Source of the DNA: Escherichia phage SP27 | DNA length: 64,000 nucleotides | Strand: one strand, 5' to 3' | Sequence record: LC494302.1 | In this document: piece after piece, positions 1 through 64,000 of the stretch | Layout of the letters: each line of letters opens with the position of its first letter | Position numbering within the stretch: the stretch's first letter is position 1 | Position numbers and translations under genes: made by a program | Notes under the pieces: model-generated | Seen by the model: the letters and a program-made list of their open reading frames with translations, nothing else | The model's database searches: none | What the model was told of the DNA's origin: nothing

Positions 1-1
1 T

Positions 2-361
2 TGCATTACATTAAAAACACCTGTTAGTATTGTAATTAAAAAAAATAAAGATGATGAATTGACATTATCTATTGGTCGTGATAAAATCATTTTAAGTAAT
101 TTGTCTGAAGAAGAATTCTTTCAAAGAAGTACTATTATCGATATGAAAGATTTCACATATGAATCATTGGTTGAACTCAATACACGTTTTAACGATATTC
201 AGGAACGATTGCGACCAATTCTTCGTATCGAAGAAGAAGCCTGGATTGAAAGTATTAGGAAGATGCAAGAAATGTTGAAAGAAAATATTAACAATCTGGG
301 TAAAGCTACAATGGAATTTGGTAAAACTTTTAAACTGAACTTTTCAAAGGATCGTAAATGA
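2..361 (+). CDS. FQxST-motif family protein, 5' end cut by window edge
   Basis: Frame open from nt 2; motif SEEEFFQRSTII shared with paralogs; ATGA overlap with next gene. Confidence 0.6.
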   Translation, partial: CITLKTPVSIVIKKNKDDELTLSIGRDKIILSNLSEEEFFQRSTIIDMKDFTYESLVELNTRFNDIQERLRPILRIEEEAWIESIRKMQEMLKENINNLGKATMEFGKTFKLNFSKDRK

Positions 362-813
362 AAATTGATAATTTGATTCATGTTTTAGGATCTTTACATA
401 AAATATTATCACATCTACATGAGATAAAGAAACTGGGATTTAACATCTCAAATTCAATTGAAACTACATTTAAATATCAATCAATTACTGGTGATGGTTA
501 TTACATAATCGAATATACTTATGAAACCGATCCAGACTTCTATCCTCTTACGTTGAGAATTTATCCAACAAATCCGAGAGGAATTCACGACATATCATCA
601 ATTTCACTTGATCCAGATGGTGAAACGAGTATTGAATACAATAATGATTCAAAACCAGAATTTTACATTGATGATATTAAAATGATGTTCAACGATGAAT
701 ATGTTTTCCAACAAAGTACTGTGCATGATGTTGGAAGTACTAATGGACAATTTTGGAATACATGTTATTATCATATGATTGAAATTTGTAAATTATTAAA
801 AGGCGATGATTAA
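358..813 (+). CDS. FQxST-motif family protein
   Basis: 151-aa ORF, ATGA coupling; C-terminal NDEYVFQQSTVHD motif. Confidence 0.7.
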   Translation: MKIDNLIHVLGSLHKILSHLHEIKKLGFNISNSIETTFKYQSITGDGYYIIEYTYETDPDFYPLTLRIYPTNPRGIHDISSISLDPDGETSIEYNNDSKPEFYIDDIKMMFNDEYVFQQSTVHDVGSTNGQFWNTCYYHMIEICKLLKGDD

Positions 814-1196
814 TGAAATACAGCATTGAAGTACATTACACTACAGGGGACACTGAAACTGAAGATTCAGTTACCAATACATTGGATGTTCAATGGGAAT
901 CAAAGGATGAGGCAGTTGTAGCATTACAGTCTTTGAAAGAGCATTGGGTATTCTTTAAGAAACTCGATGATGCATATAGTAACGAACGTGCGACAATAAT
1001 CGATGAAGCCAAACATAAAGAATGGTTTGATCCAATGTCATGTGAATTCTCTTTCTTTGTAAAAATTGGAGATGAAAAAATTCCAGTACGTACACCGTGG
1101 AACGGCTACTTTGAAACTCTTCATAATGCACGAGTTGTCGCTGTTGATAATCCTGAACAAATCGATTTCGATTCATTGGACTGGAAAAAACTATGA
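813..1196 (+). CDS. hypothetical protein
   Basis: 127-aa ORF, TAATG coupling to upstream gene. Confidence 0.65.
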   Translation: MKYSIEVHYTTGDTETEDSVTNTLDVQWESKDEAVVALQSLKEHWVFFKKLDDAYSNERATIIDEAKHKEWFDPMSCEFSFFVKIGDEKIPVRTPWNGYFETLHNARVVAVDNPEQIDFDSLDWKKL

Positions 1197-1636
1197 CAGT
1201 ACTGCACCAATTGAAGAAGGTTAAGCATCCAGTTGTATATGAGGACTGGAAACGTCAGAAGCTGATGGGTGATTTTTATTTCCCAAAATCTAAAGTACTA
1301 GCAACGTCAAAAGCTATATACTTGAAATATAAGGATGAAGATTGTTTGTGTATTCAAATGGGATTCCATCCTAAAGTTGGTTTGTTTACAACAAATCAAA
1401 CATTTTATAAATTTAGAATTCAAAAAGATACATTTAGTATTCATATCGAAAAGCATGATGTACAAGATACAATTTATCGTGTGGAAAGTGAGCCTTTGAA
1501 TCTTGTTGAGATTCCGTACAATAATTTAGAAGAAATGTACTTTCAGCAGTTGACAATACAAGAAGACTTTGGTATGATAGGACTTCAAGAGTTAGAGATG
1601 ATTAAACAAATTCGTGATATCTACTTTAAGGAGTAA
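1193..1636 (+). CDS. FQxST-motif family protein
   Basis: 147-aa ORF, ATGA coupling; motif LEEMYFQQLTIQED. Confidence 0.7.
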   Translation: MTVLHQLKKVKHPVVYEDWKRQKLMGDFYFPKSKVLATSKAIYLKYKDEDCLCIQMGFHPKVGLFTTNQTFYKFRIQKDTFSIHIEKHDVQDTIYRVESEPLNLVEIPYNNLEEMYFQQLTIQEDFGMIGLQELEMIKQIRDIYFKE

Positions 1637-1638
1637 CT

Positions 1639-1782
1639 ATGCCAGTACGTAACAGTACTTCACGCTTTACGCTTCAACAGAAAGCAGATCTTTTGAATAT
1701 GGCAAACAAAGATTCTAATTTTCACTATCTAGTACTCGGTGGTTCAGTTGAAAAGATTGACCTACGTGAGTGTATGAAATAA
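1639..1782 (+). CDS. small hypothetical protein (47 aa)
   Basis: ATG 5 nt after AAGGAG; fills gap not covered by the 60-aa ORF track. Confidence 0.5.
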   Translation: MPVRNSTSRFTLQQKADLLNMANKDSNFHYLVLGGSVEKIDLRECMK

Positions 1783-1796
1783 CAAAAGGGGCTAAA

Positions 1797-1967
1797 ATGA
1801 GTTTACGTGAATCATGGGAACAATTTAAAGAAGAGATTGGTTATCGTGGTGTTAAGATTGAACCAATCAATCGTACTGAAAGCATCAAAGCTAGTACTAA
1901 TGGTACTACCTATGATCGTTATGATGAAAAGTATGGTTTACATTCTAAACCAAAGGATACTGAGTAA
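1797..1967 (+). CDS. small hypothetical protein (56 aa)
   Basis: Internal ATG of tracked ORF 1770..1967, preceded by AAGGGG. Confidence 0.5.
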   Translation: MSLRESWEQFKEEIGYRGVKIEPINRTESIKASTNGTTYDRYDEKYGLHSKPKDTE

Positions 1968-2110
1968 TGGTGTATACTAATATTTTTACTGGTATTATGC
2001 GTAAATTTATTAATGGTACTGGATACGTATCTAATGACAACGGTAGTACATGGGTAAAAAATAATACGTCTGAATCTTTAGTAAAAAGTCTTCCGTATTA
2101 TAAAGCTTGA
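1967..2110 (+). CDS. small hypothetical protein (47 aa)
   Basis: TAATG coupling; own translation MVYTNIFTGIMRKF...; below track threshold. Confidence 0.45.
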   Translation: MVYTNIFTGIMRKFINGTGYVSNDNGSTWVKNNTSESLVKSLPYYKA

Positions 2111-2135
2111 CACATGAAAATGGAGTATGTATAAT
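2107..2135 (+). promoter_or_regulatory. sigma70-like early promoter
   Basis: TTGACA-17 nt-TATAAT, 33 nt upstream of gene 2168. Confidence 0.6.
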
Positions 2136-2167
2136 ACTCCTATATTAATTAAACGAGGATATACGAA

Positions 2168-2740
2168 ATGGCTGGTGTTGATAAAATTTGTGAATTCAGT
2201 TCAGATTATGAAGGTTACGAAATGTACAAGTCCAAGCGTAATCACATCCAAGTACTGTCAAAGTACCGTAAAGAATTCAGAGGCCACAAAGCAACATTGT
2301 ATGTTTTTGAGAATGGATATTCTGAAGTTTTCACAAGTGGTGGGTACAGTACAGCTAACATGGCACATATCAACCCAAACCCAACTGAAGATGATTGGAA
2401 TAGTGGTAACGCTTTTCGTATTTCAATTTTGAATAAAATGAATCGTTACGACCGTTATTGTACATTCTTTGAAAATATTTCAGAATACAAGCAAGCATTA
2501 AAGAAATATAATCAACGCTTACTAATGAATTATGATTACATTCTTCATGTGCCAACTGTTCCAGGTCAGGTTAATGGTCTGTATACGAATAGTACACATG
2601 ATTTAACTGCGGTGAAGCGTCGCCTCAAACGTATGTTGGGTTGTCGTAATTTAACAATCAAGGTTGTGCGTAATGAATCAATGTATAACTTTTTAGATGT
2701 ACTACACTACACATTGAAGGATAATAATGGAAACGATTAA
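2168..2740 (+). CDS. hypothetical protein
   Basis: 190-aa ORF, GAGGA SD; overlapping ORF 2127..2432 judged spurious. Confidence 0.7.
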   Translation: MAGVDKICEFSSDYEGYEMYKSKRNHIQVLSKYRKEFRGHKATLYVFENGYSEVFTSGGYSTANMAHINPNPTEDDWNSGNAFRISILNKMNRYDRYCTFFENISEYKQALKKYNQRLLMNYDYILHVPTVPGQVNGLYTNSTHDLTAVKRRLKRMLGCRNLTIKVVRNESMYNFLDVLHYTLKDNNGND

Positions 2741-2924
2741 GTTTATGTTTGAGGTGTTTGTTGCATTCATCTTATGTGCTGTGTCTATTACTATTGCTTT
2801 AATCCCAGTAATCGTTTACCAAGTTAATGGTGGGACAGATCCAACAATTGATATTTTACTTCGTTGTTTCGGGTTTTTTATATGGTTGGCGATGTTTATG
2901 TACTACATGCATCTTGAGGATTGA
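2727..2924 (+). CDS. small membrane protein
   Basis: 65 aa with two hydrophobic helices. Confidence 0.6.
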   Translation: METIKFMFEVFVAFILCAVSITIALIPVIVYQVNGGTDPTIDILLRCFGFFIWLAMFMYYMHLED

Positions 2925-3757
2925 TTATGTCATTAGAAAAAATAATCATTTCTGAATTCCGAAAGTATATCATGGATTGTGATAGAGATGTACAGCGTAA
3001 GTTCAATGAGTACCTTGACAAATATCCGTATTTGATGTTTAATCCGTTTGAAACTGATGATGATTTATATCTTGGTTTTTACATAGGATTTACTCAACGA
3101 ATTCTTCATAAAGATGAAATGAAACAATCTGAGATTTGGGTAGAAACTGACTCATCCGAGTCTAATGTTTTTTATCTTTATACATATTATGCCGAAATTG
3201 TTAGAGATACGACACCTGATGGTTGTCTATTTGTACAATCTTCTGATATTGAAAGAATATATATCGAACCTGTATCTTTAGATATGGTTGCACAGCTTCC
3301 AACTATCCAACAGTTAGGTGCAGACGAATTAACTTATTCTGTATTTGAATATCTAGGTAGAGATGATTTGACTCAAGAAATTGATAAAATGGTTTCTAAA
3401 TATACTTCATCACTTATTTCGAATGGTAAACTTAAATTAGAACTAATTTTTGAAGATACTAGTATTAATCCAGTAAGAGGGGTTACAATTGGAAAAGTTA
3501 CCATACGTGTTGTTTACGATAATGAAGTACTAGGATATATTTCAAAACGTGGACATGATTTATGTATAATTAGTACATTCGTTATTTCTCGTAAAAAATG
3601 GAATGATTTAATGCAAAAAATCGTGGACGGCAGTAAAATTCGTGATATAATATGTAATGACATGGTAATTATGAATCCTGATGTTGACTGTGATGTATAT
3701 TTTCCAGTTCCTGGATTTACACGAGAAAACTTTAGTAAATTGAAGGATACGAAATGA
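2921..3757 (+). CDS. hypothetical protein
   Basis: 278-aa ORF, ATGA-type overlap. Confidence 0.7.
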   Translation: MIMSLEKIIISEFRKYIMDCDRDVQRKFNEYLDKYPYLMFNPFETDDDLYLGFYIGFTQRILHKDEMKQSEIWVETDSSESNVFYLYTYYAEIVRDTTPDGCLFVQSSDIERIYIEPVSLDMVAQLPTIQQLGADELTYSVFEYLGRDDLTQEIDKMVSKYTSSLISNGKLKLELIFEDTSINPVRGVTIGKVTIRVVYDNEVLGYISKRGHDLCIISTFVISRKKWNDLMQKIVDGSKIRDIICNDMVIMNPDVDCDVYFPVPGFTRENFSKLKDTK

Positions 3758-4044
3758 AAATTTTAGAAGTCTTGCTAGAAAAAGATGCATCTGGTACTCT
3801 TTATGTTGGTAATGAGTTCAGTCCAGATCCAATTGATATGTTACAGAGAATCCAAACACTGACTCAAAACATCTCGGTTAAAAAACCGTTTCAGAAAGAA
3901 TTGGAAATCTTTTGTGATAAAGATATTGAACAGCATGATAATGTGATTTCAGATATTAAAAGTCTATTGACAAAAAATGGTTATGTAGAGTATAATCCTC
4001 CTATCGTAATCGTTATTCCAGACTTCATGAAAGGAACAATCTAA
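3754..4044 (+). CDS. hypothetical protein
   Basis: 96-aa ORF, ATGA coupling. Confidence 0.65.
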   Translation: MKILEVLLEKDASGTLYVGNEFSPDPIDMLQRIQTLTQNISVKKPFQKELEIFCDKDIEQHDNVISDIKSLLTKNGYVEYNPPIVIVIPDFMKGTI

Positions 4045-4313
4045 TGACTAAAGACGAAATGAAATCTCACTTAAGCGAACTGAAGAAAGAACGTAAACTA
4101 GTACGTTTAGACTGGGATATCCTTAACAGGAAAGATGAGCAATCATATGCTAACTGGAGTTCTGATAAAGTACGAAATGACCGTTCTAAAGAAGATGCAA
4201 AGCAATTCATGGCATTATCGAAGCGACTATCATCTTTGAACAGTGAAATTACTGGCCTTCAGAAAGAGATCATTTCCATTCTTAAAGCGGAGATTGAATC
4301 ACTCTATGAATAA
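4044..4313 (+). CDS. hypothetical protein (charged, coiled-coil-like)
   Basis: 89-aa ORF, TAATG coupling, K/E-rich. Confidence 0.65.
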   Translation: MTKDEMKSHLSELKKERKLVRLDWDILNRKDEQSYANWSSDKVRNDRSKEDAKQFMALSKRLSSLNSEITGLQKEIISILKAEIESLYE

Positions 4314-4602
4314 ACATGAAGTAATTCATTTTGATGATAAGATCTATATTCCAAATATTGATAGTACTGAAACATATTACCTAATCAATAAGATTATGGC
4401 TGAAACAAATACGTGTTGTCGTCAACAGCCAGGAAAATATGAGTTCAGTCAGACTATTGGTTATTACCGATATGATATGTTAGAATCATTTACAATTGAT
4501 AAGTCTAAAGTTATTGACATTCTTGTACAGAATGGATATAATGAAGAACGTGTAAATAATACAGATTTACCAGTTTCAAAAATTGTTCTTTCTAATAATT
4601 AA
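4306..4602 (+). CDS. hypothetical protein
   Basis: Tracked ORF 4243..4602 trimmed to ATG 4306 (MNKHEV...) to limit overlap with upstream gene. Confidence 0.55.
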   Translation: MNKHEVIHFDDKIYIPNIDSTETYYLINKIMAETNTCCRQQPGKYEFSQTIGYYRYDMLESFTIDKSKVIDILVQNGYNEERVNNTDLPVSKIVLSNN

Positions 4603-4605
4603 ACA

Positions 4606-4634
4606 TTGGACAAGAACAGATATTGTGATATAAT
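4606..4634 (+). promoter_or_regulatory. sigma70-like promoter with extended -10
   Basis: TTGGAC-17 nt-TATAAT with TGA just upstream of the -10. Confidence 0.55.
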
Positions 4635-4717
4635 GTTTGTTATCGGCAGATATTAAAATGCAAACCATTCCTCAATGATGAGGGTTTTTCATAAAAAAGA
4701 AATAAAAGGGTATTAAA

Positions 4718-4927
4718 ATGGCTAAAGAAACTAACGCACAAGTACTAGATATCACCGACTTCGACCGCACTGTGAACTACATTCAATTCCAGATTCATCA
4801 AGCAGAAGAAGCTCTAGCAGTATTCCACGGTACTGGTGCAAGGCCAATCCGTTTTGCTCACTTGATTGCATGGAAGAAAAGTCTTCAAGAAGAACTATCT
4901 GAACTGCGTAAAGCAAATCGTAAGTAA
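4718..4927 (+). CDS. hypothetical protein
   Basis: 69-aa ORF between promoter 4606 and terminator 4939. Confidence 0.65.
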   Translation: MAKETNAQVLDITDFDRTVNYIQFQIHQAEEALAVFHGTGARPIRFAHLIAWKKSLQEELSELRKANRK

Positions 4928-4938
4928 TTTATCTTACC

Positions 4939-4966
4939 GCCTCATCATTTTTGATGGGGCATTTTA
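4939..4966 (+). terminator. intrinsic terminator
   Basis: 9-bp stem GCCTCATCA/TGATGGGGC (one G-U), TTTT loop, then ATTTTA. Confidence 0.6.
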
Positions 4967-4992
4967 ATCATATAAAGTAAGAGGATTTATAA

Positions 4993-5499
4993 ATGAGTGT
5001 TGAATATTGGTTTTTGTTTGTGTGTATTGGTACACTTGCATTAATCACCATTGGATTGATTTTCAATACCATGATTAGTGGAAGTAAGTACTTTAAGACA
5101 TTCCAACTTTTAATGTCTGCTATGCCATATAGTGCTGATGCCGAAAAAACAATTTCTCTAATTTTAGATAAGTTCGATGCAAATCTTTTGGTGGCTAAAA
5201 TTTCAGCATGTGATACAAATATTTCATTCTACTCGGTAGACACGGATCTAGATGGAATTGATACACAATACTCAAATCCAGTAGTTGCTGAAATTTTCAT
5301 TGGTTCAAAATATTATGCCTATGGATATGTAAGAAAATATTATTCAGAAGCAAAAGCTGAGTTGACGAAGAAGCGACCATCAATAAAAACTTTAAAACGC
5401 ATCATTGCGTTGGAAAAATCACTTCGTGGTCAAACAAGCGTTAATGAGCCACCATCAGTGATTAAATCCAAAAAAAGTAATGTTGTGGAGTTGGAGTAA
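4993..5499 (+). CDS. membrane-anchored hypothetical protein
   Basis: 168 aa, N-terminal TM helix, GAGGA SD. Confidence 0.65.
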   Translation: MSVEYWFLFVCIGTLALITIGLIFNTMISGSKYFKTFQLLMSAMPYSADAEKTISLILDKFDANLLVAKISACDTNISFYSVDTDLDGIDTQYSNPVVAEIFIGSKYYAYGYVRKYYSEAKAELTKKRPSIKTLKRIIALEKSLRGQTSVNEPPSVIKSKKSNVVELE

Positions 5500-5789
5500 T
5501 GGAACCAGAAAAATCAAGAAAAATTCTTATTGATGTCCAAACTAAATTACTAGATATTATGGAAATCATCAATGAGTTACCACAGGGTTATCAGTACAAA
5601 GTTCGTGAAATGTTATCTTGTGCCGAAACCGTTGTTTCTATGTACGATGATATTCAACATGGTATTATCCCTGATATTCTCAAAGATGACGTAAATATTA
5701 ACACTGAGGTAAAAGAAACTAAATTAGAATCAGAAACAGTATCTAATAAAAAAGTTCTAGACCTTAGTGGTATAAAAATTAATATCTAA
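5499..5789 (+). CDS. hypothetical protein
   Basis: 96-aa ORF, TAATG coupling. Confidence 0.6.
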   Translation: MEPEKSRKILIDVQTKLLDIMEIINELPQGYQYKVREMLSCAETVVSMYDDIQHGIIPDILKDDVNINTEVKETKLESETVSNKKVLDLSGIKINI

Positions 5790-5811
5790 AAAACATCCAA
5801 TAGGAGAAGTA

Positions 5812-5961
5812 ATGAGTAATCAAAAAATCGACTTAGTAGTAAAACTTCAAGAGATTCAAGCACTAGCTAAAGACCTTGATAACACACGTGCATCAGTAGT
5901 TGATTCACTATGTGCAACAATCCTGACTGTTTTTACAGATTACGAAAAGAAATCTGATTAA
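5812..5961 (+). CDS. small hypothetical protein (49 aa)
   Basis: AGGAGA SD, ATG 5812; own translation MSNQKIDLVVKLQE... Confidence 0.5.
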   Translation: MSNQKIDLVVKLQEIQALAKDLDNTRASVVDSLCATILTVFTDYEKKSD

Positions 5962-5975
5962 ACGTTACTTTGTAA

Positions 5976-6004
5976 ATACCCAGTACTTGACTGGGTATTT
6001 TTTT
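5976..6004 (+). terminator. intrinsic terminator
   Basis: ATACCCAGT/ACTGGGTAT 9-bp stem, then T7; loop region contains GTACTTGAC. Confidence 0.65.
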
Positions 6005-6015
6005 AAGGAAATAAA

Positions 6016-6408
6016 ATGACTGAATCAGAACTACACGAAATGATAGATTTCATTTATGAAATGGTACAAGATAAAAATAACATCAATACAATTGCATCAG
6101 GCCCAAGACAAATTGGTAACCAAATAACATATTCTTTGTCCTTATGGTTACACCCGTGCATTAAGGTTGATTGTTTGTATTTCCGTCCTGATATTGATGC
6201 TTATTATTTTGTCAATCATGATGCATTAATGAAACCACATAATCGTCCAGTTGATGATACCTTTGTGACACACCCATTTTACCTGGCTGATTCCGAAGAA
6301 GATGAGTTTCAAAAGAACACAACGTTAAGCCCAGGTGAAATTTGCATCCCTTACGTACTTAAAGATAAAATGAATCACATCACAGAAGTTATGAAAACAT
6401 GCTGGTAG
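6016..6408 (+). CDS. FQxST-family protein (divergent)
   Basis: 130 aa; motif DSEEDEFQKNTTLS about 35 aa from C-terminus. Confidence 0.65.
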   Translation: MTESELHEMIDFIYEMVQDKNNINTIASGPRQIGNQITYSLSLWLHPCIKVDCLYFRPDIDAYYFVNHDALMKPHNRPVDDTFVTHPFYLADSEEDEFQKNTTLSPGEICIPYVLKDKMNHITEVMKTCW

Positions 6409-6456
6409 ATGCAATGAAACTCTGATATAATACAAATAATGATAATAAGAGGATAT

Positions 6457-6675
6457 ATGAAATTTATTGATTTTGATATTTCTAAGGCCAAAGAATTATT
6501 TGTAAGAAATGAAGTTTATGATATCATGTTACATAACGGCACTGTACAAGAAGATGTTGTGTTGTTTTCGTTTGATGGTGAAAATCTCGAAACTATATAT
6601 AAATTCAGCAACTTAGATGGTGACTTTTGGGAAACCAGTGCTGTTAAAATGTATAGAATTAAAAAGGAGCATTAA
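6457..6675 (+). CDS. hypothetical protein
   Basis: Tracked ORF trimmed to ATG 6457 behind AAGAGGA; extended -10 TGATATAAT at 6423-6431. Confidence 0.55.
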   Translation: MKFIDFDISKAKELFVRNEVYDIMLHNGTVQEDVVLFSFDGENLETIYKFSNLDGDFWETSAVKMYRIKKEH

Positions 6676-6676
6676 C

Positions 6677-7165
6677 ATGCCAATTCGTGGTGTACCAGAA
6701 CCATTAATGGAAGTTATTAAGCATGTTCGCATTGGAGATCGAGAAGTTAATCTTCGCCGTAATAACATTTATTACTTTAAAACTTCAGAAATGAGTTCTG
6801 TACAGATTGTCATTGGTACATCTATTAAGATTACTCGTGTACTTGATGGTAGTACTGATTTCGTTGAATATAATGTACTTACTAACAAAGTAATACACAC
6901 ATATAAATGGAGTGGGTATAAAACTATTAAGTATGAGTTTGATGTTGCTAGAACTGAAGAAGAACGATTTATGTTAAGTACTATCAATCCAGCAAACTAC
7001 CCTGACCTTGATACATTTTTGCTAATTTTAAAACTGTATAATGAAGCAAATGGGAAAGCGAAGGAGTATGATAGAATTATGTATGAACGCAAAAAAGAAC
7101 GTGCTCAGAAAAGTTATGATCTTTATGATAACCCATATGTAAAATATAATAAGGGGAGAAAATGA
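6677..7165 (+). CDS. hypothetical protein
   Basis: Tracked ORF trimmed to ATG 6677 behind AAGGAG. Confidence 0.65.
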   Translation: MPIRGVPEPLMEVIKHVRIGDREVNLRRNNIYYFKTSEMSSVQIVIGTSIKITRVLDGSTDFVEYNVLTNKVIHTYKWSGYKTIKYEFDVARTEEERFMLSTINPANYPDLDTFLLILKLYNEANGKAKEYDRIMYERKKERAQKSYDLYDNPYVKYNKGRK

Positions 7166-7566
7166 ATAACGAAGTTCAAATTATCATAACTCCACCTATA
7201 CAAAGTCTTGATGTATCTATTAGTGATTTTTTAGAAAAATATTATGAATGGTTTAATAATGATAATACCATTTATAATCATTCATTACCAGATGGTTTCG
7301 TGGAGCTTATCGAATTAAATTCAAAATCACTATACTTCTGTGTTGAATACAATGATTATATGACAGATGAAGATTATCGCTTTCGTTGTACATTGTATCC
7401 GAATTATTTTTCAATAGGTTATAAAGATTACCAGTACTGTACCACTAACTATAGTGTTGAGGAAGAATTTCAGTACAATTTACTTTATCCTGATTTAGAT
7501 TATACGATTGCAGTACTGTTGACTAAAATCATGGATTTTTATAAAGATAAATATAATGCAGCCTAA
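7162..7566 (+). CDS. FQxST-family protein (divergent)
   Basis: 134 aa, ATGA coupling; motif SVEEEFQYNLLYPD. Confidence 0.65.
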   Translation: MNNEVQIIITPPIQSLDVSISDFLEKYYEWFNNDNTIYNHSLPDGFVELIELNSKSLYFCVEYNDYMTDEDYRFRCTLYPNYFSIGYKDYQYCTTNYSVEEEFQYNLLYPDLDYTIAVLLTKIMDFYKDKYNAA

Positions 7567-7741
7567 GACATTTGATGAGTGGTTTAATCTACACTATAAT
7601 ATAAATGCAGCAGATATATACTATTTTAAGCTTGAATTGTATATATCATTGCGTAACCCAATTGAGTACTATAACAACATTATCAATTGTGATGATTTTG
7701 GTACATATTTTAGTATAGCCGTTATGGATATTAAGAGATGA
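7556..7741 (+). CDS. hypothetical protein
   Basis: 61-aa ORF overlapping neighbours by a few nt. Confidence 0.5.
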   Translation: MQPKTFDEWFNLHYNINAADIYYFKLELYISLRNPIEYYNNIINCDDFGTYFSIAVMDIKR

Positions 7742-7917
7742 CACATGAAGAATGGATGGCAATGATGAAAAAACGTTATGACCAGTTTGGAAATGGATTT
7801 ATTGATGGTCATTTCGATATTTTACGAGACAAATATAAGTTCGAATCATATGTACTAGATGAGAATGGAAATCGTTGGTTCATCTATGAGCTTGCGGTTA
7901 GAGACAAAAAAATATAA
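7738..7917 (+). CDS. MTHEEW-family small protein (59 aa)
   Basis: Own translation MTHEEWMAMMKKRYDQFGNGF...WFIYELAVRDKKI; paralog of 7996, 8515, 9503, 9664. Confidence 0.6.
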   Translation: MTHEEWMAMMKKRYDQFGNGFIDGHFDILRDKYKFESYVLDENGNRWFIYELAVRDKKI

Positions 7918-7919
7918 TA

Positions 7920-7995
7920 ACCTTTTCCATTGTCCATTGCAATGCTTTCTTTACAGAAGAATAAATGAAACACTTAATTGAACTGGATACATAAA
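7920..7995 (+). pseudogene. remnant of a paralog of gene 8298..8513 (3' end only)
   Basis: Aligns to the last ~70 nt of 8298..8513 but has an in-frame TAA and no 5' part. Confidence 0.45.
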
Positions 7996-8172
7996 ATGAC
8001 ACATGAAGAATGGATAGAGTCACTAAAATATAAACATGATCATTTTGGATTTGGTATACGCCAAGGCCATTATGATGTTTTGAACGATAAAAAAACGTTC
8101 GAATCATTGGTTTTGGACGAAGATTCCAACCACTGGTTCATCTACGAGCTTGCTATTAGAGATAAAAAATAG
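7996..8172 (+). CDS. MTHEEW-family small protein
   Basis: Tracked ORF trimmed to MTHEEWIESL...; start context conserved with 8515. Confidence 0.65.
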   Translation: MTHEEWIESLKYKHDHFGFGIRQGHYDVLNDKKTFESLVLDEDSNHWFIYELAIRDKK

Positions 8173-8177
8173 TAAGA

Positions 8178-8513
<336 letters not shown>

Positions 8514-8514
8514 A

Positions 8515-8697
8515 ATGACACACGAAGAATGGATGTCCAAACAGCATAAAGAACATGACTGCTTTGGGAATGGCATTCGTCAGGTACATTATGATATATT
8601 AAGAGATGAAAATCTTTTCAGGTCATATGTTTTGGATACCAGAAAACCCTGGTTTATATGCGAACTGGCATTTAGAAAGTCAAATAATCAAAACTAA
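8515..8697 (+). CDS. MTHEEW-family small protein
   Basis: Tracked ORF trimmed to MTHEEWMSKQ... Confidence 0.65.
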   Translation: MTHEEWMSKQHKEHDCFGNGIRQVHYDILRDENLFRSYVLDTRKPWFICELAFRKSNNQN

Positions 8698-8713
8698 ACA
8701 AGGAATACAAAAA

Positions 8714-8932
8714 ATGGAAACAACTTTATTTGAAGTTATTCAATCATTAAAACCTGAAGATGAGGTTCAAGTACTACTACATGGTTATCGTGTAAAAGGT
8801 ACTGTGGTTTTAGTCAATGATACAACATTGGTTATTACAGAAACAAACCCATATGATAGTAATCAACTTGCCAATATCCATATCGATATCACTGGAATTA
8901 TTGGTGTCGGTGTATCTAAAACACTTGCATAA
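8714..8932 (+). CDS. hypothetical protein
   Basis: Tracked ORF 8606..8932 trimmed to ATG 8714 (METTLFEV) behind AAGGAA. Confidence 0.55.
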   Translation: METTLFEVIQSLKPEDEVQVLLHGYRVKGTVVLVNDTTLVITETNPYDSNQLANIHIDITGIIGVGVSKTLA

Positions 8933-8985
8933 ATCATTAATTCATTATATAATGATTATCACTGGTTCTAGATGAGGATAATATT

Positions 8986-9258
8986 ATGCATTTTGAAAAA
9001 TTCAACGTAAATCGTAACACACGCATTGAAGTTCTTTATGAAACTCAAGACACCATTAGTATTCGTACAAGTAGTGGGGATGTATATCATGACTGTACGA
9101 TTGGCTGGGAACAGGGAAGAACGCGTAGTGCAGTATTTGATAATTATCGCTTTTATCAAGGAGACACTACGATTTGGCCTGAATACGTAGAAGATATTGC
9201 GTTTGAAGATGAACATAAAGATGAATTTATCAAATTTAATCCTCAAACTGAATCATAA
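8986..9258 (+). CDS. hypothetical protein
   Basis: 90-aa ORF, GAGGA SD. Confidence 0.6.
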   Translation: MHFEKFNVNRNTRIEVLYETQDTISIRTSSGDVYHDCTIGWEQGRTRSAVFDNYRFYQGDTTIWPEYVEDIAFEDEHKDEFIKFNPQTES

Positions 9259-9262
9259 ATAA

Positions 9263-9391
<129 letters not shown>

Positions 9392-9395
9392 AAAT

Positions 9396-9497
<102 letters not shown>

Positions 9498-9502
9498 AAA
9501 CC

Positions 9503-9663
9503 ATGACGCATGAAGAATGGATGAATGACATTAATTTTAGATATGCAGGTTTCGGTAACTGGAGAAAGTATCATTGGGAAATCATGTCAGACCCAGCAGA
9601 ATACGATAAACTTATAAACCATGAAGCGTATCCGTGGTTCTTTATTGAAATAATGGTACGAAC

Positions 9664-9667
<4 letters not shown>
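9503..9667 (+). CDS. MTHEEW-family small protein (54 aa)
   Basis: Own translation MTHEEWMNDINFRYAGFGNW...PWFFIEIMVRT. Confidence 0.6.
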
Positions 9668-9829
<162 letters not shown>

Positions 9830-9837
9830 AAAAAAAG

Positions 9838-10247
<410 letters not shown>

Positions 10248-10251
<4 letters not shown>

Positions 10252-10275
10252 CTAAATAATTCAGTACTGAGGATA
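10248..10275 (+). promoter_or_regulatory. degenerate copy of the 9839/10318 promoter
   Basis: TTGACTAAATAATTCAGTACTG conserved, -10 replaced by GAGGATATT; followed by a 9-codon mini-ORF. Confidence 0.35.
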
Positions 10276-10308
10276 TTAATATGTTTAAAGATGAACGTCC
10301 AGATTTGT

Positions 10309-10346
<38 letters not shown>

Positions 10347-10349
10347 GAA

Positions 10350-10691
10350 TTCCACAATCAGACGTATATGGTGTAAGTTACGTCGATGCAATCCAGAACA
10401 AGATCTCTGGTACTCTAGGAAGTGGTGAATGTTAACCTAGACGGGTTTGATAATTGGACGATAGGCAATTATTACTTGACTAGCAGGTTGAAACTAGAGG
10501 TGACAGTCCTTCACCAAACTGGAAAACCGGATGGACTTTTATTTAAAAGGGTAAGGCGTGGAAATATGTTTACAGAAGTTGCTTTTAGTAGCCTGTACGC
10601 CCCACGTCAAGGTAGCCGAAAGGCAAGTTAAAACGGATGGTTATAAAGCTGAATTAACAGCGGCGTTTAAAAGCGTCACCATCCATTTTTT
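10350..10691 (+). ncRNA. candidate structured RNA (alternative: 69-aa GTG-start ORF 10422..10631)
   Basis: GC-elevated, between promoter 10318 and hairpin GGATGGT..ACCATCC+T7; several stems incl. GCC-GAAA-GGC; no good SD for the ORF. Confidence 0.3.
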
Positions 10692-10708
10692 TAATTAAAG
10701 TTGGTGAT

Positions 10709-11473
<765 letters not shown>

Positions 11474-11491
11474 TTCACATGATATAGGGTG

Positions 11492-12161
<670 letters not shown>

Positions 12162-12180
12162 AGAGGTACTTCGAGTATGC

Positions 12181-12304
<124 letters not shown>

Positions 12305-12307
12305 ATA

Positions 12308-12394
<87 letters not shown>

Positions 12395-12449
12395 GACTGC
12401 CAAACAGCTTGAAGTACTTTGTAGTGCTGCACCTATGCCGACACTTGGC

Positions 12450-12550
<101 letters not shown>

Positions 12551-12562
12551 TATCTTACTTCT

Positions 12563-12652
<90 letters not shown>

Positions 12653-12658
12653 TACACT

Positions 12659-13084
12659 ATGAAATACAACATTGTTAAAATGGTGAACTATGTATTAAAA
12701 AACAACGCATGGTCACTGCATGATGTACAATTAGAAGATATTGGTGAAGTTAGAGTATTTTGCTATGATCCAGATTTGAATCAAACCACAGATTTGAGTA
12801 AATGTTTTAATATTTTTCTTGGTTATGAATTCAATAATCATTTTTATTCATTTGATGTGTATTTTGAAAAAGTTATATTCAGAAGTTATGAATGTGATAA
12901 TGAAGATTATGATTATGATGATGAATCAATTGAATTGAATGTTAACGATATTGATACTGAAGAAAAATTCTTCCAGTACTGCCTCCTTAACGACATATTA
13001 GGATTAACATTTGAGGACATTAAAGCTATACTTAAAGTTCAAAAGTTGATTCCAGAAGAGGTACTAAATCCATTAAATGACTAG
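12659..13084 (+). CDS. FQxST-motif family protein (very acidic)
   Basis: 141 aa; motif DTEEKFFQYCLLND. Confidence 0.7.
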   Translation: MKYNIVKMVNYVLKNNAWSLHDVQLEDIGEVRVFCYDPDLNQTTDLSKCFNIFLGYEFNNHFYSFDVYFEKVIFRSYECDNEDYDYDDESIELNVNDIDTEEKFFQYCLLNDILGLTFEDIKAILKVQKLIPEEVLNPLND

Positions 13085-13442
13085 TCTAATAGTACGTATA
13101 ATGCAAGATGTTTGTAATAACCTTTATACAGGCAATTTTGACGATCCGAACATAAAAATATTATGTTATGATGGTTTTACAATGGTACATCCATCCTATT
13201 CAAATAATATCTACGTAGCATATACAGGTGAAAATCTATTATATCAATTTGATATATATAGTACAATGACAAAGATAATTTTGGATGCCTCTAAACCAGC
13301 AATCTTTATTGCTTCTCATGATTACCATTACACTGAAGAATCACTATTTCAGTACTCAATGATTAATGACATTGGTGGGTTGACATTGGATGAGGTTAAT
13401 GCTATACTAGCTGTCTCACGTTTGGTTAAAACCCACAATTAG
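13077..13442 (+). CDS. FQxST-motif family protein
   Basis: 121 aa; motif YTEESLFQYSMIND; tail aligns with 12659 paralog. Confidence 0.7.
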   Translation: MTSLIVRIMQDVCNNLYTGNFDDPNIKILCYDGFTMVHPSYSNNIYVAYTGENLLYQFDIYSTMTKIILDASKPAIFIASHDYHYTEESLFQYSMINDIGGLTLDEVNAILAVSRLVKTHN

Positions 13443-13451
13443 GAGATTCAT

Positions 13452-13643
13452 ATGTTCTGGAATTTATTATGCTTGTTTGGTCGTACATTGGTTCTTGCTA
13501 TTATTCATACACCTGGTATTCGTAATTATGTTTCTTATGAATTTAAGAAAAATTATCACAACAATACTGAAGTTCGTACAACTAAGATGTGCAAAGACTT
13601 CAAGGTAGATGTTCCACCATTCAAGAAGTACGAGGATGAATAA
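13452..13643 (+). CDS. hypothetical protein
   Basis: 63-aa ORF, AGGAGA SD. Confidence 0.6.
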   Translation: MFWNLLCLFGRTLVLAIIHTPGIRNYVSYEFKKNYHNNTEVRTTKMCKDFKVDVPPFKKYEDE

Positions 13644-13927
13644 TGGAATTCATTGTTGCACCTGATGAACTTAAAACATTCACGTTCAGAGATAATAACA
13701 ATTATCCTTATACAAATCATTCATTGAATTCATTACATGTTATTGCAATCATTGCATCTGAATACAGGGATAATCCATGTATTGATTTTAAAACCACTGA
13801 TGGCGAATATACATGGGTGTTCCCAAAAGATAAATATAGTTATCAAGGGGCAGTAGAAATTCGTGACTCGATTCTAAAACAAATCGAAGATGGAAATACT
13901 CATCCTAAACTAAACACTCAGTACTGA
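13643..13927 (+). CDS. hypothetical protein
   Basis: 94-aa ORF, TAATG coupling. Confidence 0.6.
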   Translation: MEFIVAPDELKTFTFRDNNNYPYTNHSLNSLHVIAIIASEYRDNPCIDFKTTDGEYTWVFPKDKYSYQGAVEIRDSILKQIEDGNTHPKLNTQY

Positions 13928-13930
13928 AAT

Positions 13931-13985
13931 CGTTTAACCCGATAGCTTCTAGTCAGTACTGATTCCTCCTTATGTATAGAAGCTA
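13931..13985 (+). terminator. long hairpin terminator
   Basis: 11-bp perfect arms GATAGCTTCTA/TAGAAGCTATC, loop contains CAGTACTG, then T6. Confidence 0.55.
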
Positions 13986-14116
13986 TCACTTTTTTACGTA
14001 TAATGATATTACCCTCAAATTCATTATATTCGTTACCCTCTAACAGTATCTTTTTATTCCTCTTGGATGCTGTAATTTAGAAGTTGACTTTTTAACTTCT
14101 ACTGTGTTATACTTAA

Positions 14117-14143
14117 GGCTGATTCGATGAATCGGCCTTTTTT
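14117..14143 (+). terminator. intrinsic terminator
   Basis: GGCTGATTC/GAATCGGCC 9-bp stem then T6. Confidence 0.65.
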
Positions 14144-14161
14144 CTTATATAGGTGAATGCA

Positions 14162-14581
14162 ATGAGTTATTTGTTTACTTTAATTGATAAGTATGTTGAC
14201 ATTGTATACCGTCAAGTTTGTAGTGATACGTTTGAAACAAAAAACCCAATTAGAGATGGCATTTTTGATGTTGTCGTTGGATCATTTTTGAATGGATACA
14301 CAGAGACATTATACAACAGTAATAATATTTTTATTTCAGTTCAATCCAGACATACATCAGACTATGCTGTTAGCATTGATATTTGGGAAAATAATATAGA
14401 AATAGATATAACGGAACATACTAACATTCATGTTGATGATACATTTAATCAATTAACTGAAGAAATGTACTTGCAGTTGAATTTTGTACATGATCTTACA
14501 AATATCAGTTATGATACATTAAGGAAAATATGTTTTCTTAGTGGGGTGATCCGTAGTAATATGAGTAAGGATAGGAAGTGA
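14162..14581 (+). CDS. FQxST-family protein (divergent)
   Basis: Tracked GTG ORF trimmed to ATG 14162 behind AGGTGA; motif LTEEMYLQLNFVHD. Confidence 0.65.
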   Translation: MSYLFTLIDKYVDIVYRQVCSDTFETKNPIRDGIFDVVVGSFLNGYTETLYNSNNIFISVQSRHTSDYAVSIDIWENNIEIDITEHTNIHVDDTFNQLTEEMYLQLNFVHDLTNISYDTLRKICFLSGVIRSNMSKDRK

Positions 14582-14582
14582 A

Positions 14583-14999
14583 ATGTTAAAAATTCCACCT
14601 AAGTCGTTAACACATCTTATTGAATGTGGTGTAATATTTTCCGAAGGTGATACCTCATCATACACATTGGTCGATGAACCTTATAATTTTTCATACCAAT
14701 CTTATAAAAATAATTCTAAAATTTCTTGTAGATATGCTGAAAACATATTAATAGATGTTTCGTTACATAATGTTCCGAAATTTTACATTGATATCTTTGG
14801 TGATTCTTTGACAATTCGAACATATGATTATTTTATTAATAAAGACCTCTTGAGTCTTCCAATTGAACATGATACTATAGATTCAGAGATGTTCTTTCAA
14901 CTATCAACAGTTTACGATTTACAGGGTTTAACTGTTGAGCAGTTGAATGGAATATTTGAGATTTCACGAAACATACGAAGCAGGAATAAAAATGTCTAA
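14583..14999 (+). CDS. FQxST-motif family protein
   Basis: 138 aa; motif IDSEMFFQLSTVYD. Confidence 0.7.
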   Translation: MLKIPPKSLTHLIECGVIFSEGDTSSYTLVDEPYNFSYQSYKNNSKISCRYAENILIDVSLHNVPKFYIDIFGDSLTIRTYDYFINKDLLSLPIEHDTIDSEMFFQLSTVYDLQGLTVEQLNGIFEISRNIRSRNKNV

Positions 15000-15393
15000 T
15001 ATTTTAAATGAAAAAACAGTTGATGTTGTTATTGGTGTTCTTAACACCGCAACTTCATTTCAGAAGAAACACAGTGTTGTATACTTTGGTGAAGATTGTT
15101 GGCTGAACTATACTAATAATTCGTTTATAATTCGTGTAGAGGCTGATGATATTGGATTAACCGTTCAGGTAGGATGTGCCAAAACTGACAAACAAATCAC
15201 TGTCATTGTTGATAAACTTACGTCTTCTTTTTATGATAGTATAGATGATTGTGAACACTATAGTTCAACATTTTATGATACAGAAGAAGAACATTTTATG
15301 GAAAGTACTGTTCAAGAGTTAGCTATTCCATATAAGCTAATGAAAGCCGTGAGTGATTTAATTTTAAAATATAAAAAAAATAGGAGTTACTAA
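14992..15393 (+). CDS. FQxST-motif family protein
   Basis: Tracked ORF trimmed to ATG 14992 (MSNILNEK); motif DTEEEHFMESTVQE. Confidence 0.7.
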   Translation: MSNILNEKTVDVVIGVLNTATSFQKKHSVVYFGEDCWLNYTNNSFIIRVEADDIGLTVQVGCAKTDKQITVIVDKLTSSFYDSIDDCEHYSSTFYDTEEEHFMESTVQELAIPYKLMKAVSDLILKYKKNRSY

Positions 15394-15839
15394 TGCAATT
15401 TAATGGTAAAGTTTCCAAAGTAGGTTTGGTTTTTGAAAACTGTGAATTTGTTGATATTGATGTAAAGAATGTTTTATGGATGCATATTGCTGATGAGAAG
15501 ACTCTTTGTAGCCGTTTTTCAAACGGACTGACAATTAGTACTGTTATCGGTGAGTTCGGTATTGCATTACGCAGCAATACACCATCGGATTTCATGGACA
15601 ACTCTACACTGTTAGACCGTTTAAAAATGCGTGACGTTACACACGTTTATCTATATGATACTAACGGTGTTGAACAGCGTTATGTAGTTGAATGGGCTAA
15701 TTATAACCTTAGTGATCAATATTCAGTAAACCAGCGTGTTCAAATCACCCCTGGTGGTAATATTGTGTTTGTTAGTTCAACTGGTAAATTAATCAGTGTA
15801 GATGATAAAAACATTGACCTATTCACAGCATATAACTAA
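15393..15839 (+). CDS. hypothetical protein
   Basis: 148-aa ORF, TAATG coupling. Confidence 0.65.
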   Translation: MQFNGKVSKVGLVFENCEFVDIDVKNVLWMHIADEKTLCSRFSNGLTISTVIGEFGIALRSNTPSDFMDNSTLLDRLKMRDVTHVYLYDTNGVEQRYVVEWANYNLSDQYSVNQRVQITPGGNIVFVSSTGKLISVDDKNIDLFTAYN

Positions 15840-15850
15840 TACGAGCTTCC

Positions 15851-16270
15851 ATGAAAACAATCAAAATTCATTTCAAAGACACTTGGACAGAAGTAAGTAC
15901 TGGTAATATTCAGGATATTTTATATAGTACTGAAACTATTCATGTTTATGATGAAGAGACTGCTTCCGAGCAGTTAAAAGTTTTGCATCGTAGTGTTGGT
16001 GTGCACACTGAATATGGCATTAAACATACTCGTGAATTACTTAATACTAATCACATTGAAACCCGTAAAGCAAACTTATCAAAAGAAGAAATGTTCGATT
16101 TCATCCTGAACCATAAAGTTCATATTGAGCCTGATGGGTCTATATGGGAGAACACTGCTGGACAAAAAGTGCTGAAAAAATATCATGTTTCAATTGATAA
16201 TGTAAAAATGTCAGGGTATGATTTGGAAGATGCAATTAATGAATATGTATCTAGGCAGAGGGCAAATTGA
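15851..16270 (+). CDS. hypothetical protein
   Basis: 139-aa ORF in gene train. Confidence 0.65.
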   Translation: MKTIKIHFKDTWTEVSTGNIQDILYSTETIHVYDEETASEQLKVLHRSVGVHTEYGIKHTRELLNTNHIETRKANLSKEEMFDFILNHKVHIEPDGSIWENTAGQKVLKKYHVSIDNVKMSGYDLEDAINEYVSRQRAN

Positions 16271-16641
16271 TGAGCTTGATAACATTTACAATTATTTGTT
16301 GCATTACTATTGTACTTTGTCGCCTGATTCATGTATACTCATATCATAAAGCGTTGCGAATCGAACAAGAGATTTACAACGAAAACCGAGAACCAGAACC
16401 AGTCAAGAAGCCACCATCACCTTATGGGTTGAAACGTGAGATGCATTCTCAAAGTAAAAAGTGGGGTTATGCAATTACTAAAAATGGCTACATCTATACT
16501 GCAAGTAATGGTTATTTTCAAATTCACCACGAATTAGAAGTGGCAGTTCAAATTTTGTGGGAGATGGAGGACATTGGTGGTTATGAGCGTACTAAGTTTG
16601 AATTCATATCAAATGATCCAGGAACTTCACGAGAAACATGA
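16270..16641 (+). CDS. membrane-anchored hypothetical protein
   Basis: ATG 16270 overlaps upstream TGA; N-terminal TM helix. Confidence 0.6.
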   Translation: MSLITFTIICCITIVLCRLIHVYSYHKALRIEQEIYNENREPEPVKKPPSPYGLKREMHSQSKKWGYAITKNGYIYTASNGYFQIHHELEVAVQILWEMEDIGGYERTKFEFISNDPGTSRET

Positions 16642-16675
16642 TATAATTGTTGATGTGGAGAAGAAGGAAGTCGTT

Positions 16676-16786
16676 ATGAAAAAGCAAGCATATAGAATTT
16701 TAGAAGACTTCCATCTAAAAGCATTTATAATGAAGTTCTGTACAGATGAACATCTTACCGGACGAGTAATACGTAAGGAGTTGTAA
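16676..16786 (+). CDS. small hypothetical protein (36 aa)
   Basis: ATG behind AAGGAAG; extended -10 TGATATAAT at ~16639; the long tracked ORF overlaps the upstream gene. Confidence 0.35.
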   Translation: MKKQAYRILEDFHLKAFIMKFCTDEHLTGRVIRKEL

Positions 16787-17128
16787 ATGAACTTAAGTTC
16801 AACAATTCAGTACTTGAGCAGTAACTTCGAGAAAATTATTTCTCGCGGTGGGATGATTGTACACCCAGAAACAGAGGAAATGTACATCATTGGATTTGAT
16901 AAAAATTCTTATGATCAAGTACTTGTAATTTCCAAGTTAGAAAGTTATAATGAAGTTGTTCAGTTTTGCTGTACCGAATTTGGTATCTATATTAAAGACG
17001 CTGAAACTAATACAATTTCGCATTATTTTTACCACACACTGATGGGTACTAAAGACTTCGGCTTGAAGTTCGATGATTTAGTACAATGTCACTATATGTT
17101 TAAAACCTTCCCAGCTAGTGGGCATTAA
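16787..17128 (+). CDS. hypothetical protein
   Basis: 113-aa ORF, AAGGAG SD. Confidence 0.6.
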   Translation: MNLSSTIQYLSSNFEKIISRGGMIVHPETEEMYIIGFDKNSYDQVLVISKLESYNEVVQFCCTEFGIYIKDAETNTISHYFYHTLMGTKDFGLKFDDLVQCHYMFKTFPASGH

Positions 17129-17141
17129 GGAGTATATCAAT

Positions 17142-17930
17142 ATGAGCAACATTTTCTTCAAAACTATTTCTTTCAAAAAAGCATCTTACTCCTACGCCTA
17201 CGTTGATGGTAAAGTGCTTAATATTGTACTGGATGGTGTTGACGTACCAGTTGAATTTAAAACACATGAAGAAGCAGTTGAAGGTGCTAAAGAATTGAAT
17301 TCAATTCTTAATGGTGAAGTAAGTCAAAAACAACATGTAAAATCTGATTTAGATGTACTTTTGGAAAAAATCAAAACTGGTGAAGTATTAGAAATTTTAG
17401 ACAACTGTAATGAAAAACTTCGTAATGTAGTTAATAATGTTCGTGACCAGATTCAAGAAAAAGCACTAGAGCAAGCATTCAAACATGTATCCAAGAATGC
17501 TGAATCTCGTATTGACGGTATGGTTAAAAATCTTGATGATGTACTATCTCATCTCTTTACTAAAGAATACGAACAAGAAGTTGAAGAAGAACCAGTAAAA
17601 GAAACTAAAAAAGAAAAACGTAGCTTTGGCTCAGGTGATGATGTGTTTGGTTTTACGAATGTCAGAACAAGTGCAGATGAACCAAAAGAAATTAGTGAGA
17701 TGCTCATTGGTGACATGACAACTAAGCAGCTTCGTAATGAAATTGACAAGTTTGTAACTAGTTGTATCAAATCAGAACGTGCACAAAGTATGTTTAAAAG
17801 CATTAGTGAGAACTTTGGTCCAGAAGCAACTGAGCAGGCACTAACTGCATTTAAAGAATTGATTTATAATGTAGCCATTAGCAATCCAGATAAAACACTT
17901 GAAGAAGTTCTACGTGACAATTTCAAATAA
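17142..17930 (+). CDS. hypothetical acidic coiled-coil-like protein
   Basis: Trimmed to ATG 17142 behind AAGGAG; 262 aa. Confidence 0.65.
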   Translation: MSNIFFKTISFKKASYSYAYVDGKVLNIVLDGVDVPVEFKTHEEAVEGAKELNSILNGEVSQKQHVKSDLDVLLEKIKTGEVLEILDNCNEKLRNVVNNVRDQIQEKALEQAFKHVSKNAESRIDGMVKNLDDVLSHLFTKEYEQEVEEEPVKETKKEKRSFGSGDDVFGFTNVRTSADEPKEISEMLIGDMTTKQLRNEIDKFVTSCIKSERAQSMFKSISENFGPEATEQALTAFKELIYNVAISNPDKTLEEVLRDNFK

Positions 17931-17945
17931 TTAGATAAAATTAAA

Positions 17946-17971
17946 GCCACTACAATGTAGTGGCTTTTTTT
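17946..17971. terminator. terminator between convergent genes
   Basis: GCCACTAC-AAT-GTAGTGGC then T7 on plus strand. Confidence 0.65.
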
Positions 17972-17972
17972 A

Positions 17973-19127
17973 TTATGCGTTGTAACCAACTATTACGACT
18001 GAGCAGTCAAGCGGTTCTACTACTTTAAGAATTACATTATCATCTTCATCCACTTGTATTTCACTATGAACTACATGATTGTCTGAAGAATATAATTGAA
18101 CTTGTGGTAGTGCTTTACCATGTTCAGTTACTGGAACTGAGATAGAGTACATAGAGTCTTCACCGAGAACCCACTCACTTAAAGTATATTCTTTATGGAA
18201 AGGAGTAGTATGCAGTGTTTTTCCGATTATACTCAAAGAAACAGGTAAATTATCAGTTTGATACACAGTAATATTACCTTCTGCGTCTACAGAAAGATCT
18301 ACACCAACTTGATATAAGTCACCACTGTATGCTTGAAGTGCTAAGTACTGTCCACGATCATGAACATCAAATGGAACAACCGCAGAAAATACACCTTCCG
18401 AAACAGGTTCAAATTGGGATAGAAGAACTGATGTAACAAAATCAATATCCTCACCACTTTCAAGAACATCAAATTCCACCACTTTAGTGTTATAATATGG
18501 AGAAGTGAGCGTAGCAGTACCTTTCCCTGATTGTGTGATAACATCAACTGGAATTGTAAATGCATCATTAACAAATTGGGTAGTAAAGTATTCTGTCCCG
18601 TCTGGTAATACGATTGTTATTACCATACCGTTAGTATCAATTTCTGAACCAGTGTTGAATAATTTACCACTAATTGAGTCATTACCAACAAATACTGGTG
18701 AAATGAGAATATTATCTATATCACGATCTATAATACCACATTCAGGTGTATACATATGATACAAGGTTTGTGAACTACCTAAAATTGTTTTATGTAGCAT
18801 AAATTTATATACAAATCCAGTATCAGTTTCTTGTGGCTCTTCAGAATATCCACGAACAAAGAAACAATTTTTATTAATTTCACTTAATAGTTGGTCATTA
18901 GTTTTATTGTAATTTAATATATAACCTTTATTATCTTTAGTTGTTATTTGTACTTTACGATATATTATATTAGTTCTTGGATCAACTAAATCATATAATC
19001 TATGGCTTCTTTGGCGATAGATTCTAATATTTTTTAGTCTAGTTCCATCGTTGAGGATTGCACCATCAACAACATAACCACATTCACCAAACTTATAGCG
19101 TCCAGCCGCAGCAATTGACCTTGACAT
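17973..19127 (-). CDS. beta-rich hypothetical protein, likely late/structural
   Basis: 384-aa ORF, only minus gene in the left 49 kb; GGAGGG SD and late-type promoter upstream. Confidence 0.75.
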   Translation of the reverse strand: MSRSIAAAGRYKFGECGYVVDGAILNDGTRLKNIRIYRQRSHRLYDLVDPRTNIIYRKVQITTKDNKGYILNYNKTNDQLLSEINKNCFFVRGYSEEPQETDTGFVYKFMLHKTILGSSQTLYHMYTPECGIIDRDIDNILISPVFVGNDSISGKLFNTGSEIDTNGMVITIVLPDGTEYFTTQFVNDAFTIPVDVITQSGKGTATLTSPYYNTKVVEFDVLESGEDIDFVTSVLLSQFEPVSEGVFSAVVPFDVHDRGQYLALQAYSGDLYQVGVDLSVDAEGNITVYQTDNLPVSLSIIGKTLHTTPFHKEYTLSEWVLGEDSMYSISVPVTEHGKALPQVQLYSSDNHVVHSEIQVDEDDNVILKVVEPLDCSVVIVGYNA

Positions 19128-19140
19128 TTATCCCTCCATT

Positions 19141-19170
19141 GGTATAATTATTATAACGTATTTATTATGC
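19141..19170 (-). promoter_or_regulatory. late-type promoter candidate
   Basis: Minus strand reads GCATAATAAATACGTTATAATAATTATACC; resembles T4 late TATAAATA and the RCC1-array cassette promoter. Confidence 0.45.
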
Positions 19171-19187
19171 ATATCCAAAAAATGAGC

Positions 19188-19216
19188 TTGACTGGTGTAT
19201 GATTTGGTGTTATCAT
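19188..19216 (+). promoter_or_regulatory. sigma70-like early promoter
   Basis: TTGACT-17 nt-TATCAT. Confidence 0.6.
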
Positions 19217-19243
19217 GTAGTGAATGAATAATGAGGTGTTTTT

Positions 19244-19828
19244 ATGAATGTTATTGATAATAGATTAGTACTGAAAAATGGAAAAATGACTGTTAAGTTA
19301 TATAAAGATGAAGCTGATTCTTTTATGGCAAAAGCGATTGAAAAATCAGAACGATATAAACTTTTGGCTCCAGCAAGTAAATCGCCATATGGTTTTAATC
19401 ATGCACATAGTCATTTTGTTGGTATGGTGTGTGAGCACGCATCTTTAGTACTTTTTAATGAAATTGAAAACAATACTGGTATTAAACTTAATATCGATCC
19501 AGCATTCCAAAATGAAGCACGTGACGGTGAATGTGATATTAAGGTAAACAACCTTCGTATTGAAGTAAAAGGTATCAAGTATAAATCATGGACTGACTTT
19601 GGACCATGTGTTAGTACTCGACAGTTAAAAAATATCCAGAAAAAAGCTGACGTAATACTATGGGTATTGTATAATGAGAAAAAACAAGAGTTCACGTTTG
19701 AGGGATTCAACTATGTAAAAGATATTAGTTCTATCCCAGTTATCCTCACTGGTGTACCAGGGCGACCAATGATTGAAAATCACCCAGTACTCGGTATTAT
19801 GAAACCACTACAGGAGTTACCATTGTGA
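19244..19828 (+). CDS. hypothetical protein with possible PD-(D/E)XK nuclease motif
   Basis: 194 aa; GECDIKVNNLRIEVKG fits D..(D/E)xK spacing; function tentative. Confidence 0.6.
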   Translation: MNVIDNRLVLKNGKMTVKLYKDEADSFMAKAIEKSERYKLLAPASKSPYGFNHAHSHFVGMVCEHASLVLFNEIENNTGIKLNIDPAFQNEARDGECDIKVNNLRIEVKGIKYKSWTDFGPCVSTRQLKNIQKKADVILWVLYNEKKQEFTFEGFNYVKDISSIPVILTGVPGRPMIENHPVLGIMKPLQELPL

Positions 19829-20052
19829 TTACTGCAACTGTATATCAAGATATCAATGAAGAATTTCATTCTAAAATTGCGTTCTTATCATTTCCTGTAC
19901 TCCCAGTAGTTGGGTCAACGTTGAATCTTACCATTTGTGGGTTTGAGAAATATTATAAAGTTCTAGATATTGAGTACTGTGCTGATGTATATTCATGTAA
20001 TAGTGAAATTGCAATTCCAGTATCAATCGATATTATTGTAAAAGAGGTTTGA
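19825..20052 (+). CDS. hypothetical protein
   Basis: 75 aa, GTGA overlap start, CAGGAG 8 nt upstream. Confidence 0.55.
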   Translation: MITATVYQDINEEFHSKIAFLSFPVLPVVGSTLNLTICGFEKYYKVLDIEYCADVYSCNSEIAIPVSIDIIVKEV

Positions 20053-20054
20053 TT

Positions 20055-20510
20055 ATGTTTAAGAATTTTATGGTTATCGTAGCAGTACTGTTTGGTACAT
20101 CATGTTTTATTTCCCCAGTACACGCAGAAGAACAACGTCAAACTATTAAAACTATTGGGACTGGTAAAACTCCCCCTAAACGTACTGCTGACGAATACAT
20201 GCCTGAAATGCGTGAACGTTATCGTCAGACATACAGGGAAAAACATGCTAATGATAAACCCATCAAGAAGCATAAATGGGAAGTTGTTAAATCTCCTTCA
20301 TTTTGTGCTGGATATGCTAAAGTAAAGATTGAGCAGCACAAAAACCAGTACTATAAAGATATGTATTACTTCTATGACTCCAGAATTTCTGACACAGATA
20401 TGATGGCAGGGAAGGTTGATAAAGAAGAATTTCTACAAGGCTATGATATGATGGACGATGACAAAATCATGGAATGCGTTGAAGTGTATGAAAAATACAG
20501 AGGCTTCTGA
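20055..20510 (+). CDS. secreted hypothetical protein
   Basis: ATG 20055 behind AGAGG; signal peptide ...FISPVHA-EEQ. Confidence 0.65.
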   Translation: MFKNFMVIVAVLFGTSCFISPVHAEEQRQTIKTIGTGKTPPKRTADEYMPEMRERYRQTYREKHANDKPIKKHKWEVVKSPSFCAGYAKVKIEQHKNQYYKDMYYFYDSRISDTDMMAGKVDKEEFLQGYDMMDDDKIMECVEVYEKYRGF

Positions 20511-20986
20511 TGTTAACAATAGTGTTGTTGGTAAGTCCATTTGTGTATTTTGTGCTGTATAATATTTTTAGTAATGCTAATCATTTTAAATATGCACAAA
20601 CAATTGCAAAGCATGAAGGTTTTTGGAATTTTTTCCCAGCATTACTATGCTCATATCTATACCATGAACGCTATTTCATTTTTCCTGAATATAAAAATTA
20701 TGGTTATGATTCTAAAGTAAATGGTATAATTGAGTACTGTATAAGAAATTATCTTAATAATAATGATAACGTCCAAGTAAGAATAGGAAATGGTAATATA
20801 TCAAGAATAGTTTTCATACCTGATATACAAGATCCAATATACTTATATCCATATGATTATAGTATTAGTGTAGGTTGTTCGATACATGGTAGTAAATCTA
20901 TGTACGATTACTTTATCTTACCACCAACACAAATTAGATTAATAGAAAAATATTTGAGGGAAAAGTTTGACAACAAAGATTCTTAG
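20510..20986 (+). CDS. membrane-anchored hypothetical protein
   Basis: 158 aa, TGATG coupling, N-terminal TM. Confidence 0.6.
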   Translation: MLTIVLLVSPFVYFVLYNIFSNANHFKYAQTIAKHEGFWNFFPALLCSYLYHERYFIFPEYKNYGYDSKVNGIIEYCIRNYLNNNDNVQVRIGNGNISRIVFIPDIQDPIYLYPYDYSISVGCSIHGSKSMYDYFILPPTQIRLIEKYLREKFDNKDS

Positions 20987-21027
20987 TATTATAATTAACA
21001 CACCAAGTAACCCAAGGGGGATGGAAA

Positions 21028-21486
21028 ATGGATGTATTAGCTACAAATTTCAAACGTAATGTTGAAGAGCGTGAAGGTTATTTTAGTATTAGTGAAGTTG
21101 TCGATGACAATTTTAAACAATACATTTTTAATAGTGCAATTAAATTAAAATGCACAAAAGATTCACCTGATCGTAGCTTTACTAAATGGATTGCGTATTG
21201 GGAAGATTCACCAGTTGCAATTGAAATGACTGTGATTACAACAGTACTTGAAACTGGTTACATCAAAGCCATTATAGTTGATAAGAAAGTCCGTACTCTT
21301 GATGAAATTAATCCATATCCAGCCCGAAATTCTAAAGTTTTTGGTGTATTGGTTGATGGTAAATTTATGATAGAAAAAGATGCAAAGGAATATGTAATTA
21401 ATAAACTTCAAACTACAGCAGAAAAAAAAGAAGTAGTGGATCAAAACTCAGTTGATGCAATCAAAAAAGCATGGGGACTAAAGTGA
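21028..21486 (+). CDS. hypothetical protein
   Basis: 152 aa, AAGGGGGA SD. Confidence 0.65.
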   Translation: MDVLATNFKRNVEEREGYFSISEVVDDNFKQYIFNSAIKLKCTKDSPDRSFTKWIAYWEDSPVAIEMTVITTVLETGYIKAIIVDKKVRTLDEINPYPARNSKVFGVLVDGKFMIEKDAKEYVINKLQTTAEKKEVVDQNSVDAIKKAWGLK

Positions 21487-21487
21487 T

Positions 21488-21910
21488 ATGTTCACACTAA
21501 GTAATGCAAAATATCTTTTTCTTATTGGTATTATTGGTTGGGTTATGGCTCCAGTGCTAAATGCACTGGGGTTTTCCGATGAACATAAACTTGTAAATGT
21601 TTCAGGTTTAATTCAGGGTATTTCATGGTATACATTAATTACATTTTCAGTGTGCATCAATACATTTGCCCGTGATTATCGACGTTTGTTATATCTGAAA
21701 GTATTTGGAACTACACGATATAGTTTTGTTTACACTTTCATTTTATTACCGTGCATGTTATATGCATTTGTATTTGATTACTATACATATCTATGGGTAT
21801 GTGGAACTATGTTTGTTATGTTGGAATACATCAGAACTGTTCAAAACTCATATGCCGATGAGTTTCATGATCTAGAAGTTAAACGAAAATTAACGGAGCT
21901 AAACAAATGA
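21488..21910 (+). CDS. multi-pass membrane protein
   Basis: 140 aa with ~4 hydrophobic helices. Confidence 0.65.
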   Translation: MFTLSNAKYLFLIGIIGWVMAPVLNALGFSDEHKLVNVSGLIQGISWYTLITFSVCINTFARDYRRLLYLKVFGTTRYSFVYTFILLPCMLYAFVFDYYTYLWVCGTMFVMLEYIRTVQNSYADEFHDLEVKRKLTELNK

Positions 21911-22332
21911 GAGGCTATAATAAGATTTGTATTTTTGTATTTTTAGTTTGTGCATTCAATTCGTTTGGTTACTACTGTACAGAAAATAATATTTCATATG
22001 GTTTAAATCCTTTGTGGTTTACAATTTCCAATGTAGCACAAATTGGTATTGCTCTTATGTCTGCACTTATGTTCTGTCCAATTGTCACTATGGATACGGA
22101 TCATGAAAGGCTTGGATTTCTCCGTGATACTGGAGACGAACCTTACAGTAGATTGATTGTGTTGTATCCATTTATTGTTATTTTAGGTACTAACATCCAA
22201 CTTGGGTCATTATCTAATAGTGTTACATCAGCAGCTATTGCTATATTTGCATTCACATTTTTTATGGTACACAAATCAGTACTTAATTGGTATATCACAA
22301 AAATGGCAGAAGAAGGTACTAAAAATACTTGA
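21907..22332 (+). CDS. multi-pass membrane protein
   Basis: 141 aa, ATGA coupling, ~4 hydrophobic helices. Confidence 0.65.
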   Translation: MRGYNKICIFVFLVCAFNSFGYYCTENNISYGLNPLWFTISNVAQIGIALMSALMFCPIVTMDTDHERLGFLRDTGDEPYSRLIVLYPFIVILGTNIQLGSLSNSVTSAAIAIFAFTFFMVHKSVLNWYITKMAEEGTKNT

Positions 22333-22357
22333 CATAATTTAGTATGTTATATATAAT
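22329..22357 (+). promoter_or_regulatory. sigma70-like early promoter
   Basis: TTGACA-17 nt-TATAAT overlapping stop of 21907..22332. Confidence 0.65.
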
Positions 22358-22391
22358 TATTTTGTTAAAAACAAATTAGAGTAAGGAACTT

Positions 22392-22643
22392 ATGAACATC
22401 GATACGGTCAAAGAACTTAGTGCTGCACTAATTAAGAATGAAGAAGTTTGTGAAGAACTTCGCAGTACTATCAAAGTTGAGTACGCACGACTCCAAGGTA
22501 TGCTTCAAGAATCAGAATGGGTAGTAACTAAATCTATCGAAGCAATCTATAAGGATATCGAATCCCTTTTCAACAAGAAAAGTAAGATTGAATCTGATTC
22601 ATATAACAAACGTAAAGAGTTATCTACTGCACTTGGTATCTAA
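22392..22643 (+). CDS. hypothetical protein
   Basis: 83 aa, AAGGAA SD. Confidence 0.65.
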   Translation: MNIDTVKELSAALIKNEEVCEELRSTIKVEYARLQGMLQESEWVVTKSIEAIYKDIESLFNKKSKIESDSYNKRKELSTALGI

Positions 22644-22649
22644 AAGTAT

Positions 22650-22678
22650 TTGACATAACAAATAATATGGAGTACAAT
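22650..22678 (+). promoter_or_regulatory. sigma70-like early promoter
   Basis: TTGACA-17 nt-TACAAT. Confidence 0.65.
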
Positions 22679-22717
22679 GTGCTCCTAATTTAATTATCAG
22701 CTAGAAAGGAAAACATT

Positions 22718-22978
22718 ATGAAATCTATTCTCGTTGCAGTTAACCTAGTTGCTTCCCCATCTTTCAACTTCAAACAAGTGGTTGCTGATAATCTGAAGAA
22801 GATCTGTCCAAACGCTGAATTAACTTTCTGTGTGTTTGATTCAGAAAAAGTAACTAAAGTTGATCTAAACTATCTTTTGAACGAAGTAAAAAGCGTTTCT
22901 GGTGAAAGTAACTTAAAAGTTCTTCATGATATTGCTGATGATTATGATGATACACTTGTAATTTCGGAGAAATTCTAA
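22718..22978 (+). CDS. hypothetical protein
   Basis: 86 aa, AAAGGAAA SD. Confidence 0.65.
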   Translation: MKSILVAVNLVASPSFNFKQVVADNLKKICPNAELTFCVFDSEKVTKVDLNYLLNEVKSVSGESNLKVLHDIADDYDDTLVISEKF

Positions 22979-22983
22979 ATAAA

Positions 22984-23403
22984 ATGTTTAGATTTCTTCA
23001 GTACTTAATCATTAAATTTTTTGGCTATTATACGATTGAAGGCAAAGCTACACTCGCACATAGAATCTTTGTAGCATTATGTACGGGTGATTATGACGTA
23101 TTGAATAAGTACTGTAAATCTAAAGCATGTATTGATATAATGGCACTTCGTATCTATGAGTGCCGTTCCAATAGATACAATTTTTACCAATACAGATTTG
23201 ATGAAAAAGAATTTGATAGCATCAAAATGCTTAAGAATTTATGTAACAATAAAAAGAATATGCATATATCAGAATTTGTTGCTTTGTATTTTTATTTAAA
23301 AAGTTCATTGTATATGAACACAATGCAAAGATTCGATACTAGAATTAATGTATTCACCGATAAAGAATTTTATATATACGATAAATTCTTAGATAAGGTT
23401 TAA
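22984..23403 (+). CDS. hypothetical protein
   Basis: 139-aa ORF, weak SD. Confidence 0.55.
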   Translation: MFRFLQYLIIKFFGYYTIEGKATLAHRIFVALCTGDYDVLNKYCKSKACIDIMALRIYECRSNRYNFYQYRFDEKEFDSIKMLKNLCNNKKNMHISEFVALYFYLKSSLYMNTMQRFDTRINVFTDKEFYIYDKFLDKV

Positions 23404-23404
23404 T

Positions 23405-23902
23405 ATGACAACTGTTTATATTGATAAACGATTAAATTTATTGATTACCGATTCTAGAGTTACGTCAACTATACCACGAAACTTATTTGGTTTTTTCCCA
23501 CTAAGACCAAAATATCAATATGGAGTTGTTAATCAAAAAACTTTATATGTACATGACCGTTTATTCAGTGCTAGTGGGGTAGTAAGTGAAATTGATAAAG
23601 TACTGGATTGGTTAATTAATAAAGTACCAGTTATACCTGACAGAAAGTTAAGTTGCCATTGTGTGCTTCTTTCTAAAGATTATGTTATTCATATGATTTT
23701 AACTAAAGGAAAGTTTATTAAAAAACTTGAATATCTACATGAAGACTACACTTTCTTTATGGGAAGTGGTGGAGAATACATGCTAGATGCTGCTATTCAT
23801 GAAGAACATACAACTTTATATGATAAAGTGTTTAGTACTTTCATGGATGTGCACAACCATGATTGCTTCACAGATGATAATATTAATGTATATCGATTTT
23901 GA
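23405..23902 (+). CDS. possible HslV/proteasome-beta-like Ntn hydrolase
   Basis: Starts MTT (Thr after Met), later FMGSGGEYM resembles HslV GSGG motif; similar size (165 aa); weak by-eye similarity only. Confidence 0.5.
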   Translation: MTTVYIDKRLNLLITDSRVTSTIPRNLFGFFPLRPKYQYGVVNQKTLYVHDRLFSASGVVSEIDKVLDWLINKVPVIPDRKLSCHCVLLSKDYVIHMILTKGKFIKKLEYLHEDYTFFMGSGGEYMLDAAIHEEHTTLYDKVFSTFMDVHNHDCFTDDNINVYRF

Positions 23903-23923
23903 TTTCGTCATTAGGAGATGTAA

Positions 23924-24889
23924 GTGAAAAAGCTTGATTTAAATACAATTGCCGAAGAAGTTCTGGATGAATGTTTTGCTAATGAAGAAGTCAACACACT
24001 AGAAGCCTTAGATTTCGTTGAAGATAAAGATGATAATGAAGGTAAAGTACAAAGCAGTTTCAAATATAATATTACACTTAAGCGACCACCAAATGTTTCC
24101 AATGAAGATCTAATTCGTGATATTCAAGCTGGTATCAATGTAAAGAAAAACACTGAACTGTTAGTTCGTTACAATTATGGACTGATTATTGATGTAGCAA
24201 GTAAATGTACTTGTTATATCCCATTTGAAGATAAGATTTCATATGGTGTTGAGGGGTTCATGAGAGCACTAAAAACCTTTGATCTTAATAAGAATGTTAA
24301 GTTCATTACCTATGCTTCTTCTAGTATTTACATGACAGTCTATAACGAAAGTTCTGACGCTAACTATATGGTACACTTCCCACGTTATATGAGTGTTCAT
24401 AAGATCAAAGTAAAAAGATTCTGCCAGGAATATATGCGTAAACATGGTGTTCGCCCAACACCTGAAATAATCTCAGAGGGTACTGGGATTGAGATTCAGC
24501 ATGTTAATAATTGTTTATTATTTCAAAGCGAATACACTTCACTGGATGCACCATTAGACGGTGTTACAGATGGTACATTAGGTGACATTATTCATTCACC
24601 TGCTTCTGATTTTAACCTCAATGTTGATAGTATCCGTGCACCTTTACGTTATGCTATCAATGAACTGACTAACGAATTGAGTACTAAAGAACGTGAGATT
24701 ATCCAGCGTGTTCATGGTCTAGGTGAATATGAACCTGAAACGCTTCGTGAGATTGCTGATAATGGTTTTGTTGATGATAATGGAAAATATGTTAAATCCC
24801 GTTCATCAATACACCGAAAGTACAGTGAAGCTATGCAAAAGCTTAAGAAGTTAGTACTTGCAAAAGGGTACGAATACGAAGATTTCTAA
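23924..24889 (+). CDS. sigma-70 family RNA polymerase sigma factor
   Basis: 321 aa; region-2-like YNYGLIIDVASK...EGFMRALKTFD...FITYASSSIY, region-4-like LSTKEREIIQRVHGLG...TLREIAD; GTG start behind AGGAG. Confidence 0.8.
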   Translation: MKKLDLNTIAEEVLDECFANEEVNTLEALDFVEDKDDNEGKVQSSFKYNITLKRPPNVSNEDLIRDIQAGINVKKNTELLVRYNYGLIIDVASKCTCYIPFEDKISYGVEGFMRALKTFDLNKNVKFITYASSSIYMTVYNESSDANYMVHFPRYMSVHKIKVKRFCQEYMRKHGVRPTPEIISEGTGIEIQHVNNCLLFQSEYTSLDAPLDGVTDGTLGDIIHSPASDFNLNVDSIRAPLRYAINELTNELSTKEREIIQRVHGLGEYEPETLREIADNGFVDDNGKYVKSRSSIHRKYSEAMQKLKKLVLAKGYEYEDF

Positions 24890-24897
24890 AGAACAAG

Positions 24898-24923
24898 GGT
24901 TGGCTTATGCCAACCTTTTTTTT
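24898..24923 (+). terminator. intrinsic terminator of sigma gene
   Basis: GGTTGGC-TTAT-GCCAACC then T8. Confidence 0.75.
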
Positions 24924-24944
24924 ATGGGATGAAGTAAAAGTTTG

Positions 24945-24953
24945 TGATATAAT
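24945..24953 (+). promoter_or_regulatory. extended -10 promoter candidate
   Basis: TGATATAAT, no clear -35; precedes ORF-free structured region. Confidence 0.4.
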
Positions 24954-24959
24954 TATCTT

Positions 24960-25445
24960 GTACAATTCTGTTGGCATGATATTCATGTACCTGATCCACT
25001 CGAAAACGTAGAGGGCAGTTGAGCAGTCCGACAGTGCGAACAGCAAAAGAAACCCGTTAGATGTGGGCATAGTTTGAACCCCTCACGGCAATGCGGCTGT
25101 ATAAAGAACCACGTTAGGATAGCTGGTGGTTCCTTGATAGACATATAAGGATAACACCTTACGAATTATCTAAGGGAGAGTTATCGAATTTTGTACAGGA
25201 AAGTTGCGTCCAAAATTTGAGTACTCACATTAAGTATTTGATTGCATAGATACTTAATGAAGATACACTATGTTTAAAAGTGTAGACCGTCATATGAAAC
25301 TGAAGTAGAGAGAAACAGGATGACCCGCTTTCGCACTCGTTATGAGTAATCTTCAATGCAATAGCTCTGATACCATCAGCGTCAAATTTCCCTCCTTGTG
25401 GGGGGAAGAAAAATCCCTTCCTCAAATCCCGTCAATATTAAAAGT
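24960..25445 (+). ncRNA. candidate large structured RNA (about 480 nt, class unknown; strand uncertain)
   Basis: Stops in all plus frames, GC higher than flanks, many nested stems (GAACCAC/GTGGTTC, GATAAC[CCTTA..TAAGG]GTTATC, TAAGTAT/ATACTTA, TTCCCTCC/GGGGGGAA). Confidence 0.35.
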
Positions 25446-25447
25446 CC

Positions 25448-25476
25448 TTGACAGTTATTAATCATTCGCGTAGAAT
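25448..25476 (+). promoter_or_regulatory. sigma70-like promoter
   Basis: TTGACA-17 nt-TAGAAT; drives 25541-26767 operon. Confidence 0.65.
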
Positions 25477-25540
25477 ACGTAGTATTAGAAGCGAACAGAC
25501 ATCTCGAAGAGATGGATGATTAACCATTAAGGAATATCAA

Positions 25541-25750
25541 ATGAATTCAGTAATCTTTTTAGTAGTCGCTTTCTCTGTTAATTCCGGTGTACAAATAACC
25601 CCAATGAATTCCATGAATCAATGCATAGCAGTACGTGATAGTACATACGAACAAGTAAACAAAGATATTTGGATTACAGTTAGTAAAGAACAAATGTGGT
25701 GTTACAATAGTAATACTAACACAAAGCTTATTGTAGGACAAACTCAATGA
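25541..25750 (+). CDS. small secreted/anchored protein
   Basis: 69 aa, AAGGAA SD, hydrophobic N-terminus. Confidence 0.55.
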   Translation: MNSVIFLVVAFSVNSGVQITPMNSMNQCIAVRDSTYEQVNKDIWITVSKEQMWCYNSNTNTKLIVGQTQ

Positions 25751-25977
25751 GTTATGGCGTTCGTTTTGAGATTCGTTCTATTGTCATCAATGCAGAGAAA
25801 CAAGTATCGTTGGATGGTGATATACGTGAAATTTATCTATCATGTATCCGTGCGAAATCTGAAGCAGATGCCTTAGTACAAATGTATAGTTTTAACTTTT
25901 CAAATGGATTCTATTTGGTACGAGTTATTGAAGTGAAAAAAGTACTTATTGGTTGTAGCATAGAAGGATTAATGTAA
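25747..25977 (+). CDS. small protein, SExDAL family
   Basis: ATGA coupling; IRAKSEADALVQMY resembles 30024 IRALSEVDALFKLF. Confidence 0.55.
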   Translation: MSYGVRFEIRSIVINAEKQVSLDGDIREIYLSCIRAKSEADALVQMYSFNFSNGFYLVRVIEVKKVLIGCSIEGLM

Positions 25978-25978
25978 A

Positions 25979-26767
25979 ATGAGCACTATAGATGAACTGA
26001 TTCGACGGAATTCAAAATATTACCAACCATCAGAAATTGTAGGTAACATTACCAAATCAGAGTTTGGTCCAAATACTCGAAAACTCATTCATGTAATGTC
26101 ACGTGATGGCTTTAAATGTGATTGTTGCGGTGAATCTAATGTAGTATTCACTTTACACAAGCACAGTACTAAAGATCGTTATAAATTCAGACCTTATGTA
26201 CTTAAAGGGAAACGCCTTGTACGCATGACGTTAGACCATAATGTACTGGACTGTCTTCAGGGCGGTAATGATAAAGAGAACATGACTGCACTGTGTGAAG
26301 ATTGTAACGCATTACGCCAGCATAAGTTTGCTGAATACAGTGAGTTTAAACACTGGTATCATAACGCGGATCGTTCAATCGAGCCTGACGTTAACTACTG
26401 CTTCATTGAGTACATTAAGAATGCCAAAGATACATACATTCTTAAATCAATGTCACCTATTACCGTGTTTCCTGAGAACCTATTCACTACATTAAAGAAT
26501 AGTTTTATTGTAGGTGATATTGATGCATTCAAGTATTTTGACAAAGGTGCAAAACATTTTGAAATTCAATGTCTTAGTACTGCACTATGTGAACTCATTA
26601 AAATTTACATAAAAGAGTATTTGGGTATTGACAATGTACGTGTACCAGAGTATACTTTTTCTATTGAATTCGATTGTGAATCAATCAAAGAGTTTGGAAT
26701 TCTTTTCAATAAACAAATAGAACTTGCAATTCAAAACGAAATCAAGTACTATACTACTAACATTTAA
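25979..26767 (+). CDS. HNH endonuclease (free-standing)
   Basis: CDCCG...TLDHNVLDCLQGGNDKENMTALCEDCNALRQ = Cys pairs plus H-N-N of the beta-beta-alpha-Me fold in the N-terminal half. Confidence 0.8.
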   Translation: MSTIDELIRRNSKYYQPSEIVGNITKSEFGPNTRKLIHVMSRDGFKCDCCGESNVVFTLHKHSTKDRYKFRPYVLKGKRLVRMTLDHNVLDCLQGGNDKENMTALCEDCNALRQHKFAEYSEFKHWYHNADRSIEPDVNYCFIEYIKNAKDTYILKSMSPITVFPENLFTTLKNSFIVGDIDAFKYFDKGAKHFEIQCLSTALCELIKIYIKEYLGIDNVRVPEYTFSIEFDCESIKEFGILFNKQIELAIQNEIKYYTTNI

Positions 26768-26782
26768 TCAGAGGAAATTATC

Positions 26783-26965
26783 ATGCAAATTATCATTCTT
26801 ATCGTTGGCATCATGCTGGGTGTTTACGGTCACTCCTGGATGAACGAGAAGTTTCCTAATACGCGTCCTGAGTATTGCAGTTCTAATGTATTCCAGAATG
26901 GTGAGAAACCAAAGGAAAGCATTGGTAAAAAGCTGGATAAAGTACTTGATGTGATCAATGAATAA
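26783..26965 (+). CDS. small membrane-anchored protein
   Basis: 60 aa, AGAGGAAA SD, N-terminal TM. Confidence 0.55.
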   Translation: MQIIILIVGIMLGVYGHSWMNEKFPNTRPEYCSSNVFQNGEKPKESIGKKLDKVLDVINE

Positions 26966-26975
26966 GGGCCATAAA

Positions 26976-27176
26976 ATGTTTAAACCGAATTCCAATGTTG
27001 GTAAGAAAGTTCAATTACTTGAAGATGTATCCACCATGAGTGGAATTTTCCCAAGAGGTCACATCATGACTATTATTGCCGAAACATCCCGTGGGTGGGA
27101 TTTGGAAGATGCTGATGGTAATCGCATCCTTGAGGCTGGATTCTATGGTCATCGTGAATATAAAATCGTTGATTAA
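26976..27176 (+). CDS. hypothetical protein
   Basis: Trimmed to ATG 26976 behind AAGGG; 26958 also possible. Confidence 0.55.
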   Translation: MFKPNSNVGKKVQLLEDVSTMSGIFPRGHIMTIIAETSRGWDLEDADGNRILEAGFYGHREYKIVD

Positions 27177-27185
27177 GGATACAAC

Positions 27186-27269
27186 ATGACTTTAGAGATT
27201 GTCTTTGGTATTGTTAGCTTAGTCGTCTGTGTGGGTTGGTTTGGGTATCTGATGATTTTTAGTGATTAA
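27186..27269 (+). CDS. 27-aa hydrophobic peptide
   Basis: AAGGA SD; own translation MTLEIVFGIVSLVVCVGWFGYLMIFSD. Confidence 0.45.
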   Translation: MTLEIVFGIVSLVVCVGWFGYLMIFSD

Positions 27270-27272
27270 TAC

Positions 27273-27300
27273 TTGACATAAGATATCAGTACTGTATAAT
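27273..27300 (+). promoter_or_regulatory. early promoter with CAGTACTG dyad in spacer
   Basis: TTGACA-taagataTCAGTACTG-TATAAT. Confidence 0.65.
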
Positions 27301-27345
27301 GTTTATATCAAACGAAATCCACTTTAACAAATGATAGGAAATATT

Positions 27346-27624
27346 ATGTCTTTTTCTAAAGAAGAACGTGACCTTATTAAAAAAGCAATTTGGTTTTATG
27401 CTAATGAAGGGAAGTGCGATGAAGAAAAAGCACGTGAACTGTGTAATATTCTTGAGAAGAAACAAGAACTGAAAGTGTATCGTATCCGTGATTTGGATGA
27501 AGGGGATCGTATTGTCCTAGCTGAAACAAAAGAAGAAGCAGAACAAATCTTCACTGATAAAAACGAAAATCCACATTGGATGGAAGAAGTCTGTGATGTT
27601 AAAAAAGGTACTTATATCGATTGA
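27346..27624 (+). CDS. hypothetical acidic protein
   Basis: Trimmed to ATG 27346 behind AGGAAA. Confidence 0.6.
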   Translation: MSFSKEERDLIKKAIWFYANEGKCDEEKARELCNILEKKQELKVYRIRDLDEGDRIVLAETKEEAEQIFTDKNENPHWMEEVCDVKKGTYID

Positions 27625-27649
27625 CAGTACTGAATAATAGCAGTATTAT
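27621..27649 (+). promoter_or_regulatory. promoter with GTACTGAAT abutting -35
   Basis: TTGACA-GTACTGAATaatagcag-TATTAT; overlaps stop of 27346..27624. Confidence 0.55.
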
Positions 27650-27662
27650 GTTTTATATAAAA

Positions 27663-27722
27663 GGGAATGCAGTGAAAGGAAAGACAGCATAATCGTACTC
27701 GTCACTGCGTTCCCGCCCTTTT
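27663..27722 (+). terminator. 13-bp hairpin plus T-run, just downstream of promoter 27621
   Basis: GGGAATGCAGTGA/TCACTGCGTTCCC (one G-U), 26-nt loop, then GCCCTTTT. Confidence 0.55.
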
Positions 27723-27743
27723 AAATTAAATGAGGAATTAACT

Positions 27744-28052
27744 ATGTTTCAAACTAACACTCAAGGTTTTGTAATCATCGATTTGAATCAAAACAGCGGT
27801 TATTGGATGAAACCTACTGACGCATGTATGCAGTTTGATTTTTTAGGTTACAGGATTAGTGTAAGTACTGGTGCTTCTGTACTGAGAGGTGGTTGTATCG
27901 TTGAACATCTGGTAACTGATCCAGAAGGTCGTGAGTATGAAATCGCAGGTTCAGTACAAGATGCCATTATGTTTGTATGTCAGCGTGAAATGAATGGTTC
28001 GAATTCAAATGCACTGACTCATGCTCTTTCTCAAGAAGTGGAGGTTCGTTAA
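27744..28052 (+). CDS. hypothetical protein
   Basis: 102 aa, GAGGAA SD. Confidence 0.65.
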   Translation: MFQTNTQGFVIIDLNQNSGYWMKPTDACMQFDFLGYRISVSTGASVLRGGCIVEHLVTDPEGREYEIAGSVQDAIMFVCQREMNGSNSNALTHALSQEVEVR

Positions 28053-28297
28053 TGAAATACATTGTAGCAGTACTCGTCGCATTTCTACTCACTGCATGTG
28101 ATGCTTCTACCAAAGAACGTACAAGTGATTTTGTTCTACCTGCTGAATTAAAAGAAGCAGGGTGTAAGATTTATCGTATGCAACAAGATGGTGCTGGTGC
28201 AACTTTATACACTGTGTACTGTCCTAATGCAAATACAAGTACTGGATACACTAGCGGTAAAACACGAATCAACACTTCCGTAATTCATGGAGAATAA
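28052..28297 (+). CDS. lipoprotein
   Basis: Signal peptide with lipobox LLTAC; TAATG coupling. Confidence 0.7.
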   Translation: MKYIVAVLVAFLLTACDASTKERTSDFVLPAELKEAGCKIYRMQQDGAGATLYTVYCPNANTSTGYTSGKTRINTSVIHGE

Positions 28298-28299
28298 CA

Positions 28300-28668
28300 A
28301 TGAGCCTTGATACAACACGTGCAGCAGATTTATTAACTCGTCTGAATGATGAAGAATATCTTGCTGAGATAAAGTACAAGCTTGACAAACTTGTTCGAAG
28401 TGCTGAAGTAATTGAAGTTGAAGGTCACTTACCGATGGATCAATACCATAGGTTCAAGGAAGATATGGTTTATTATCCTAATGAAATTTGGATTGAGTGG
28501 CAACATTGGACTAACAAAACTCTTCGCATTGAAGGGTATTGTGTGAAGTATGAAAGTTCACCTGGTGATGTTACAAAAACTCTATCAATTTGGTGTACAA
28601 AAACAAATGAACTCGTTGAGGTGAATTTGAATTATATGAATGGATTCCGTTGGGGTGATGTTAAATGA
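28300..28668 (+). CDS. hypothetical protein
   Basis: 122 aa, GGAGA SD. Confidence 0.65.
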   Translation: MSLDTTRAADLLTRLNDEEYLAEIKYKLDKLVRSAEVIEVEGHLPMDQYHRFKEDMVYYPNEIWIEWQHWTNKTLRIEGYCVKYESSPGDVTKTLSIWCTKTNELVEVNLNYMNGFRWGDVK

Positions 28669-28940
28669 TTAAAAAACTCTTGACTGGAATCATTGTGTGC
28701 AGTACAATGTTTCTTACAGCATGTAATGATGACGGCAGGTTTAGTGCAAAAGACTTAGTTCGTCAGGATTGTACATTCACAGGTAAGTCTTTTATTAACG
28801 AGTATGAAATATGTACACAATCAGGTCGTATCTGTGGTGGTTGGGAAAAACGTCAGGAGCGATTGTATGTATATGAATGCCCTGGACATCACAACAAAGT
28901 ACTAAGCACACACAAACTTGTTTATGATAAGGTTGAATAA
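28665..28940 (+). CDS. lipoprotein
   Basis: Signal peptide with lipobox FLTAC; ATGA coupling. Confidence 0.7.
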   Translation: MIKKLLTGIIVCSTMFLTACNDDGRFSAKDLVRQDCTFTGKSFINEYEICTQSGRICGGWEKRQERLYVYECPGHHNKVLSTHKLVYDKVE

Positions 28941-29155
28941 TGACTACCAATGAAATGATGCAGGTTATTTGGGATAAAGGTTGTGATATTAAAATCACTA
29001 GTACTGATGTTCGTGTATTCAAAACTGAATATATGGAGTACTTGGACCTTGATACTTATAATAATATTGTATCAATTGAACACAAAGGTGCAGTACTGGA
29101 AACCATTGACGTAGTACTCAAGAAAGCTACCGACCTATTAGGAGTGGCAGTGTGA
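28940..29155 (+). CDS. hypothetical protein
   Basis: 71 aa, TAATG coupling. Confidence 0.6.
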   Translation: MTTNEMMQVIWDKGCDIKITSTDVRVFKTEYMEYLDLDTYNNIVSIEHKGAVLETIDVVLKKATDLLGVAV

Positions 29156-29298
29156 ATAACAAAGAGTGGGAAGATTACCGCAAGAAGTGCAGGGAGTTTG
29201 ATAAAGAACTTACTGGTACAGTGAATGCAGTAATGTGGGTATCTGTAATTATTGCAGTTCTTGCGTTGGGTGCTATTATTATTAATAAATTATTCTAA
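29152..29298 (+). CDS. 48-aa C-terminally anchored membrane peptide
   Basis: GTGA overlap start, GGAG 7 nt upstream; own translation ...VMWVSVIIAVLALGAIIINKLF. Confidence 0.45.
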   Translation: MNNKEWEDYRKKCREFDKELTGTVNAVMWVSVIIAVLALGAIIINKLF

Positions 29299-29308
29299 GG
29301 CGAATATC

Positions 29309-29509
29309 ATGTTTACTTTATATCTCGCAGTAGTTCTCACCAATGGTGAAATCACTCGTACTATTGGTGAAGGTGTATATAAAACACCAGACCAGTGCTA
29401 CTCTGCCACTCATTGGCCTCGCGATAGTGGGGATGAAACTCGCACTGAATTCAAATGCATGAAAGTAAAAGGTGATTTTGTTAACCTTAAGGTTATCGAG
29501 GCGAAATAA
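29309..29509 (+). CDS. small secreted/anchored protein
   Basis: Tracked ORF trimmed to ATG 29309 (MFTLYLAVV...). Confidence 0.5.
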   Translation: MFTLYLAVVLTNGEITRTIGEGVYKTPDQCYSATHWPRDSGDETRTEFKCMKVKGDFVNLKVIEAK

Positions 29510-30027
29510 TGGATATTAATGAGTTGTTGAAATTAGTGTTTAATCGTGAACGCCGCGATACAAGACCAATTGAATATCAAGATGTGATACGCATTGAAAC
29601 TGATTTCTGTTATGGTAAAACAACTCATGACCTTTTGAATCTCTCTGGAAAACGCTATGCTGATGTTTGTTTTTCAGAGAGAAGTGATGGTTCAGAAATA
29701 ACGAGTACTGATATTGTTTGTTACGCACGCAGTGCTGATAAATCTTATGAAATAGAACTTATATATTCCCCTAGTTCTAAAACAAATCATCACCGCCATA
29801 TTTTATATGATGTTTATACACCACCTGGTATTGCTGAATATTTTGTTATTGATTATAGTACTGAAGAAAATGTGTTTCAACAAAGTTTGATTCATAACTT
29901 TGAGGTGAATGATCCATTAGTACCAAAGTTGTTCAAACTACTTGACACCATAGATGTTGATTTTGAATTTGTTATGTGCATTAGAACTTCTTTATTCAAT
30001 GAATTCATGGAACTTTTTAATATATGA
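29509..30027 (+). CDS. FQxST-motif family protein
   Basis: 172 aa; motif STEENVFQQSLIHN. Confidence 0.7.
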   Translation: MDINELLKLVFNRERRDTRPIEYQDVIRIETDFCYGKTTHDLLNLSGKRYADVCFSERSDGSEITSTDIVCYARSADKSYEIELIYSPSSKTNHHRHILYDVYTPPGIAEYFVIDYSTEENVFQQSLIHNFEVNDPLVPKLFKLLDTIDVDFEFVMCIRTSLFNEFMELFNI

Positions 30028-30245
30028 ATAGATACTATGTTGTGTATGAACACGTCTCTGAATTTAATAACATACGCGGGTTTTCCAGAGTAGTCACCAA
30101 GATGGATGTATTCATTCGTGCTCTTAGTGAAGTAGATGCACTGTTTAAATTGTTTGATGAAATTACAAAGTATAACACACCTAAAACACACCGCTATGTG
30201 GAAACTGTACATAGCATTATGCTAACTGAAAGTGATGAGGAATGA
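30024..30245 (+). CDS. small protein, SExDAL family
   Basis: 73 aa, ATGA coupling; IRALSEVDALFKLF. Confidence 0.55.
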   Translation: MNRYYVVYEHVSEFNNIRGFSRVVTKMDVFIRALSEVDALFKLFDEITKYNTPKTHRYVETVHSIMLTESDEE

Positions 30246-30248
30246 TAA

Positions 30249-30467
30249 ATGAATTTATATCTAGTTGAAGGTTTAGTACAAGTCTATAAACCAGAAGGTG
30301 AAGGTCAACGTTTTTCACACGTAGAAGAATTTAAGTACGTTGTACAGGCTGATGGTCAGTACGATGCGGAAATTCAAGTAGATGAATCATTCCGTAAGAA
30401 AAATGAAATTGGTAAATTTCAATACCAGAACTTACAATATAAAGTATGGCCTAGTATAAATGACTAA
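30249..30467 (+). CDS. small protein, SExDAL-like
   Basis: 72 aa, GAGGAA SD; VQADGQYDAEIQV. Confidence 0.55.
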   Translation: MNLYLVEGLVQVYKPEGEGQRFSHVEEFKYVVQADGQYDAEIQVDESFRKKNEIGKFQYQNLQYKVWPSIND

Positions 30468-30675
30468 GATGTGGTGGTGTCATGGTGTATATAACGTGTA
30501 TGTAAATGGTAGATATAAAATGTCTAGTACCTATGCAAGACGTGTTAATGCGAACAACCAAGTTGATGCTGCTTGTGAGATCATTGAGTGGTATGCTGAG
30601 TTCAATGCACCTGACTATATGTACGAAATAGTTACAATAAATGTTGTACAAATCGATACATCTTTGATACAATAA
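30460..30675 (+). CDS. small protein, SExDAL-like
   Basis: 71 aa, 8-nt overlap, weak SD; NANNQVDAACEII. Confidence 0.45.
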   Translation: MTKMWWCHGVYNVYVNGRYKMSSTYARRVNANNQVDAACEIIEWYAEFNAPDYMYEIVTINVVQIDTSLIQ

Positions 30676-30708
30676 CCACATCAAAAAAAATTGCATCTGA
30701 GGATACTT

Positions 30709-31371
30709 ATGTTAGTTAATCTTAATTTCATCACTTCACCTGACTGGGCATTACGTGGAGTTTCTTTAAACTTCAAGGAAACTATGTTTGACTACATTGG
30801 TGAGTGTACATTGGTAAATGCAACTTTTGATCCAAATCATCCGTTTTGGGCTGAAATTCATGATCCAAATGTAAACAACAATACATCTGTTATGACTATT
30901 GTCCAGACTAAACATGCAGGTATCCTTGCAGGTTATCGACCTGCACATGCAATTGAACACTTCACTGATTACGATGTCGTGGATGAATACCCAATGATCC
31001 ATGAAGATGGAAGTCTATACACATCTGAAGACTTCCGTGCTATCTTTAATAGTACTGATGATATTCTACCAAGTGGACGTCCACGTCCTGAGTCTTATCT
31101 TATGCATCCATCTTATGGTGTAGCAGATACGCTTGAACAGATTATGAATAAGTACAAGAACCTAATTGAAGGTCCAGAAGAAATTGTCCTGTGCTATCAC
31201 CCAGTACTGAAGTCTGAACAACCAAAGGATGGTGGATGGCGTTGGCATAAGAATGGTGAGTATATCGGTACTAAACGAAGTAAAGAACGTTTTGAGTACT
31301 TGTGTGATGAGCCAGATGTTGATGTGGTTTTGTGTTATAATTTTATTAAGGTGAAAAAGAAATGTATCTAG
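30709..31371 (+). CDS. hypothetical protein
   Basis: Tracked TTG ORF trimmed to ATG 30709 behind TGAGGA. Confidence 0.65.
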   Translation: MLVNLNFITSPDWALRGVSLNFKETMFDYIGECTLVNATFDPNHPFWAEIHDPNVNNNTSVMTIVQTKHAGILAGYRPAHAIEHFTDYDVVDEYPMIHEDGSLYTSEDFRAIFNSTDDILPSGRPRPESYLMHPSYGVADTLEQIMNKYKNLIEGPEEIVLCYHPVLKSEQPKDGGWRWHKNGEYIGTKRSKERFEYLCDEPDVDVVLCYNFIKVKKKCI

Positions 31372-31604
31372 TACTAAGTTTTGTTGTTGCACTATTGTTT
31401 ATGTTCTATCCTACACTAGTGGCATTAGCCACTAGACGAACGATGGTAGATCTCACTACTGTATTCTTGCTAAACGTGGCATTAGTACTGGTGTCTATTA
31501 TCATTCCAGTGAGCTTTACAGTTATTGATATTATTTCGGTATTACTCTTCGTGTTAAGTTATCTTATGCTTATTGAAGAAACAAATGTTGACAAACGTTC
31601 GTAG
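31362..31604 (+). CDS. small membrane protein
   Basis: 80 aa, 2-3 TM helices. Confidence 0.6.
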   Translation: MYLVLSFVVALLFMFYPTLVALATRRTMVDLTTVFLLNVALVLVSIIIPVSFTVIDIISVLLFVLSYLMLIEETNVDKRS

Positions 31605-31615
31605 TACTGTATAAT
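31588..31615 (+). promoter_or_regulatory. early promoter with TAGTACTG in spacer
   Basis: TTGACA-16 nt-TATAAT embedded in 3' end of 31362..31604. Confidence 0.6.
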
Positions 31616-31661
31616 GGTTCCTGTAGTCTGAAACTTAACACTTAAACTTGAGGTAAAAAAT

Positions 31662-31988
31662 ATGCTATCAGTACTAATTTCAATTCCGTCTTTAATTCTG
31701 ATTTGGCTTCTGGTTTACGAATGCTTTATTACTGATGATAATGATAAAAAAGAGTTCTCTGAGTTGTTTATGCTTGATTCGCCGATTGTGCGTATTTTCT
31801 ATACAGTCGTTGTGGTTTCAGTAATTGTATGGGTTTTGAGTTTTATCTTCCCACTCGGTGCAGTAGTTAAAACTTTGGATTTAGTTGAGAACTTTGTTGC
31901 AATTATGTGGCTAATCAAAGCACTATTTGCAGGAAATGTTAAAATTTGGATTGATATTATCAAATTCAAGTTCACGAATAAGATGTAA
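31662..31988 (+). CDS. membrane protein
   Basis: 108 aa, GAGG SD, 3 TM helices. Confidence 0.65.
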   Translation: MLSVLISIPSLILIWLLVYECFITDDNDKKEFSELFMLDSPIVRIFYTVVVVSVIVWVLSFIFPLGAVVKTLDLVENFVAIMWLIKALFAGNVKIWIDIIKFKFTNKM

Positions 31989-32012
31989 CAGTGAAAATAT
32001 CTCTATAGTATT

Positions 32013-32049
32013 AAATACTTCTGTACATATATATAGTACAGAAGTATTT
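32013..32049. terminator. 37-bp near-perfect palindrome / hairpin
   Basis: AAATACTTCTGTAC-atatatata-GTACAGAAGTATTT; weak T-run follows. Confidence 0.5.
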
Positions 32050-32066
32050 CTCGTTAGAGGTTTGTT

Positions 32067-32426
32067 ATGAAGAGTTATATAAAATTAATAGCACTTGTGT
32101 GTGCATTATTTTCATGTTTTAGTTATGGTGCAGCAGCAGAAACATATTGTCGTAGTACTAAGGGAACGTGGCATGTATTGACTAACGACCCTAGAAATGG
32201 TAAAAATATAGTTGTTGATGGTGTGATTTATCGTTTTAAAGTAGAAAGTATTATCGGTAATAAAAAAATCTCGACTTATAGAGATGATTCTGGTACATTA
32301 GCAAACGTAATATTAATTGTAGACCCAAGAACTGGTAATGGTGATATCTATATAGTAATTTACTTGGACTCATCGGTACGCCGTGACCTAGATATAGATA
32401 AATTGAACTTACACTGTGAAATATAG
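32067..32426 (+). CDS. secreted protein (paralog of 32818)
   Basis: Signal peptide ...FSYG-AAAE; shares DG..Y.F core with 32818. Confidence 0.65.
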   Translation: MKSYIKLIALVCALFSCFSYGAAAETYCRSTKGTWHVLTNDPRNGKNIVVDGVIYRFKVESIIGNKKISTYRDDSGTLANVILIVDPRTGNGDIYIVIYLDSSVRRDLDIDKLNLHCEI

Positions 32427-32437
32427 GACTTAAAAAA

Positions 32438-32815
32438 ATGGTAAACACTATTTTACTTTTGTTGTTGAATATTCCAATTATTCTGTCTTTTTTAATTTCT
32501 ATTTTTATGGCAGGATATTGTTTAGTTGCAGTAATTCATTTCATTTTAACAAACAAATATGTCCTAATTTCTAAGCTTGATTCTATTTTTGCTTGCGATT
32601 CGATTGCTTATAACTTGTGGTTAATTTGTTCTTGCATTATGGGAGTAACTTTCCTTCTGTATGTATTTGATGTCCTTGACCAAAAGTTCGTATACATCAG
32701 TACTGGATTGGCTCTTTATCCTGCTACGTGGTACTTGATTTACGTTGGTGATATATGGTATAGTACTTATAAAGAATATCAGTACAAGAAATCACTTAAC
32801 GTTGGAGGAAAATAA
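32438..32815 (+). CDS. multi-pass membrane protein
   Basis: 125 aa, 3-4 TM helices. Confidence 0.65.
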   Translation: MVNTILLLLLNIPIILSFLISIFMAGYCLVAVIHFILTNKYVLISKLDSIFACDSIAYNLWLICSCIMGVTFLLYVFDVLDQKFVYISTGLALYPATWYLIYVGDIWYSTYKEYQYKKSLNVGGK

Positions 32816-32817
32816 TC

Positions 32818-33192
32818 ATGAAAATTATTTTATTTTTTGTATGTATGTTAATGTGTGGATTGTCATATGCTGAACCATTGGAAGGTTTAGTTTGTACAGA
32901 TGGTAATATTAAACATATCTATCAAGGTGATAGTGACGATCGAGATATTGTATATATTGATGGACAATCATATACGTTTGTTAAAGAGCATACAGTAGGC
33001 GACATTAGCTTCACTGAGTTTTCTAACGACACAGACCCTAACTTCTTAGCGTTTATTGAAGTAGATGTATATGAAGATAGTAATGGCACACAATATGCTA
33101 AATTAGTTATGATGCGTCGTGGTGCTAAAGAAACTAGTTTTGGTGGCTTGTGTAAATATAAGGATTGGTATTATGTTGATTTATCAAAGTGA
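32818..33192 (+). CDS. secreted protein (paralog of 32067)
   Basis: Signal peptide ...GLSYA-EPLE; GGAGGA SD. Confidence 0.65.
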   Translation: MKIILFFVCMLMCGLSYAEPLEGLVCTDGNIKHIYQGDSDDRDIVYIDGQSYTFVKEHTVGDISFTEFSNDTDPNFLAFIEVDVYEDSNGTQYAKLVMMRRGAKETSFGGLCKYKDWYYVDLSK

Positions 33193-33364
33193 TAATATTC
33201 GTGTTATGCAGCATCCCTACTTACAAATCTTTGATGTGCAGCAGTATATGGAAGGTGATGACCCAAGAACCTATGGTCGTAAGTATGATTACTTCACTGT
33301 AAAGCAGTGTAAAAATATTAACGAAGTACGACAATTAGTTCAAGAACTTCAAAACAAAGGTTGA
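33173..33364 (+). CDS. hypothetical protein
   Basis: Tracked GTG ORF trimmed to ATG 33173 behind AAGGA; stop TGA lies in the TTGAC of the next cassette. Confidence 0.5.
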   Translation: MLIYQSDNIRVMQHPYLQIFDVQQYMEGDDPRTYGRKYDYFTVKQCKNINEVRQLVQELQNKG

Positions 33365-33390
33365 CTTCGGTCAGCCTTTTTTGTTATAAT
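33359..33390 (+). promoter_or_regulatory. fused terminator/early-promoter cassette (-35 inside hairpin)
   Basis: GGTTGAC-TTCG-GTCAGCC, T6, then TATAAT 18 nt after TTGACT. Confidence 0.7.
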
Positions 33391-33418
33391 TCTCTTAATA
33401 AATTAGAGGATTTTAATT

Positions 33419-33859
33419 ATGTATGTATATCGTTTTGAACTTAAATTTAGTTACATTGAACCTAACTTAGATCCTGCACGAACTGTAGGTCCGTTTGCAC
33501 GGTATTCAACCAGATACAGTACTAAAAATGGATTTGACCGTTTGCTTATGACTACACCTTCTCAATTCCAACCTGAACCAACTGAGGATGGGATCTATTC
33601 AATCAAAAGTGGATGGGTATTTGGCTGTCAAAGTTTGAAAGATTTGTTCAGATTCTTCACTATGGACTTGGGTAAATTGCATCGTGCTGGGTTTGCTATA
33701 TCTGTATATGAAGTTCCAGACCACCATGTAGACATTGGTCGTAATCAGGTTCAGTACTATTGCGGTAGTGCTAAATTAGTTCGTATCATGTCAGTTAAGG
33801 AAGCAAAGGATGAGTTCCGACAAAGTAAAAGAGAAACACATGAGGTAATATATGGATAA
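33419..33859 (+). CDS. hypothetical protein
   Basis: 146 aa, AGAGGA SD. Confidence 0.65.
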   Translation: MYVYRFELKFSYIEPNLDPARTVGPFARYSTRYSTKNGFDRLLMTTPSQFQPEPTEDGIYSIKSGWVFGCQSLKDLFRFFTMDLGKLHRAGFAISVYEVPDHHVDIGRNQVQYYCGSAKLVRIMSVKEAKDEFRQSKRETHEVIYG

Positions 33860-34196
33860 AACTCAAATAGAATTAAAGAAATTTGTTTCATTCTATCTTC
33901 CTGATGACCCACGTAATTCACAAAAAGATATTGAATATTATAATATCCTATCTAAACAGTTAATGAGAAAGTTTCAACAGTGTTTAACTATATTCAATAC
34001 AGATGGAAGACGTAGATACCGAATCGTTTCAATGAATGATGAAAACGCAAATTTCTTTGATTACGATGTAGTTTTTAGAGCATATAATGATGATCGTATA
34101 AAATTAAATTATGATCAAATTATACTTGACCTGAATGTTATATGTGTTATAATCACTCACGTAGCCGAACTTAATGGTTTTAAAGAATGGTATTGA
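33852..34196 (+). CDS. hypothetical protein
   Basis: 114 aa, GAGG SD, 8-nt overlap. Confidence 0.6.
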   Translation: MDKTQIELKKFVSFYLPDDPRNSQKDIEYYNILSKQLMRKFQQCLTIFNTDGRRRYRIVSMNDENANFFDYDVVFRAYNDDRIKLNYDQIILDLNVICVIITHVAELNGFKEWY

Positions 34197-34210
34197 ATAG
34201 AGGATAACAT

Positions 34211-34477
34211 ATGAAGCTTAAATTACAATATAATGGATTTACTTTACGTAATGATACTGAATTTATTAATCGTTCTCCTGGTGCTGAACTGTTTTTACGA
34301 GAGATGAACATTCCTTTCATCATTACTACAGTGGGCGACCGTGAAGTTCTACAATATGCAGAGCATCCGATTATTGATGTTCCTTGGTACTCTGAGCATA
34401 TGTACATGGATATGGCACGTCGCTACAACTGTAAGTTCGTAGTTGAAGGTGATAAAATTACAGTCGAATTTAAATAA
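34211..34477 (+). CDS. hypothetical protein
   Basis: 88 aa, AGAGGA SD. Confidence 0.6.
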   Translation: MKLKLQYNGFTLRNDTEFINRSPGAELFLREMNIPFIITTVGDREVLQYAEHPIIDVPWYSEHMYMDMARRYNCKFVVEGDKITVEFK

Positions 34478-34489
34478 GGTAAATTAAAA

Positions 34490-34783
34490 ATGATCAGTAC
34501 TTCAGTTAATGAAAGCATCGTCGCTGACGTAGAAATGGTTAAAGAATGTGCAGATGAAACTCTTCGTGATATGTACATTAATGATTTAATTACTGAATAC
34601 GGTAGTCGTGGTGTACACGAATTTATTCGTTTAAGTGGAGAGTTGATGAAAAATCGAATTCGTATGAAGCTTAACGTACATCCAAAAGCATGGGCATTTA
34701 CATTAAAATACGCAGAAGATATTGTTAATTTGCGTCGAACTGAAGTATATGAACGTTTGCACAATGGTATGTTAGATAAATGA
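34490..34783 (+). CDS. hypothetical protein
   Basis: 97 aa, AAGG SD; antisense ORF 34423..34764 judged spurious. Confidence 0.6.
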   Translation: MISTSVNESIVADVEMVKECADETLRDMYINDLITEYGSRGVHEFIRLSGELMKNRIRMKLNVHPKAWAFTLKYAEDIVNLRRTEVYERLHNGMLDK

Positions 34784-34792
34784 TTGTAAAAT

Positions 34793-34819
34793 AGGAATTC
34801 TTAAATGAATTCCTTTTTG
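34793..34819 (+). terminator. intrinsic terminator
   Basis: AGGAATTC-TTAAAT-GAATTCCT then T5. Confidence 0.65.
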
Positions 34820-34835
34820 TTTATAAGGTATAGTA

Positions 34836-35057
34836 ATGAAATATATAGTACTTGTACTGATATTATTCAGTACTGTTGTAAGTGCTAAACAAAAAGAATA
34901 TGTTAAATGTATAAATTATGAAGAGAAATATGTTGAAACATATAAAAAAAGTATAATTAAAAACGTTTCGATTACTAACAGAGCAACAATCATTGTACTT
35001 AAAAATGGGTTAATTATGCTATATAAACCACACGTTAAATGTGAAATTATTAATTGA
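34836..35057 (+). CDS. small secreted protein
   Basis: Signal peptide ...STVVSA-KQKE. Confidence 0.6.
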   Translation: MKYIVLVLILFSTVVSAKQKEYVKCINYEEKYVETYKKSIIKNVSITNRATIIVLKNGLIMLYKPHVKCEIIN

Positions 35058-35064
35058 GGAAATT

Positions 35065-35637
35065 ATGAATCGTAAAGGTCGTTTTAAAGTATCAAAAAAG
35101 AACAAAAGTTCTAGGTTTAAACCTATTGTTTTAACAGTTAAATCTAACAAAGATTTAACTGCACTTAGTAAAAAGATAATTTCATCTAAGATTGAAGTAT
35201 CATACGTAAATTCATTAAAATATATGAATGTCAAACCACTGGACCAACTCATTTCACTTATATTTGAACGTAATGATTTTGAGATATCAGTAGATGATTA
35301 TAGAGCCTATAATGCTGGTTTCATTAATGTTACTTGTAATAAAAAACTAACTGAGTTGGAAAATTTGTCATGTATAATAAATCTAGATAAAGGTGTTGTG
35401 AAGTACCATTTTGTACATTTCACTAATATCAATAATGGAATGGGTGTACAATCCAGACCTATAGTGCCTACGTGTGATGTTACTAAATTAGCAAAGCTCA
35501 ATGATGAAGAATATTTTCAAGAAAGCATTGTAACTGAGCATTTAGATGATATAATAGCTACTTACAAAGAATGCATATGGGTGTTGAATGCTATAAAACC
35601 TAAATTGTGTTTAATGAATATTGTTCGTGATTTATGA
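35065..35637 (+). CDS. FQxST-motif family protein
   Basis: Trimmed to ATG 35065 behind TGAGGAA; motif NDEEYFQESIVTEH. Confidence 0.7.
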   Translation: MNRKGRFKVSKKNKSSRFKPIVLTVKSNKDLTALSKKIISSKIEVSYVNSLKYMNVKPLDQLISLIFERNDFEISVDDYRAYNAGFINVTCNKKLTELENLSCIINLDKGVVKYHFVHFTNINNGMGVQSRPIVPTCDVTKLAKLNDEEYFQESIVTEHLDDIIATYKECIWVLNAIKPKLCLMNIVRDL

Positions 35638-35650
35638 ATGGGGAATCGTA

Positions 35651-36094
35651 ATGAGTTGGGTAAATGTTAATAGTATTGAACTTAACGAACAAGATATTTT
35701 TGCATTTGTAAATTTAACTAATAACACAGTACTAAAAGGGCGTTTGTTCAGTGCTAGTGATGGGTACAAATGGATCTCTTTGATGGATGATAGTGGTGTG
35801 ATTTATAATGTAATGCAATTACCCCAATGGGTATATAGTAACACTGCTGACGATGTTCTTACCGCAGTTATGCGTGAGTTTGAAAAACTCCCAGGTGGTG
35901 ATATCAAAAACAAAGTTTTTAATGCAGAACGTAAAAATTATACAGCACAGCAGTTGGAATCCGTTGCCATTGCTGCTTATCAAGCTGCTATTAAGAAGCC
36001 AGAGTGCGTTATTCTTAAGTATGTACCAGACTTAAAACTTACGTTGGAAGACATGGATGCATTCATTTTTACATCTGAACTTGATCAGTACTAA
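35651..36094 (+). CDS. hypothetical protein
   Basis: Trimmed to ATG 35651 (MSWVNVNS...). Confidence 0.65.
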   Translation: MSWVNVNSIELNEQDIFAFVNLTNNTVLKGRLFSASDGYKWISLMDDSGVIYNVMQLPQWVYSNTADDVLTAVMREFEKLPGGDIKNKVFNAERKNYTAQQLESVAIAAYQAAIKKPECVILKYVPDLKLTLEDMDAFIFTSELDQY

Positions 36095-36102
36095 TTTAAC
36101 TT

Positions 36103-36131
36103 TGGGACAACCATTCTTATTATGATATAAT
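36103..36131 (+). promoter_or_regulatory. sigma70-like promoter with extended -10
   Basis: TGGGAC-17 nt-TATAAT preceded by TGA. Confidence 0.55.
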
Positions 36132-36210
36132 GTTTTATGTCATTCGATATAAATGACAAACGGAACTATAAATATTATAGTAAAATTTATCTCTTATAGG
36201 AGTTATAAAA

Positions 36211-36594
36211 ATGGTTGATAAATGGAATAAGAAAGATCCATCACATGATGTTGATATTTCTGGTCTAGACAATGCACATAAGCACAAGTATCTAGATTCA
36301 CTAGGTCTTCTAAAACCAGACCAAAGTCTTGCACATGATCGTCCATCCCGTGAAAAAGCATTTAGCCTAGAATCACTAGGTCATGAGCTTAATCGTGTGT
36401 TTGAGGATCACCCAATCTATGTACGTGATATTATCGAGAAACTTAAAGTAACTCCTAAAGAGCACTTTAAAGCAACTGTACACTCTGCATTCCGTGCATT
36501 ACATGAATCTCTAAAGAAAACTCACAATCTTCGTAAAATTCATGATGAAATCGTGAATGCAATCGAAAGTGAAAAACATAAGTTCAAGAAGTAA
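36211..36594 (+). CDS. hypothetical protein (paralog of N-part of 36840)
   Basis: 127 aa; KYLDSLGLLKPDQ and ...IIEKLKVTPKEHFKATV align with 36840. Confidence 0.65.
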   Translation: MVDKWNKKDPSHDVDISGLDNAHKHKYLDSLGLLKPDQSLAHDRPSREKAFSLESLGHELNRVFEDHPIYVRDIIEKLKVTPKEHFKATVHSAFRALHESLKKTHNLRKIHDEIVNAIESEKHKFKK

Positions 36595-36600
36595 TAAAAA

Positions 36601-36633
36601 GGGTTGACTAAGGTCAGCCCTTTGTTGTATCAT
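36601..36633 (+). promoter_or_regulatory. fused terminator/early-promoter cassette
   Basis: GGGTTGAC-TAAG-GTCAGCCC, TTTGTTG, TATCAT 18 nt after TTGACT. Confidence 0.65.
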
Positions 36634-36662
36634 AACTTCTCAATATAACTGAGGTATCATAT

Positions 36663-36776
36663 ATGCAAGGTTTAAAATTTGTAGTTGCTGCACTCATCGC
36701 CGCAGTACTGGTTGGTGGTGTATTCTATGTAGTGGATCAAAAAGTAAATCCACCTGCACAAGAACAATCTAAGTAA
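36663..36776 (+). CDS. 37-aa single-TM peptide
   Basis: GAGG SD; own translation MQGLKFVVAALIAAVLVGGVFYVVDQKVNPPAQEQSK. Confidence 0.5.
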   Translation: MQGLKFVVAALIAAVLVGGVFYVVDQKVNPPAQEQSK

Positions 36777-36784
36777 CAAAATAA

Positions 36785-36822
36785 GGTTGACTTCGGTCAG
36801 CCTTTTCTTTATACTATAAATA
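36785..36822 (+). promoter_or_regulatory. fused terminator/early-promoter cassette plus TATAAATA late-type box
   Basis: GGTTGAC-TTCG-GTCAGCC, TTGACT-17-TATACT, then TATAAATA at 36815-36822. Confidence 0.6.
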
Positions 36823-36839
36823 TAGACATAGAGAAAAAA

Positions 36840-38117
36840 ATGAAATCTATGGAGAGAAATCAAATGCCAAGTAATTTTACTGATAAAAATGGTGGTAACA
36901 TGGCTGGTCACTCTGATAAATGGAGTGAACGCAACCGCCGTCCAAATAGTTATCAAGCAGGTCAAGGTTCACGTGGATCACGTAACCAAGGAACTGGTCT
37001 AGCTGGTAAAGCAAACGCAGAAGCAGGTGAAGTTAAGAGTACTGAGAACATGACTGAGCTAGAAAAGCTACGTTATGTTAATTCATTGGGACTTCTTAAT
37101 GCTACACAAAAACAACGCCTAGCTGATATGGAACGTGAAGAAAAAGAAAAGTCTGCTCCTGCGAAAGAAGAACCAAAACAAGAAGCACCAAAGGCGGTTA
37201 ACCCTGTCAAAGAACTGTCTGATAAGTTAGGTAAGATTTTTGCTAATAAACCACAACTTATCCAAGGTATTGTGAAAGAATTGCAATCTGTACCTAAAGA
37301 AGAATTAAAAGTCAAAGCACAAGCTGTGCTTGATGCAATGAGTGGAAATACCAGTACTGAACCAACTGAAGTATTCAGTACTATAATGCGTGCACTTGAA
37401 GGTACGCAACAAGGTGATGTGCCTGCACAAGAGGAAGTAAGTCTTGAAAGCGTACTTAAAACATTTGATAGTATTGGTAAAGAAGACCGTGCTAATGCTC
37501 AACAAGTTAAGAATGTACTAGCTAAGTTAGAAAACCGTCTGGAAGGTAAAGACGATAAGATTAAATTAGTATCTGATGCAGTTAACGATGCACTTAAATC
37601 TTATGTACAAGGTGAAAAGAGTCGTTTTGTAACTGCAATGGATGCTGCATTCAATACTATGAAAAAGTATGAAGCTGATCATGGTGAGAAGGTTACACGA
37701 GATGGTTATCTGATGCGTGATGATGAAGAAGGTGCAGTAGAACAGAACGATGTTCATTCAGACGAAGAAATTGATGACATGGAAGCTGAACTGTCACAAG
37801 ACCGCCAAATGACTGAAAAATCCCATAACGAACTACAGAAATTAATGCAATGGGTTGCAGATGTTGGTGAAAAAGCTGGTGCTGATAAGAAGAGTATAAA
37901 TCGAAATCTTAGTTGGATTAAAGATAAAGTTGGTAACAACGCTCGTAAACTACAAAAAGCGTGGACTGATGTAGTGAATGGTGCTGTTGATATTGATGTT
38001 GAATCCGGTGAGGCATATGATTATGCATTGACTACACTTGATGACTCTTTCCGTGATTACGAAAATGGAAATGTAACTCCTTGGGAAAAGGACATCATGA
38101 GCAAATACGGTAAATGA
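36840..38117 (+). CDS. large charged hypothetical protein (start may be 36864)
   Basis: 425 aa, K/E/D-rich; N-part paralogous to 36211..36594; antisense ORFs judged spurious. Confidence 0.7.
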   Translation: MKSMERNQMPSNFTDKNGGNMAGHSDKWSERNRRPNSYQAGQGSRGSRNQGTGLAGKANAEAGEVKSTENMTELEKLRYVNSLGLLNATQKQRLADMEREEKEKSAPAKEEPKQEAPKAVNPVKELSDKLGKIFANKPQLIQGIVKELQSVPKEELKVKAQAVLDAMSGNTSTEPTEVFSTIMRALEGTQQGDVPAQEEVSLESVLKTFDSIGKEDRANAQQVKNVLAKLENRLEGKDDKIKLVSDAVNDALKSYVQGEKSRFVTAMDAAFNTMKKYEADHGEKVTRDGYLMRDDEEGAVEQNDVHSDEEIDDMEAELSQDRQMTEKSHNELQKLMQWVADVGEKAGADKKSINRNLSWIKDKVGNNARKLQKAWTDVVNGAVDIDVESGEAYDYALTTLDDSFRDYENGNVTPWEKDIMSKYGK

Positions 38118-38127
38118 TAAAACAAAA

Positions 38128-38159
38128 GGTTGACTTCGGTCAGCCTTTTTTTGTAAATA
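38128..38159 (+). promoter_or_regulatory. fused terminator/promoter cassette (weak -10, TAAATA)
   Basis: GGTTGAC-TTCG-GTCAGCC, T7, then GTAAATAC. Confidence 0.55.
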
Positions 38160-38188
38160 CAAAAGAGGAATTAAGAAGAGGGATTACA

Positions 38189-38440
38189 ATGAAAAAATAT
38201 ATTATATTTGGAATTGTATTATTTTCCAGTACTGCTTATGGTGCAGATTATCATTGCTCCGTAGCAAGGCAGGATTTCAGAAATGGGGAGTTCTATACTA
38301 CCTCATACACAAAAGGAATAATACACGACACCGACAGAACTATTGGATTTAATGCGTTTGACAACAAAGATTCATATACTTCAGGTATACTATCTGAGCG
38401 TAAGACTGATGTAATGGGAATAGAAAAAGAGTTTCGGTGA
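38189..38440 (+). CDS. small secreted protein
   Basis: Trimmed to ATG 38189 behind AGAGGGA; signal peptide ...SSTAYG-ADYH. Confidence 0.6.
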   Translation: MKKYIIFGIVLFSSTAYGADYHCSVARQDFRNGEFYTTSYTKGIIHDTDRTIGFNAFDNKDSYTSGILSERKTDVMGIEKEFR

Positions 38441-38450
38441 TTCCGTGGCA

Positions 38451-38774
38451 ATGTGTAATGACATTGAAAGTACTAAAACAATTTATTATAATAATGAACG
38501 TAACTATCGTTTTCATAATTTAACCACAAATAAAAGTTTACTATTTTACAATTGTAAAGAAGTAATACTCCCATCAGACAATAGCTGTACTCCAACTAAT
38601 CAACCCCCAGCACAATGTAATACTCCCTCTGAACCTGATAAAAATAAAAAAGACAAAGATAAAGATAAAAAAGAAGACAAAAAACCTTTAAAAGATAAAA
38701 AGAAAGATAAAAAACCTAATCCGTTTAAAAATAATAAACCAGCACAACCCGATATGACGTGTAAAATAAAATAA
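38451..38774 (+). CDS. hypothetical protein with K/D-rich low-complexity tail
   Basis: ATG 38451; no clear SD; PDKNKKDKDKDKKEDKKPLKDKKKDKK tract. Confidence 0.45.
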   Translation: MCNDIESTKTIYYNNERNYRFHNLTTNKSLLFYNCKEVILPSDNSCTPTNQPPAQCNTPSEPDKNKKDKDKDKKEDKKPLKDKKKDKKPNPFKNNKPAQPDMTCKIK

Positions 38775-38783
38775 GGATATATA

Positions 38784-39203
38784 ATGAAAAAGATTTTTTT
38801 AAGTATTATTTTAGTACTTTTTAGTTTTAATGTATATGCAGCAGATGCTAAACAGGTTGCTAATACAGTAAAAGATGTTATAGTAGACAATGCTCCTACC
38901 TTAGAGGAAATTGGGGTAAAAACTTGTGATATAGTAATATATAATTTAGTTAATGATGAACGAGTTATGTTGAATACGTATGAACAAGTAGTCCCATTGG
39001 TTGAATCTGGTGATGCTTTTAGCTTTACATATAAAGTTAAATTAACAGGAGGGGTTGAAGTTAATCTTGACATTGATACCGCTTCAGTACTAAAAGATAA
39101 ACTAGGATATGTGTTCAATCGTATTCGTGAAGAAGGTCATCTTAAGTATGTTTATGAAAGTAAAATACTAAAACGTGCAATAGTTATAGAAAACTGTAAA
39201 TGA
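38784..39203 (+). CDS. secreted protein
   Basis: AAGGA SD; signal peptide ...SFNVYA-ADAK; antisense 172-aa ORF judged spurious. Confidence 0.65.
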   Translation: MKKIFLSIILVLFSFNVYAADAKQVANTVKDVIVDNAPTLEEIGVKTCDIVIYNLVNDERVMLNTYEQVVPLVESGDAFSFTYKVKLTGGVEVNLDIDTASVLKDKLGYVFNRIREEGHLKYVYESKILKRAIVIENCK

Positions 39204-39212
39204 TAATAAAAG

Positions 39213-39244
39213 GGTTGACTTCGGTCAGCCTTTTTTGTTATGAT
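39213..39244 (+). promoter_or_regulatory. fused terminator/early-promoter cassette
   Basis: GGTTGAC-TTCG-GTCAGCC, T6, TATGAT 18 nt after TTGACT. Confidence 0.65.
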
Positions 39245-39272
39245 GTTGATATTAACTACAGAGGATAAAGTA

Positions 39273-39914
39273 ATGACTAAGCAAGAAATATTCAAAACTT
39301 TAATTGACATTTTGCGTCCATCAAAAACTCGTTGTGCGATGGAGTTTGATATTCCTTATGCTGAACGCGTAATCTTTCCACAAGTTAAAGCTGCTGGACT
39401 TACTTTGCTTGGAATGGGGATGTACTCTGTAGTAGTTGAACATAAAAACTATCCTGGACGAGCATTTAAAGTAACCACTTCACGCTGGGATGGTTTTCGT
39501 GCTTATGCAAAGTACTGCATTGAAAACGCAGGAACCAAGTTTCTTCCAGTGATCTACAGTGCCAACGAACAAGGAAACTTTGGATGGTATGAGATGGACA
39601 AGTACTATCCTATAATTAAACAAAAAAATAATTATGATGACTTTGTTAGTACTAAAATTGGAGATTTATATTCTTATGCACATGCTGGTCAGTACGCTAC
39701 TTCAGTGAATGATATGCGTGGAAATTCTGAAGAGATTGCTATTGCGACGGTCGCTGCTAACATCATGAAAGAGTTTCACGGGCGTTTTGTACCAGACATT
39801 CATTCAAGTAATGTAATGATGGATAAAGATGGGAATGTATTCATTACTGATCCTCTTTCGTGTGATGTGCGTAGAGAAATACCAATTACTGAAGAAGATC
39901 CAGTTTTTTATTGA
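39273..39914 (+). CDS. protein-kinase-like fold protein (APH/LPS-kinase type)
   Basis: Trimmed to ATG 39273 (downstream of cassette -10); RAFKV lysine, catalytic DIHSSNVMMDKDGNVFITDP resembles D-L-H-x-G-N ... I-D. Confidence 0.6.
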   Translation: MTKQEIFKTLIDILRPSKTRCAMEFDIPYAERVIFPQVKAAGLTLLGMGMYSVVVEHKNYPGRAFKVTTSRWDGFRAYAKYCIENAGTKFLPVIYSANEQGNFGWYEMDKYYPIIKQKNNYDDFVSTKIGDLYSYAHAGQYATSVNDMRGNSEEIAIATVAANIMKEFHGRFVPDIHSSNVMMDKDGNVFITDPLSCDVRREIPITEEDPVFY

Positions 39915-39939
39915 CAGAACTGATGTTCTGATGTATTCT
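39911..39939 (+). promoter_or_regulatory. sigma70-like promoter
   Basis: TTGACA-17 nt-TATTCT overlapping stop of 39273..39914. Confidence 0.5.
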
Positions 39940-39975
39940 TAATAAACCATAAAAATTGCGGTAAAGGATAAAATC

Positions 39976-40257
39976 ATGCGTTCATTTGAAAACTTAATAG
40001 GTAAGCATCTTTTATCTGAAATTGATGCAGACGTTAAAGAATTATCCAAATCAAAAAGTTACATTCATTTGGATGAACTATTTGTTAAGTACGGTGAGAT
40101 TGGTTTTAAGTCATTATTTGTTTTTACTATGAAAGTACATAGTTTAAAGTACTTCGATTTGAGTGCTAAAGATGGTGAACCGAATCTATATTACATGTAT
40201 TACCTTAAGAACAAAGATGAAGCTAATACATTACTCTCTGAATATATATTGGGGTAA
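39976..40257 (+). CDS. hypothetical protein
   Basis: 93 aa, AAGGA SD. Confidence 0.6.
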   Translation: MRSFENLIGKHLLSEIDADVKELSKSKSYIHLDELFVKYGEIGFKSLFVFTMKVHSLKYFDLSAKDGEPNLYYMYYLKNKDEANTLLSEYILG

Positions 40258-40259
40258 AA

Positions 40260-40598
40260 ATGGAACAATATTTTGAATTAATAAACAAAGTATCATTTTA
40301 TGTAGTATCTTTGGTTTGGGTGTATTATATGTTTTGCTACATTATTGCATTCTTCCGATACACTACTTTATATGAACGTATCTACTATGATGCCCCAATT
40401 TCATTCTTGATGTTTTGTGCATGTACGTGGGGAATATTAGAAGTACTGATATGTGGGTATAGTACTGATGAATTAAATCTGGTATCGGTCTTGACTGGGT
40501 TTTCATTTGTTGTTATGATAGCTGCCGTTCCAGTATGGTTGTTCTTTGGACTAGTTCATCGCATTGATATATGGCGTTCTAATATCCCTGAAAAGTAA
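40260..40598 (+). CDS. small multi-pass membrane protein, family TM-R.N.P (member 1)
   Basis: 112 aa, ~3-4 TM; C-terminus RSNIPEK. Confidence 0.7.
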   Translation: MEQYFELINKVSFYVVSLVWVYYMFCYIIAFFRYTTLYERIYYDAPISFLMFCACTWGILEVLICGYSTDELNLVSVLTGFSFVVMIAAVPVWLFFGLVHRIDIWRSNIPEK

Positions 40599-40607
40599 GG
40601 ATTGGTA

Positions 40608-40949
40608 ATGATTTATTACACTAACATGTTTGCCTATGCTGTTGCTTGCATTTACATTGTTTACTTCTTATTTGGTGGAGTACTGTGCTTCTTTAAGTAC
40701 AAAACGTTGTTCAACCGAATGTACCCAAATCATCCAATTGTAGTTGTACTTTTGATTCTTTCAGTTTCTCAAATAATCGTTGAAACTACAATGGGTATCA
40801 GTAGTGTACATTATAGTTTTGGTACTATAGTAATTATTACTATGCTTATTGCATACATTTTAGTACTTGGATATGGTATCTTTGGTAATATTGGTATGAA
40901 AATGTATCATCGAATTAAAACATTACGTGATAATCTACCGGAGCGTTGA
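40608..40949 (+). CDS. small multi-pass membrane protein, same family (member 2)
   Basis: ATG 40608 behind AAGGAT; C-terminus RDNLPER. Confidence 0.7.
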   Translation: MIYYTNMFAYAVACIYIVYFLFGGVLCFFKYKTLFNRMYPNHPIVVVLLILSVSQIIVETTMGISSVHYSFGTIVIITMLIAYILVLGYGIFGNIGMKMYHRIKTLRDNLPER

Positions 40950-40950
40950 T

Positions 40951-41295
40951 ATGTATAATTTGAACCTAATCTCATATATTATAACAACACTGTTTACATT
41001 CTATGCCTTTGTTGGTATAATCCTACTGTACTTTAAATTTTATAAAGTGTTTAACCGTTTCTATCCTTCAATGGAGAATGAGTTTTTCTTTGTGTTGTAC
41101 GTATGTTACACATTCATGGCTACATGTTTCACTGTAGTCGATGGTGTCATCGGCATTAAAACTGCTGCACCAAATGGTAGTACGCTGGTTGCATTTATTC
41201 TTACCGGATTCCTTGCAACTTATATTGCCTTCATTGCAACATGGTCAGTGGTTGAATTTCTCTTGCGACTACGAAAGAATATGCCGAATCGATAG
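40951..41295 (+). CDS. small multi-pass membrane protein, same family (member 3)
   Basis: ATG 40951 behind GGAG; C-terminus RKNMPNR. Confidence 0.7.
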   Translation: MYNLNLISYIITTLFTFYAFVGIILLYFKFYKVFNRFYPSMENEFFFVLYVCYTFMATCFTVVDGVIGIKTAAPNGSTLVAFILTGFLATYIAFIATWSVVEFLLRLRKNMPNR

Positions 41296-41304
41296 GAGAC
41301 ATAT

Positions 41305-41559
41305 ATGTTTGCATTGCGTAACAAAAACACTAAAGAAATATTATGTTTAGATACCGTATGGGATTGTGCGGGATCAACTACAGTTCTTGAAGAAGGAACT
41401 GGATATTGCGTGTTTGTTGTACATGATAGGAATGAACTCGAATTATTACTTGCTGAGTTCAATGCTGGTGGTAATCCTAACAGTACTGAATACCCTGAGA
41501 TTATCAATCCAGCACCACCAGGCTCTTATGAAATTCTACAACTGTGGGAGTTGAAGTAA
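41305..41559 (+). CDS. hypothetical protein (paralog of 43431)
   Basis: 84 aa, AGGAGA SD; MFALRNKN.. versus MYALYNKE.. Confidence 0.6.
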   Translation: MFALRNKNTKEILCLDTVWDCAGSTTVLEEGTGYCVFVVHDRNELELLLAEFNAGGNPNSTEYPEIINPAPPGSYEILQLWELK

Positions 41560-41939
41560 TGCGTCAAATGCACAAAGTAACCGAGCTAAACAAGCGTCTG
41601 GTTAAACAATCAATGTTCGAGGATAAAGAGTCTTATTATAACTTTAAACGTGCAGTAGAGGCTGCTATCCACATTCAGAAGCTTAAAGAACGTGGTTGTA
41701 TTATTCTGGAAAATGGTTCGGAAGTTGTAACGGATGACTTTAGTGTAGCGTTTGATGTTTCACCTGACGGGACGCTATCAATGCCCCGCTTAGGAACTGG
41801 AAACATGACTGTTTGGGTTGGCTTCACTATGGGGAATGTACCTGGTACTGTGTACGTAGATGATGCGGAATTGAAAGACAGTTTCAAAAACTTATCGTAC
41901 CTTGAACCACAATACGCACATGAAATGAATTTATTTTGA
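41559..41939 (+). CDS. hypothetical protein
   Basis: Trimmed to ATG 41559 (TAATG coupling, GGGAG SD). Confidence 0.6.
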   Translation: MRQMHKVTELNKRLVKQSMFEDKESYYNFKRAVEAAIHIQKLKERGCIILENGSEVVTDDFSVAFDVSPDGTLSMPRLGTGNMTVWVGFTMGNVPGTVYVDDAELKDSFKNLSYLEPQYAHEMNLF

Positions 41940-41940
41940 G

Positions 41941-41998
41941 TTGACAAACACATTCAGTACTGTATAATGTTTATCAAGGGGATGAACTTCTCATCCCC
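41941..41998 (+). promoter_or_regulatory. early promoter with CAGTACTG dyad followed by stem-loop
   Basis: TTGACA-aacacatTCAGTACTG-TATAAT, then GGGGATGA-ACTTC-TCATCCCC. Confidence 0.6.
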
Positions 41999-42015
41999 AC
42001 AATCGAGGAATTGTC

Positions 42016-42570
42016 ATGATTACTTTTAAGAAAACTGCTAACCACATCCATGAAATCTACATTAACGGTCACAAAGCTGGCCTTCTTCGTTTACTCGCCC
42101 ATCACCCTGATGCTACCGTATCTGATAATGAACCTAAAGATTGGCGTGTCTTTTTCTTTGGAAAGTACAGTGATTTTCAAGTATCAAACCTGAAGAACAT
42201 TCGTTCAGTATGCACGTTAACTGAAATTAAAGAAAAGTTAGCACAAGCATTGAAAACTAATCCAGATGGTGTTCTTCCACCTGATAACTTTGTAGAGAAA
42301 GGTTATGCCTTAGCTCATTTCAAAGATGGTACTATTCAATCTATCAGTACTGAATATGAATATCATTGGACTGAGTACTTCACTTATGGTTCGAGTAATA
42401 CATTGATGGATTCACGTAGTAAATTGGAAGAAGTACTGACTCGTATGAATGAACGCGAGCGTCAGTTATATGACAAACCAGAAATGTGGAGTTCAACTTA
42501 CATTGACCGTATTGACTATGTTATTATGACTCCAATCTTTGACACTGCTTACTATGATTCTTTGAAATAA
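42016..42570 (+). CDS. hypothetical protein
   Basis: 184 aa, GAGGAA SD. Confidence 0.65.
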   Translation: MITFKKTANHIHEIYINGHKAGLLRLLAHHPDATVSDNEPKDWRVFFFGKYSDFQVSNLKNIRSVCTLTEIKEKLAQALKTNPDGVLPPDNFVEKGYALAHFKDGTIQSISTEYEYHWTEYFTYGSSNTLMDSRSKLEEVLTRMNERERQLYDKPEMWSSTYIDRIDYVIMTPIFDTAYYDSLK

Positions 42571-42581
42571 GGATAACTTAT

Positions 42582-42758
42582 ATGAAACTACGTACTCGTA
42601 ATCGACTGATGGATGCACTGTACCATGAACAGCTTTCACTGAATGAAGTGAAGCGTCAGTTAATGTACACATATCAGTTTCCCGCTCGCATTGCAAAACA
42701 ACGTGCTAAAGAATTGCTGAAAGAAGCAATAGAGTACTGGGAATCTGATTCGTACTAA
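42582..42758 (+). CDS. 58-aa helical basic protein (possible DNA binder)
   Basis: AAGGATA SD; own translation MKLRTRNRLMDALYHEQLSLNEVKRQL...; function speculative. Confidence 0.5.
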   Translation: MKLRTRNRLMDALYHEQLSLNEVKRQLMYTYQFPARIAKQRAKELLKEAIEYWESDSY

Positions 42759-42797
42759 TATTACGTGATATGTCACGTTAATTAAGTGAGGCGATAA

Positions 42798-43049
42798 ATG
42801 AAAATATTATTAGTTCTAATACTACTAATAGTTTTACCATTTACTTTAGTATCCCCTGGACTTGCATGGAATGTATTTGTGTACTTAGTATGTACTATTG
42901 TAGTAAATGGTATCTTGTTCTTAGTTCTATTCATAAATGGAATAGGACACGGTGGAGGATGGACCAGTACTGCTGATATCGTACATAAAACCACTATGTC
43001 TTTATTTGTAATGTGGAATTTGTTCTGGACTTGGTTTGTGTTCTTCTAA
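42798..43049 (+). CDS. small membrane protein
   Basis: 83 aa, 3 TM helices, GTGAGG SD. Confidence 0.6.
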   Translation: MKILLVLILLIVLPFTLVSPGLAWNVFVYLVCTIVVNGILFLVLFINGIGHGGGWTSTADIVHKTTMSLFVMWNLFWTWFVFF

Positions 43050-43057
43050 TTAAAAAT

Positions 43058-43429
43058 ATGAATATAGATTTGAAAGGTGCAACCCGAACTGTTATCCTCA
43101 TTGGGGAATACGCTATCAAGATTCCAACCTTCAAAAGCTGGAAGTTATTCCTAACTGGAATGATAGCTAACCTCAATGAACGTTCATGGATGCAGTACTC
43201 CAATCGTAGTGATAGTGGTATCTGCCCTACTTTGTGGTCATCATGTACAGGACTAGTAACTGTACAGAAACGTTGTAAGCCAGTTCAACATAGGGGTTTA
43301 TTTTGGGTGGAGTTGTGTGCTTTAGCATTGAATTCAGAGTTAAGTACTGACTTCTTTTATTCAGATGCGAAGCCAGAAAACTTTGGTTATCTGAATGGTA
43401 AGTTAGTTAAACTTGATTATGGAGATTAA
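43058..43429 (+). CDS. minimal protein-kinase-like protein (123 aa)
   Basis: Trimmed to ATG 43058; YAIKIP lysine, catalytic DAKPENFG, DYG (DFG-like) at extreme C-terminus. Confidence 0.6.
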   Translation: MNIDLKGATRTVILIGEYAIKIPTFKSWKLFLTGMIANLNERSWMQYSNRSDSGICPTLWSSCTGLVTVQKRCKPVQHRGLFWVELCALALNSELSTDFFYSDAKPENFGYLNGKLVKLDYGD

Positions 43430-43430
43430 G

Positions 43431-43700
43431 ATGTACGCACTGTATAATAAAGAAAAGAAACGATTTGCTAAGGTTGAAATTTCGATTGATACCTTTGATA
43501 TGTTGGAGTACTGTATTGTGACGGACCTATATGCTAACTTGTATTACGTTCTTGATGACGTATCAGTACTGCAACGATTGCTTGAGAATTCCAAAAGTCA
43601 ATGCCAGGGCATCCATGATGGTTCATCTTATGAAACACCTGAGTGTTCCTACGGCTATCTGGACGGGTATGAGATTGTGAAGTTGGGGATTGTTGAATAA
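43431..43700 (+). CDS. hypothetical protein (paralog of 41305)
   Basis: Trimmed to ATG 43431 behind TGGAGA. Confidence 0.55.
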   Translation: MYALYNKEKKRFAKVEISIDTFDMLEYCIVTDLYANLYYVLDDVSVLQRLLENSKSQCQGIHDGSSYETPECSYGYLDGYEIVKLGIVE

Positions 43701-43706
43701 AGAAAA

Positions 43707-43739
43707 GGGTTGACTACGGTCAGCCCTTTTTGCTATAAT
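43707..43739 (+). promoter_or_regulatory. fused terminator/early-promoter cassette
   Basis: GGGTTGAC-TACG-GTCAGCCC, T5, TATAAT 18 nt after TTGACT. Confidence 0.7.
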
Positions 43740-43767
43740 CATTTCATCGAAACGAGAGGATGAATAC

Positions 43768-44283
43768 ATGACACGCATTAACTTAGTACACGTTAAAGAA
43801 CTTGCTGACCAACATCTGATGGCTGAATATCGTGAACTCCCACGTGTATTTGGTGCTGTACAAAAACACGTTCAAGCACGTAAGCGTGTACGTGATTTCA
43901 AAATTAACAGTACTTATCTGTTAGGTTCAGGTCATGTGACATTCTTTTACGACAAGTTGCTGTACTTACAGAAGCGTCATATCGATATTGTTAACGAATG
44001 TTTGCGTCGTGGTATGAAGATTCAAAACACTGAAGTAAACGACATTAGCGGCTTCCCTGCTGAGTTTTGTAATGACTACGTACCAACGGAGTCAGAGATT
44101 AAAATGTCTCGTGATCGTTTGATTGAGAAGCTCCAGATGAAGCCTACGTGGTATAAGTTTACTGATGTTGAATGTCCACAGTACGTTAAAGATATGCAGA
44201 ACGTAAGTAGTAAGAACGAATCTAGTACTGATATGTTCGACGAAATTGAAGAACAAATCAAAGATGAAATGAATAATTATTAA
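43768..44283 (+). CDS. denV: pyrimidine dimer DNA glycosylase (T4 endonuclease V homolog)
   Basis: [30 protein letters not shown]...KRVRDFKI...[10 protein letters not shown] nearly identical to my recollection of T4 EndoV; extra acidic ~35-aa tail. Confidence 0.93.
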
Positions 44284-44289
44284 AGGAAA

Positions 44290-44310
44290 GGGTTGACTTC
44301 GGTTACACAA
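44290..44310 (+). promoter_or_regulatory. degenerate copy of the hairpin/promoter cassette
   Basis: GGGTTGACTTCGGTTAC: left arm and loop kept, right arm and T-run lost. Confidence 0.35.
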
Positions 44311-44321
44311 AGGAACATAAC

Positions 44322-44516
44322 ATGTTATTAGTATATTCAACGCGTTTCTGGATTTCTTTTATTGTACTATCGCTAATCGGCTTCGGTTTGAGTATACTCT
44401 TTTCGTGGGATGAATTGGGTACATGGTATTATGAAGTCCCGTGGTACATGAAGATAGCTCCTTGTTATGCGGCATTGTTCGTGTCATTCCTTATTGTTGT
44501 CTTCAGCGAGGATTAG
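44322..44516 (+). CDS. small membrane protein
   Basis: 64 aa; PWYMKI segment resembles 46911 member (PWYMKV). Confidence 0.55.
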   Translation: MLLVYSTRFWISFIVLSLIGFGLSILFSWDELGTWYYEVPWYMKIAPCYAALFVSFLIVVFSED

Positions 44517-44567
44517 TTGATGTAGTATGTGCTACACCAAAGTATTTGGATATTTTAGATATAAACA

Positions 44568-44596
44568 TTGACACCTGTTATATCTTTCTGTATTAT
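44568..44596 (+). promoter_or_regulatory. sigma70-like early promoter
   Basis: TTGACA-17 nt-TATTAT. Confidence 0.6.
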
Positions 44597-44622
44597 GTAC
44601 ATCACCAAATGAGGAATACAAC

Positions 44623-44982
44623 ATGGCATCTTTAAGTGAAATCGCAGAATACAACCCACTAACAATCTCAACAATTCAACGTACAAAAACTTTTTATTTC
44701 CGTCCTGCTGATGGATGGAAACGTGGAATGAATGGTGACTATCGAGTACTGGAAGATTCACTAATCGAGCGTATCAACTCTGAACTACAGAAGTATGAAG
44801 GTGTTAAAGTTGTGCGTTCAACTTCTCGTTATTTTGAGTACTACATTGAGTCTTCAACTGTAAATGAAAACTCATCATTATCGGTGGACAACACTGATAT
44901 TCTTCGTAATGCAGTTGGTATGTTATGCAACATTGCAGAAGAAATGGGATTAACTATTAGTACTATGAGTGAGTTGGAATAA
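44623..44982 (+). CDS. hypothetical protein
   Basis: 119 aa, GAGGAA SD. Confidence 0.65.
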   Translation: MASLSEIAEYNPLTISTIQRTKTFYFRPADGWKRGMNGDYRVLEDSLIERINSELQKYEGVKVVRSTSRYFEYYIESSTVNENSSLSVDNTDILRNAVGMLCNIAEEMGLTISTMSELE

Positions 44983-44988
44983 CATAAA

Positions 44989-45021
44989 GGGTTGACTTCG
45001 GTCAGCCCTTTTTGCTATAAT
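44989..45021 (+). promoter_or_regulatory. fused terminator/early-promoter cassette
   Basis: GGGTTGAC-TTCG-GTCAGCCC, T5, TATAAT; almost identical to 43707 copy. Confidence 0.7.
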
Positions 45022-45049
45022 TATTTCATCAACTGAAGAGGGTAAAGAA

Positions 45050-45820
45050 ATGACCAGAGAAGCACGCAGCATTCAAATTCAGAAAAACTTCAACTCCATG
45101 ATGGTTGCTCTTGAGTGTTTGCTCGATGATAGCAGTACTGTAAAAAGTATGGTTGTCAGTGGTGCTCCTGGTGTTGGTAAGACTTACACCTTGTCCCAAC
45201 GTCTCCAGAAGGCTCATGACGCAGCAGAATGGAACGTAGCTACTATCAGTGGTAAGATGACTACACTGGCTCTGTACGAAGTTCTGTACAAGAATCGTCA
45301 CAGCACCAACGTGTTAGTACTGGATGATATGGACAGCATCTTTGATTCTGAAGACGGTATGAACCTGCTCAAAGCTGTTTTGGATAGTGGTAAGCGTACT
45401 GTATCTTATATGACTAGCTCTAAGTACTTGAGCACTAACGGCATTCCTAATAGCTTTGATTTTAATGGTCGCATCGTATTCATTACTAACAAAGATTTAG
45501 CGTTAGATGCTAAAGCTAAAACTAAAATGTCTGCTCATTATGCTGCTCTTATGTCTCGTTCTGTGTACGTGGATTTACAGATTCAGACTAAAAGTGATAT
45601 CATGATTCATATTGAAAATGTAATGACTAAGACTAATATCCTTGCATCTAAAGGTGTTAACAGTAACGGTAGTAAAGCAATTCTGAACTGGATGTTAAAA
45701 CATGAAGATAATCTTCGTGCACCATCCCTGCGTATGCCTTTGTTGATTTCAGCAGTATATAACAACAATCCGTATGATTGGGAAGAACAATGTGAAAACT
45801 TGTTCCTTGAGAAAATCTAA
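45050..45820 (+). CDS. P-loop AAA-type ATPase
   Basis: Walker A GAPGVGKT, Walker B VLVLDDMD; 256 aa. Confidence 0.8.
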   Translation: MTREARSIQIQKNFNSMMVALECLLDDSSTVKSMVVSGAPGVGKTYTLSQRLQKAHDAAEWNVATISGKMTTLALYEVLYKNRHSTNVLVLDDMDSIFDSEDGMNLLKAVLDSGKRTVSYMTSSKYLSTNGIPNSFDFNGRIVFITNKDLALDAKAKTKMSAHYAALMSRSVYVDLQIQTKSDIMIHIENVMTKTNILASKGVNSNGSKAILNWMLKHEDNLRAPSLRMPLLISAVYNNNPYDWEEQCENLFLEKI

Positions 45821-45829
45821 TTACATATG

Positions 45830-45858
45830 TTGACAGTACTACCATAGTGTAGTACTAT
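45830..45858 (+). promoter_or_regulatory. promoter with two AGTACT boxes
   Basis: TTGACA-GTACTaccatagtgtAG-TACTAT. Confidence 0.55.
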
Positions 45859-45887
45859 AACTTAATATTCACCACCGGAGATACGAT

Positions 45888-46229
45888 ATGCTTGAGTTTT
45901 TTAATTCAGATACAATGCTTGGTATCACGCTAATTTACATGTTTGTATTCTTGTTTTATCATTCAATTGTAATTAGTCTTTGGTATTTTAAAAGGAAAGT
46001 TGTTTTTAAATTGTATTCGTATGATAATGTACTCTTAGTAGTATATAGCATTATACAAGGTGGGTTTATTTTATTTGGTGTGATGACATATGTGATTTAC
46101 ATGTTACAAATTGATAATACACCACACATTACACAATATGTTGTGTTTTCAGGACTAATCGTCTGGTTATTGGTGTGTACTCTGTATTTTATTATTAAAG
46201 CTCGTGATAACTTTAAATGGGGATTCTAA
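45888..46229 (+). CDS. small multi-pass membrane protein, TM family (member 4)
   Basis: 113 aa; MLEFFNSDTM.. start near-identical to next gene; WYFKRK after TM1. Confidence 0.7.
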   Translation: MLEFFNSDTMLGITLIYMFVFLFYHSIVISLWYFKRKVVFKLYSYDNVLLVVYSIIQGGFILFGVMTYVIYMLQIDNTPHITQYVVFSGLIVWLLVCTLYFIIKARDNFKWGF

Positions 46230-46567
46230 TGTTAGAATTTTTTAAATCAGATACAATGATTAGTATTACTTTGATTTATCTGTTTGGTTTTTTCTTTTAT
46301 CATGCACTAGTTGTAGTACTATGGTATTTTAAAAAGAAAATTGTTTTTAAACTGTATCCAGTGAGGAATTCATCACTAGTTCTTTACACACTTGTTCAAG
46401 GTTTGTTTGCAATTGTTGGTCTTATGGCACACTTAATTTATTGTGCCAATCCTCACTTGAACTCAATCTCACAATATATTGTATTCTTTGGGTTGTTCAT
46501 TTGGTTAGTTGTATACTTAATCCATCTCATTATTCATGGTAGAGATAAAATTCGCGGAGACTTCTAA
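46229..46567 (+). CDS. small multi-pass membrane protein, TM family (member 5)
   Basis: TAATG coupling; MLEFFKSDTM... Confidence 0.7.
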   Translation: MLEFFKSDTMISITLIYLFGFFFYHALVVVLWYFKKKIVFKLYPVRNSSLVLYTLVQGLFAIVGLMAHLIYCANPHLNSISQYIVFFGLFIWLVVYLIHLIIHGRDKIRGDF

Positions 46568-46914
46568 TGTTTGAAGCTTATCTTGAGTTTTTAAGGAGTA
46601 GTCCAGTTGCACATTCACTTGCAGGGATTATTCTAACAACTTATGTATCATTTTGGGTAGTTATGTTTCTAGGATGGTATTTTAAACGACAATTCTATAA
46701 ACGTAATGGTGAAGATTTTATGAATTCTGTCATTAATCAATCGTTGTTTGCATCAACATTGATTGCATGTATTGTAGCAACACTCACAGGAAAGGTACTA
46801 CCAGCTTTTTCCGCAGTTTACGGCACACTTGGGATGATATGTTTAACTTTTATATTGACCATTAAAATTTGTTGTGTTATGATTGAACTTCGAAATAAGA
46901 TACCGGAGGAATGA
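46567..46914 (+). CDS. small multi-pass membrane protein, TM family (member 6)
   Basis: TAATG coupling; C-terminus LRNKIPEE links both arrays. Confidence 0.7.
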   Translation: MFEAYLEFLRSSPVAHSLAGIILTTYVSFWVVMFLGWYFKRQFYKRNGEDFMNSVINQSLFASTLIACIVATLTGKVLPAFSAVYGTLGMICLTFILTIKICCVMIELRNKIPEE

Positions 46915-47249
46915 TGGAGTACTTTATTGATTTACTGCCGTGGTATATGAAAGTTAGTACCATGTACTATATTATTAGTGCTGGATTCTACTTTCTGATG
47001 TGGTTCTTTAAACGACCAATTTCAGTATTCATCGCTGATAACATGTTGCAATTAAAATTACACGCATGGTTTGGTATGGCGATGATTATGCCTATTATTC
47101 ACTACTCAATGATTAGTAGAGGTTTCCGTTCTAATGGTGAACCAATTGTATTAGTATTCTATTGGGGTTCAACTATTGCATATGTAAGTTTGTTGTTGTT
47201 CCCAGTCGTTCATAAGTTACGTGCTAAAGTTCCTGATGCGAGGTACTAA
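46911..47249 (+). CDS. small multi-pass membrane protein, TM family (member 7)
   Basis: ATGA coupling; C-terminus LRAKVPDARY. Confidence 0.7.
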   Translation: MMEYFIDLLPWYMKVSTMYYIISAGFYFLMWFFKRPISVFIADNMLQLKLHAWFGMAMIMPIIHYSMISRGFRSNGEPIVLVFYWGSTIAYVSLLLFPVVHKLRAKVPDARY

Positions 47250-47563
47250 TGGATATAGTAACATTGATTTACACGTTGTATTCATTCTATTTCATTATGT
47301 GTTGGGTTGGATTTTTATTTGTACTCAAGATGTTTGATTATGTTGAAAAACAGATAAAAGAATTTTGTATTCCTTTTATCGGTTCAACCATTATTAGTGT
47401 TTCTTGTGTGTATTTTTTGGTTTTTGATCCACCAGATAACACTGCAATGATTGACTTGATGTTACTACCAACAACTGTTACTTTTTTATGTAGTCTGATG
47501 CCGCCGATTAGCCGTGGACTAACAGAATTTAGACGCAATCAAAAGCGTAAACGAGGGATGTAA
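47249..47563 (+). CDS. small multi-pass membrane protein, TM family (member 8)
   Basis: TAATG coupling; basic tail RRNQKRKRGM. Confidence 0.65.
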   Translation: MDIVTLIYTLYSFYFIMCWVGFLFVLKMFDYVEKQIKEFCIPFIGSTIISVSCVYFLVFDPPDNTAMIDLMLLPTTVTFLCSLMPPISRGLTEFRRNQKRKRGM

Positions 47564-47931
47564 TGGAAATTGCTCTTATTATCTTAACTGCTATGCTGTT
47601 TATTAGTACTGTGGTTATAATTGGTAAATTCTTTTGTGTATCATTTTTAGAAACGGTATACGATGAAATTGCTGATGATTATGAATTACAAGCCGGATTT
47701 TTCATTACGTATTGGCTTAGTTTATTTTGTCTAGTCATTGCTTGGATTTTACATATCTTTAAATGGGGTATGGTAGACGGTGATCCTATTATGGCAATTA
47801 TTGTTCTAGTGTTTGGTATCCTTGGTGGTGCAGTGCATAATCTAATGGTTATCTGGCAAACTGTTCAATATGTTTTGGTTCCCTATTTCGAAAAGATGCA
47901 CAGTACAATTAAAAAACGTAAACGAGGTTAG
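47563..47931 (+). CDS. small multi-pass membrane protein, TM family (member 9)
   Basis: TAATG coupling; basic tail KKRKRG. Confidence 0.65.
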   Translation: MEIALIILTAMLFISTVVIIGKFFCVSFLETVYDEIADDYELQAGFFITYWLSLFCLVIAWILHIFKWGMVDGDPIMAIIVLVFGILGGAVHNLMVIWQTVQYVLVPYFEKMHSTIKKRKRG

Positions 47932-47932
47932 T

Positions 47933-48295
47933 ATGAACGGGATAGAATTATCTTTCGTTGGTCAATTACTAGTAATGGCGTATACATTTATCTTCTCACT
48001 GAATGCATTCGTGTGCATTGGGAAGTACTTCCATAAGCGACCATTATCAAATATATATGATGTAATCCAAAAGAGATATAGTCCAGCATATACTGTGTTG
48101 GGTACAGTATTCAATTTTGGTTTTATTGTATTAATAATTGGACTGTTCACATCCTCTTTGAATACAATAACCTTCGGTCTTATGATATGTTCATTGGTAT
48201 TAGCCGTAATTATATGTTGTTTAGTACTGCACCTTGTGGTACTATTGTATATAAAGATCTCTGAAATCCACCAACGTTTGGGTATGAGGAAATAA
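47933..48295 (+). CDS. small multi-pass membrane protein, TM family (member 10)
   Basis: Trimmed to ATG 47933 behind GAGG. Confidence 0.65.
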   Translation: MNGIELSFVGQLLVMAYTFIFSLNAFVCIGKYFHKRPLSNIYDVIQKRYSPAYTVLGTVFNFGFIVLIIGLFTSSLNTITFGLMICSLVLAVIICCLVLHLVVLLYIKISEIHQRLGMRK

Positions 48296-48296
48296 T

Positions 48297-48668
48297 ATGA
48301 GTTACCGTGAGATATTTTCCATTATTTCAATTATTATGTTCAGTACTGGAACACTGGTATGGTTATTATACTTCTTCTGTATTAATCCAGTGTATAATAT
48401 GTTATGTAATATTAAATCAAGTGCCGGATATATCACTTTTATGGTCTTTATGGGATATTATTGTCTAAGCATTTTAGGTGTTGTTTTGGTTGTTATATTT
48501 GATGTGGGACCAAATAGTGATGGTATGGAAATACATGAATTAATAACCATGTTTGGATGTATGATACCAACAGCACTACTGTTTGTAGCTACTGGTAGTG
48601 GATTGATAAAATTATATAATTATTTAAAATCCATTCATAATTCCATTCATAATAAGCGTATGTCATAA
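48297..48668 (+). CDS. small multi-pass membrane protein, TM family (member 11)
   Basis: 123 aa, AGGAAA SD. Confidence 0.65.
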   Translation: MSYREIFSIISIIMFSTGTLVWLLYFFCINPVYNMLCNIKSSAGYITFMVFMGYYCLSILGVVLVVIFDVGPNSDGMEIHELITMFGCMIPTALLFVATGSGLIKLYNYLKSIHNSIHNKRMS

Positions 48669-48675
48669 TAAAAAA

Positions 48676-48697
48676 TCCAGTACTATTAAGTACTGGA
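48676..48697 (-). terminator. hairpin acting as minus-strand terminator (A6 on plus = T6 on minus)
   Basis: TCCAGTACT-ATTA-AGTACTGGA; T-run only on minus-strand side. Confidence 0.45.
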
Positions 48698-48710
48698 TGT
48701 ATAAGGAGTT

Positions 48711-49373
48711 ATGATGAAATCAAAATTAGGTTTGTTTTATAAAAACTATTTTGTTAAACAACGTAAATTTATAAAAAAATATTTCTCTGGCGAGAAGTCT
48801 AGTCCTATAATCTTTAAAAGACCAAGTTATAATACTTACTTAGCTGGTGCTAAACAGTCTAAGAAATTTATTACTCTTTTACATAAAAACAAAATTAAAG
48901 CTTCTTATGTTGAAACGAGAAGAAACTCATCAATAACTCCTGGTGATTTTATTGAGTACGGATGTTTCAATATTAAGTACAATGATAATACATACTTTAT
49001 GGATATTGATTGTAATACATCCAATCTTTTTAACATTGTAGTAAATCCATTAAAACAATATAATGTTTATGGTGATTCTATTATCAAATTAATCAAAAAC
49101 AAAGATAGCTTTGATTTTGAAATAAATGTTTTAGATGATAATTTTGACGAAGTACCAGTAAACCCTGAAATCTGTGATATTTTAAACAGTTTAAAAGGTA
49201 GTACCTACACTATATCATCTGATTTAATGTTTCAGTACTCATTAATCCATAAAGATATTGAAAAGTATATTGAATGCTCCAGAATTTTGAATTTTCTCTA
49301 TGATGAATTTAAAAAGAGTTCTAAAATAACTGCATACACTTTGTACAATATTCCTAAAATGGTGAATCTTTAA
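48711..49373 (+). CDS. FQxST-motif family protein
   Basis: 220 aa, AAGGAG SD; motif SSDLMFQYSLIHKD; last plus-strand gene. Confidence 0.65.
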   Translation: MMKSKLGLFYKNYFVKQRKFIKKYFSGEKSSPIIFKRPSYNTYLAGAKQSKKFITLLHKNKIKASYVETRRNSSITPGDFIEYGCFNIKYNDNTYFMDIDCNTSNLFNIVVNPLKQYNVYGDSIIKLIKNKDSFDFEINVLDDNFDEVPVNPEICDILNSLKGSTYTISSDLMFQYSLIHKDIEKYIECSRILNFLYDEFKKSSKITAYTLYNIPKMVNL

Positions 49374-49777
49374 CAAATACAGTACTGGCAACTCCACCGT
49401 CTGTAATATATTGTCCAGTACTGTAAATTTGTATACCATCGGTTAAGTAAGTTCTGTATAAAGTTGCTGTAACATATACGTTATTCATATTCATCTCTAT
49501 TGGTAGTACACATTTGGTATAGGCCGACACATCTGTTTGTGTACCTATACCCAATTGACCTGCGTTATCGCCTGTGTTATTACCAGTTGCGTAAACACCC
49601 AATGAAGTTATAATATGATTAGAAAAATATGAATAACCCAAACTCTTGAGATTCTCTACTGTACAACGTACCATCTGACATAAGGGCAAAAACTGTTGTA
49701 TCAGATGAAGCTATTTTTGTTACAGAAGGTTGTATGTTCTGTTTTGATGATGTGATAATTCTTCGAAAGGGTAGCAT
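49354..49777 (-). pseudogene. collapsed RCC1-like paralog (first blade fused out of frame to last blades)
   Basis: ATG 49777 gives MLPFRRIITSS...DGTLYS then stop at 49619; other frame (49354..49689) encodes C-terminal blades GVYATGNNTGDNAGQLGIG. Confidence 0.55.
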
Positions 49778-49849
49778 TGTATCCTCCAAATGTAAATCGT
49801 TATTATATTTAGGACAAAAAAATGCCAGTACAAGGCACTGGCATAAAAT
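49778..49849 (-). promoter_or_regulatory. array cassette, diverged copy
   Basis: Minus strand: GCCAGTGCCTTGTACTGGC, T7, TAAATATAATA, GGAGGA, ATG. Confidence 0.5.
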
Positions 49850-51019
49850 CTAAGCAGAAGGCATATCCTTCATCTTAATAAATGAAAATTGTGTACCAGT
49901 ATTTGTGGTTTGATCAGTAAAATATGAATTACTACCAGCCCAGTACAATTCATTATTAACTATACAATATATAACAGAACTCGAACTCTGTGAATACACA
50001 CGACTTATATTTGATGGTTCTACTCCAGTACTGAACTGAACCGAACCCAACTGTGAACTTGGTATCACATCAGTTGGTCTACCTAAACCATTAACACCAG
50101 CCCCACCACCACATGTATATACCCCAGTACTATCAGTTGATATATTAACATAACCATTTCCAGCATTTTCAAATAGTATTTCACTGGGAACAACACCAAA
50201 TCCTGTAAGATCTATTTTCCTGAATGTAGTATAAACCGTAGAACCGCCAACACCTCTTCCACCATAATCATTAGAACCAGCCATATAGATACTATATCCA
50301 GAACTTCCTAAACATAATAACTGTACGTTGTCATATAATATTTGCATAGATATAACGTTATCAGGAATACTCAATACCGTAAAAGTAGTTAAAGAAGAAC
50401 TTCCAATATTACTACCAACCGATGTTCCACATCTGTAGTACTTACCGCCCTTTATATAATGGAATGATGAACCACCTAATTTATGTGCTCCTATTGCACT
50501 TACCTCAGTATCTATGAGAATGGGAGATACAACTTTGTTATTAACACCTAACTCAGATCTACTGTTCATACCGAACCCATATAAACGACCATCTAACATC
50601 AATATTAGTGTACTACCTGATGTACCCGCTGATGTAAATTCTATATTCTTTATCTGTGACACGTCAATACCTACAAATAATGAAGTTACTTCAGTCCAGT
50701 TAACATATGAACCACTAGCCCCAAAATATCCACCCATGTATAGTCCGGCACAATATAACTTATTATCAACCGTCTTTATTAATGTACCGGATACACACGC
50801 CCAAAAATCATCAACTTCATAGGGTACATGTACCCAACCACCTAATACATCACTATCATTCCCTGTTCCTAATTTGTAGTTCGATCCAGAACCACGCATA
50901 TACATATTCCCTGTACTATAAAGTAATCCGACATGTAATTGACTACCATCCAATTTCTTTATTTCGGGAAGAGTTGGTTTAATATTTCCGTACTTTAACA
51001 TTCTTCCAAAAGGTAACAT
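49850..51019 (-). CDS. RCC1-like repeat protein with MLPF tag
   Basis: Trimmed to MLPFGRMLKYGNIKP; blades with GSNYKLGTGN, GMNSRSELGVNN. Confidence 0.8.
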   Translation of the reverse strand: MLPFGRMLKYGNIKPTLPEIKKLDGSQLHVGLLYSTGNMYMRGSGSNYKLGTGNDSDVLGGWVHVPYEVDDFWACVSGTLIKTVDNKLYCAGLYMGGYFGASGSYVNWTEVTSLFVGIDVSQIKNIEFTSAGTSGSTLILMLDGRLYGFGMNSRSELGVNNKVVSPILIDTEVSAIGAHKLGGSSFHYIKGGKYYRCGTSVGSNIGSSSLTTFTVLSIPDNVISMQILYDNVQLLCLGSSGYSIYMAGSNDYGGRGVGGSTVYTTFRKIDLTGFGVVPSEILFENAGNGYVNISTDSTGVYTCGGGAGVNGLGRPTDVIPSSQLGSVQFSTGVEPSNISRVYSQSSSSVIYCIVNNELYWAGSNSYFTDQTTNTGTQFSFIKMKDMPSA

Positions 51020-51097
51020 AATTCCTCCTTTATTCATTATACTATATTTAATACAAATAAGAAAGCCAGTACAAAGTACTGGCATAGTTTTATAGTA
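51020..51097 (-). promoter_or_regulatory. array cassette (hairpin terminator + late-type promoter + SD)
   Basis: Minus: GCCAGTAC-TTT-GTACTGGC, TTTCTTATTTGTATTAAATATAGTATAATGAATAAAGGAGGAATT-ATG. Confidence 0.7.
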
Positions 51098-52207
51098 TTA
51101 TTTCGGCATTGTAATTGCAGACCATGAGTTCGTGGTAATAGGACCTGGTACATACAAAAAAGAACCACAAGCATAAATTTGATTATTACCATCAAATACT
51201 ATACTAAAATGTGCACATGTGTATAATGATGATTTTTCTGGGTTGTAATTATCTAAAGTTAGTGTATTGGTGAATCTACTCAAACCACCTCCCGAACCAT
51301 TTCTACCAAATTCACCAGTACTGTATATCTTTCCTTCGGTTGTTGCGTACATATTAACATATGAAGTCGCACTTGATTTTGATATTTTATGTATCTTACT
51401 ATCAATAGTAGTGGAGTTAAATGCAAATGGATATACTTGTGTGTTCGTTGTAATACCGTTACCAAGTTGACCAATATACTGCCAACCTGCGTTGTATATA
51501 TTGCTGGCTGAATAAGCAAGAGTACCAGTACTGTTACCACCAAATAGTTTAACACTTGTTAACCTGCTTACTAGTGTAGTATACTGTCCTGGACTTACGC
51601 CAAGTGAACCATACCCACTGCTCCCGCAACCGAGAAGTTCATTATTTGATGTTAATATTAATGTGTTATTCTGTGTACCCAATATATCAAGAACTGTATT
51701 AGCTCCGGTATTAATAACTGAAACAAAAGTACTCTGAGCCGTGGAATACCCACCACCGAGTGAATAGTTACCATTCATGCCTCTACCATAAACAATCGAA
51801 CCACTAGCATCAACGTAGTGCATTGTATCTGCACCAATTGATATCATTTTAATATTAGATATATGTGGAAATGAAGAAGTAACATTCAAACCACCCAACG
51901 GAATCATAGTATTTCCTGTGCCTAATTGTGTGGTAACTCCATGCATTATGAATTCTTCACCCTTGAGATAAAGAATATTGTACGCACCAGCCCATGCATC
52001 AGTAACACCTTCTGAAATTAATATCCAAGTATTTCTTGTTGCTGTATTTTCAACGTTTAACTGCAAATACGTATTAACCCCACAACCATAAAGTGAGCCA
52101 TCGCCATAGAGGACGTACAAATTATCAAGACCGCACAGTACTTTCTTTATCTTTGGAGCTTCAGGTGCAATATTTCCGTACTTAACCATTCTAGCAAAAG
52201 GTAACAT
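51098..52207 (-). CDS. RCC1-like repeat protein with MLPF tag
   Basis: MLPFARMVKYGNIAP; GSSGYGSLGV, IGQLGNGI; SD directly after upstream stop (no cassette). Confidence 0.8.
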   Translation of the reverse strand: MLPFARMVKYGNIAPEAPKIKKVLCGLDNLYVLYGDGSLYGCGVNTYLQLNVENTATRNTWILISEGVTDAWAGAYNILYLKGEEFIMHGVTTQLGTGNTMIPLGGLNVTSSFPHISNIKMISIGADTMHYVDASGSIVYGRGMNGNYSLGGGYSTAQSTFVSVINTGANTVLDILGTQNNTLILTSNNELLGCGSSGYGSLGVSPGQYTTLVSRLTSVKLFGGNSTGTLAYSASNIYNAGWQYIGQLGNGITTNTQVYPFAFNSTTIDSKIHKISKSSATSYVNMYATTEGKIYSTGEFGRNGSGGGLSRFTNTLTLDNYNPEKSSLYTCAHFSIVFDGNNQIYACGSFLYVPGPITTNSWSAITMPK

Positions 52208-52217
52208 AAATTCCTCC

Positions 52218-53397
52218 TTAAATTTGTGGCAATTGGTATTCAGTTAAAGTCCATGTACCAACAACTGTCCCTACTGGAGACATACCAGTGTAGTATAATT
52301 TCCCATTCACATATGCAAATAATGCATTGTCATTCGCAGCAACCAACGATGTTGACGGATCATAAACTACAGAATTTGGAAATTGTGCTTGGACGAAAAT
52401 TGAAGCATTATTAGATGAATTGTTACCAAGCTGTCCATAATTATTATACCCTGTTCCAAAAATACGACTTCCATTTCTATATAATAATCCCCTAGGATTT
52501 TGTGAATATGTTTGTATAAATTCAAAATCGGAAACATTAGTTAATTGTAAATAAGTACTTTGTGGCGTTAAAGATATCTTATTAGTATTAGATAGAACAC
52601 CATTTCCTAATTGTCCGTGAATTTTGTGACCCTACACCATATAGCGGATAAGTATTATCTACATTAAGAACTATACCCAACATATTGTTATATGAAATTA
52701 TATCAACGGGGTACTGGCCTGTAGGAAAACTATACTTTGTCCAACTCGTCAAAGTATCAGTAGCAGAACCAGTTAACAATGTACCAGTACTAGTTTTACC
52801 ACATCGCCATACTGAATTATCATTTTTAATTATCCAAGTCGGACTATTGAAAAATGAACTAACCTTTTTAACATTAATATTAACCTGTGTAAATGATGTA
52901 AGTGTAGATGAACTACTACCCAACTCATAGGTCGAATTATCACCTATTGCGTAAAGAACACTATCATTTGTTAGTAAAAACATATTACGAACATTTGGAT
53001 ATATCTCCTTGATATTATCCACATTAAAACCTGAAAAATAAGACGTACAATCAACAAATGTAGTACTTTGAACTGCACTAGATGTACCAGTCCAAAGGTT
53101 CCAACCTGCATAATAAAATTTATTATCATTGGTCTGAACTAAGCTATATGAAGCATTCCTTGTGCACCAAAAATTTTTCACATTTTGCATTAAGCGAACC
53201 CATTTGGTCTGTGTCGTTGTATTTCCAAGACCGAATATACCAGCATTGTTACCGCCAATACCCCACAAATCACCGTTCTTATACAGAATCATCAATGTGT
53301 TGTTGGTAAAAGCCGATGGTGCTTGCATTTTAATTACACTAGATTCATATATAGGTGCTATATTCCCGTACTTAACCATTCTTGCAAAAGGTAACAT
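52218..53397 (-). pseudogene. RCC1-like paralog interrupted by a +1 frameshift
   Basis: Frame A MLPFARMVKYGNIAP... stops at 52588; +1 frame continues HGQLGNG...GYNNYGQLGNNS... to TAA 52218; shift near A4 run 52622-52625. Confidence 0.6.
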
Positions 53398-53505
53398 AAA
53401 TCCCTCCTTTATTCATTATACTATATTTAATACAAAAAGAAATGCCAGTATCAAGTACTGGCATTATGTTAATTAATAGTGTCTTTCTAAACACATTTCG
53501 TGCCT
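53398..53505 (-). promoter_or_regulatory. array cassette (longer copy)
   Basis: Same hairpin/promoter/SD plus ~37 extra nt after upstream stop. Confidence 0.7.
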
Positions 53506-54681
53506 TTATTCAGGTAGTACCAATTTCTTCATTGTAACTTGTTGTGTACCTGGACTCTGTTCCTGAAACATAGACCCGTTACCACACCAGTACACCTCAT
53601 TAGTCCCCACTAACGCGTATAACACACCAGAACCACCTTGTACTGAAAATGCATTAACATCTGGTGCAACATCCATATCCTCATATTGTACCTGGTGGTA
53701 ATAAGATCTTTCTGATGCAGTAGTAACAGGCCAACCAAGAGGAACACCACTACCACATGTATAAAGTTTACCATTCTGTGTCATTGCCATTATAAAATAA
53801 TTCAAACTGTGATTGTTCATCGACCCAGCATCTGGTATAATACCACTAATTTCGGGAGTAGCACTAAATGGACTCATTGTAACCTTCGTGTCTCCATACC
53901 CAATTCCTAAACAATAATCAGTGTTTATCCCAGCAGTATATACTCTAATATTACCCTTATTCGATGTAAGTACTGAAGTCGTCAAATTAGTACATGAAAT
54001 ACCAATAACTGTTCCAGATATATCAGTACTTACTGTAAATGTGGATAGTTTAGATGCACTTGTACCTAGGTTATAACTTGCGTTATTACCACATCTGTAA
54101 TATTGACCATTTTTAACATAATGTAAAGCACCACCAAAGTGTGTACCAGCAATCATAGTAACACCAGTATCAATCTTAATCGGTGTCGCTTTTGCACCAG
54201 AAACACCCAGTTCACCTCCAGTATTACTACCTATCCCGTATAAATCACCATTGCTTAACATAATTAATAAAGTACCATTTGAAGCGACAGTCTCAGTAGA
54301 AGCTATATCTTGAACTGTAGTAAGGCTTGGTATTGTAGACAATATTGATGTAATATTTGTCCATCCTGGAACAGGCGATTTGACCACACCAAGGTATCCC
54401 ATTTGTCCTGCTAAGTAAAATTCTCCTTCAGTCGTAAGTATAATGGTCCCTGCGGATAAACACCAAACATTAGCAACTTTATATGGACACTGTATCCATC
54501 CATTTTGTAAATACGCAGTACTATCATTTCCTAGCCTATATTGTGCACCATTACCACGTAGATATAAATTGCCACTATCGAACAACATACCCACATGTGT
54601 TGTAGATGTAGCAATCTTCAGTACACCCGAAGGTGCTGGTTTAACATTCCCGTACTTAACCATTCTTGCAAAAGGTAACAT
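53506..54681 (-). CDS. RCC1-like repeat protein with MLPF tag
   Basis: MLPFARMVKYGNVKP; GSNTGGELGVSG. Confidence 0.8.
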   Translation of the reverse strand: MLPFARMVKYGNVKPAPSGVLKIATSTTHVGMLFDSGNLYLRGNGAQYRLGNDSTAYLQNGWIQCPYKVANVWCLSAGTIILTTEGEFYLAGQMGYLGVVKSPVPGWTNITSILSTIPSLTTVQDIASTETVASNGTLLIMLSNGDLYGIGSNTGGELGVSGAKATPIKIDTGVTMIAGTHFGGALHYVKNGQYYRCGNNASYNLGTSASKLSTFTVSTDISGTVIGISCTNLTTSVLTSNKGNIRVYTAGINTDYCLGIGYGDTKVTMSPFSATPEISGIIPDAGSMNNHSLNYFIMAMTQNGKLYTCGSGVPLGWPVTTASERSYYHQVQYEDMDVAPDVNAFSVQGGSGVLYALVGTNEVYWCGNGSMFQEQSPGTQQVTMKKLVLPE

Positions 54682-54753
54682 AAATTCCTCCTTTATTCAT
54701 TATACTATATTTAATACAAAAAGAAATGCCAGTACTTGAGTACTGGCTTTATG
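54682..54753 (-). promoter_or_regulatory. array cassette
   Basis: GCCAGTACT-CA-AGTACTGGC hairpin, conserved promoter/SD block. Confidence 0.7.
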
Positions 54754-55905
54754 TCAATAAACATCCCAAGGTAATGGTGTCTTTCTAAACCCATACCTAG
54801 TTGCGTTCTGCCCATCTCCGGCAATGTATCTACCGGTCCCACACTGATATAATTCAGTACTGCTACATATCGCACCACCAATAGTACCACTACACCACTG
54901 TGTTATATTAGAATATAATATTGGTAAATCACTACATTTGGTATATAATGCAACAGTGGCAGCCCCGCTCGGACCACCAAACACACTTCGGTTCGAACCC
55001 GTGTAATATATGCCATCTGGACTCATAAATGCAGATGTATAAGTTGTACTGCAATCCACTGGACTTCTTATATTATTAAGATCGCTTGGGTATGCTCTAG
55101 CACCATATGTGTATACATTACCAGCAGTAGTAATACCATTACCTAACTGACCATCATTTTGTCCACCACATGTAACCAACGATGCAGTACCGGAAACAAT
55201 TGCAGTAGCATTATACGAAGTACCTATAGCAATAGAAGCACCCGCCCTTTGGGATGGGGTAGGAACTGCGGCTGCGTTCCCCTGACCTAATTCACCATTG
55301 ACATTTCTTCCCCATCCATATACCGAGGTGGTATCTAATTGACATAGTACTGTACCATAACTAAACGTATATCGTATATCTTTCACAGCCGATGGTAAAC
55401 CACTAACTTTAGTTGCAACACTAATAACTCCAGAAACACCAGTAACTCCAGCGTTTGCGTTCATATTACGTCCATATGCGTATAAAGAACCATCAGCAGT
55501 TTTAATATGCATCATGCCATCTGTGCAATATAATGCATCGATGCTATCCACTACAACCGCTCCCATACTAGACGTTATATCGTTCCACCCAAGCGTTGTA
55601 GTACTAGAAATTAAGTTATTTCCGGCGTAAAGTATTCTATTATCATTTGTAACAACTACAGTATAATTGGTAGTAACGCCAATTAATCTAACATTCTCAT
55701 GTATCTTAGACCACATTCCTATTGAATTTGTGTTAGCGTCCAGAAATCCCAACTGACCAGCGGTATTATATCCAATACCCCACACATCACCTTCACTGTC
55801 CAATAACACTTCATGTGAAAAGCCAATCTTAAAATCTTTTATTGTAGGAACTACTGGAACTGGTGCAATATTCCCGTACTTAACCATTCTTCCAAAAGGT
55901 AACAT
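54754..55905 (-). CDS. RCC1-like repeat protein with MLPF tag
   Basis: MLPFGRMVKYGNIAP; GYNTAGQLG, WGRNVNGELGQGN, GQNDGQLGNG. Confidence 0.85.
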   Translation of the reverse strand: MLPFGRMVKYGNIAPVPVVPTIKDFKIGFSHEVLLDSEGDVWGIGYNTAGQLGFLDANTNSIGMWSKIHENVRLIGVTTNYTVVVTNDNRILYAGNNLISSTTTLGWNDITSSMGAVVVDSIDALYCTDGMMHIKTADGSLYAYGRNMNANAGVTGVSGVISVATKVSGLPSAVKDIRYTFSYGTVLCQLDTTSVYGWGRNVNGELGQGNAAAVPTPSQRAGASIAIGTSYNATAIVSGTASLVTCGGQNDGQLGNGITTAGNVYTYGARAYPSDLNNIRSPVDCSTTYTSAFMSPDGIYYTGSNRSVFGGPSGAATVALYTKCSDLPILYSNITQWCSGTIGGAICSSTELYQCGTGRYIAGDGQNATRYGFRKTPLPWDVY

Positions 55906-55977
55906 AATTCCCCTCCTTATTCATTATACTATATTTAATACAAATAAGAAAGCCAGTATCAAGTACTGGCCTATATT
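55906..55977 (-). promoter_or_regulatory. array cassette
   Basis: Conserved hairpin/promoter/SD block. Confidence 0.7.
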
Positions 55978-56715
55978 TTAGACTGAATTGTTAGGATAAT
56001 ATCTCCCACGTCCCCATATTATTCGCACAGCACCACCACCAGCAGCCGTATAAGAAAAATTATCCCATATACTACCACCACCACCATACATCTTACCAGC
56101 ACCACCACTACCAGCACCACCATTATATGAACCATCGTATCTACCGCCAATACCATTAGCACCTTGAACAATGATACCAGTACCACCACCCGTACCAATG
56201 AACGAGGTATTATAGAATGCACCACCACCACCGCCGCCGCCAGCACCATTTTCACCAGTGATTGCATCTCCGTTACCACCTTTACCAGTGTAGCCACCAG
56301 CACCACCACCAATGACTGCACCACCACTTACACCAGCGTTGCCCCCATTACCACCACCATCATTAATAGCGTTAGCAGCTTTCCCACCTAGTCCACCAAC
56401 CCTATATTCACCAGTGAAGCTAACACATAGTTTTTCAGTTCCACGATATAAACCGTTTTCAACTGCTGTAGTAGTGTTGGGATGTGTAAGAGAAACACTT
56501 AAGTACTCACCACTAGTAACCGGAATATTATTACGCCACGATAAGCCGCCACCAGCACCACGTTGACCACCCGGCGAAATAACACATACTGATATTTCGG
56601 TAACGCCAGCAGGAACTGTAAATTGTGTTGTTCCTATTGTCGTGATTAATTGTTCACCATCTGGCTTATATTCAATTTTATTCCCGTACTTTACCATTCT
56701 TCCAAAAGGTAACAT
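55978..56715 (-). CDS. glycine-rich protein carrying the same MLPF tag
   Basis: Trimmed to MLPFGRMVKYGNK; FTVPAGVTEISV..., long GGxGG tracts, ends GGGAVRIIWGRG...; no RCC1 blades. Confidence 0.75.
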   Translation of the reverse strand: MLPFGRMVKYGNKIEYKPDGEQLITTIGTTQFTVPAGVTEISVCVISPGGQRGAGGGLSWRNNIPVTSGEYLSVSLTHPNTTTAVENGLYRGTEKLCVSFTGEYRVGGLGGKAANAINDGGGNGGNAGVSGGAVIGGGAGGYTGKGGNGDAITGENGAGGGGGGGAFYNTSFIGTGGGTGIIVQGANGIGGRYDGSYNGGAGSGGAGKMYGGGGSIWDNFSYTAAGGGAVRIIWGRGRYYPNNSV

Positions 56716-56786
56716 ACTTCCTCCTTTATTCATTATACTATATTTAATACAAATAAGAAAGCCAGTACTCAGTACTGGCTATTATA
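56716..56786 (-). promoter_or_regulatory. array cassette
   Basis: Conserved hairpin/promoter/SD block. Confidence 0.7.
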
Positions 56787-57974
56787 TTATAATTGTCGGG
56801 GTGTATCTAGTACATATCTAGTTGTACTAGGACCACCATCATCATAAGTTCCGGTTGAATATATATTTTTCATATCAGTTAGAAATGTACGATATGAACC
56901 TCTATATATTTTTATTTTATCATACATAGAATATGTTATTTGTGTAGGCATTGGACATGCAGTAAACTTACCAACAGTTGCACTAGTACCAATACCCAAT
57001 GAACCAGCATAACTACTGGCATTTAAACCAGTTGCATATACACCAGTACTCGTAATTAGTATACTAGATTGTGGTGGGTATCCAGTATGAATTGAATACA
57101 AAGTACCGGGTGGTAACGTCGTACTGTTATTTCCTAAAACTCCATTAACAGAGCTAGATGTAGTGTTATTTCCCCATGCCCCATTATTAGCTAACCCACC
57201 GACAAGGAACTGACGTGCTCCTGTATTTGGATTTTCAACTAAAGCACTTACTGCACCAGTTGAGCATCCTGTGTATTGTAACGTTTTTGTGTATGTTGTA
57301 TTTGGTTGATATAAAGTATATTGATTATATGAAGTCCATGTAGTCGCGGAACTTATACCGGATGTAACACCACCAATATATAAATTATTTTGTTTATCAA
57401 ACAACAATACACAGTTATTTGTTGACTGTATTTGTGCAATATCAACATTAGGTGTGACCGCTTTTACAAATGAACCATCGGTTATTTCATAAGTAGTTCC
57501 CGTTCCATCGGCGAATTGTCTAGCACTGTTCCACCCTGTACTCCATATTGTATTATTGTCCATTAAGAAAGTAAACCACGTAGTACCTCCATACATCTGT
57601 TTAATTGAAGTACTTGAACTTTGTGTGTACAAATTTTGAATATATTGGTTATAACTTAAAAACGTAGTAGTACTAGTTGATAAACCAATATGACTACCAT
57701 ATCCACAGTAATAATAATTTGAGTCATTGTCTTTTACTAATAAAGTTCCTTGTGTAAGCCAGCAATCGTTAACGTTTTCTCTAATTAATGTCCATGATTT
57801 TAATGCAGTGTTGTTTCCTCTACCGAATTTCCCAAAACTATTATTCCCACGTGCATATAGTTGACCATCCGTATACAGAACCACAACATCTAAATCAGTT
57901 GGGATTATTTTCTTAATTTGAAGTGGTACTGGGGCAATATTCCCATAATTCATCATTCTTGCAAAAGGTAACAT
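56787..57974 (-). CDS. RCC1-like repeat protein with MLPF tag
   Basis: MLPFARMMNYGNIAP; GNNSFGKFGRGN, GWNSARQF. Confidence 0.8.
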   Translation of the reverse strand: MLPFARMMNYGNIAPVPLQIKKIIPTDLDVVVLYTDGQLYARGNNSFGKFGRGNNTALKSWTLIRENVNDCWLTQGTLLVKDNDSNYYYCGYGSHIGLSTSTTTFLSYNQYIQNLYTQSSSTSIKQMYGGTTWFTFLMDNNTIWSTGWNSARQFADGTGTTYEITDGSFVKAVTPNVDIAQIQSTNNCVLLFDKQNNLYIGGVTSGISSATTWTSYNQYTLYQPNTTYTKTLQYTGCSTGAVSALVENPNTGARQFLVGGLANNGAWGNNTTSSSVNGVLGNNSTTLPPGTLYSIHTGYPPQSSILITSTGVYATGLNASSYAGSLGIGTSATVGKFTACPMPTQITYSMYDKIKIYRGSYRTFLTDMKNIYSTGTYDDGGPSTTRYVLDTPRQL

Positions 57975-58045
57975 AAATTCCTCCTTTATTCATTATACTA
58001 TATTTAATACAAATAAGAAAGCCAGTATCAAGTACTGGCATTAAA
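57975..58045 (-). promoter_or_regulatory. array cassette
   Basis: Conserved hairpin/promoter/SD block. Confidence 0.7.
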
Positions 58046-59194
58046 TCATTGTATAAATGACATATCAACTTCTGTATAACTAAGAATGTTTTGTCCAGCA
58101 ATTCCCCCCATTACTACCATAGCATACCCACAATAATATAATTGCTCAGTGTCCGTAAGTATAAGTGAACCAGATGGAGTGCGTACCAAATTACACGAAC
58201 TATTAAACGAAGTATACGAAGGAGTATATGAGTACTGATTAATATTATTACCAACACCTAATTGACCAAATCCATTCGACCCAGATGCGTATAGAACTTC
58301 ATCACCTTTAGCTATATGTGATGCCATGTTACTAACACACGTATATAGAGTATAAACTCCTGAACTCAATAATGTCGGAGTTTTGTATTGTATATCGGTA
58401 GATGAAGAAGTACCACCTGTGCCAAATTCGTTCCCGTATTGTGCACCGAACTGTTTACCACAAGCGTACAAATTATTATCCGATTTAATAAAAAATGTAC
58501 TTTGATAACTTACATCAAAATCTATAACATCCGAAGCAATCATCGTCACCCCAGTAATAGAAGTTTGATTACCTGTACCTAACTGATAGTAATAGTTAAA
58601 ACCACAACCCCATAAAGTATTATCTTCTTTTAGGTATATGTTACCAACTGCCTTTTTAACCGAAGTTATAGTATCTACCCTTTTGAATGTGTTAAAAGAA
58701 TTAATGTTTGTACCATCACCAAATGATGATAGGTTCGAGTTATTGTTAACTCCACAACAATACAACGTACCATCGTTTGTTATCAAATTCACCTTCATAT
58801 CATTAAAACTACTCATGTATTTTATATCAGAAACATTAATACCACCTGATGTTATCCACGTAGTACAGTCCGTCCACAAAGTTTTTGTATCAGTTACACC
58901 AGTGAATGCCTTCGTGTTACCAGTGATAAAAACTTTTCCAGTACCTTTCTCTTCATACAATTGACAACTACTACTGTTATCTTCCAATAGAACTCGTTTA
59001 ACATTCTCCGCACAAAGAATAAATTTACTCGATGCTACACCTGTACCAGTACCCCAATTCGTCGAAGAAGATGCATACAACTTATTAGTATAAGTATCAT
59101 GAAGATACATAGAATCACTTGAATATATTTTAAAACGCCTATCCTTACCAGGGGCAATATTCCCATAATTCATCATTCTTACAAAAGGTAACAT
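58046..59194 (-). CDS. RCC1-like repeat protein with MLPF tag
   Basis: MLPFVRMMNYGNIAP; GFNYYYQLGTGN, GSNGFGQLGVGN. Confidence 0.8.
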   Translation of the reverse strand: MLPFVRMMNYGNIAPGKDRRFKIYSSDSMYLHDTYTNKLYASSSTNWGTGTGVASSKFILCAENVKRVLLEDNSSSCQLYEEKGTGKVFITGNTKAFTGVTDTKTLWTDCTTWITSGGINVSDIKYMSSFNDMKVNLITNDGTLYCCGVNNNSNLSSFGDGTNINSFNTFKRVDTITSVKKAVGNIYLKEDNTLWGCGFNYYYQLGTGNQTSITGVTMIASDVIDFDVSYQSTFFIKSDNNLYACGKQFGAQYGNEFGTGGTSSSTDIQYKTPTLLSSGVYTLYTCVSNMASHIAKGDEVLYASGSNGFGQLGVGNNINQYSYTPSYTSFNSSCNLVRTPSGSLILTDTEQLYYCGYAMVVMGGIAGQNILSYTEVDMSFIQ

Positions 59195-59265
59195 ATTTCC
59201 CTCCTTTATTCATTATACTATATTTAATACAAATAAGAAAGCCAGTACAGTGTACTGGCATTATA
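59195..59265 (-). promoter_or_regulatory. array cassette
   Basis: Conserved hairpin/promoter/SD block. Confidence 0.7.
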
Positions 59266-60405
59266 TTATTTCCACGGTAGAAGTGAATCAGGAACCCTTG
59301 TTGGTACAGTAGTTGAAGACATTCCAGTAAGATTGGGTACACCACATGTGTATAAATTATTATATTCGTCAACTAACATCGTATAAGAATAGCTCTTACA
59401 AAAACTACTAAGATTACTACCTTCTAATGCAGTAAGATCCATTTCAGCGAATGATGTTATATACATATCAGTTGTACCAATACCACATTGACCATTTGAA
59501 TTAAGGCCACATGAAAATAACTTATTATTATTATTAATTATACAGGATGGTCCGGTAAGGTTTGTCCCAAGCTCACCCACCAACTCCACTTCTCCTTGGA
59601 ATGATAAATTTGGAATTAATGTACTCATTGGGGCTACTGACCTATTTCCTGTACCTGCTTGTCCATAGTCGTTAATAGATGCAACTTTAACATTACCATC
59701 ATTAAGAAATATATAAGAAGTTTCATTTGTATTGACTGCTTTAATTGCATTACTAATCGAAGTATCTTGTGTAAATGTGAGCAAGTTTTGTGTCGTCGTT
59801 CCTGATACAAACGTTCTACCTGCATACCAATATGAACCATCATTTAGTACTAATCCAGTACTATATATTGCACAACCAGCACTGATAACATTTTCTATTG
59901 TACTATAGGTGAATCGTGAAACGCTTGAAGTTGATCCATTCCCAAAAACACCACCAGTACCAGCACCACAGTAGAACCACTTTCCATTTTTTAAAAATAC
60001 ACGCATACACGAAGATATCACAACACTATCAATATCATCTGCACTGACACCGAAATCAGTAAAGTTCTGTGTTATATCAACCCAAACGCCGTTAGTGTTT
60101 GAAGATAGTATTGGAATAACAGTACGTCTACCAGTGTACCAAATAGTACCATCTTTCTTTATAGCAATTGTTCCTTGTACCCCACCCCAATATCGTGTAA
60201 CATTTGAGTTGACAAGAGTCCATTCAGTTGAAGAGTCCAATGAACCATTACCACTTTGTCCATATGCTGAAGAACCAAACCAATATAGATTGCCATTTGT
60301 GTGTAAATAAAATTTGGCATCAGCAGAACATTGTAACCTGTTTTTAGGTAGAATCAGTTCAGGTGCGATATTCCCGTACTTAACCATTCTTGCAAAAGGT
60401 AACAT
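59266..60405 (-). CDS. RCC1-like repeat protein with MLPF tag
   Basis: Tracked ORF reads through the cassette; trimmed to MLPFARMVKYGNIAP at 60405; GLNSNGQCGIGT, NDYGQAGTGN. Confidence 0.8.
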   Translation of the reverse strand: MLPFARMVKYGNIAPELILPKNRLQCSADAKFYLHTNGNLYWFGSSAYGQSGNGSLDSSTEWTLVNSNVTRYWGGVQGTIAIKKDGTIWYTGRRTVIPILSSNTNGVWVDITQNFTDFGVSADDIDSVVISSCMRVFLKNGKWFYCGAGTGGVFGNGSTSSVSRFTYSTIENVISAGCAIYSTGLVLNDGSYWYAGRTFVSGTTTQNLLTFTQDTSISNAIKAVNTNETSYIFLNDGNVKVASINDYGQAGTGNRSVAPMSTLIPNLSFQGEVELVGELGTNLTGPSCIINNNNKLFSCGLNSNGQCGIGTTDMYITSFAEMDLTALEGSNLSSFCKSYSYTMLVDEYNNLYTCGVPNLTGMSSTTVPTRVPDSLLPWK

Positions 60406-60475
60406 ATTCCCTCCTTTATTTGTTATACTATATTTAATACAAATAAGAAAGCCAGTACTCTGTACTGGCATTATG
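60406..60475 (-). promoter_or_regulatory. array cassette
   Basis: Conserved hairpin/promoter/SD block. Confidence 0.7.
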
Positions 60476-61585
60476 TTATTTTGGTAAATCAATTTTAGTA
60501 AAGACTGCAACATCCTCGATTGCACCTGGAATGGCGTAATACGATCCAGTACTATACACATCTCCATTTTTGGTTAATATCGATGTCAAACCATCACTAA
60601 AAAGAACATCCCTAATCTCACTAACTTCAACGGGTAATTGTAAATTGGTAGCACTATATATAGCACCAGTTTGAGAATTGTTTAATCCCAAACCACGGTT
60701 CGCCCCAACACCCTTCTGATATGTACTAGTAATTACCATTTGTGTAGCAGTATTTAAGGCAGGTGAATTCGTCATAAACAACGGAGAACTATTAGGCAAA
60801 GTACTTAAAGGAACTGCACGGAATGTAGTCGTACCTGAACTAAGAAAGTTTGGAGTTTGACCACATACGAAATATGATGTACCATTATAGTAATTTAATG
60901 CATTACCACCAATGGCTGCATCGATTACACCAGAACTACGCAATCCCCAAGTGTTAATTTGTGTTTGGTTCCCCGTACCATGCTGCCCACTACTATTCCA
61001 TCCAGAACTATATAGCTTATTATCTAATGTAAGATACATACTATCATTCGCATTGGTCATTACTTTACGAACGTTCGTAGCACATTGAGTTAATGTGTAA
61101 ATTGATGATGAACCAATACCCAAAGAACCACGATATCCATTATCTCCTGCACCATAGAGTACTGAATTAGTGCTAAGTACAAATATTAAACCATTTGTAC
61201 ATACAATATTAGCAATTTCACTTACTGGTATAGCATTGGTAAACCAATTAGTTCTTTCAACTAATACAGTACTGTAAGAAGTAGTTGTAGAAGATGAGAA
61301 CCAGTACGTTTGACCTGATGTCCATATCGTATTATCATTTTTAATAATAACAAGTGTACGATCACCCACGAAAAAATTAGAAACATCTGCACTTACTAAT
61401 GTCCACGAAGACACCGTGTTGGTATTACCATTTCCAGATTCACCACCTTGATTTCTACCTATGTAATATAAATCATGTGAATCAGTCAATAAGAATTGGC
61501 CTTGGGTAGAAGCACCAACTTTAATTATTTTTTTAGGACCAGGGACAATATTTCCATACATAATCATTCTTCCAAAAGGTAACAT
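60476..61585 (-). CDS. RCC1-like repeat protein with MLPF tag
   Basis: Trimmed to MLPFGRMIMYGNIVP; GRNQGGESGNGN, GWNSSGQHGTGN; SD directly after upstream stop. Confidence 0.8.
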   Translation of the reverse strand: MLPFGRMIMYGNIVPGPKKIIKVGASTQGQFLLTDSHDLYYIGRNQGGESGNGNTNTVSSWTLVSADVSNFFVGDRTLVIIKNDNTIWTSGQTYWFSSSTTTSYSTVLVERTNWFTNAIPVSEIANIVCTNGLIFVLSTNSVLYGAGDNGYRGSLGIGSSSIYTLTQCATNVRKVMTNANDSMYLTLDNKLYSSGWNSSGQHGTGNQTQINTWGLRSSGVIDAAIGGNALNYYNGTSYFVCGQTPNFLSSGTTTFRAVPLSTLPNSSPLFMTNSPALNTATQMVITSTYQKGVGANRGLGLNNSQTGAIYSATNLQLPVEVSEIRDVLFSDGLTSILTKNGDVYSTGSYYAIPGAIEDVAVFTKIDLPK

Positions 61586-61593
61586 ATTCCCTC

Positions 61594-62796
61594 CTATTGT
61601 TGCCATAACTGCGATGGCATTAATGTTAGTGTAGTAATACTATAAGTGCCATCTGGCAATCTACCACCATTTCCATTCCAGCCACCACATGCATATAATT
61701 TATAATCTTTAGTAATTATTATGGTTCTGCTCCAATCTTTAGATGCCATAAGAACATTGTCATAACCACTACTTATTGCACTAAGATTAAAAATATTCCA
61801 AGTTCTAACTAATGTATTAGTTCCATTACCTTCTTGACCATATGAGTTAGCACCACTACTTCTAACATATGGTGCGTATTGTGCCATAGGTGCACCAATT
61901 GATGCATTTCCCATATTACTTGGACAAATAAAAGTACTGTACTTACTTACATCAACCGTGACCGATGTGTTCCTAATTGGTGTTAGCTGATTTACCGATG
62001 TAGTCGTACCATTACCAGCTTGTCCAGAACTGTTAGCCCCGCTATAATATACAGACCCACCAGTAGTAAACCACCAAGTAACATCGTATGTAGTACTAAT
62101 ATGTTCTACATTACTAATCACGAATTTGTTCAAATATACAACAGAACTACCACCACATCCACTTTCACCAAAGTTATCCTTACCACAAAACCATGCATCT
62201 TTATTTGATTTGATATAGTGCGTTCCTTGTAATGAACATGCCATATGTGTAACTTCACCCATATTAGTCATAACTGTGAGTGTAGGGATGGAATTTTTAT
62301 TCCCAGAGCCACATTCACCATTAGTATTTCTTCCACACGCAATTACTCTACCATCGGTTAATAATATTCTAGTACTTTCACCTATATATACACTCTTGAT
62401 CATATTAGCCATAACACCTATTTTATTAAATGCAACAGTAACATCAGTCCATGTTGTCAAATAACCATTAACAGGTGTTGCATCTCCATAATCAGAAAAT
62501 GCACCAACCGACCCAGTGTAGTATATTTTATTATCCAAATCAATCATCAATGAACCTTGAACACCAAGCCAAAAGGCTGCACAGTTCCTTGCAAGTACTG
62601 TAAATGACGAAACTGCTGCTGAATTCCCAAGACCAAATTGATAAAAGTTATTACTACCATAACCATATAAAGTATTAGTTGGGTTATGGAGATACATACA
62701 GTTTGTATAATGTTGTTGTAAAACATCTGAGAACTCTACAGGTTCTGGACCTGGTGCAATATTTGCGTACTTAACCATTCTTCCAAAAGGTAACAT
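61594..62796 (-). CDS. RCC1-like repeat protein with MLPF tag
   Basis: MLPFGRMVKYANIAP; GRNTNGECGSGN, GANSSGQAGNGT, GANSYGQEGNGT. Confidence 0.85.
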   Translation of the reverse strand: MLPFGRMVKYANIAPGPEPVEFSDVLQQHYTNCMYLHNPTNTLYGYGSNNFYQFGLGNSAAVSSFTVLARNCAAFWLGVQGSLMIDLDNKIYYTGSVGAFSDYGDATPVNGYLTTWTDVTVAFNKIGVMANMIKSVYIGESTRILLTDGRVIACGRNTNGECGSGNKNSIPTLTVMTNMGEVTHMACSLQGTHYIKSNKDAWFCGKDNFGESGCGGSSVVYLNKFVISNVEHISTTYDVTWWFTTGGSVYYSGANSSGQAGNGTTTSVNQLTPIRNTSVTVDVSKYSTFICPSNMGNASIGAPMAQYAPYVRSSGANSYGQEGNGTNTLVRTWNIFNLSAISSGYDNVLMASKDWSRTIIITKDYKLYACGGWNGNGGRLPDGTYSITTLTLMPSQLWQQ

Positions 62797-62867
62797 ATTT
62801 CCCTCCTTTATTCATTATACTATATTTAATACAAAAAGAAATGCCAGTATCAAGTACTGGCATAATA
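62797..62867 (-). promoter_or_regulatory. array cassette
   Basis: Conserved hairpin/promoter/SD block. Confidence 0.7.
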
Positions 62868-64000
62868 TTATCGGTTAAATTTAAAATCTGTTATGTGTGT
62901 CCATGTATGATTTAATGGGGTACTCATTGGTGTAAAGCCAGCAGGGTCTGACAAAGCTGTACCACGTGCGTACATAAATTGATTGCCAGTACAATCCATT
63001 ATAGCATAAGAACGTGTTGCTGTGCCACATTTGAACCCAACTGCACTACTTGGGGTCGGTAATACTTCAAATGTAGGTGCATTTGAACTACCACCCCCAT
63101 CTTTTGTTCCAGCTATGTACAGAACTCCATTAGTATCAATGATTAAGTTAGTCCAATATGCTTGTTCTCGACCAGCATAAAAATATGTTAAATCACCGGG
63201 TACAAATGGTAACGTTCCTTTATATATTGTGGTATTAACATTCACTGGTGCACCAGCTACACCCCATGAACTCATATAGTTTCTCCCACTTGCGTAGAAT
63301 GTAGTTCCTTTACCGTAAAGTATTAATGTTGCTTGACTTGTTCGCATTGCATTATATTCAAACTCAGGATCATCAGTAGCGTCCTTAAAAATCTGTGTCC
63401 ATGTTGTTATATTGCCAGTAGTTGTAACACCCATTTGATAATAATAATTATCACCAGTAGCATAGAATTCTTTAGGGCCAGTTTGTACAATTGCATTCCC
63501 ATTAGTTAACCAAAAATCTAATGTATTAGTCTTGATCTTGGTTGGTGTGTAATTCGCCACGGTATTTCCTTTTCCGAAATAACCATTAGCGTTATTTCCA
63601 TGACCCCATAAATCACCATTAGTTGTGCGTAGGAATAATGTACCAGTATTGAATCCAACTTTTTCTATAGTACTTATGTCAATACCAACAGTCGTGTACT
63701 TCGTTGTAAAATCTTGAAAAGTACTCCAATAATTAGATGAACCATTAAACATGGTTTGTCTACCAGTGTACTTCACTTTATTATCGTTAGTGATAAGTAA
63801 TGTCCCCCACACTGACGCGAACATTAACTTAACATTTTCCATAACAAAGTATGGCTTACCGTATGCTGACGCGGTAGTGTTTAAACCTAATAGTTGTCCA
63901 TCATTACTACAACCCCATACTTCGCCGTTATCCAAAAGCATCAACATAGTAGGTTTGCCGGATGATACATCCAAAAAGAAATCTTTTGGTGTTGGTACAC
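62868..64000 (-). CDS. RCC1-like repeat protein, 5' end beyond window
   Basis: Frame stays open to nt 64000; WGCSNDGQLLG, GHGNNANGYFGKGN. Confidence 0.7.
   Translation of the reverse strand, partial: VPTPKDFFLDVSSGKPTMLMLLDNGEVWGCSNDGQLLGLNTTASAYGKPYFVMENVKLMFASVWGTLLITNDNKVKYTGRQTMFNGSSNYWSTFQDFTTKYTTVGIDISTIEKVGFNTGTLFLRTTNGDLWGHGNNANGYFGKGNTVANYTPTKIKTNTLDFWLTNGNAIVQTGPKEFYATGDNYYYQMGVTTTGNITTWTQIFKDATDDPEFEYNAMRTSQATLILYGKGTTFYASGRNYMSSWGVAGAPVNVNTTIYKGTLPFVPGDLTYFYAGREQAYWTNLIIDTNGVLYIAGTKDGGGSSNAPTFEVLPTPSSAVGFKCGTATRSYAIMDCTGNQFMYARGTALSDPAGFTPMSTPLNHTWTHITDFKFNR

What the first reader, a model, noticed from the sequence alone, without database searches (positions are those of the whole stretch)
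55978..56715. Glycine-rich, non-propeller protein inserted in the array with the same N-terminal tag and cassette
This gene starts MLPFGRMVKYGNK behind a standard cassette. It then encodes FTVPAGVTEISV..., long GGxGGxG tracts and a ...GGGAVRIIWGRG ending, with no RCC1 blades. The tag plus cassette therefore behaves as a portable module attached to unrelated folds. That supports a docking or targeting function for the 15-aa peptide rather than it being part of the propeller fold.
Basis: partly seen in the sequence, partly recalled or inferred. Interest (0 to 1): 0.65.

Follow-up and report, generated by a model that had tools for sequence, protein, structure and literature searches.

The report
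Shared virion tag on fibre-tip domain
A jumbo E. coli phage gene encodes a glycine-rich domain of the kind found at phage tail-fibre tips. It starts with the same 12-residue peptide as its propeller-protein neighbours, and that peptide heads at least five unrelated protein folds in related giant phages, many of which mass spectrometry has found in virions, so it is probably a shared virion-docking tag.

Summary
Window 55978-56715 (minus strand) encodes a 245-aa, 29%-glycine protein that starts MLPFGRMVKYGN. It sits behind the same terminator-promoter-SD cassette as its RCC1-like neighbours. The window is an Asteriusvirus (121Q/phAPEC6-like jumbo coliphage).

Residues 1-12 are low-confidence in the AF2 models of both this protein and a neighbouring propeller. 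The tag M-[LI]-P-F-x-R-[IML]-x-x-Y-G-N heads 64 collected proteins in at least five fold classes: RCC1-like, Kelch, LamG-like, glycine-rich and one unknown family. They come from Asteriusvirus, Salmonella phage Munch, CBB and uncultivated relatives.

Synonymous sites in the tag are near saturation (pS 0.53-0.69) while the peptide is kept (pN 0.08-0.21). Many tagged genes lack the cassette, so tag and cassette are separable.

Published mass spectrometry found 8 of 11 phAPEC6 and 7 of 9 CBB array proteins in virions. A docking function is inferred, not shown.

The parts
55978..56715 (-). Gene for the 245-aa glycine-rich protein (stop codon 55978-55980). It is identical to 121Q gene 243 and matches G17_00077.
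   Evidence: 100% identical cluster P0001 with 30 members
56680..56715 (-). Codons 1-12, the shared N-terminal tag MLPFGRMVKYGN.
   Evidence: AF2 pLDDT averages 47 over residues 1-10
56659..56679 (-). Codons 13-19 (KIEYKPD), a variable linker between the tag and the first conserved residue of the domain (G20).
   Evidence: alignment A1; pLDDT averages 73 over residues 11-20
55981..56658 (-). Codons 20-245: a TNF-like beta-sandwich (about residues 20-100 plus the closing strand AVRIIWG at 229-234) and a glycine-rich polyglycine-II lattice (about residues 100-228).
56720..56726 (-). Shine-Dalgarno AAGGAGG, four bases before the ATG.
   Evidence: read from the sequence
56732..56747 (-). Promoter-like box TTAAATATAGTATAAT of the cassette.
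   Evidence: 8 exact copies plus one with a single mismatch, all inside the array
56760..56780 (-). Terminator-like hairpin AGCCAGTACTGAGTACTGGCT with a T-rich tail. It ends the upstream propeller gene (56787-57974) and opens the cassette.
   Evidence: the equivalent sites are annotated as terminators in phage G17
55950..55972 (-). Terminator-like hairpin downstream of the glycine-rich gene. It is also the first element of the next cassette.
49850..64000 (-). The array: eleven complete tagged genes (ten RCC1-like propellers plus the glycine-rich gene) and one propeller gene cut by the window end.

Best explanation
The gene encodes a stand-alone tail-fibre-tip type module: a TNF-like beta-sandwich carrying a polyglycine-II glycine-rich lattice. 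In Pam3 gp24 and S16 gp38 this kind of module is the receptor-recognising end of a fibre.

It has no shaft or anchor domain. Instead it carries a 12-residue N-terminal peptide, M-[LI]-P-F-x-R-[IML]-x-x-Y-G-N. Jumbo phages of the Rak2-like group, here Asteriusvirus, Mimasvirus (CBB, GAP32), Salmonella phage Munch and uncultivated relatives, put this peptide on a whole repertoire of small globular binding-type modules.

The proposed mechanism is that the flexible peptide docks each module non-covalently onto one common acceptor site of the virion. The particle would then display many different binding heads, and the glycine-rich protein is one of them.

Shown here: the fold assignment by prediction; the tag on unrelated folds; peptide-level purifying selection; independence from the cassette.
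Taken from the literature: virion association of many tagged proteins.
Inferred: that the tag is what mediates incorporation; that the acceptor is external (fibres or whiskers); that the modules bind host surface structures.

The terminator-promoter-SD cassette is a separate, Asteriusvirus-specific way of making most array genes independent transcription units.
For: Fold
- AF2 with 84 homologs gives pLDDT 93.6 and pTM 0.90.
[quoted passage not shown] The tag sits where that docking domain would be.
- BFVD hits are 'glycine-rich domain' phage proteins, a tail fibre, a baseplate component and giant-virus collagen-like proteins.
- A profile search finds 6,751 cluster representatives. In many listed hits the matched stretch ends at or near the C-terminus of a protein of about 500-1,500 aa.

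Tag
- 64 collected proteins share it. P3, F4, Y10 and N12 are invariant, although part of the set was retrieved with a DNA pattern that fixes those positions.
- The protein bodies fall into RCC1-like (42), Kelch (6), LamG-like, glycine-rich (3) and unknown families.
- Munch_544 is a second glycine-rich protein with the tag, in another phage lineage.
- Residues 1-12 have pLDDT below 50 in both AF2 models.

Selection
- Tag codons 2-12 give pS 0.69 / pN 0.08 in L007 and L008, 0.65 / 0.14 in Munch and 0.53 / 0.21 in CBB. The next 12 codons give ratios near 1.
- Tag variants are genome-specific across paralogs despite synonymous divergence: RMLEYGN in all 7 L007 genes, RIVKYGN in both L008 genes. 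This is as expected for co-evolution with one shared partner.

Virion association
- phAPEC6 MS found gp003, 005, 006, 007, 009, 010, 549 and 551, that is 8 of 11 RCC1-like proteins against 62 of 551 genome-wide (hypergeometric p about 2e-6).
- CBB MS found CBB_536, 537, 548, 549, 551, 552 and 553, that is 7 of the 9 tagged genes (p about 4e-5).
- GAP32 gp001 was also found by MS and carries the tag (L030).

Precedent
- The 29-aa N-terminal 'conserved peptide' of KP32 RBP2 is necessary for incorporation and can be transplanted onto a foreign enzyme (PMC13352976).
Against: - No partner or acceptor site has been identified, and no experiment links the tag to incorporation.
- The glycine-rich protein itself has never been detected in a virion. 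In phAPEC6 it is mis-annotated and so was not among the annotated proteins.
- MS peptide coverage of the phAPEC6 propellers is low (3-17%), so they may be minor or loosely bound components.
- MS cannot tell outside from inside. The phAPEC6 authors suggested an internal DNA-organising role.
- Monomer AF2 models cannot show that a low-confidence peptide is unstructured in the assembled particle.
- Within the window the tag DNA is unusually uniform (pS 0.23 against 0.62 just downstream), so some DNA-level homogenisation or constraint on the translation-initiation region also acts here.
Confidence: 0.6

Rival explanations
1. The tag is a capsid-targeting sequence of the T4 type. It would carry the array proteins into the prohead, so that they become internal ('inner body' or ejected) proteins rather than surface modules.
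For: - The proteins are virion-associated.
- The phAPEC6 authors proposed a DNA-organising role for the RCC1-like proteins and saw an inner body.
- These phages list a 'prohead core scaffold and protease' among their virion proteins.
- From my own knowledge: about 10 N-terminal residues suffice for T4 capsid targeting.
Against: - No conserved protease site follows the tag. T4-type sites need L/I-x-E (my own knowledge), and position 9 is E in only 14 of 64 tags and otherwise K, T, N, S or D.
- All tagged folds are typical extracellular binding modules (RCC1-like, Kelch, LamG). The closest solved relatives of the glycine-rich domain are fibre-tip and brush domains on the outside of particles.
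- In many listed homologs the domain is the C-terminal end of a long protein.
- Two of the proteins that differ most between the near-identical phages fEgEco12 and Ecwhy_1 are array proteins. I read this as the pattern expected of host-contact proteins.
Confidence: 0.17
2. The conservation is at the nucleic-acid level. The first 36 nt would be part of the repeated cassette (a translation-initiation or regulatory element, or a homology patch for recombination and gene conversion between paralogs), and the peptide would have no function of its own.
For: - In the window the cassette and the start of each gene are nearly identical in DNA.
- Synonymous divergence in the tag is low there (pS 0.23 against 0.62 in the next codons).
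Against: - In L007/L008, Munch and CBB the synonymous sites of the tag are near saturation while the amino acids are kept (pN/pS 0.12-0.40).
- Most tagged genes in those phages, and two in the window, have no cassette and sit 7-12 nt behind the previous gene.
- Orthologs with 55-58% identity keep the peptide.
Confidence: 0.04
3. The tag is a handle for a folding or assembly chaperone, or for a modifying enzyme, in the infected cell. It would not be the contact to the virion.
For: - Fibre-tip glycine-rich domains need dedicated chaperones (Pam3 gp25).
- A shared peptide on many folds would suit a common handling factor.
- The sequence data here cannot separate this reading from docking.
Against: - Beta-propellers and LamG domains generally fold without dedicated chaperones (my own knowledge).
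- The experimentally tested precedent for a short shared N-terminal peptide is docking.
Confidence: 0.12
4. The gene is a decayed or low-complexity remnant of a propeller paralog and makes no functional protein.
For: - It lies in the middle of a propeller array and has very low sequence complexity.
- There is no direct Pfam hit.
- One neighbouring paralog is indeed frameshifted.
Against: - hhalign of the family profile against the propeller paralogs gives probability 0.06%.
- 197 homologs were found, with invariant non-glycine motifs.
- The AF2 model is very confident.
- The ORF is intact in 121Q, phAPEC6 and G17, and the gene has its own SD, promoter-like box and terminator.
- Tagged orthologs exist at 58% identity (P0003, from the uncultivated contig L008) and in phage Munch.
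Confidence: 0.01

Closest known systems
Pam3 gp24 tail fibre, S16 gp38 adhesin and Bxb1 gp33 'tail wing brush' (glycine-rich polyglycine-II domains; Pfam PF21722 Gly_rich_2)
   Same: - Predicted TNF-like sandwich plus a lattice of GGxGG-type extended segments.
- 26 of 84 sequence homologs hit PF21722.
- The C-terminal VRIIWG strand is conserved across the family.
   Different: - The window protein itself does not reach any Pfam hit at E<=0.1.
- It has no helical shaft or attachment domain (Pam3 gp24, S16 gp38), only a 12-aa peptide and a 7-aa linker.
- Oligomeric state and ligand are unknown.
'Conserved peptide' of the secondary receptor-binding protein of Klebsiella podophages KP32, K11 and KP34, which docks on the T4gp10-like branching domain of RBP1
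   Same: - A short N-terminal peptide is shared by otherwise unrelated receptor-binding proteins.
- In KP32 it lies outside the folded domain, is necessary for virion incorporation and can be transplanted onto a foreign enzyme (PMC13352976).
- The anatomy here is the same.
   Different: - 12 aa rather than 29.
- Carried by up to 16 paralogs per genome rather than one.
- Attached to small globular lectin-like modules rather than trimeric beta-helix depolymerases.
- Partner unknown and function untested.
- Sequence similarity between the two peptides was not examined.
T4 capsid targeting sequence (for example on IPIII)
   Same: A peptide of about 10 residues at the N-terminus that brings unrelated proteins into the particle (my own knowledge).
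   Different: No conserved L/I-x-E protease site after the tag. The cargo folds point to an external role.
RCC1-like 'DNA condensation proteins' of 121Q, PBECO4 and phAPEC6 (phrog_4219)
   Same: Same array, same tag, same cassette.
   Different: Unrelated fold. The 'DNA condensation' label rests only on similarity to eukaryotic RCC1: the neighbour's model matches UVR8, RPGR and HERC2 RCC1-like domains as a generic seven-bladed propeller.

Membership tests
PF21722 Gly_rich_2 / phage polyglycine-II glycine-rich domain | Significant match to the Pfam model | tested here: not met
   No Pfam family at E<=0.1 for the window protein. However, 26 of 84 of its phmmer homologs match PF21722 (best E 3.8e-13). 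P0038, for example, matches the query at 1.4e-16 and carries PF21722. Membership therefore holds by transitive homology only.
PF21722 Gly_rich_2 / phage polyglycine-II glycine-rich domain | Conserved motifs: repeated GGGxGG segments, GGGAGGY, and the C-terminal (A/G)VRIIWG strand followed by R-x-(F/Y)-P | tested here: met
   Alignment A1: invariant G121, G137, G138, A139, G141, Y142, G146, G202, G211, W234 and P241; nearly invariant R231.
PF21722 Gly_rich_2 / phage polyglycine-II glycine-rich domain | Fold: TNF-like beta-sandwich bearing a lattice of extended glycine-rich segments | tested here: met
PF21722 Gly_rich_2 / phage polyglycine-II glycine-rich domain | Located at the distal end of a virion fibre and binds a host receptor | not testable with these tools
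   Indirect only: the profile matches the C-terminal end of many long proteins. No proteomic or binding data exist for this protein.
RCC1-like seven-bladed propeller | RCC1 repeats or profile similarity to the array paralogs | tested here: not met
   Pfam finds none. hhalign of A1 against A2 gives probability 0.06%. The predicted fold is different.
N-terminal docking peptide of branched receptor-binding-protein systems (KP32 type) | Short N-terminal peptide conserved among proteins whose remaining sequence is unrelated | tested here: met
   64 proteins in at least 5 fold classes; pN/pS 0.12-0.40 in the tag against about 1 just downstream.
N-terminal docking peptide of branched receptor-binding-protein systems (KP32 type) | Peptide lies outside the folded domain | tested here: met
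   Prediction only: residues 1-12 have pLDDT below 50 in both models. In P0019 and P0022 an extra domain lies between the N-terminal leader and the glycine-rich domain.
N-terminal docking peptide of branched receptor-binding-protein systems (KP32 type) | A defined partner (branching domain) on another virion protein | not tested
   No partner was sought. Doing so needs whole-genome comparison or complex prediction.
N-terminal docking peptide of branched receptor-binding-protein systems (KP32 type) | Peptide necessary and sufficient for incorporation into virions | not testable with these tools
   Only correlative: 8 of 11 (phAPEC6) and 7 of 9 (CBB) array proteins were found by virion MS.
T4-type capsid targeting sequence | N-terminal targeting peptide ending in a prohead-protease site (L/I-x-E) | tested here: not met
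   No conserved glutamate: position 9 is K21, E14, T7, N5, S5, D3 across the 64 tags.

The most novel reading that the evidence does not exclude
Rak2-like jumbo phages may use one 12-residue N-terminal peptide as a universal 'plug'. It would mount a repertoire of up to about 16 lectin-like heads per genome onto a common acceptor on the particle, possibly the unexplained 'hairy' whiskers of phAPEC6 and CBB. The heads include RCC1-like and Kelch propellers, LamG jelly rolls and glycine-rich fibre-tip domains. On this reading the many 'DNA condensation proteins' annotated in these genomes are really a combinatorial surface-adhesin display system, and the tag would be a ready-made handle for displaying foreign proteins on jumbo phages.
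Probability: 0.4. Interest if true: 0.75.

Novelty: new variant of a known kind. Interest (0 to 1): 0.6.

Why it matters
- Dozens of genes per genome in 121Q, PBECO4, phAPEC6, Munch, CBB and GAP32-type phages are annotated as 'DNA condensation' or 'regulator of chromosome condensation', or are left hypothetical. A shared, selected N-terminal tag on five unrelated binding folds, together with virion proteomics, recasts them as one functional class of virion-mounted modules.
- This gives a concrete, testable candidate for the components of the unexplained whiskers.
- It also offers a minimal 12-aa candidate tag for loading cargo onto jumbo phage particles, in the way the KP32 'conserved peptide' is now used for host-range engineering.
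- The glycine-rich gene is the clearest pointer to an external, receptor-facing role, because its solved relatives are fibre tips.

Tried and rejected
- Direct Pfam scan of the glycine-rich protein: nothing at E<=0.1. PHROGs gives only phrog_4474, 'unknown function'.
- Profile search of PDB sequences with A1: no hit at E<=1. Only fold comparison gave relatives.
- Word-indexed homolog search with a propeller neighbour: only 11 hits, too few to survey tags. DNA-pattern scans of IMG/VR and annotated records were used instead.
- Literature: no paper in the library contains the tag strings. The Sharanji and fEgEco12 papers and the jumbo-phage comparative review say nothing about the tag or the glycine-rich gene. 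Sharanji has no proteomics.
- The CBB supplements hold no peptide-level MS data, so whether the tag is retained in mature protein could not be checked.
- Ungapped identity of the 46 nt upstream of each ATG (mean 0.65) is misleading because of 1-nt spacer indels. The exact 16-mer count is the better measure.
- 'Decayed propeller', 'integral velcro strand' and 'DNA-level conservation only' were considered and rejected.
- A sigma-70 consensus scan of the array gave no excess over shuffles (63 against 69 expected), so the promoter assignment of the cassette rests on position and repetition only.
- The two 548-aa proteins starting MLPFYSVKDYAN (L025, L028) were not counted as tagged. They come from small unrelated contigs and may be chance matches.

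Full report
**Where the window comes from.** The region 55000-58000 matches E. coli jumbo phages of the genus Asteriusvirus (phAPEC6 93.9% over 100%; 121Q, G17 and Sharanji about 97% over 71%). The left 49 kb of the window holds small plus-strand genes. From 49850 to the right end there is a minus-strand array of genes of about 370-400 aa.

**The observation.** On the minus strand, 55978-56715 encodes 245 aa starting MLPFGRMVKYGNKIEYKPDGEQLITTIGTTQFTVPAGVTEISV and ending GGGAVRIIWGRGRYYPNNSV.
- Glycine is 28.6% overall and 38% in residues 100-245.
- The three neighbours tested hit the RCC1-like Pfam families and phrog_4219. This protein hits no Pfam family, and only phrog_4474 of unknown function.
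- Upstream lies a hairpin (56760-56780), the box TTAAATATAGTATAAT (56732-56747) and the SD. The 16-mer occurs eight times exactly and once with one mismatch, always in the array and nowhere else in the 64 kb, each time behind a GCCAGTAC-N3-5-GTACTGGC hairpin. In phage G17 these hairpins are annotated as terminators.
- Eleven complete array genes start M-L-P-F-[AGV]-R-M-x-x-Y-[GA]-N, although the propeller paralogs share only 22-33% identity overall.
The shared core is 12 residues. Positions 13-15 (IAP) belong to the propeller paralogs only.

**What the protein is.** A homolog search found 197 proteins, mostly 240-280 aa, from large phage contigs. The distant ones carry PF21722 (Gly_rich_2).
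- In the 84-sequence alignment A1 the conserved body starts at G20. It contains invariant GGGAGGY and the W of the VRIIWG motif, with its R nearly invariant.
- Twenty-six of the 84 members match PF21722, but the window protein itself does not. It is a divergent member by transitive homology.
- AF2 with A1 gives pLDDT 93.6 and pTM 0.90.
[quoted passage not shown] It relates these to the S16 gp38 adhesin and to ALK (PMC9608196). The Bxb1 domains have since been recognised as the same polyproline-II-type bundle (PMC13243192).
- Foldseek against predicted viral structures returns 'glycine-rich domain' phage proteins, a tail fibre, a baseplate component and giant-virus collagen-like proteins.
- An exhaustive profile search finds 6,751 cluster representatives (1,946 at E<=1e-30). 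Among the best 150, many hits are long proteins of about 500-1,500 aa whose matched stretch ends at or near the C-terminus, beside stand-alone forms of 240-280 aa.
- The fold is therefore ordinary and widespread. Its solved phage relatives sit at the outer ends of virion appendages.
- It is not a decayed propeller: hhalign of A1 against the propeller paralogs gives probability 0.06%.
- The gene is intact and identical in 121Q, differs by one synonymous change and one glycine codon in phAPEC6, and differs by 11 synonymous and 14 non-synonymous changes in G17.

**The tag is not part of either fold.** In the glycine-rich model, residues 1-10 average pLDDT 47 and the confident fold starts around residue 20. 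In the model of the neighbouring propeller (pLDDT 87.7), residues 1-12 are below 50 and the first strand starts at residue 22. The body of that model is a generic RCC1-like seven-bladed propeller matching UVR8, RPGR and HERC2 domains. These are monomer predictions, so the result is suggestive rather than proof.

**The tag is portable far beyond this gene.** Two DNA-pattern scans of IMG/VR, together with annotated records, gave further tagged genes. Pfam classified them as follows.
- Kelch propellers: L009_3985, L014_254, L019_11028.
- Laminin_G_3 (ConA-like) jelly rolls: L009_3268 and L019_5658 above the Pfam cut-off, L019_8946 below it.
- A 221-aa family with no Pfam match.
- Salmonella phage Munch has an array of at least 16 tagged genes: 13 RCC1-like, 2 others, and Munch_544, a glycine-rich protein (VIPFTKMLTYGNK ... 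GGVRIIWGGGRRFP).
- In Pectobacterium phage CBB all nine minus-strand genes CBB_536, 537 and 548-554 start MLPF[PTAS][RI]..Y[AG]N. They are annotated in the record as Kelch or LamG, or have no domain annotation, and none is RCC1-like.
- GAP32 gp001, an RCC1-like protein, also has the tag (L030).
- Among 64 collected proteins, P3, F4, Y10 and N12 are invariant. Part of the set was retrieved with a pattern that fixes these positions, but the window, L007, L008, Munch and CBB genes were not. The bodies fall into at least five unrelated classes.

**Peptide or DNA?** The evidence points to selection on the peptide, and shows that tag and cassette are separable.
- In a related uncultivated phage, seven tandem propeller genes (L007) all carry M[LI]PF[AV]RMLEYGN. 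In L008 a glycine-rich ortholog (58% identity) and the adjacent propeller both carry MIPFARIVKYGN.
- Nei-Gojobori-type counts for tag codons 2-12 give pS 0.69 / pN 0.08 (L007 and L008), 0.65 / 0.14 (Munch) and 0.53 / 0.21 (CBB). The next 12 codons give ratios of 0.9-1.1. Synonymous sites are thus near saturation while the peptide is held.
- Tag variants are shared by all paralogs within a genome but differ between genomes. Given the synonymous divergence, this fits co-evolution with one common partner better than gene conversion.
- In the window itself pS is only 0.23, so some DNA-level homogenisation or constraint on the initiation region also acts there.
- Most tagged genes in L007, L008, Munch and CBB, and two in the window (starts at 52207 and 61585), have no hairpin-promoter cassette and follow the previous gene by about 10 nt.

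**Are tagged proteins in the particle?** Published ESI-MS/MS data say that many are.
- phAPEC6 virions contained gp003, 005, 006, 007, 009, 010, 549 and 551, all RCC1-like array proteins. That is 8 of the 11 RCC1-like proteins the paper counts, against 62 of 551 proteins genome-wide (PMC7247149; hypergeometric p about 2e-6).
- CBB virions contained 7 of the 9 tagged proteins, with 9.5-51% coverage (PMC5259590; p about 4e-5).
- GAP32 gp001 was likewise found.
- phAPEC6 and CBB are the phages with unexplained 'hairy' fibres on tail and capsid, whose components are unknown.
- The glycine-rich protein itself has no proteomic record. In phAPEC6 the annotated 'gp004' is a wrong-frame ORF inside the intact gene, so the protein was not among the annotated ones.

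**Mechanism proposed.** The glycine-rich protein is a stand-alone fibre-tip type binding head. In place of the docking domain of Pam3 gp24, or the covalent shaft of the long homologs, it has the 12-aa tag.
- The tag most likely docks it, and every other array protein, onto one acceptor site of the virion.
- The closest tested precedent is the 29-aa N-terminal 'conserved peptide' of the second receptor-binding protein of Klebsiella phages KP32, K11 and KP34. It binds the branching domain of RBP1, is required for incorporation, and works when fused to a foreign enzyme (PMC13352976).
- Shown here: fold by prediction, tag distribution, peptide-level selection, separability from the cassette.
- From the literature: virion association.
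- Inferred: the causal role of the tag, an external location, and ligand binding.

**Rivals.**
- A T4-type capsid-targeting signal fits the virion association and the phAPEC6 authors' idea of a DNA-organising role. However, the tag has no conserved protease site, and the cargo folds, above all the glycine-rich domain, argue for the outside.
- A chaperone or enzyme handle cannot be excluded by sequence analysis.
- DNA-level conservation only, and a decayed propeller, are rejected as above.

**Novelty.** The glycine-rich domain is a known family and short N-terminal docking peptides are a known principle. A 12-aa tag shared by up to 16 paralogs of at least five globular folds across several jumbo-phage lineages does not appear in the searched literature. 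I rate it a new variant of a known kind, of moderate to high interest, because it reinterprets a large and widely mis-annotated gene class and is directly testable.

Noticed in passing
L002 9979-10713 (phAPEC6 MK817115, record about 7325-8059); corresponds to window 55978-56715: In phAPEC6 the glycine-rich gene is intact (244 aa). The record instead annotates 'gp004', a 100-aa valine-rich ORF in the wrong frame inside it, and the next propeller gene (L002 10785-12041) is not annotated at all. The published virion proteome lists neither protein, and neither is in the annotation.
   Followed up: yes
window 52208-53397 (minus strand): The 'short' 269-aa propeller paralog (52588-53397) is a frameshifted full-length gene. 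In the +1 frame the reading continues ...GHKIHGQLGNGVLSN...TEYQLPQI* down to 52208, ending at the SD of the next gene. The same 269-aa ORF is present in 121Q, G17 and phAPEC6 (gp007, detected by MS at 17.5% coverage). It is therefore a real, conserved frameshift: either a truncated product or recoding.
   Followed up: partly
alignment A1; L003 8134-10744; L006 14790-15632 (PVP-SE1 gp018): Glycine-rich homologs in other phages carry a different short N-terminal leader, M-x-E-[LM]-[LM] (at least 32 of 84). In a Plesiomonas phiTE-like phage contig, three adjacent genes just upstream of spanin-like genes and the terminase all start this way: a weak LamG-like protein (MNEMMIVS), and two glycine-rich proteins (MLELMVC and MIELLAIS). 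This may be a second, parallel tag system.
   Followed up: partly
P0002 (Logan contig, 206 aa): A variant of the same glycine-rich protein in which the tag codons are deleted (MNKGG-NKIEYKP, starting from the ATG inside the cassette) and an internal glycine-rich segment is missing. It may be a natural deletion or an assembly artefact.
   Followed up: no
window 56019-56327 (-), 56164-56391 (+), 56312-56566 (+): Valine-, threonine- and proline-rich ORFs overlap the gene in other frames. They look like by-products of the GGN codon repeats, and one of them was annotated as a gene in phAPEC6.
   Followed up: yes
L025 893 and L028 4385 (IMG/VR contigs of 20-23 kb): A 548-aa protein starting MLPFYSVKDYANAGK matches the relaxed tag pattern but sits in small, apparently unrelated viral contigs. 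It could be a chance match or a distant use of the motif.
   Followed up: no
L022 (CBB) 9369-10690 and 15197-20465; window array: The tagged genes are among the few minus-strand genes of these genomes: the CBB paper counts only 34 of 554 ORFs on the minus strand. In CBB and Munch they sit next to the genome end or terminal repeat.
   Followed up: no
P0019 and P0022 (344-345 aa): Some homologs have an extra domain of about 100 aa inserted between the N-terminal MLELL leader and the glycine-rich domain. This shows that the leader is positional (N-terminal) and not part of the domain.
   Followed up: no
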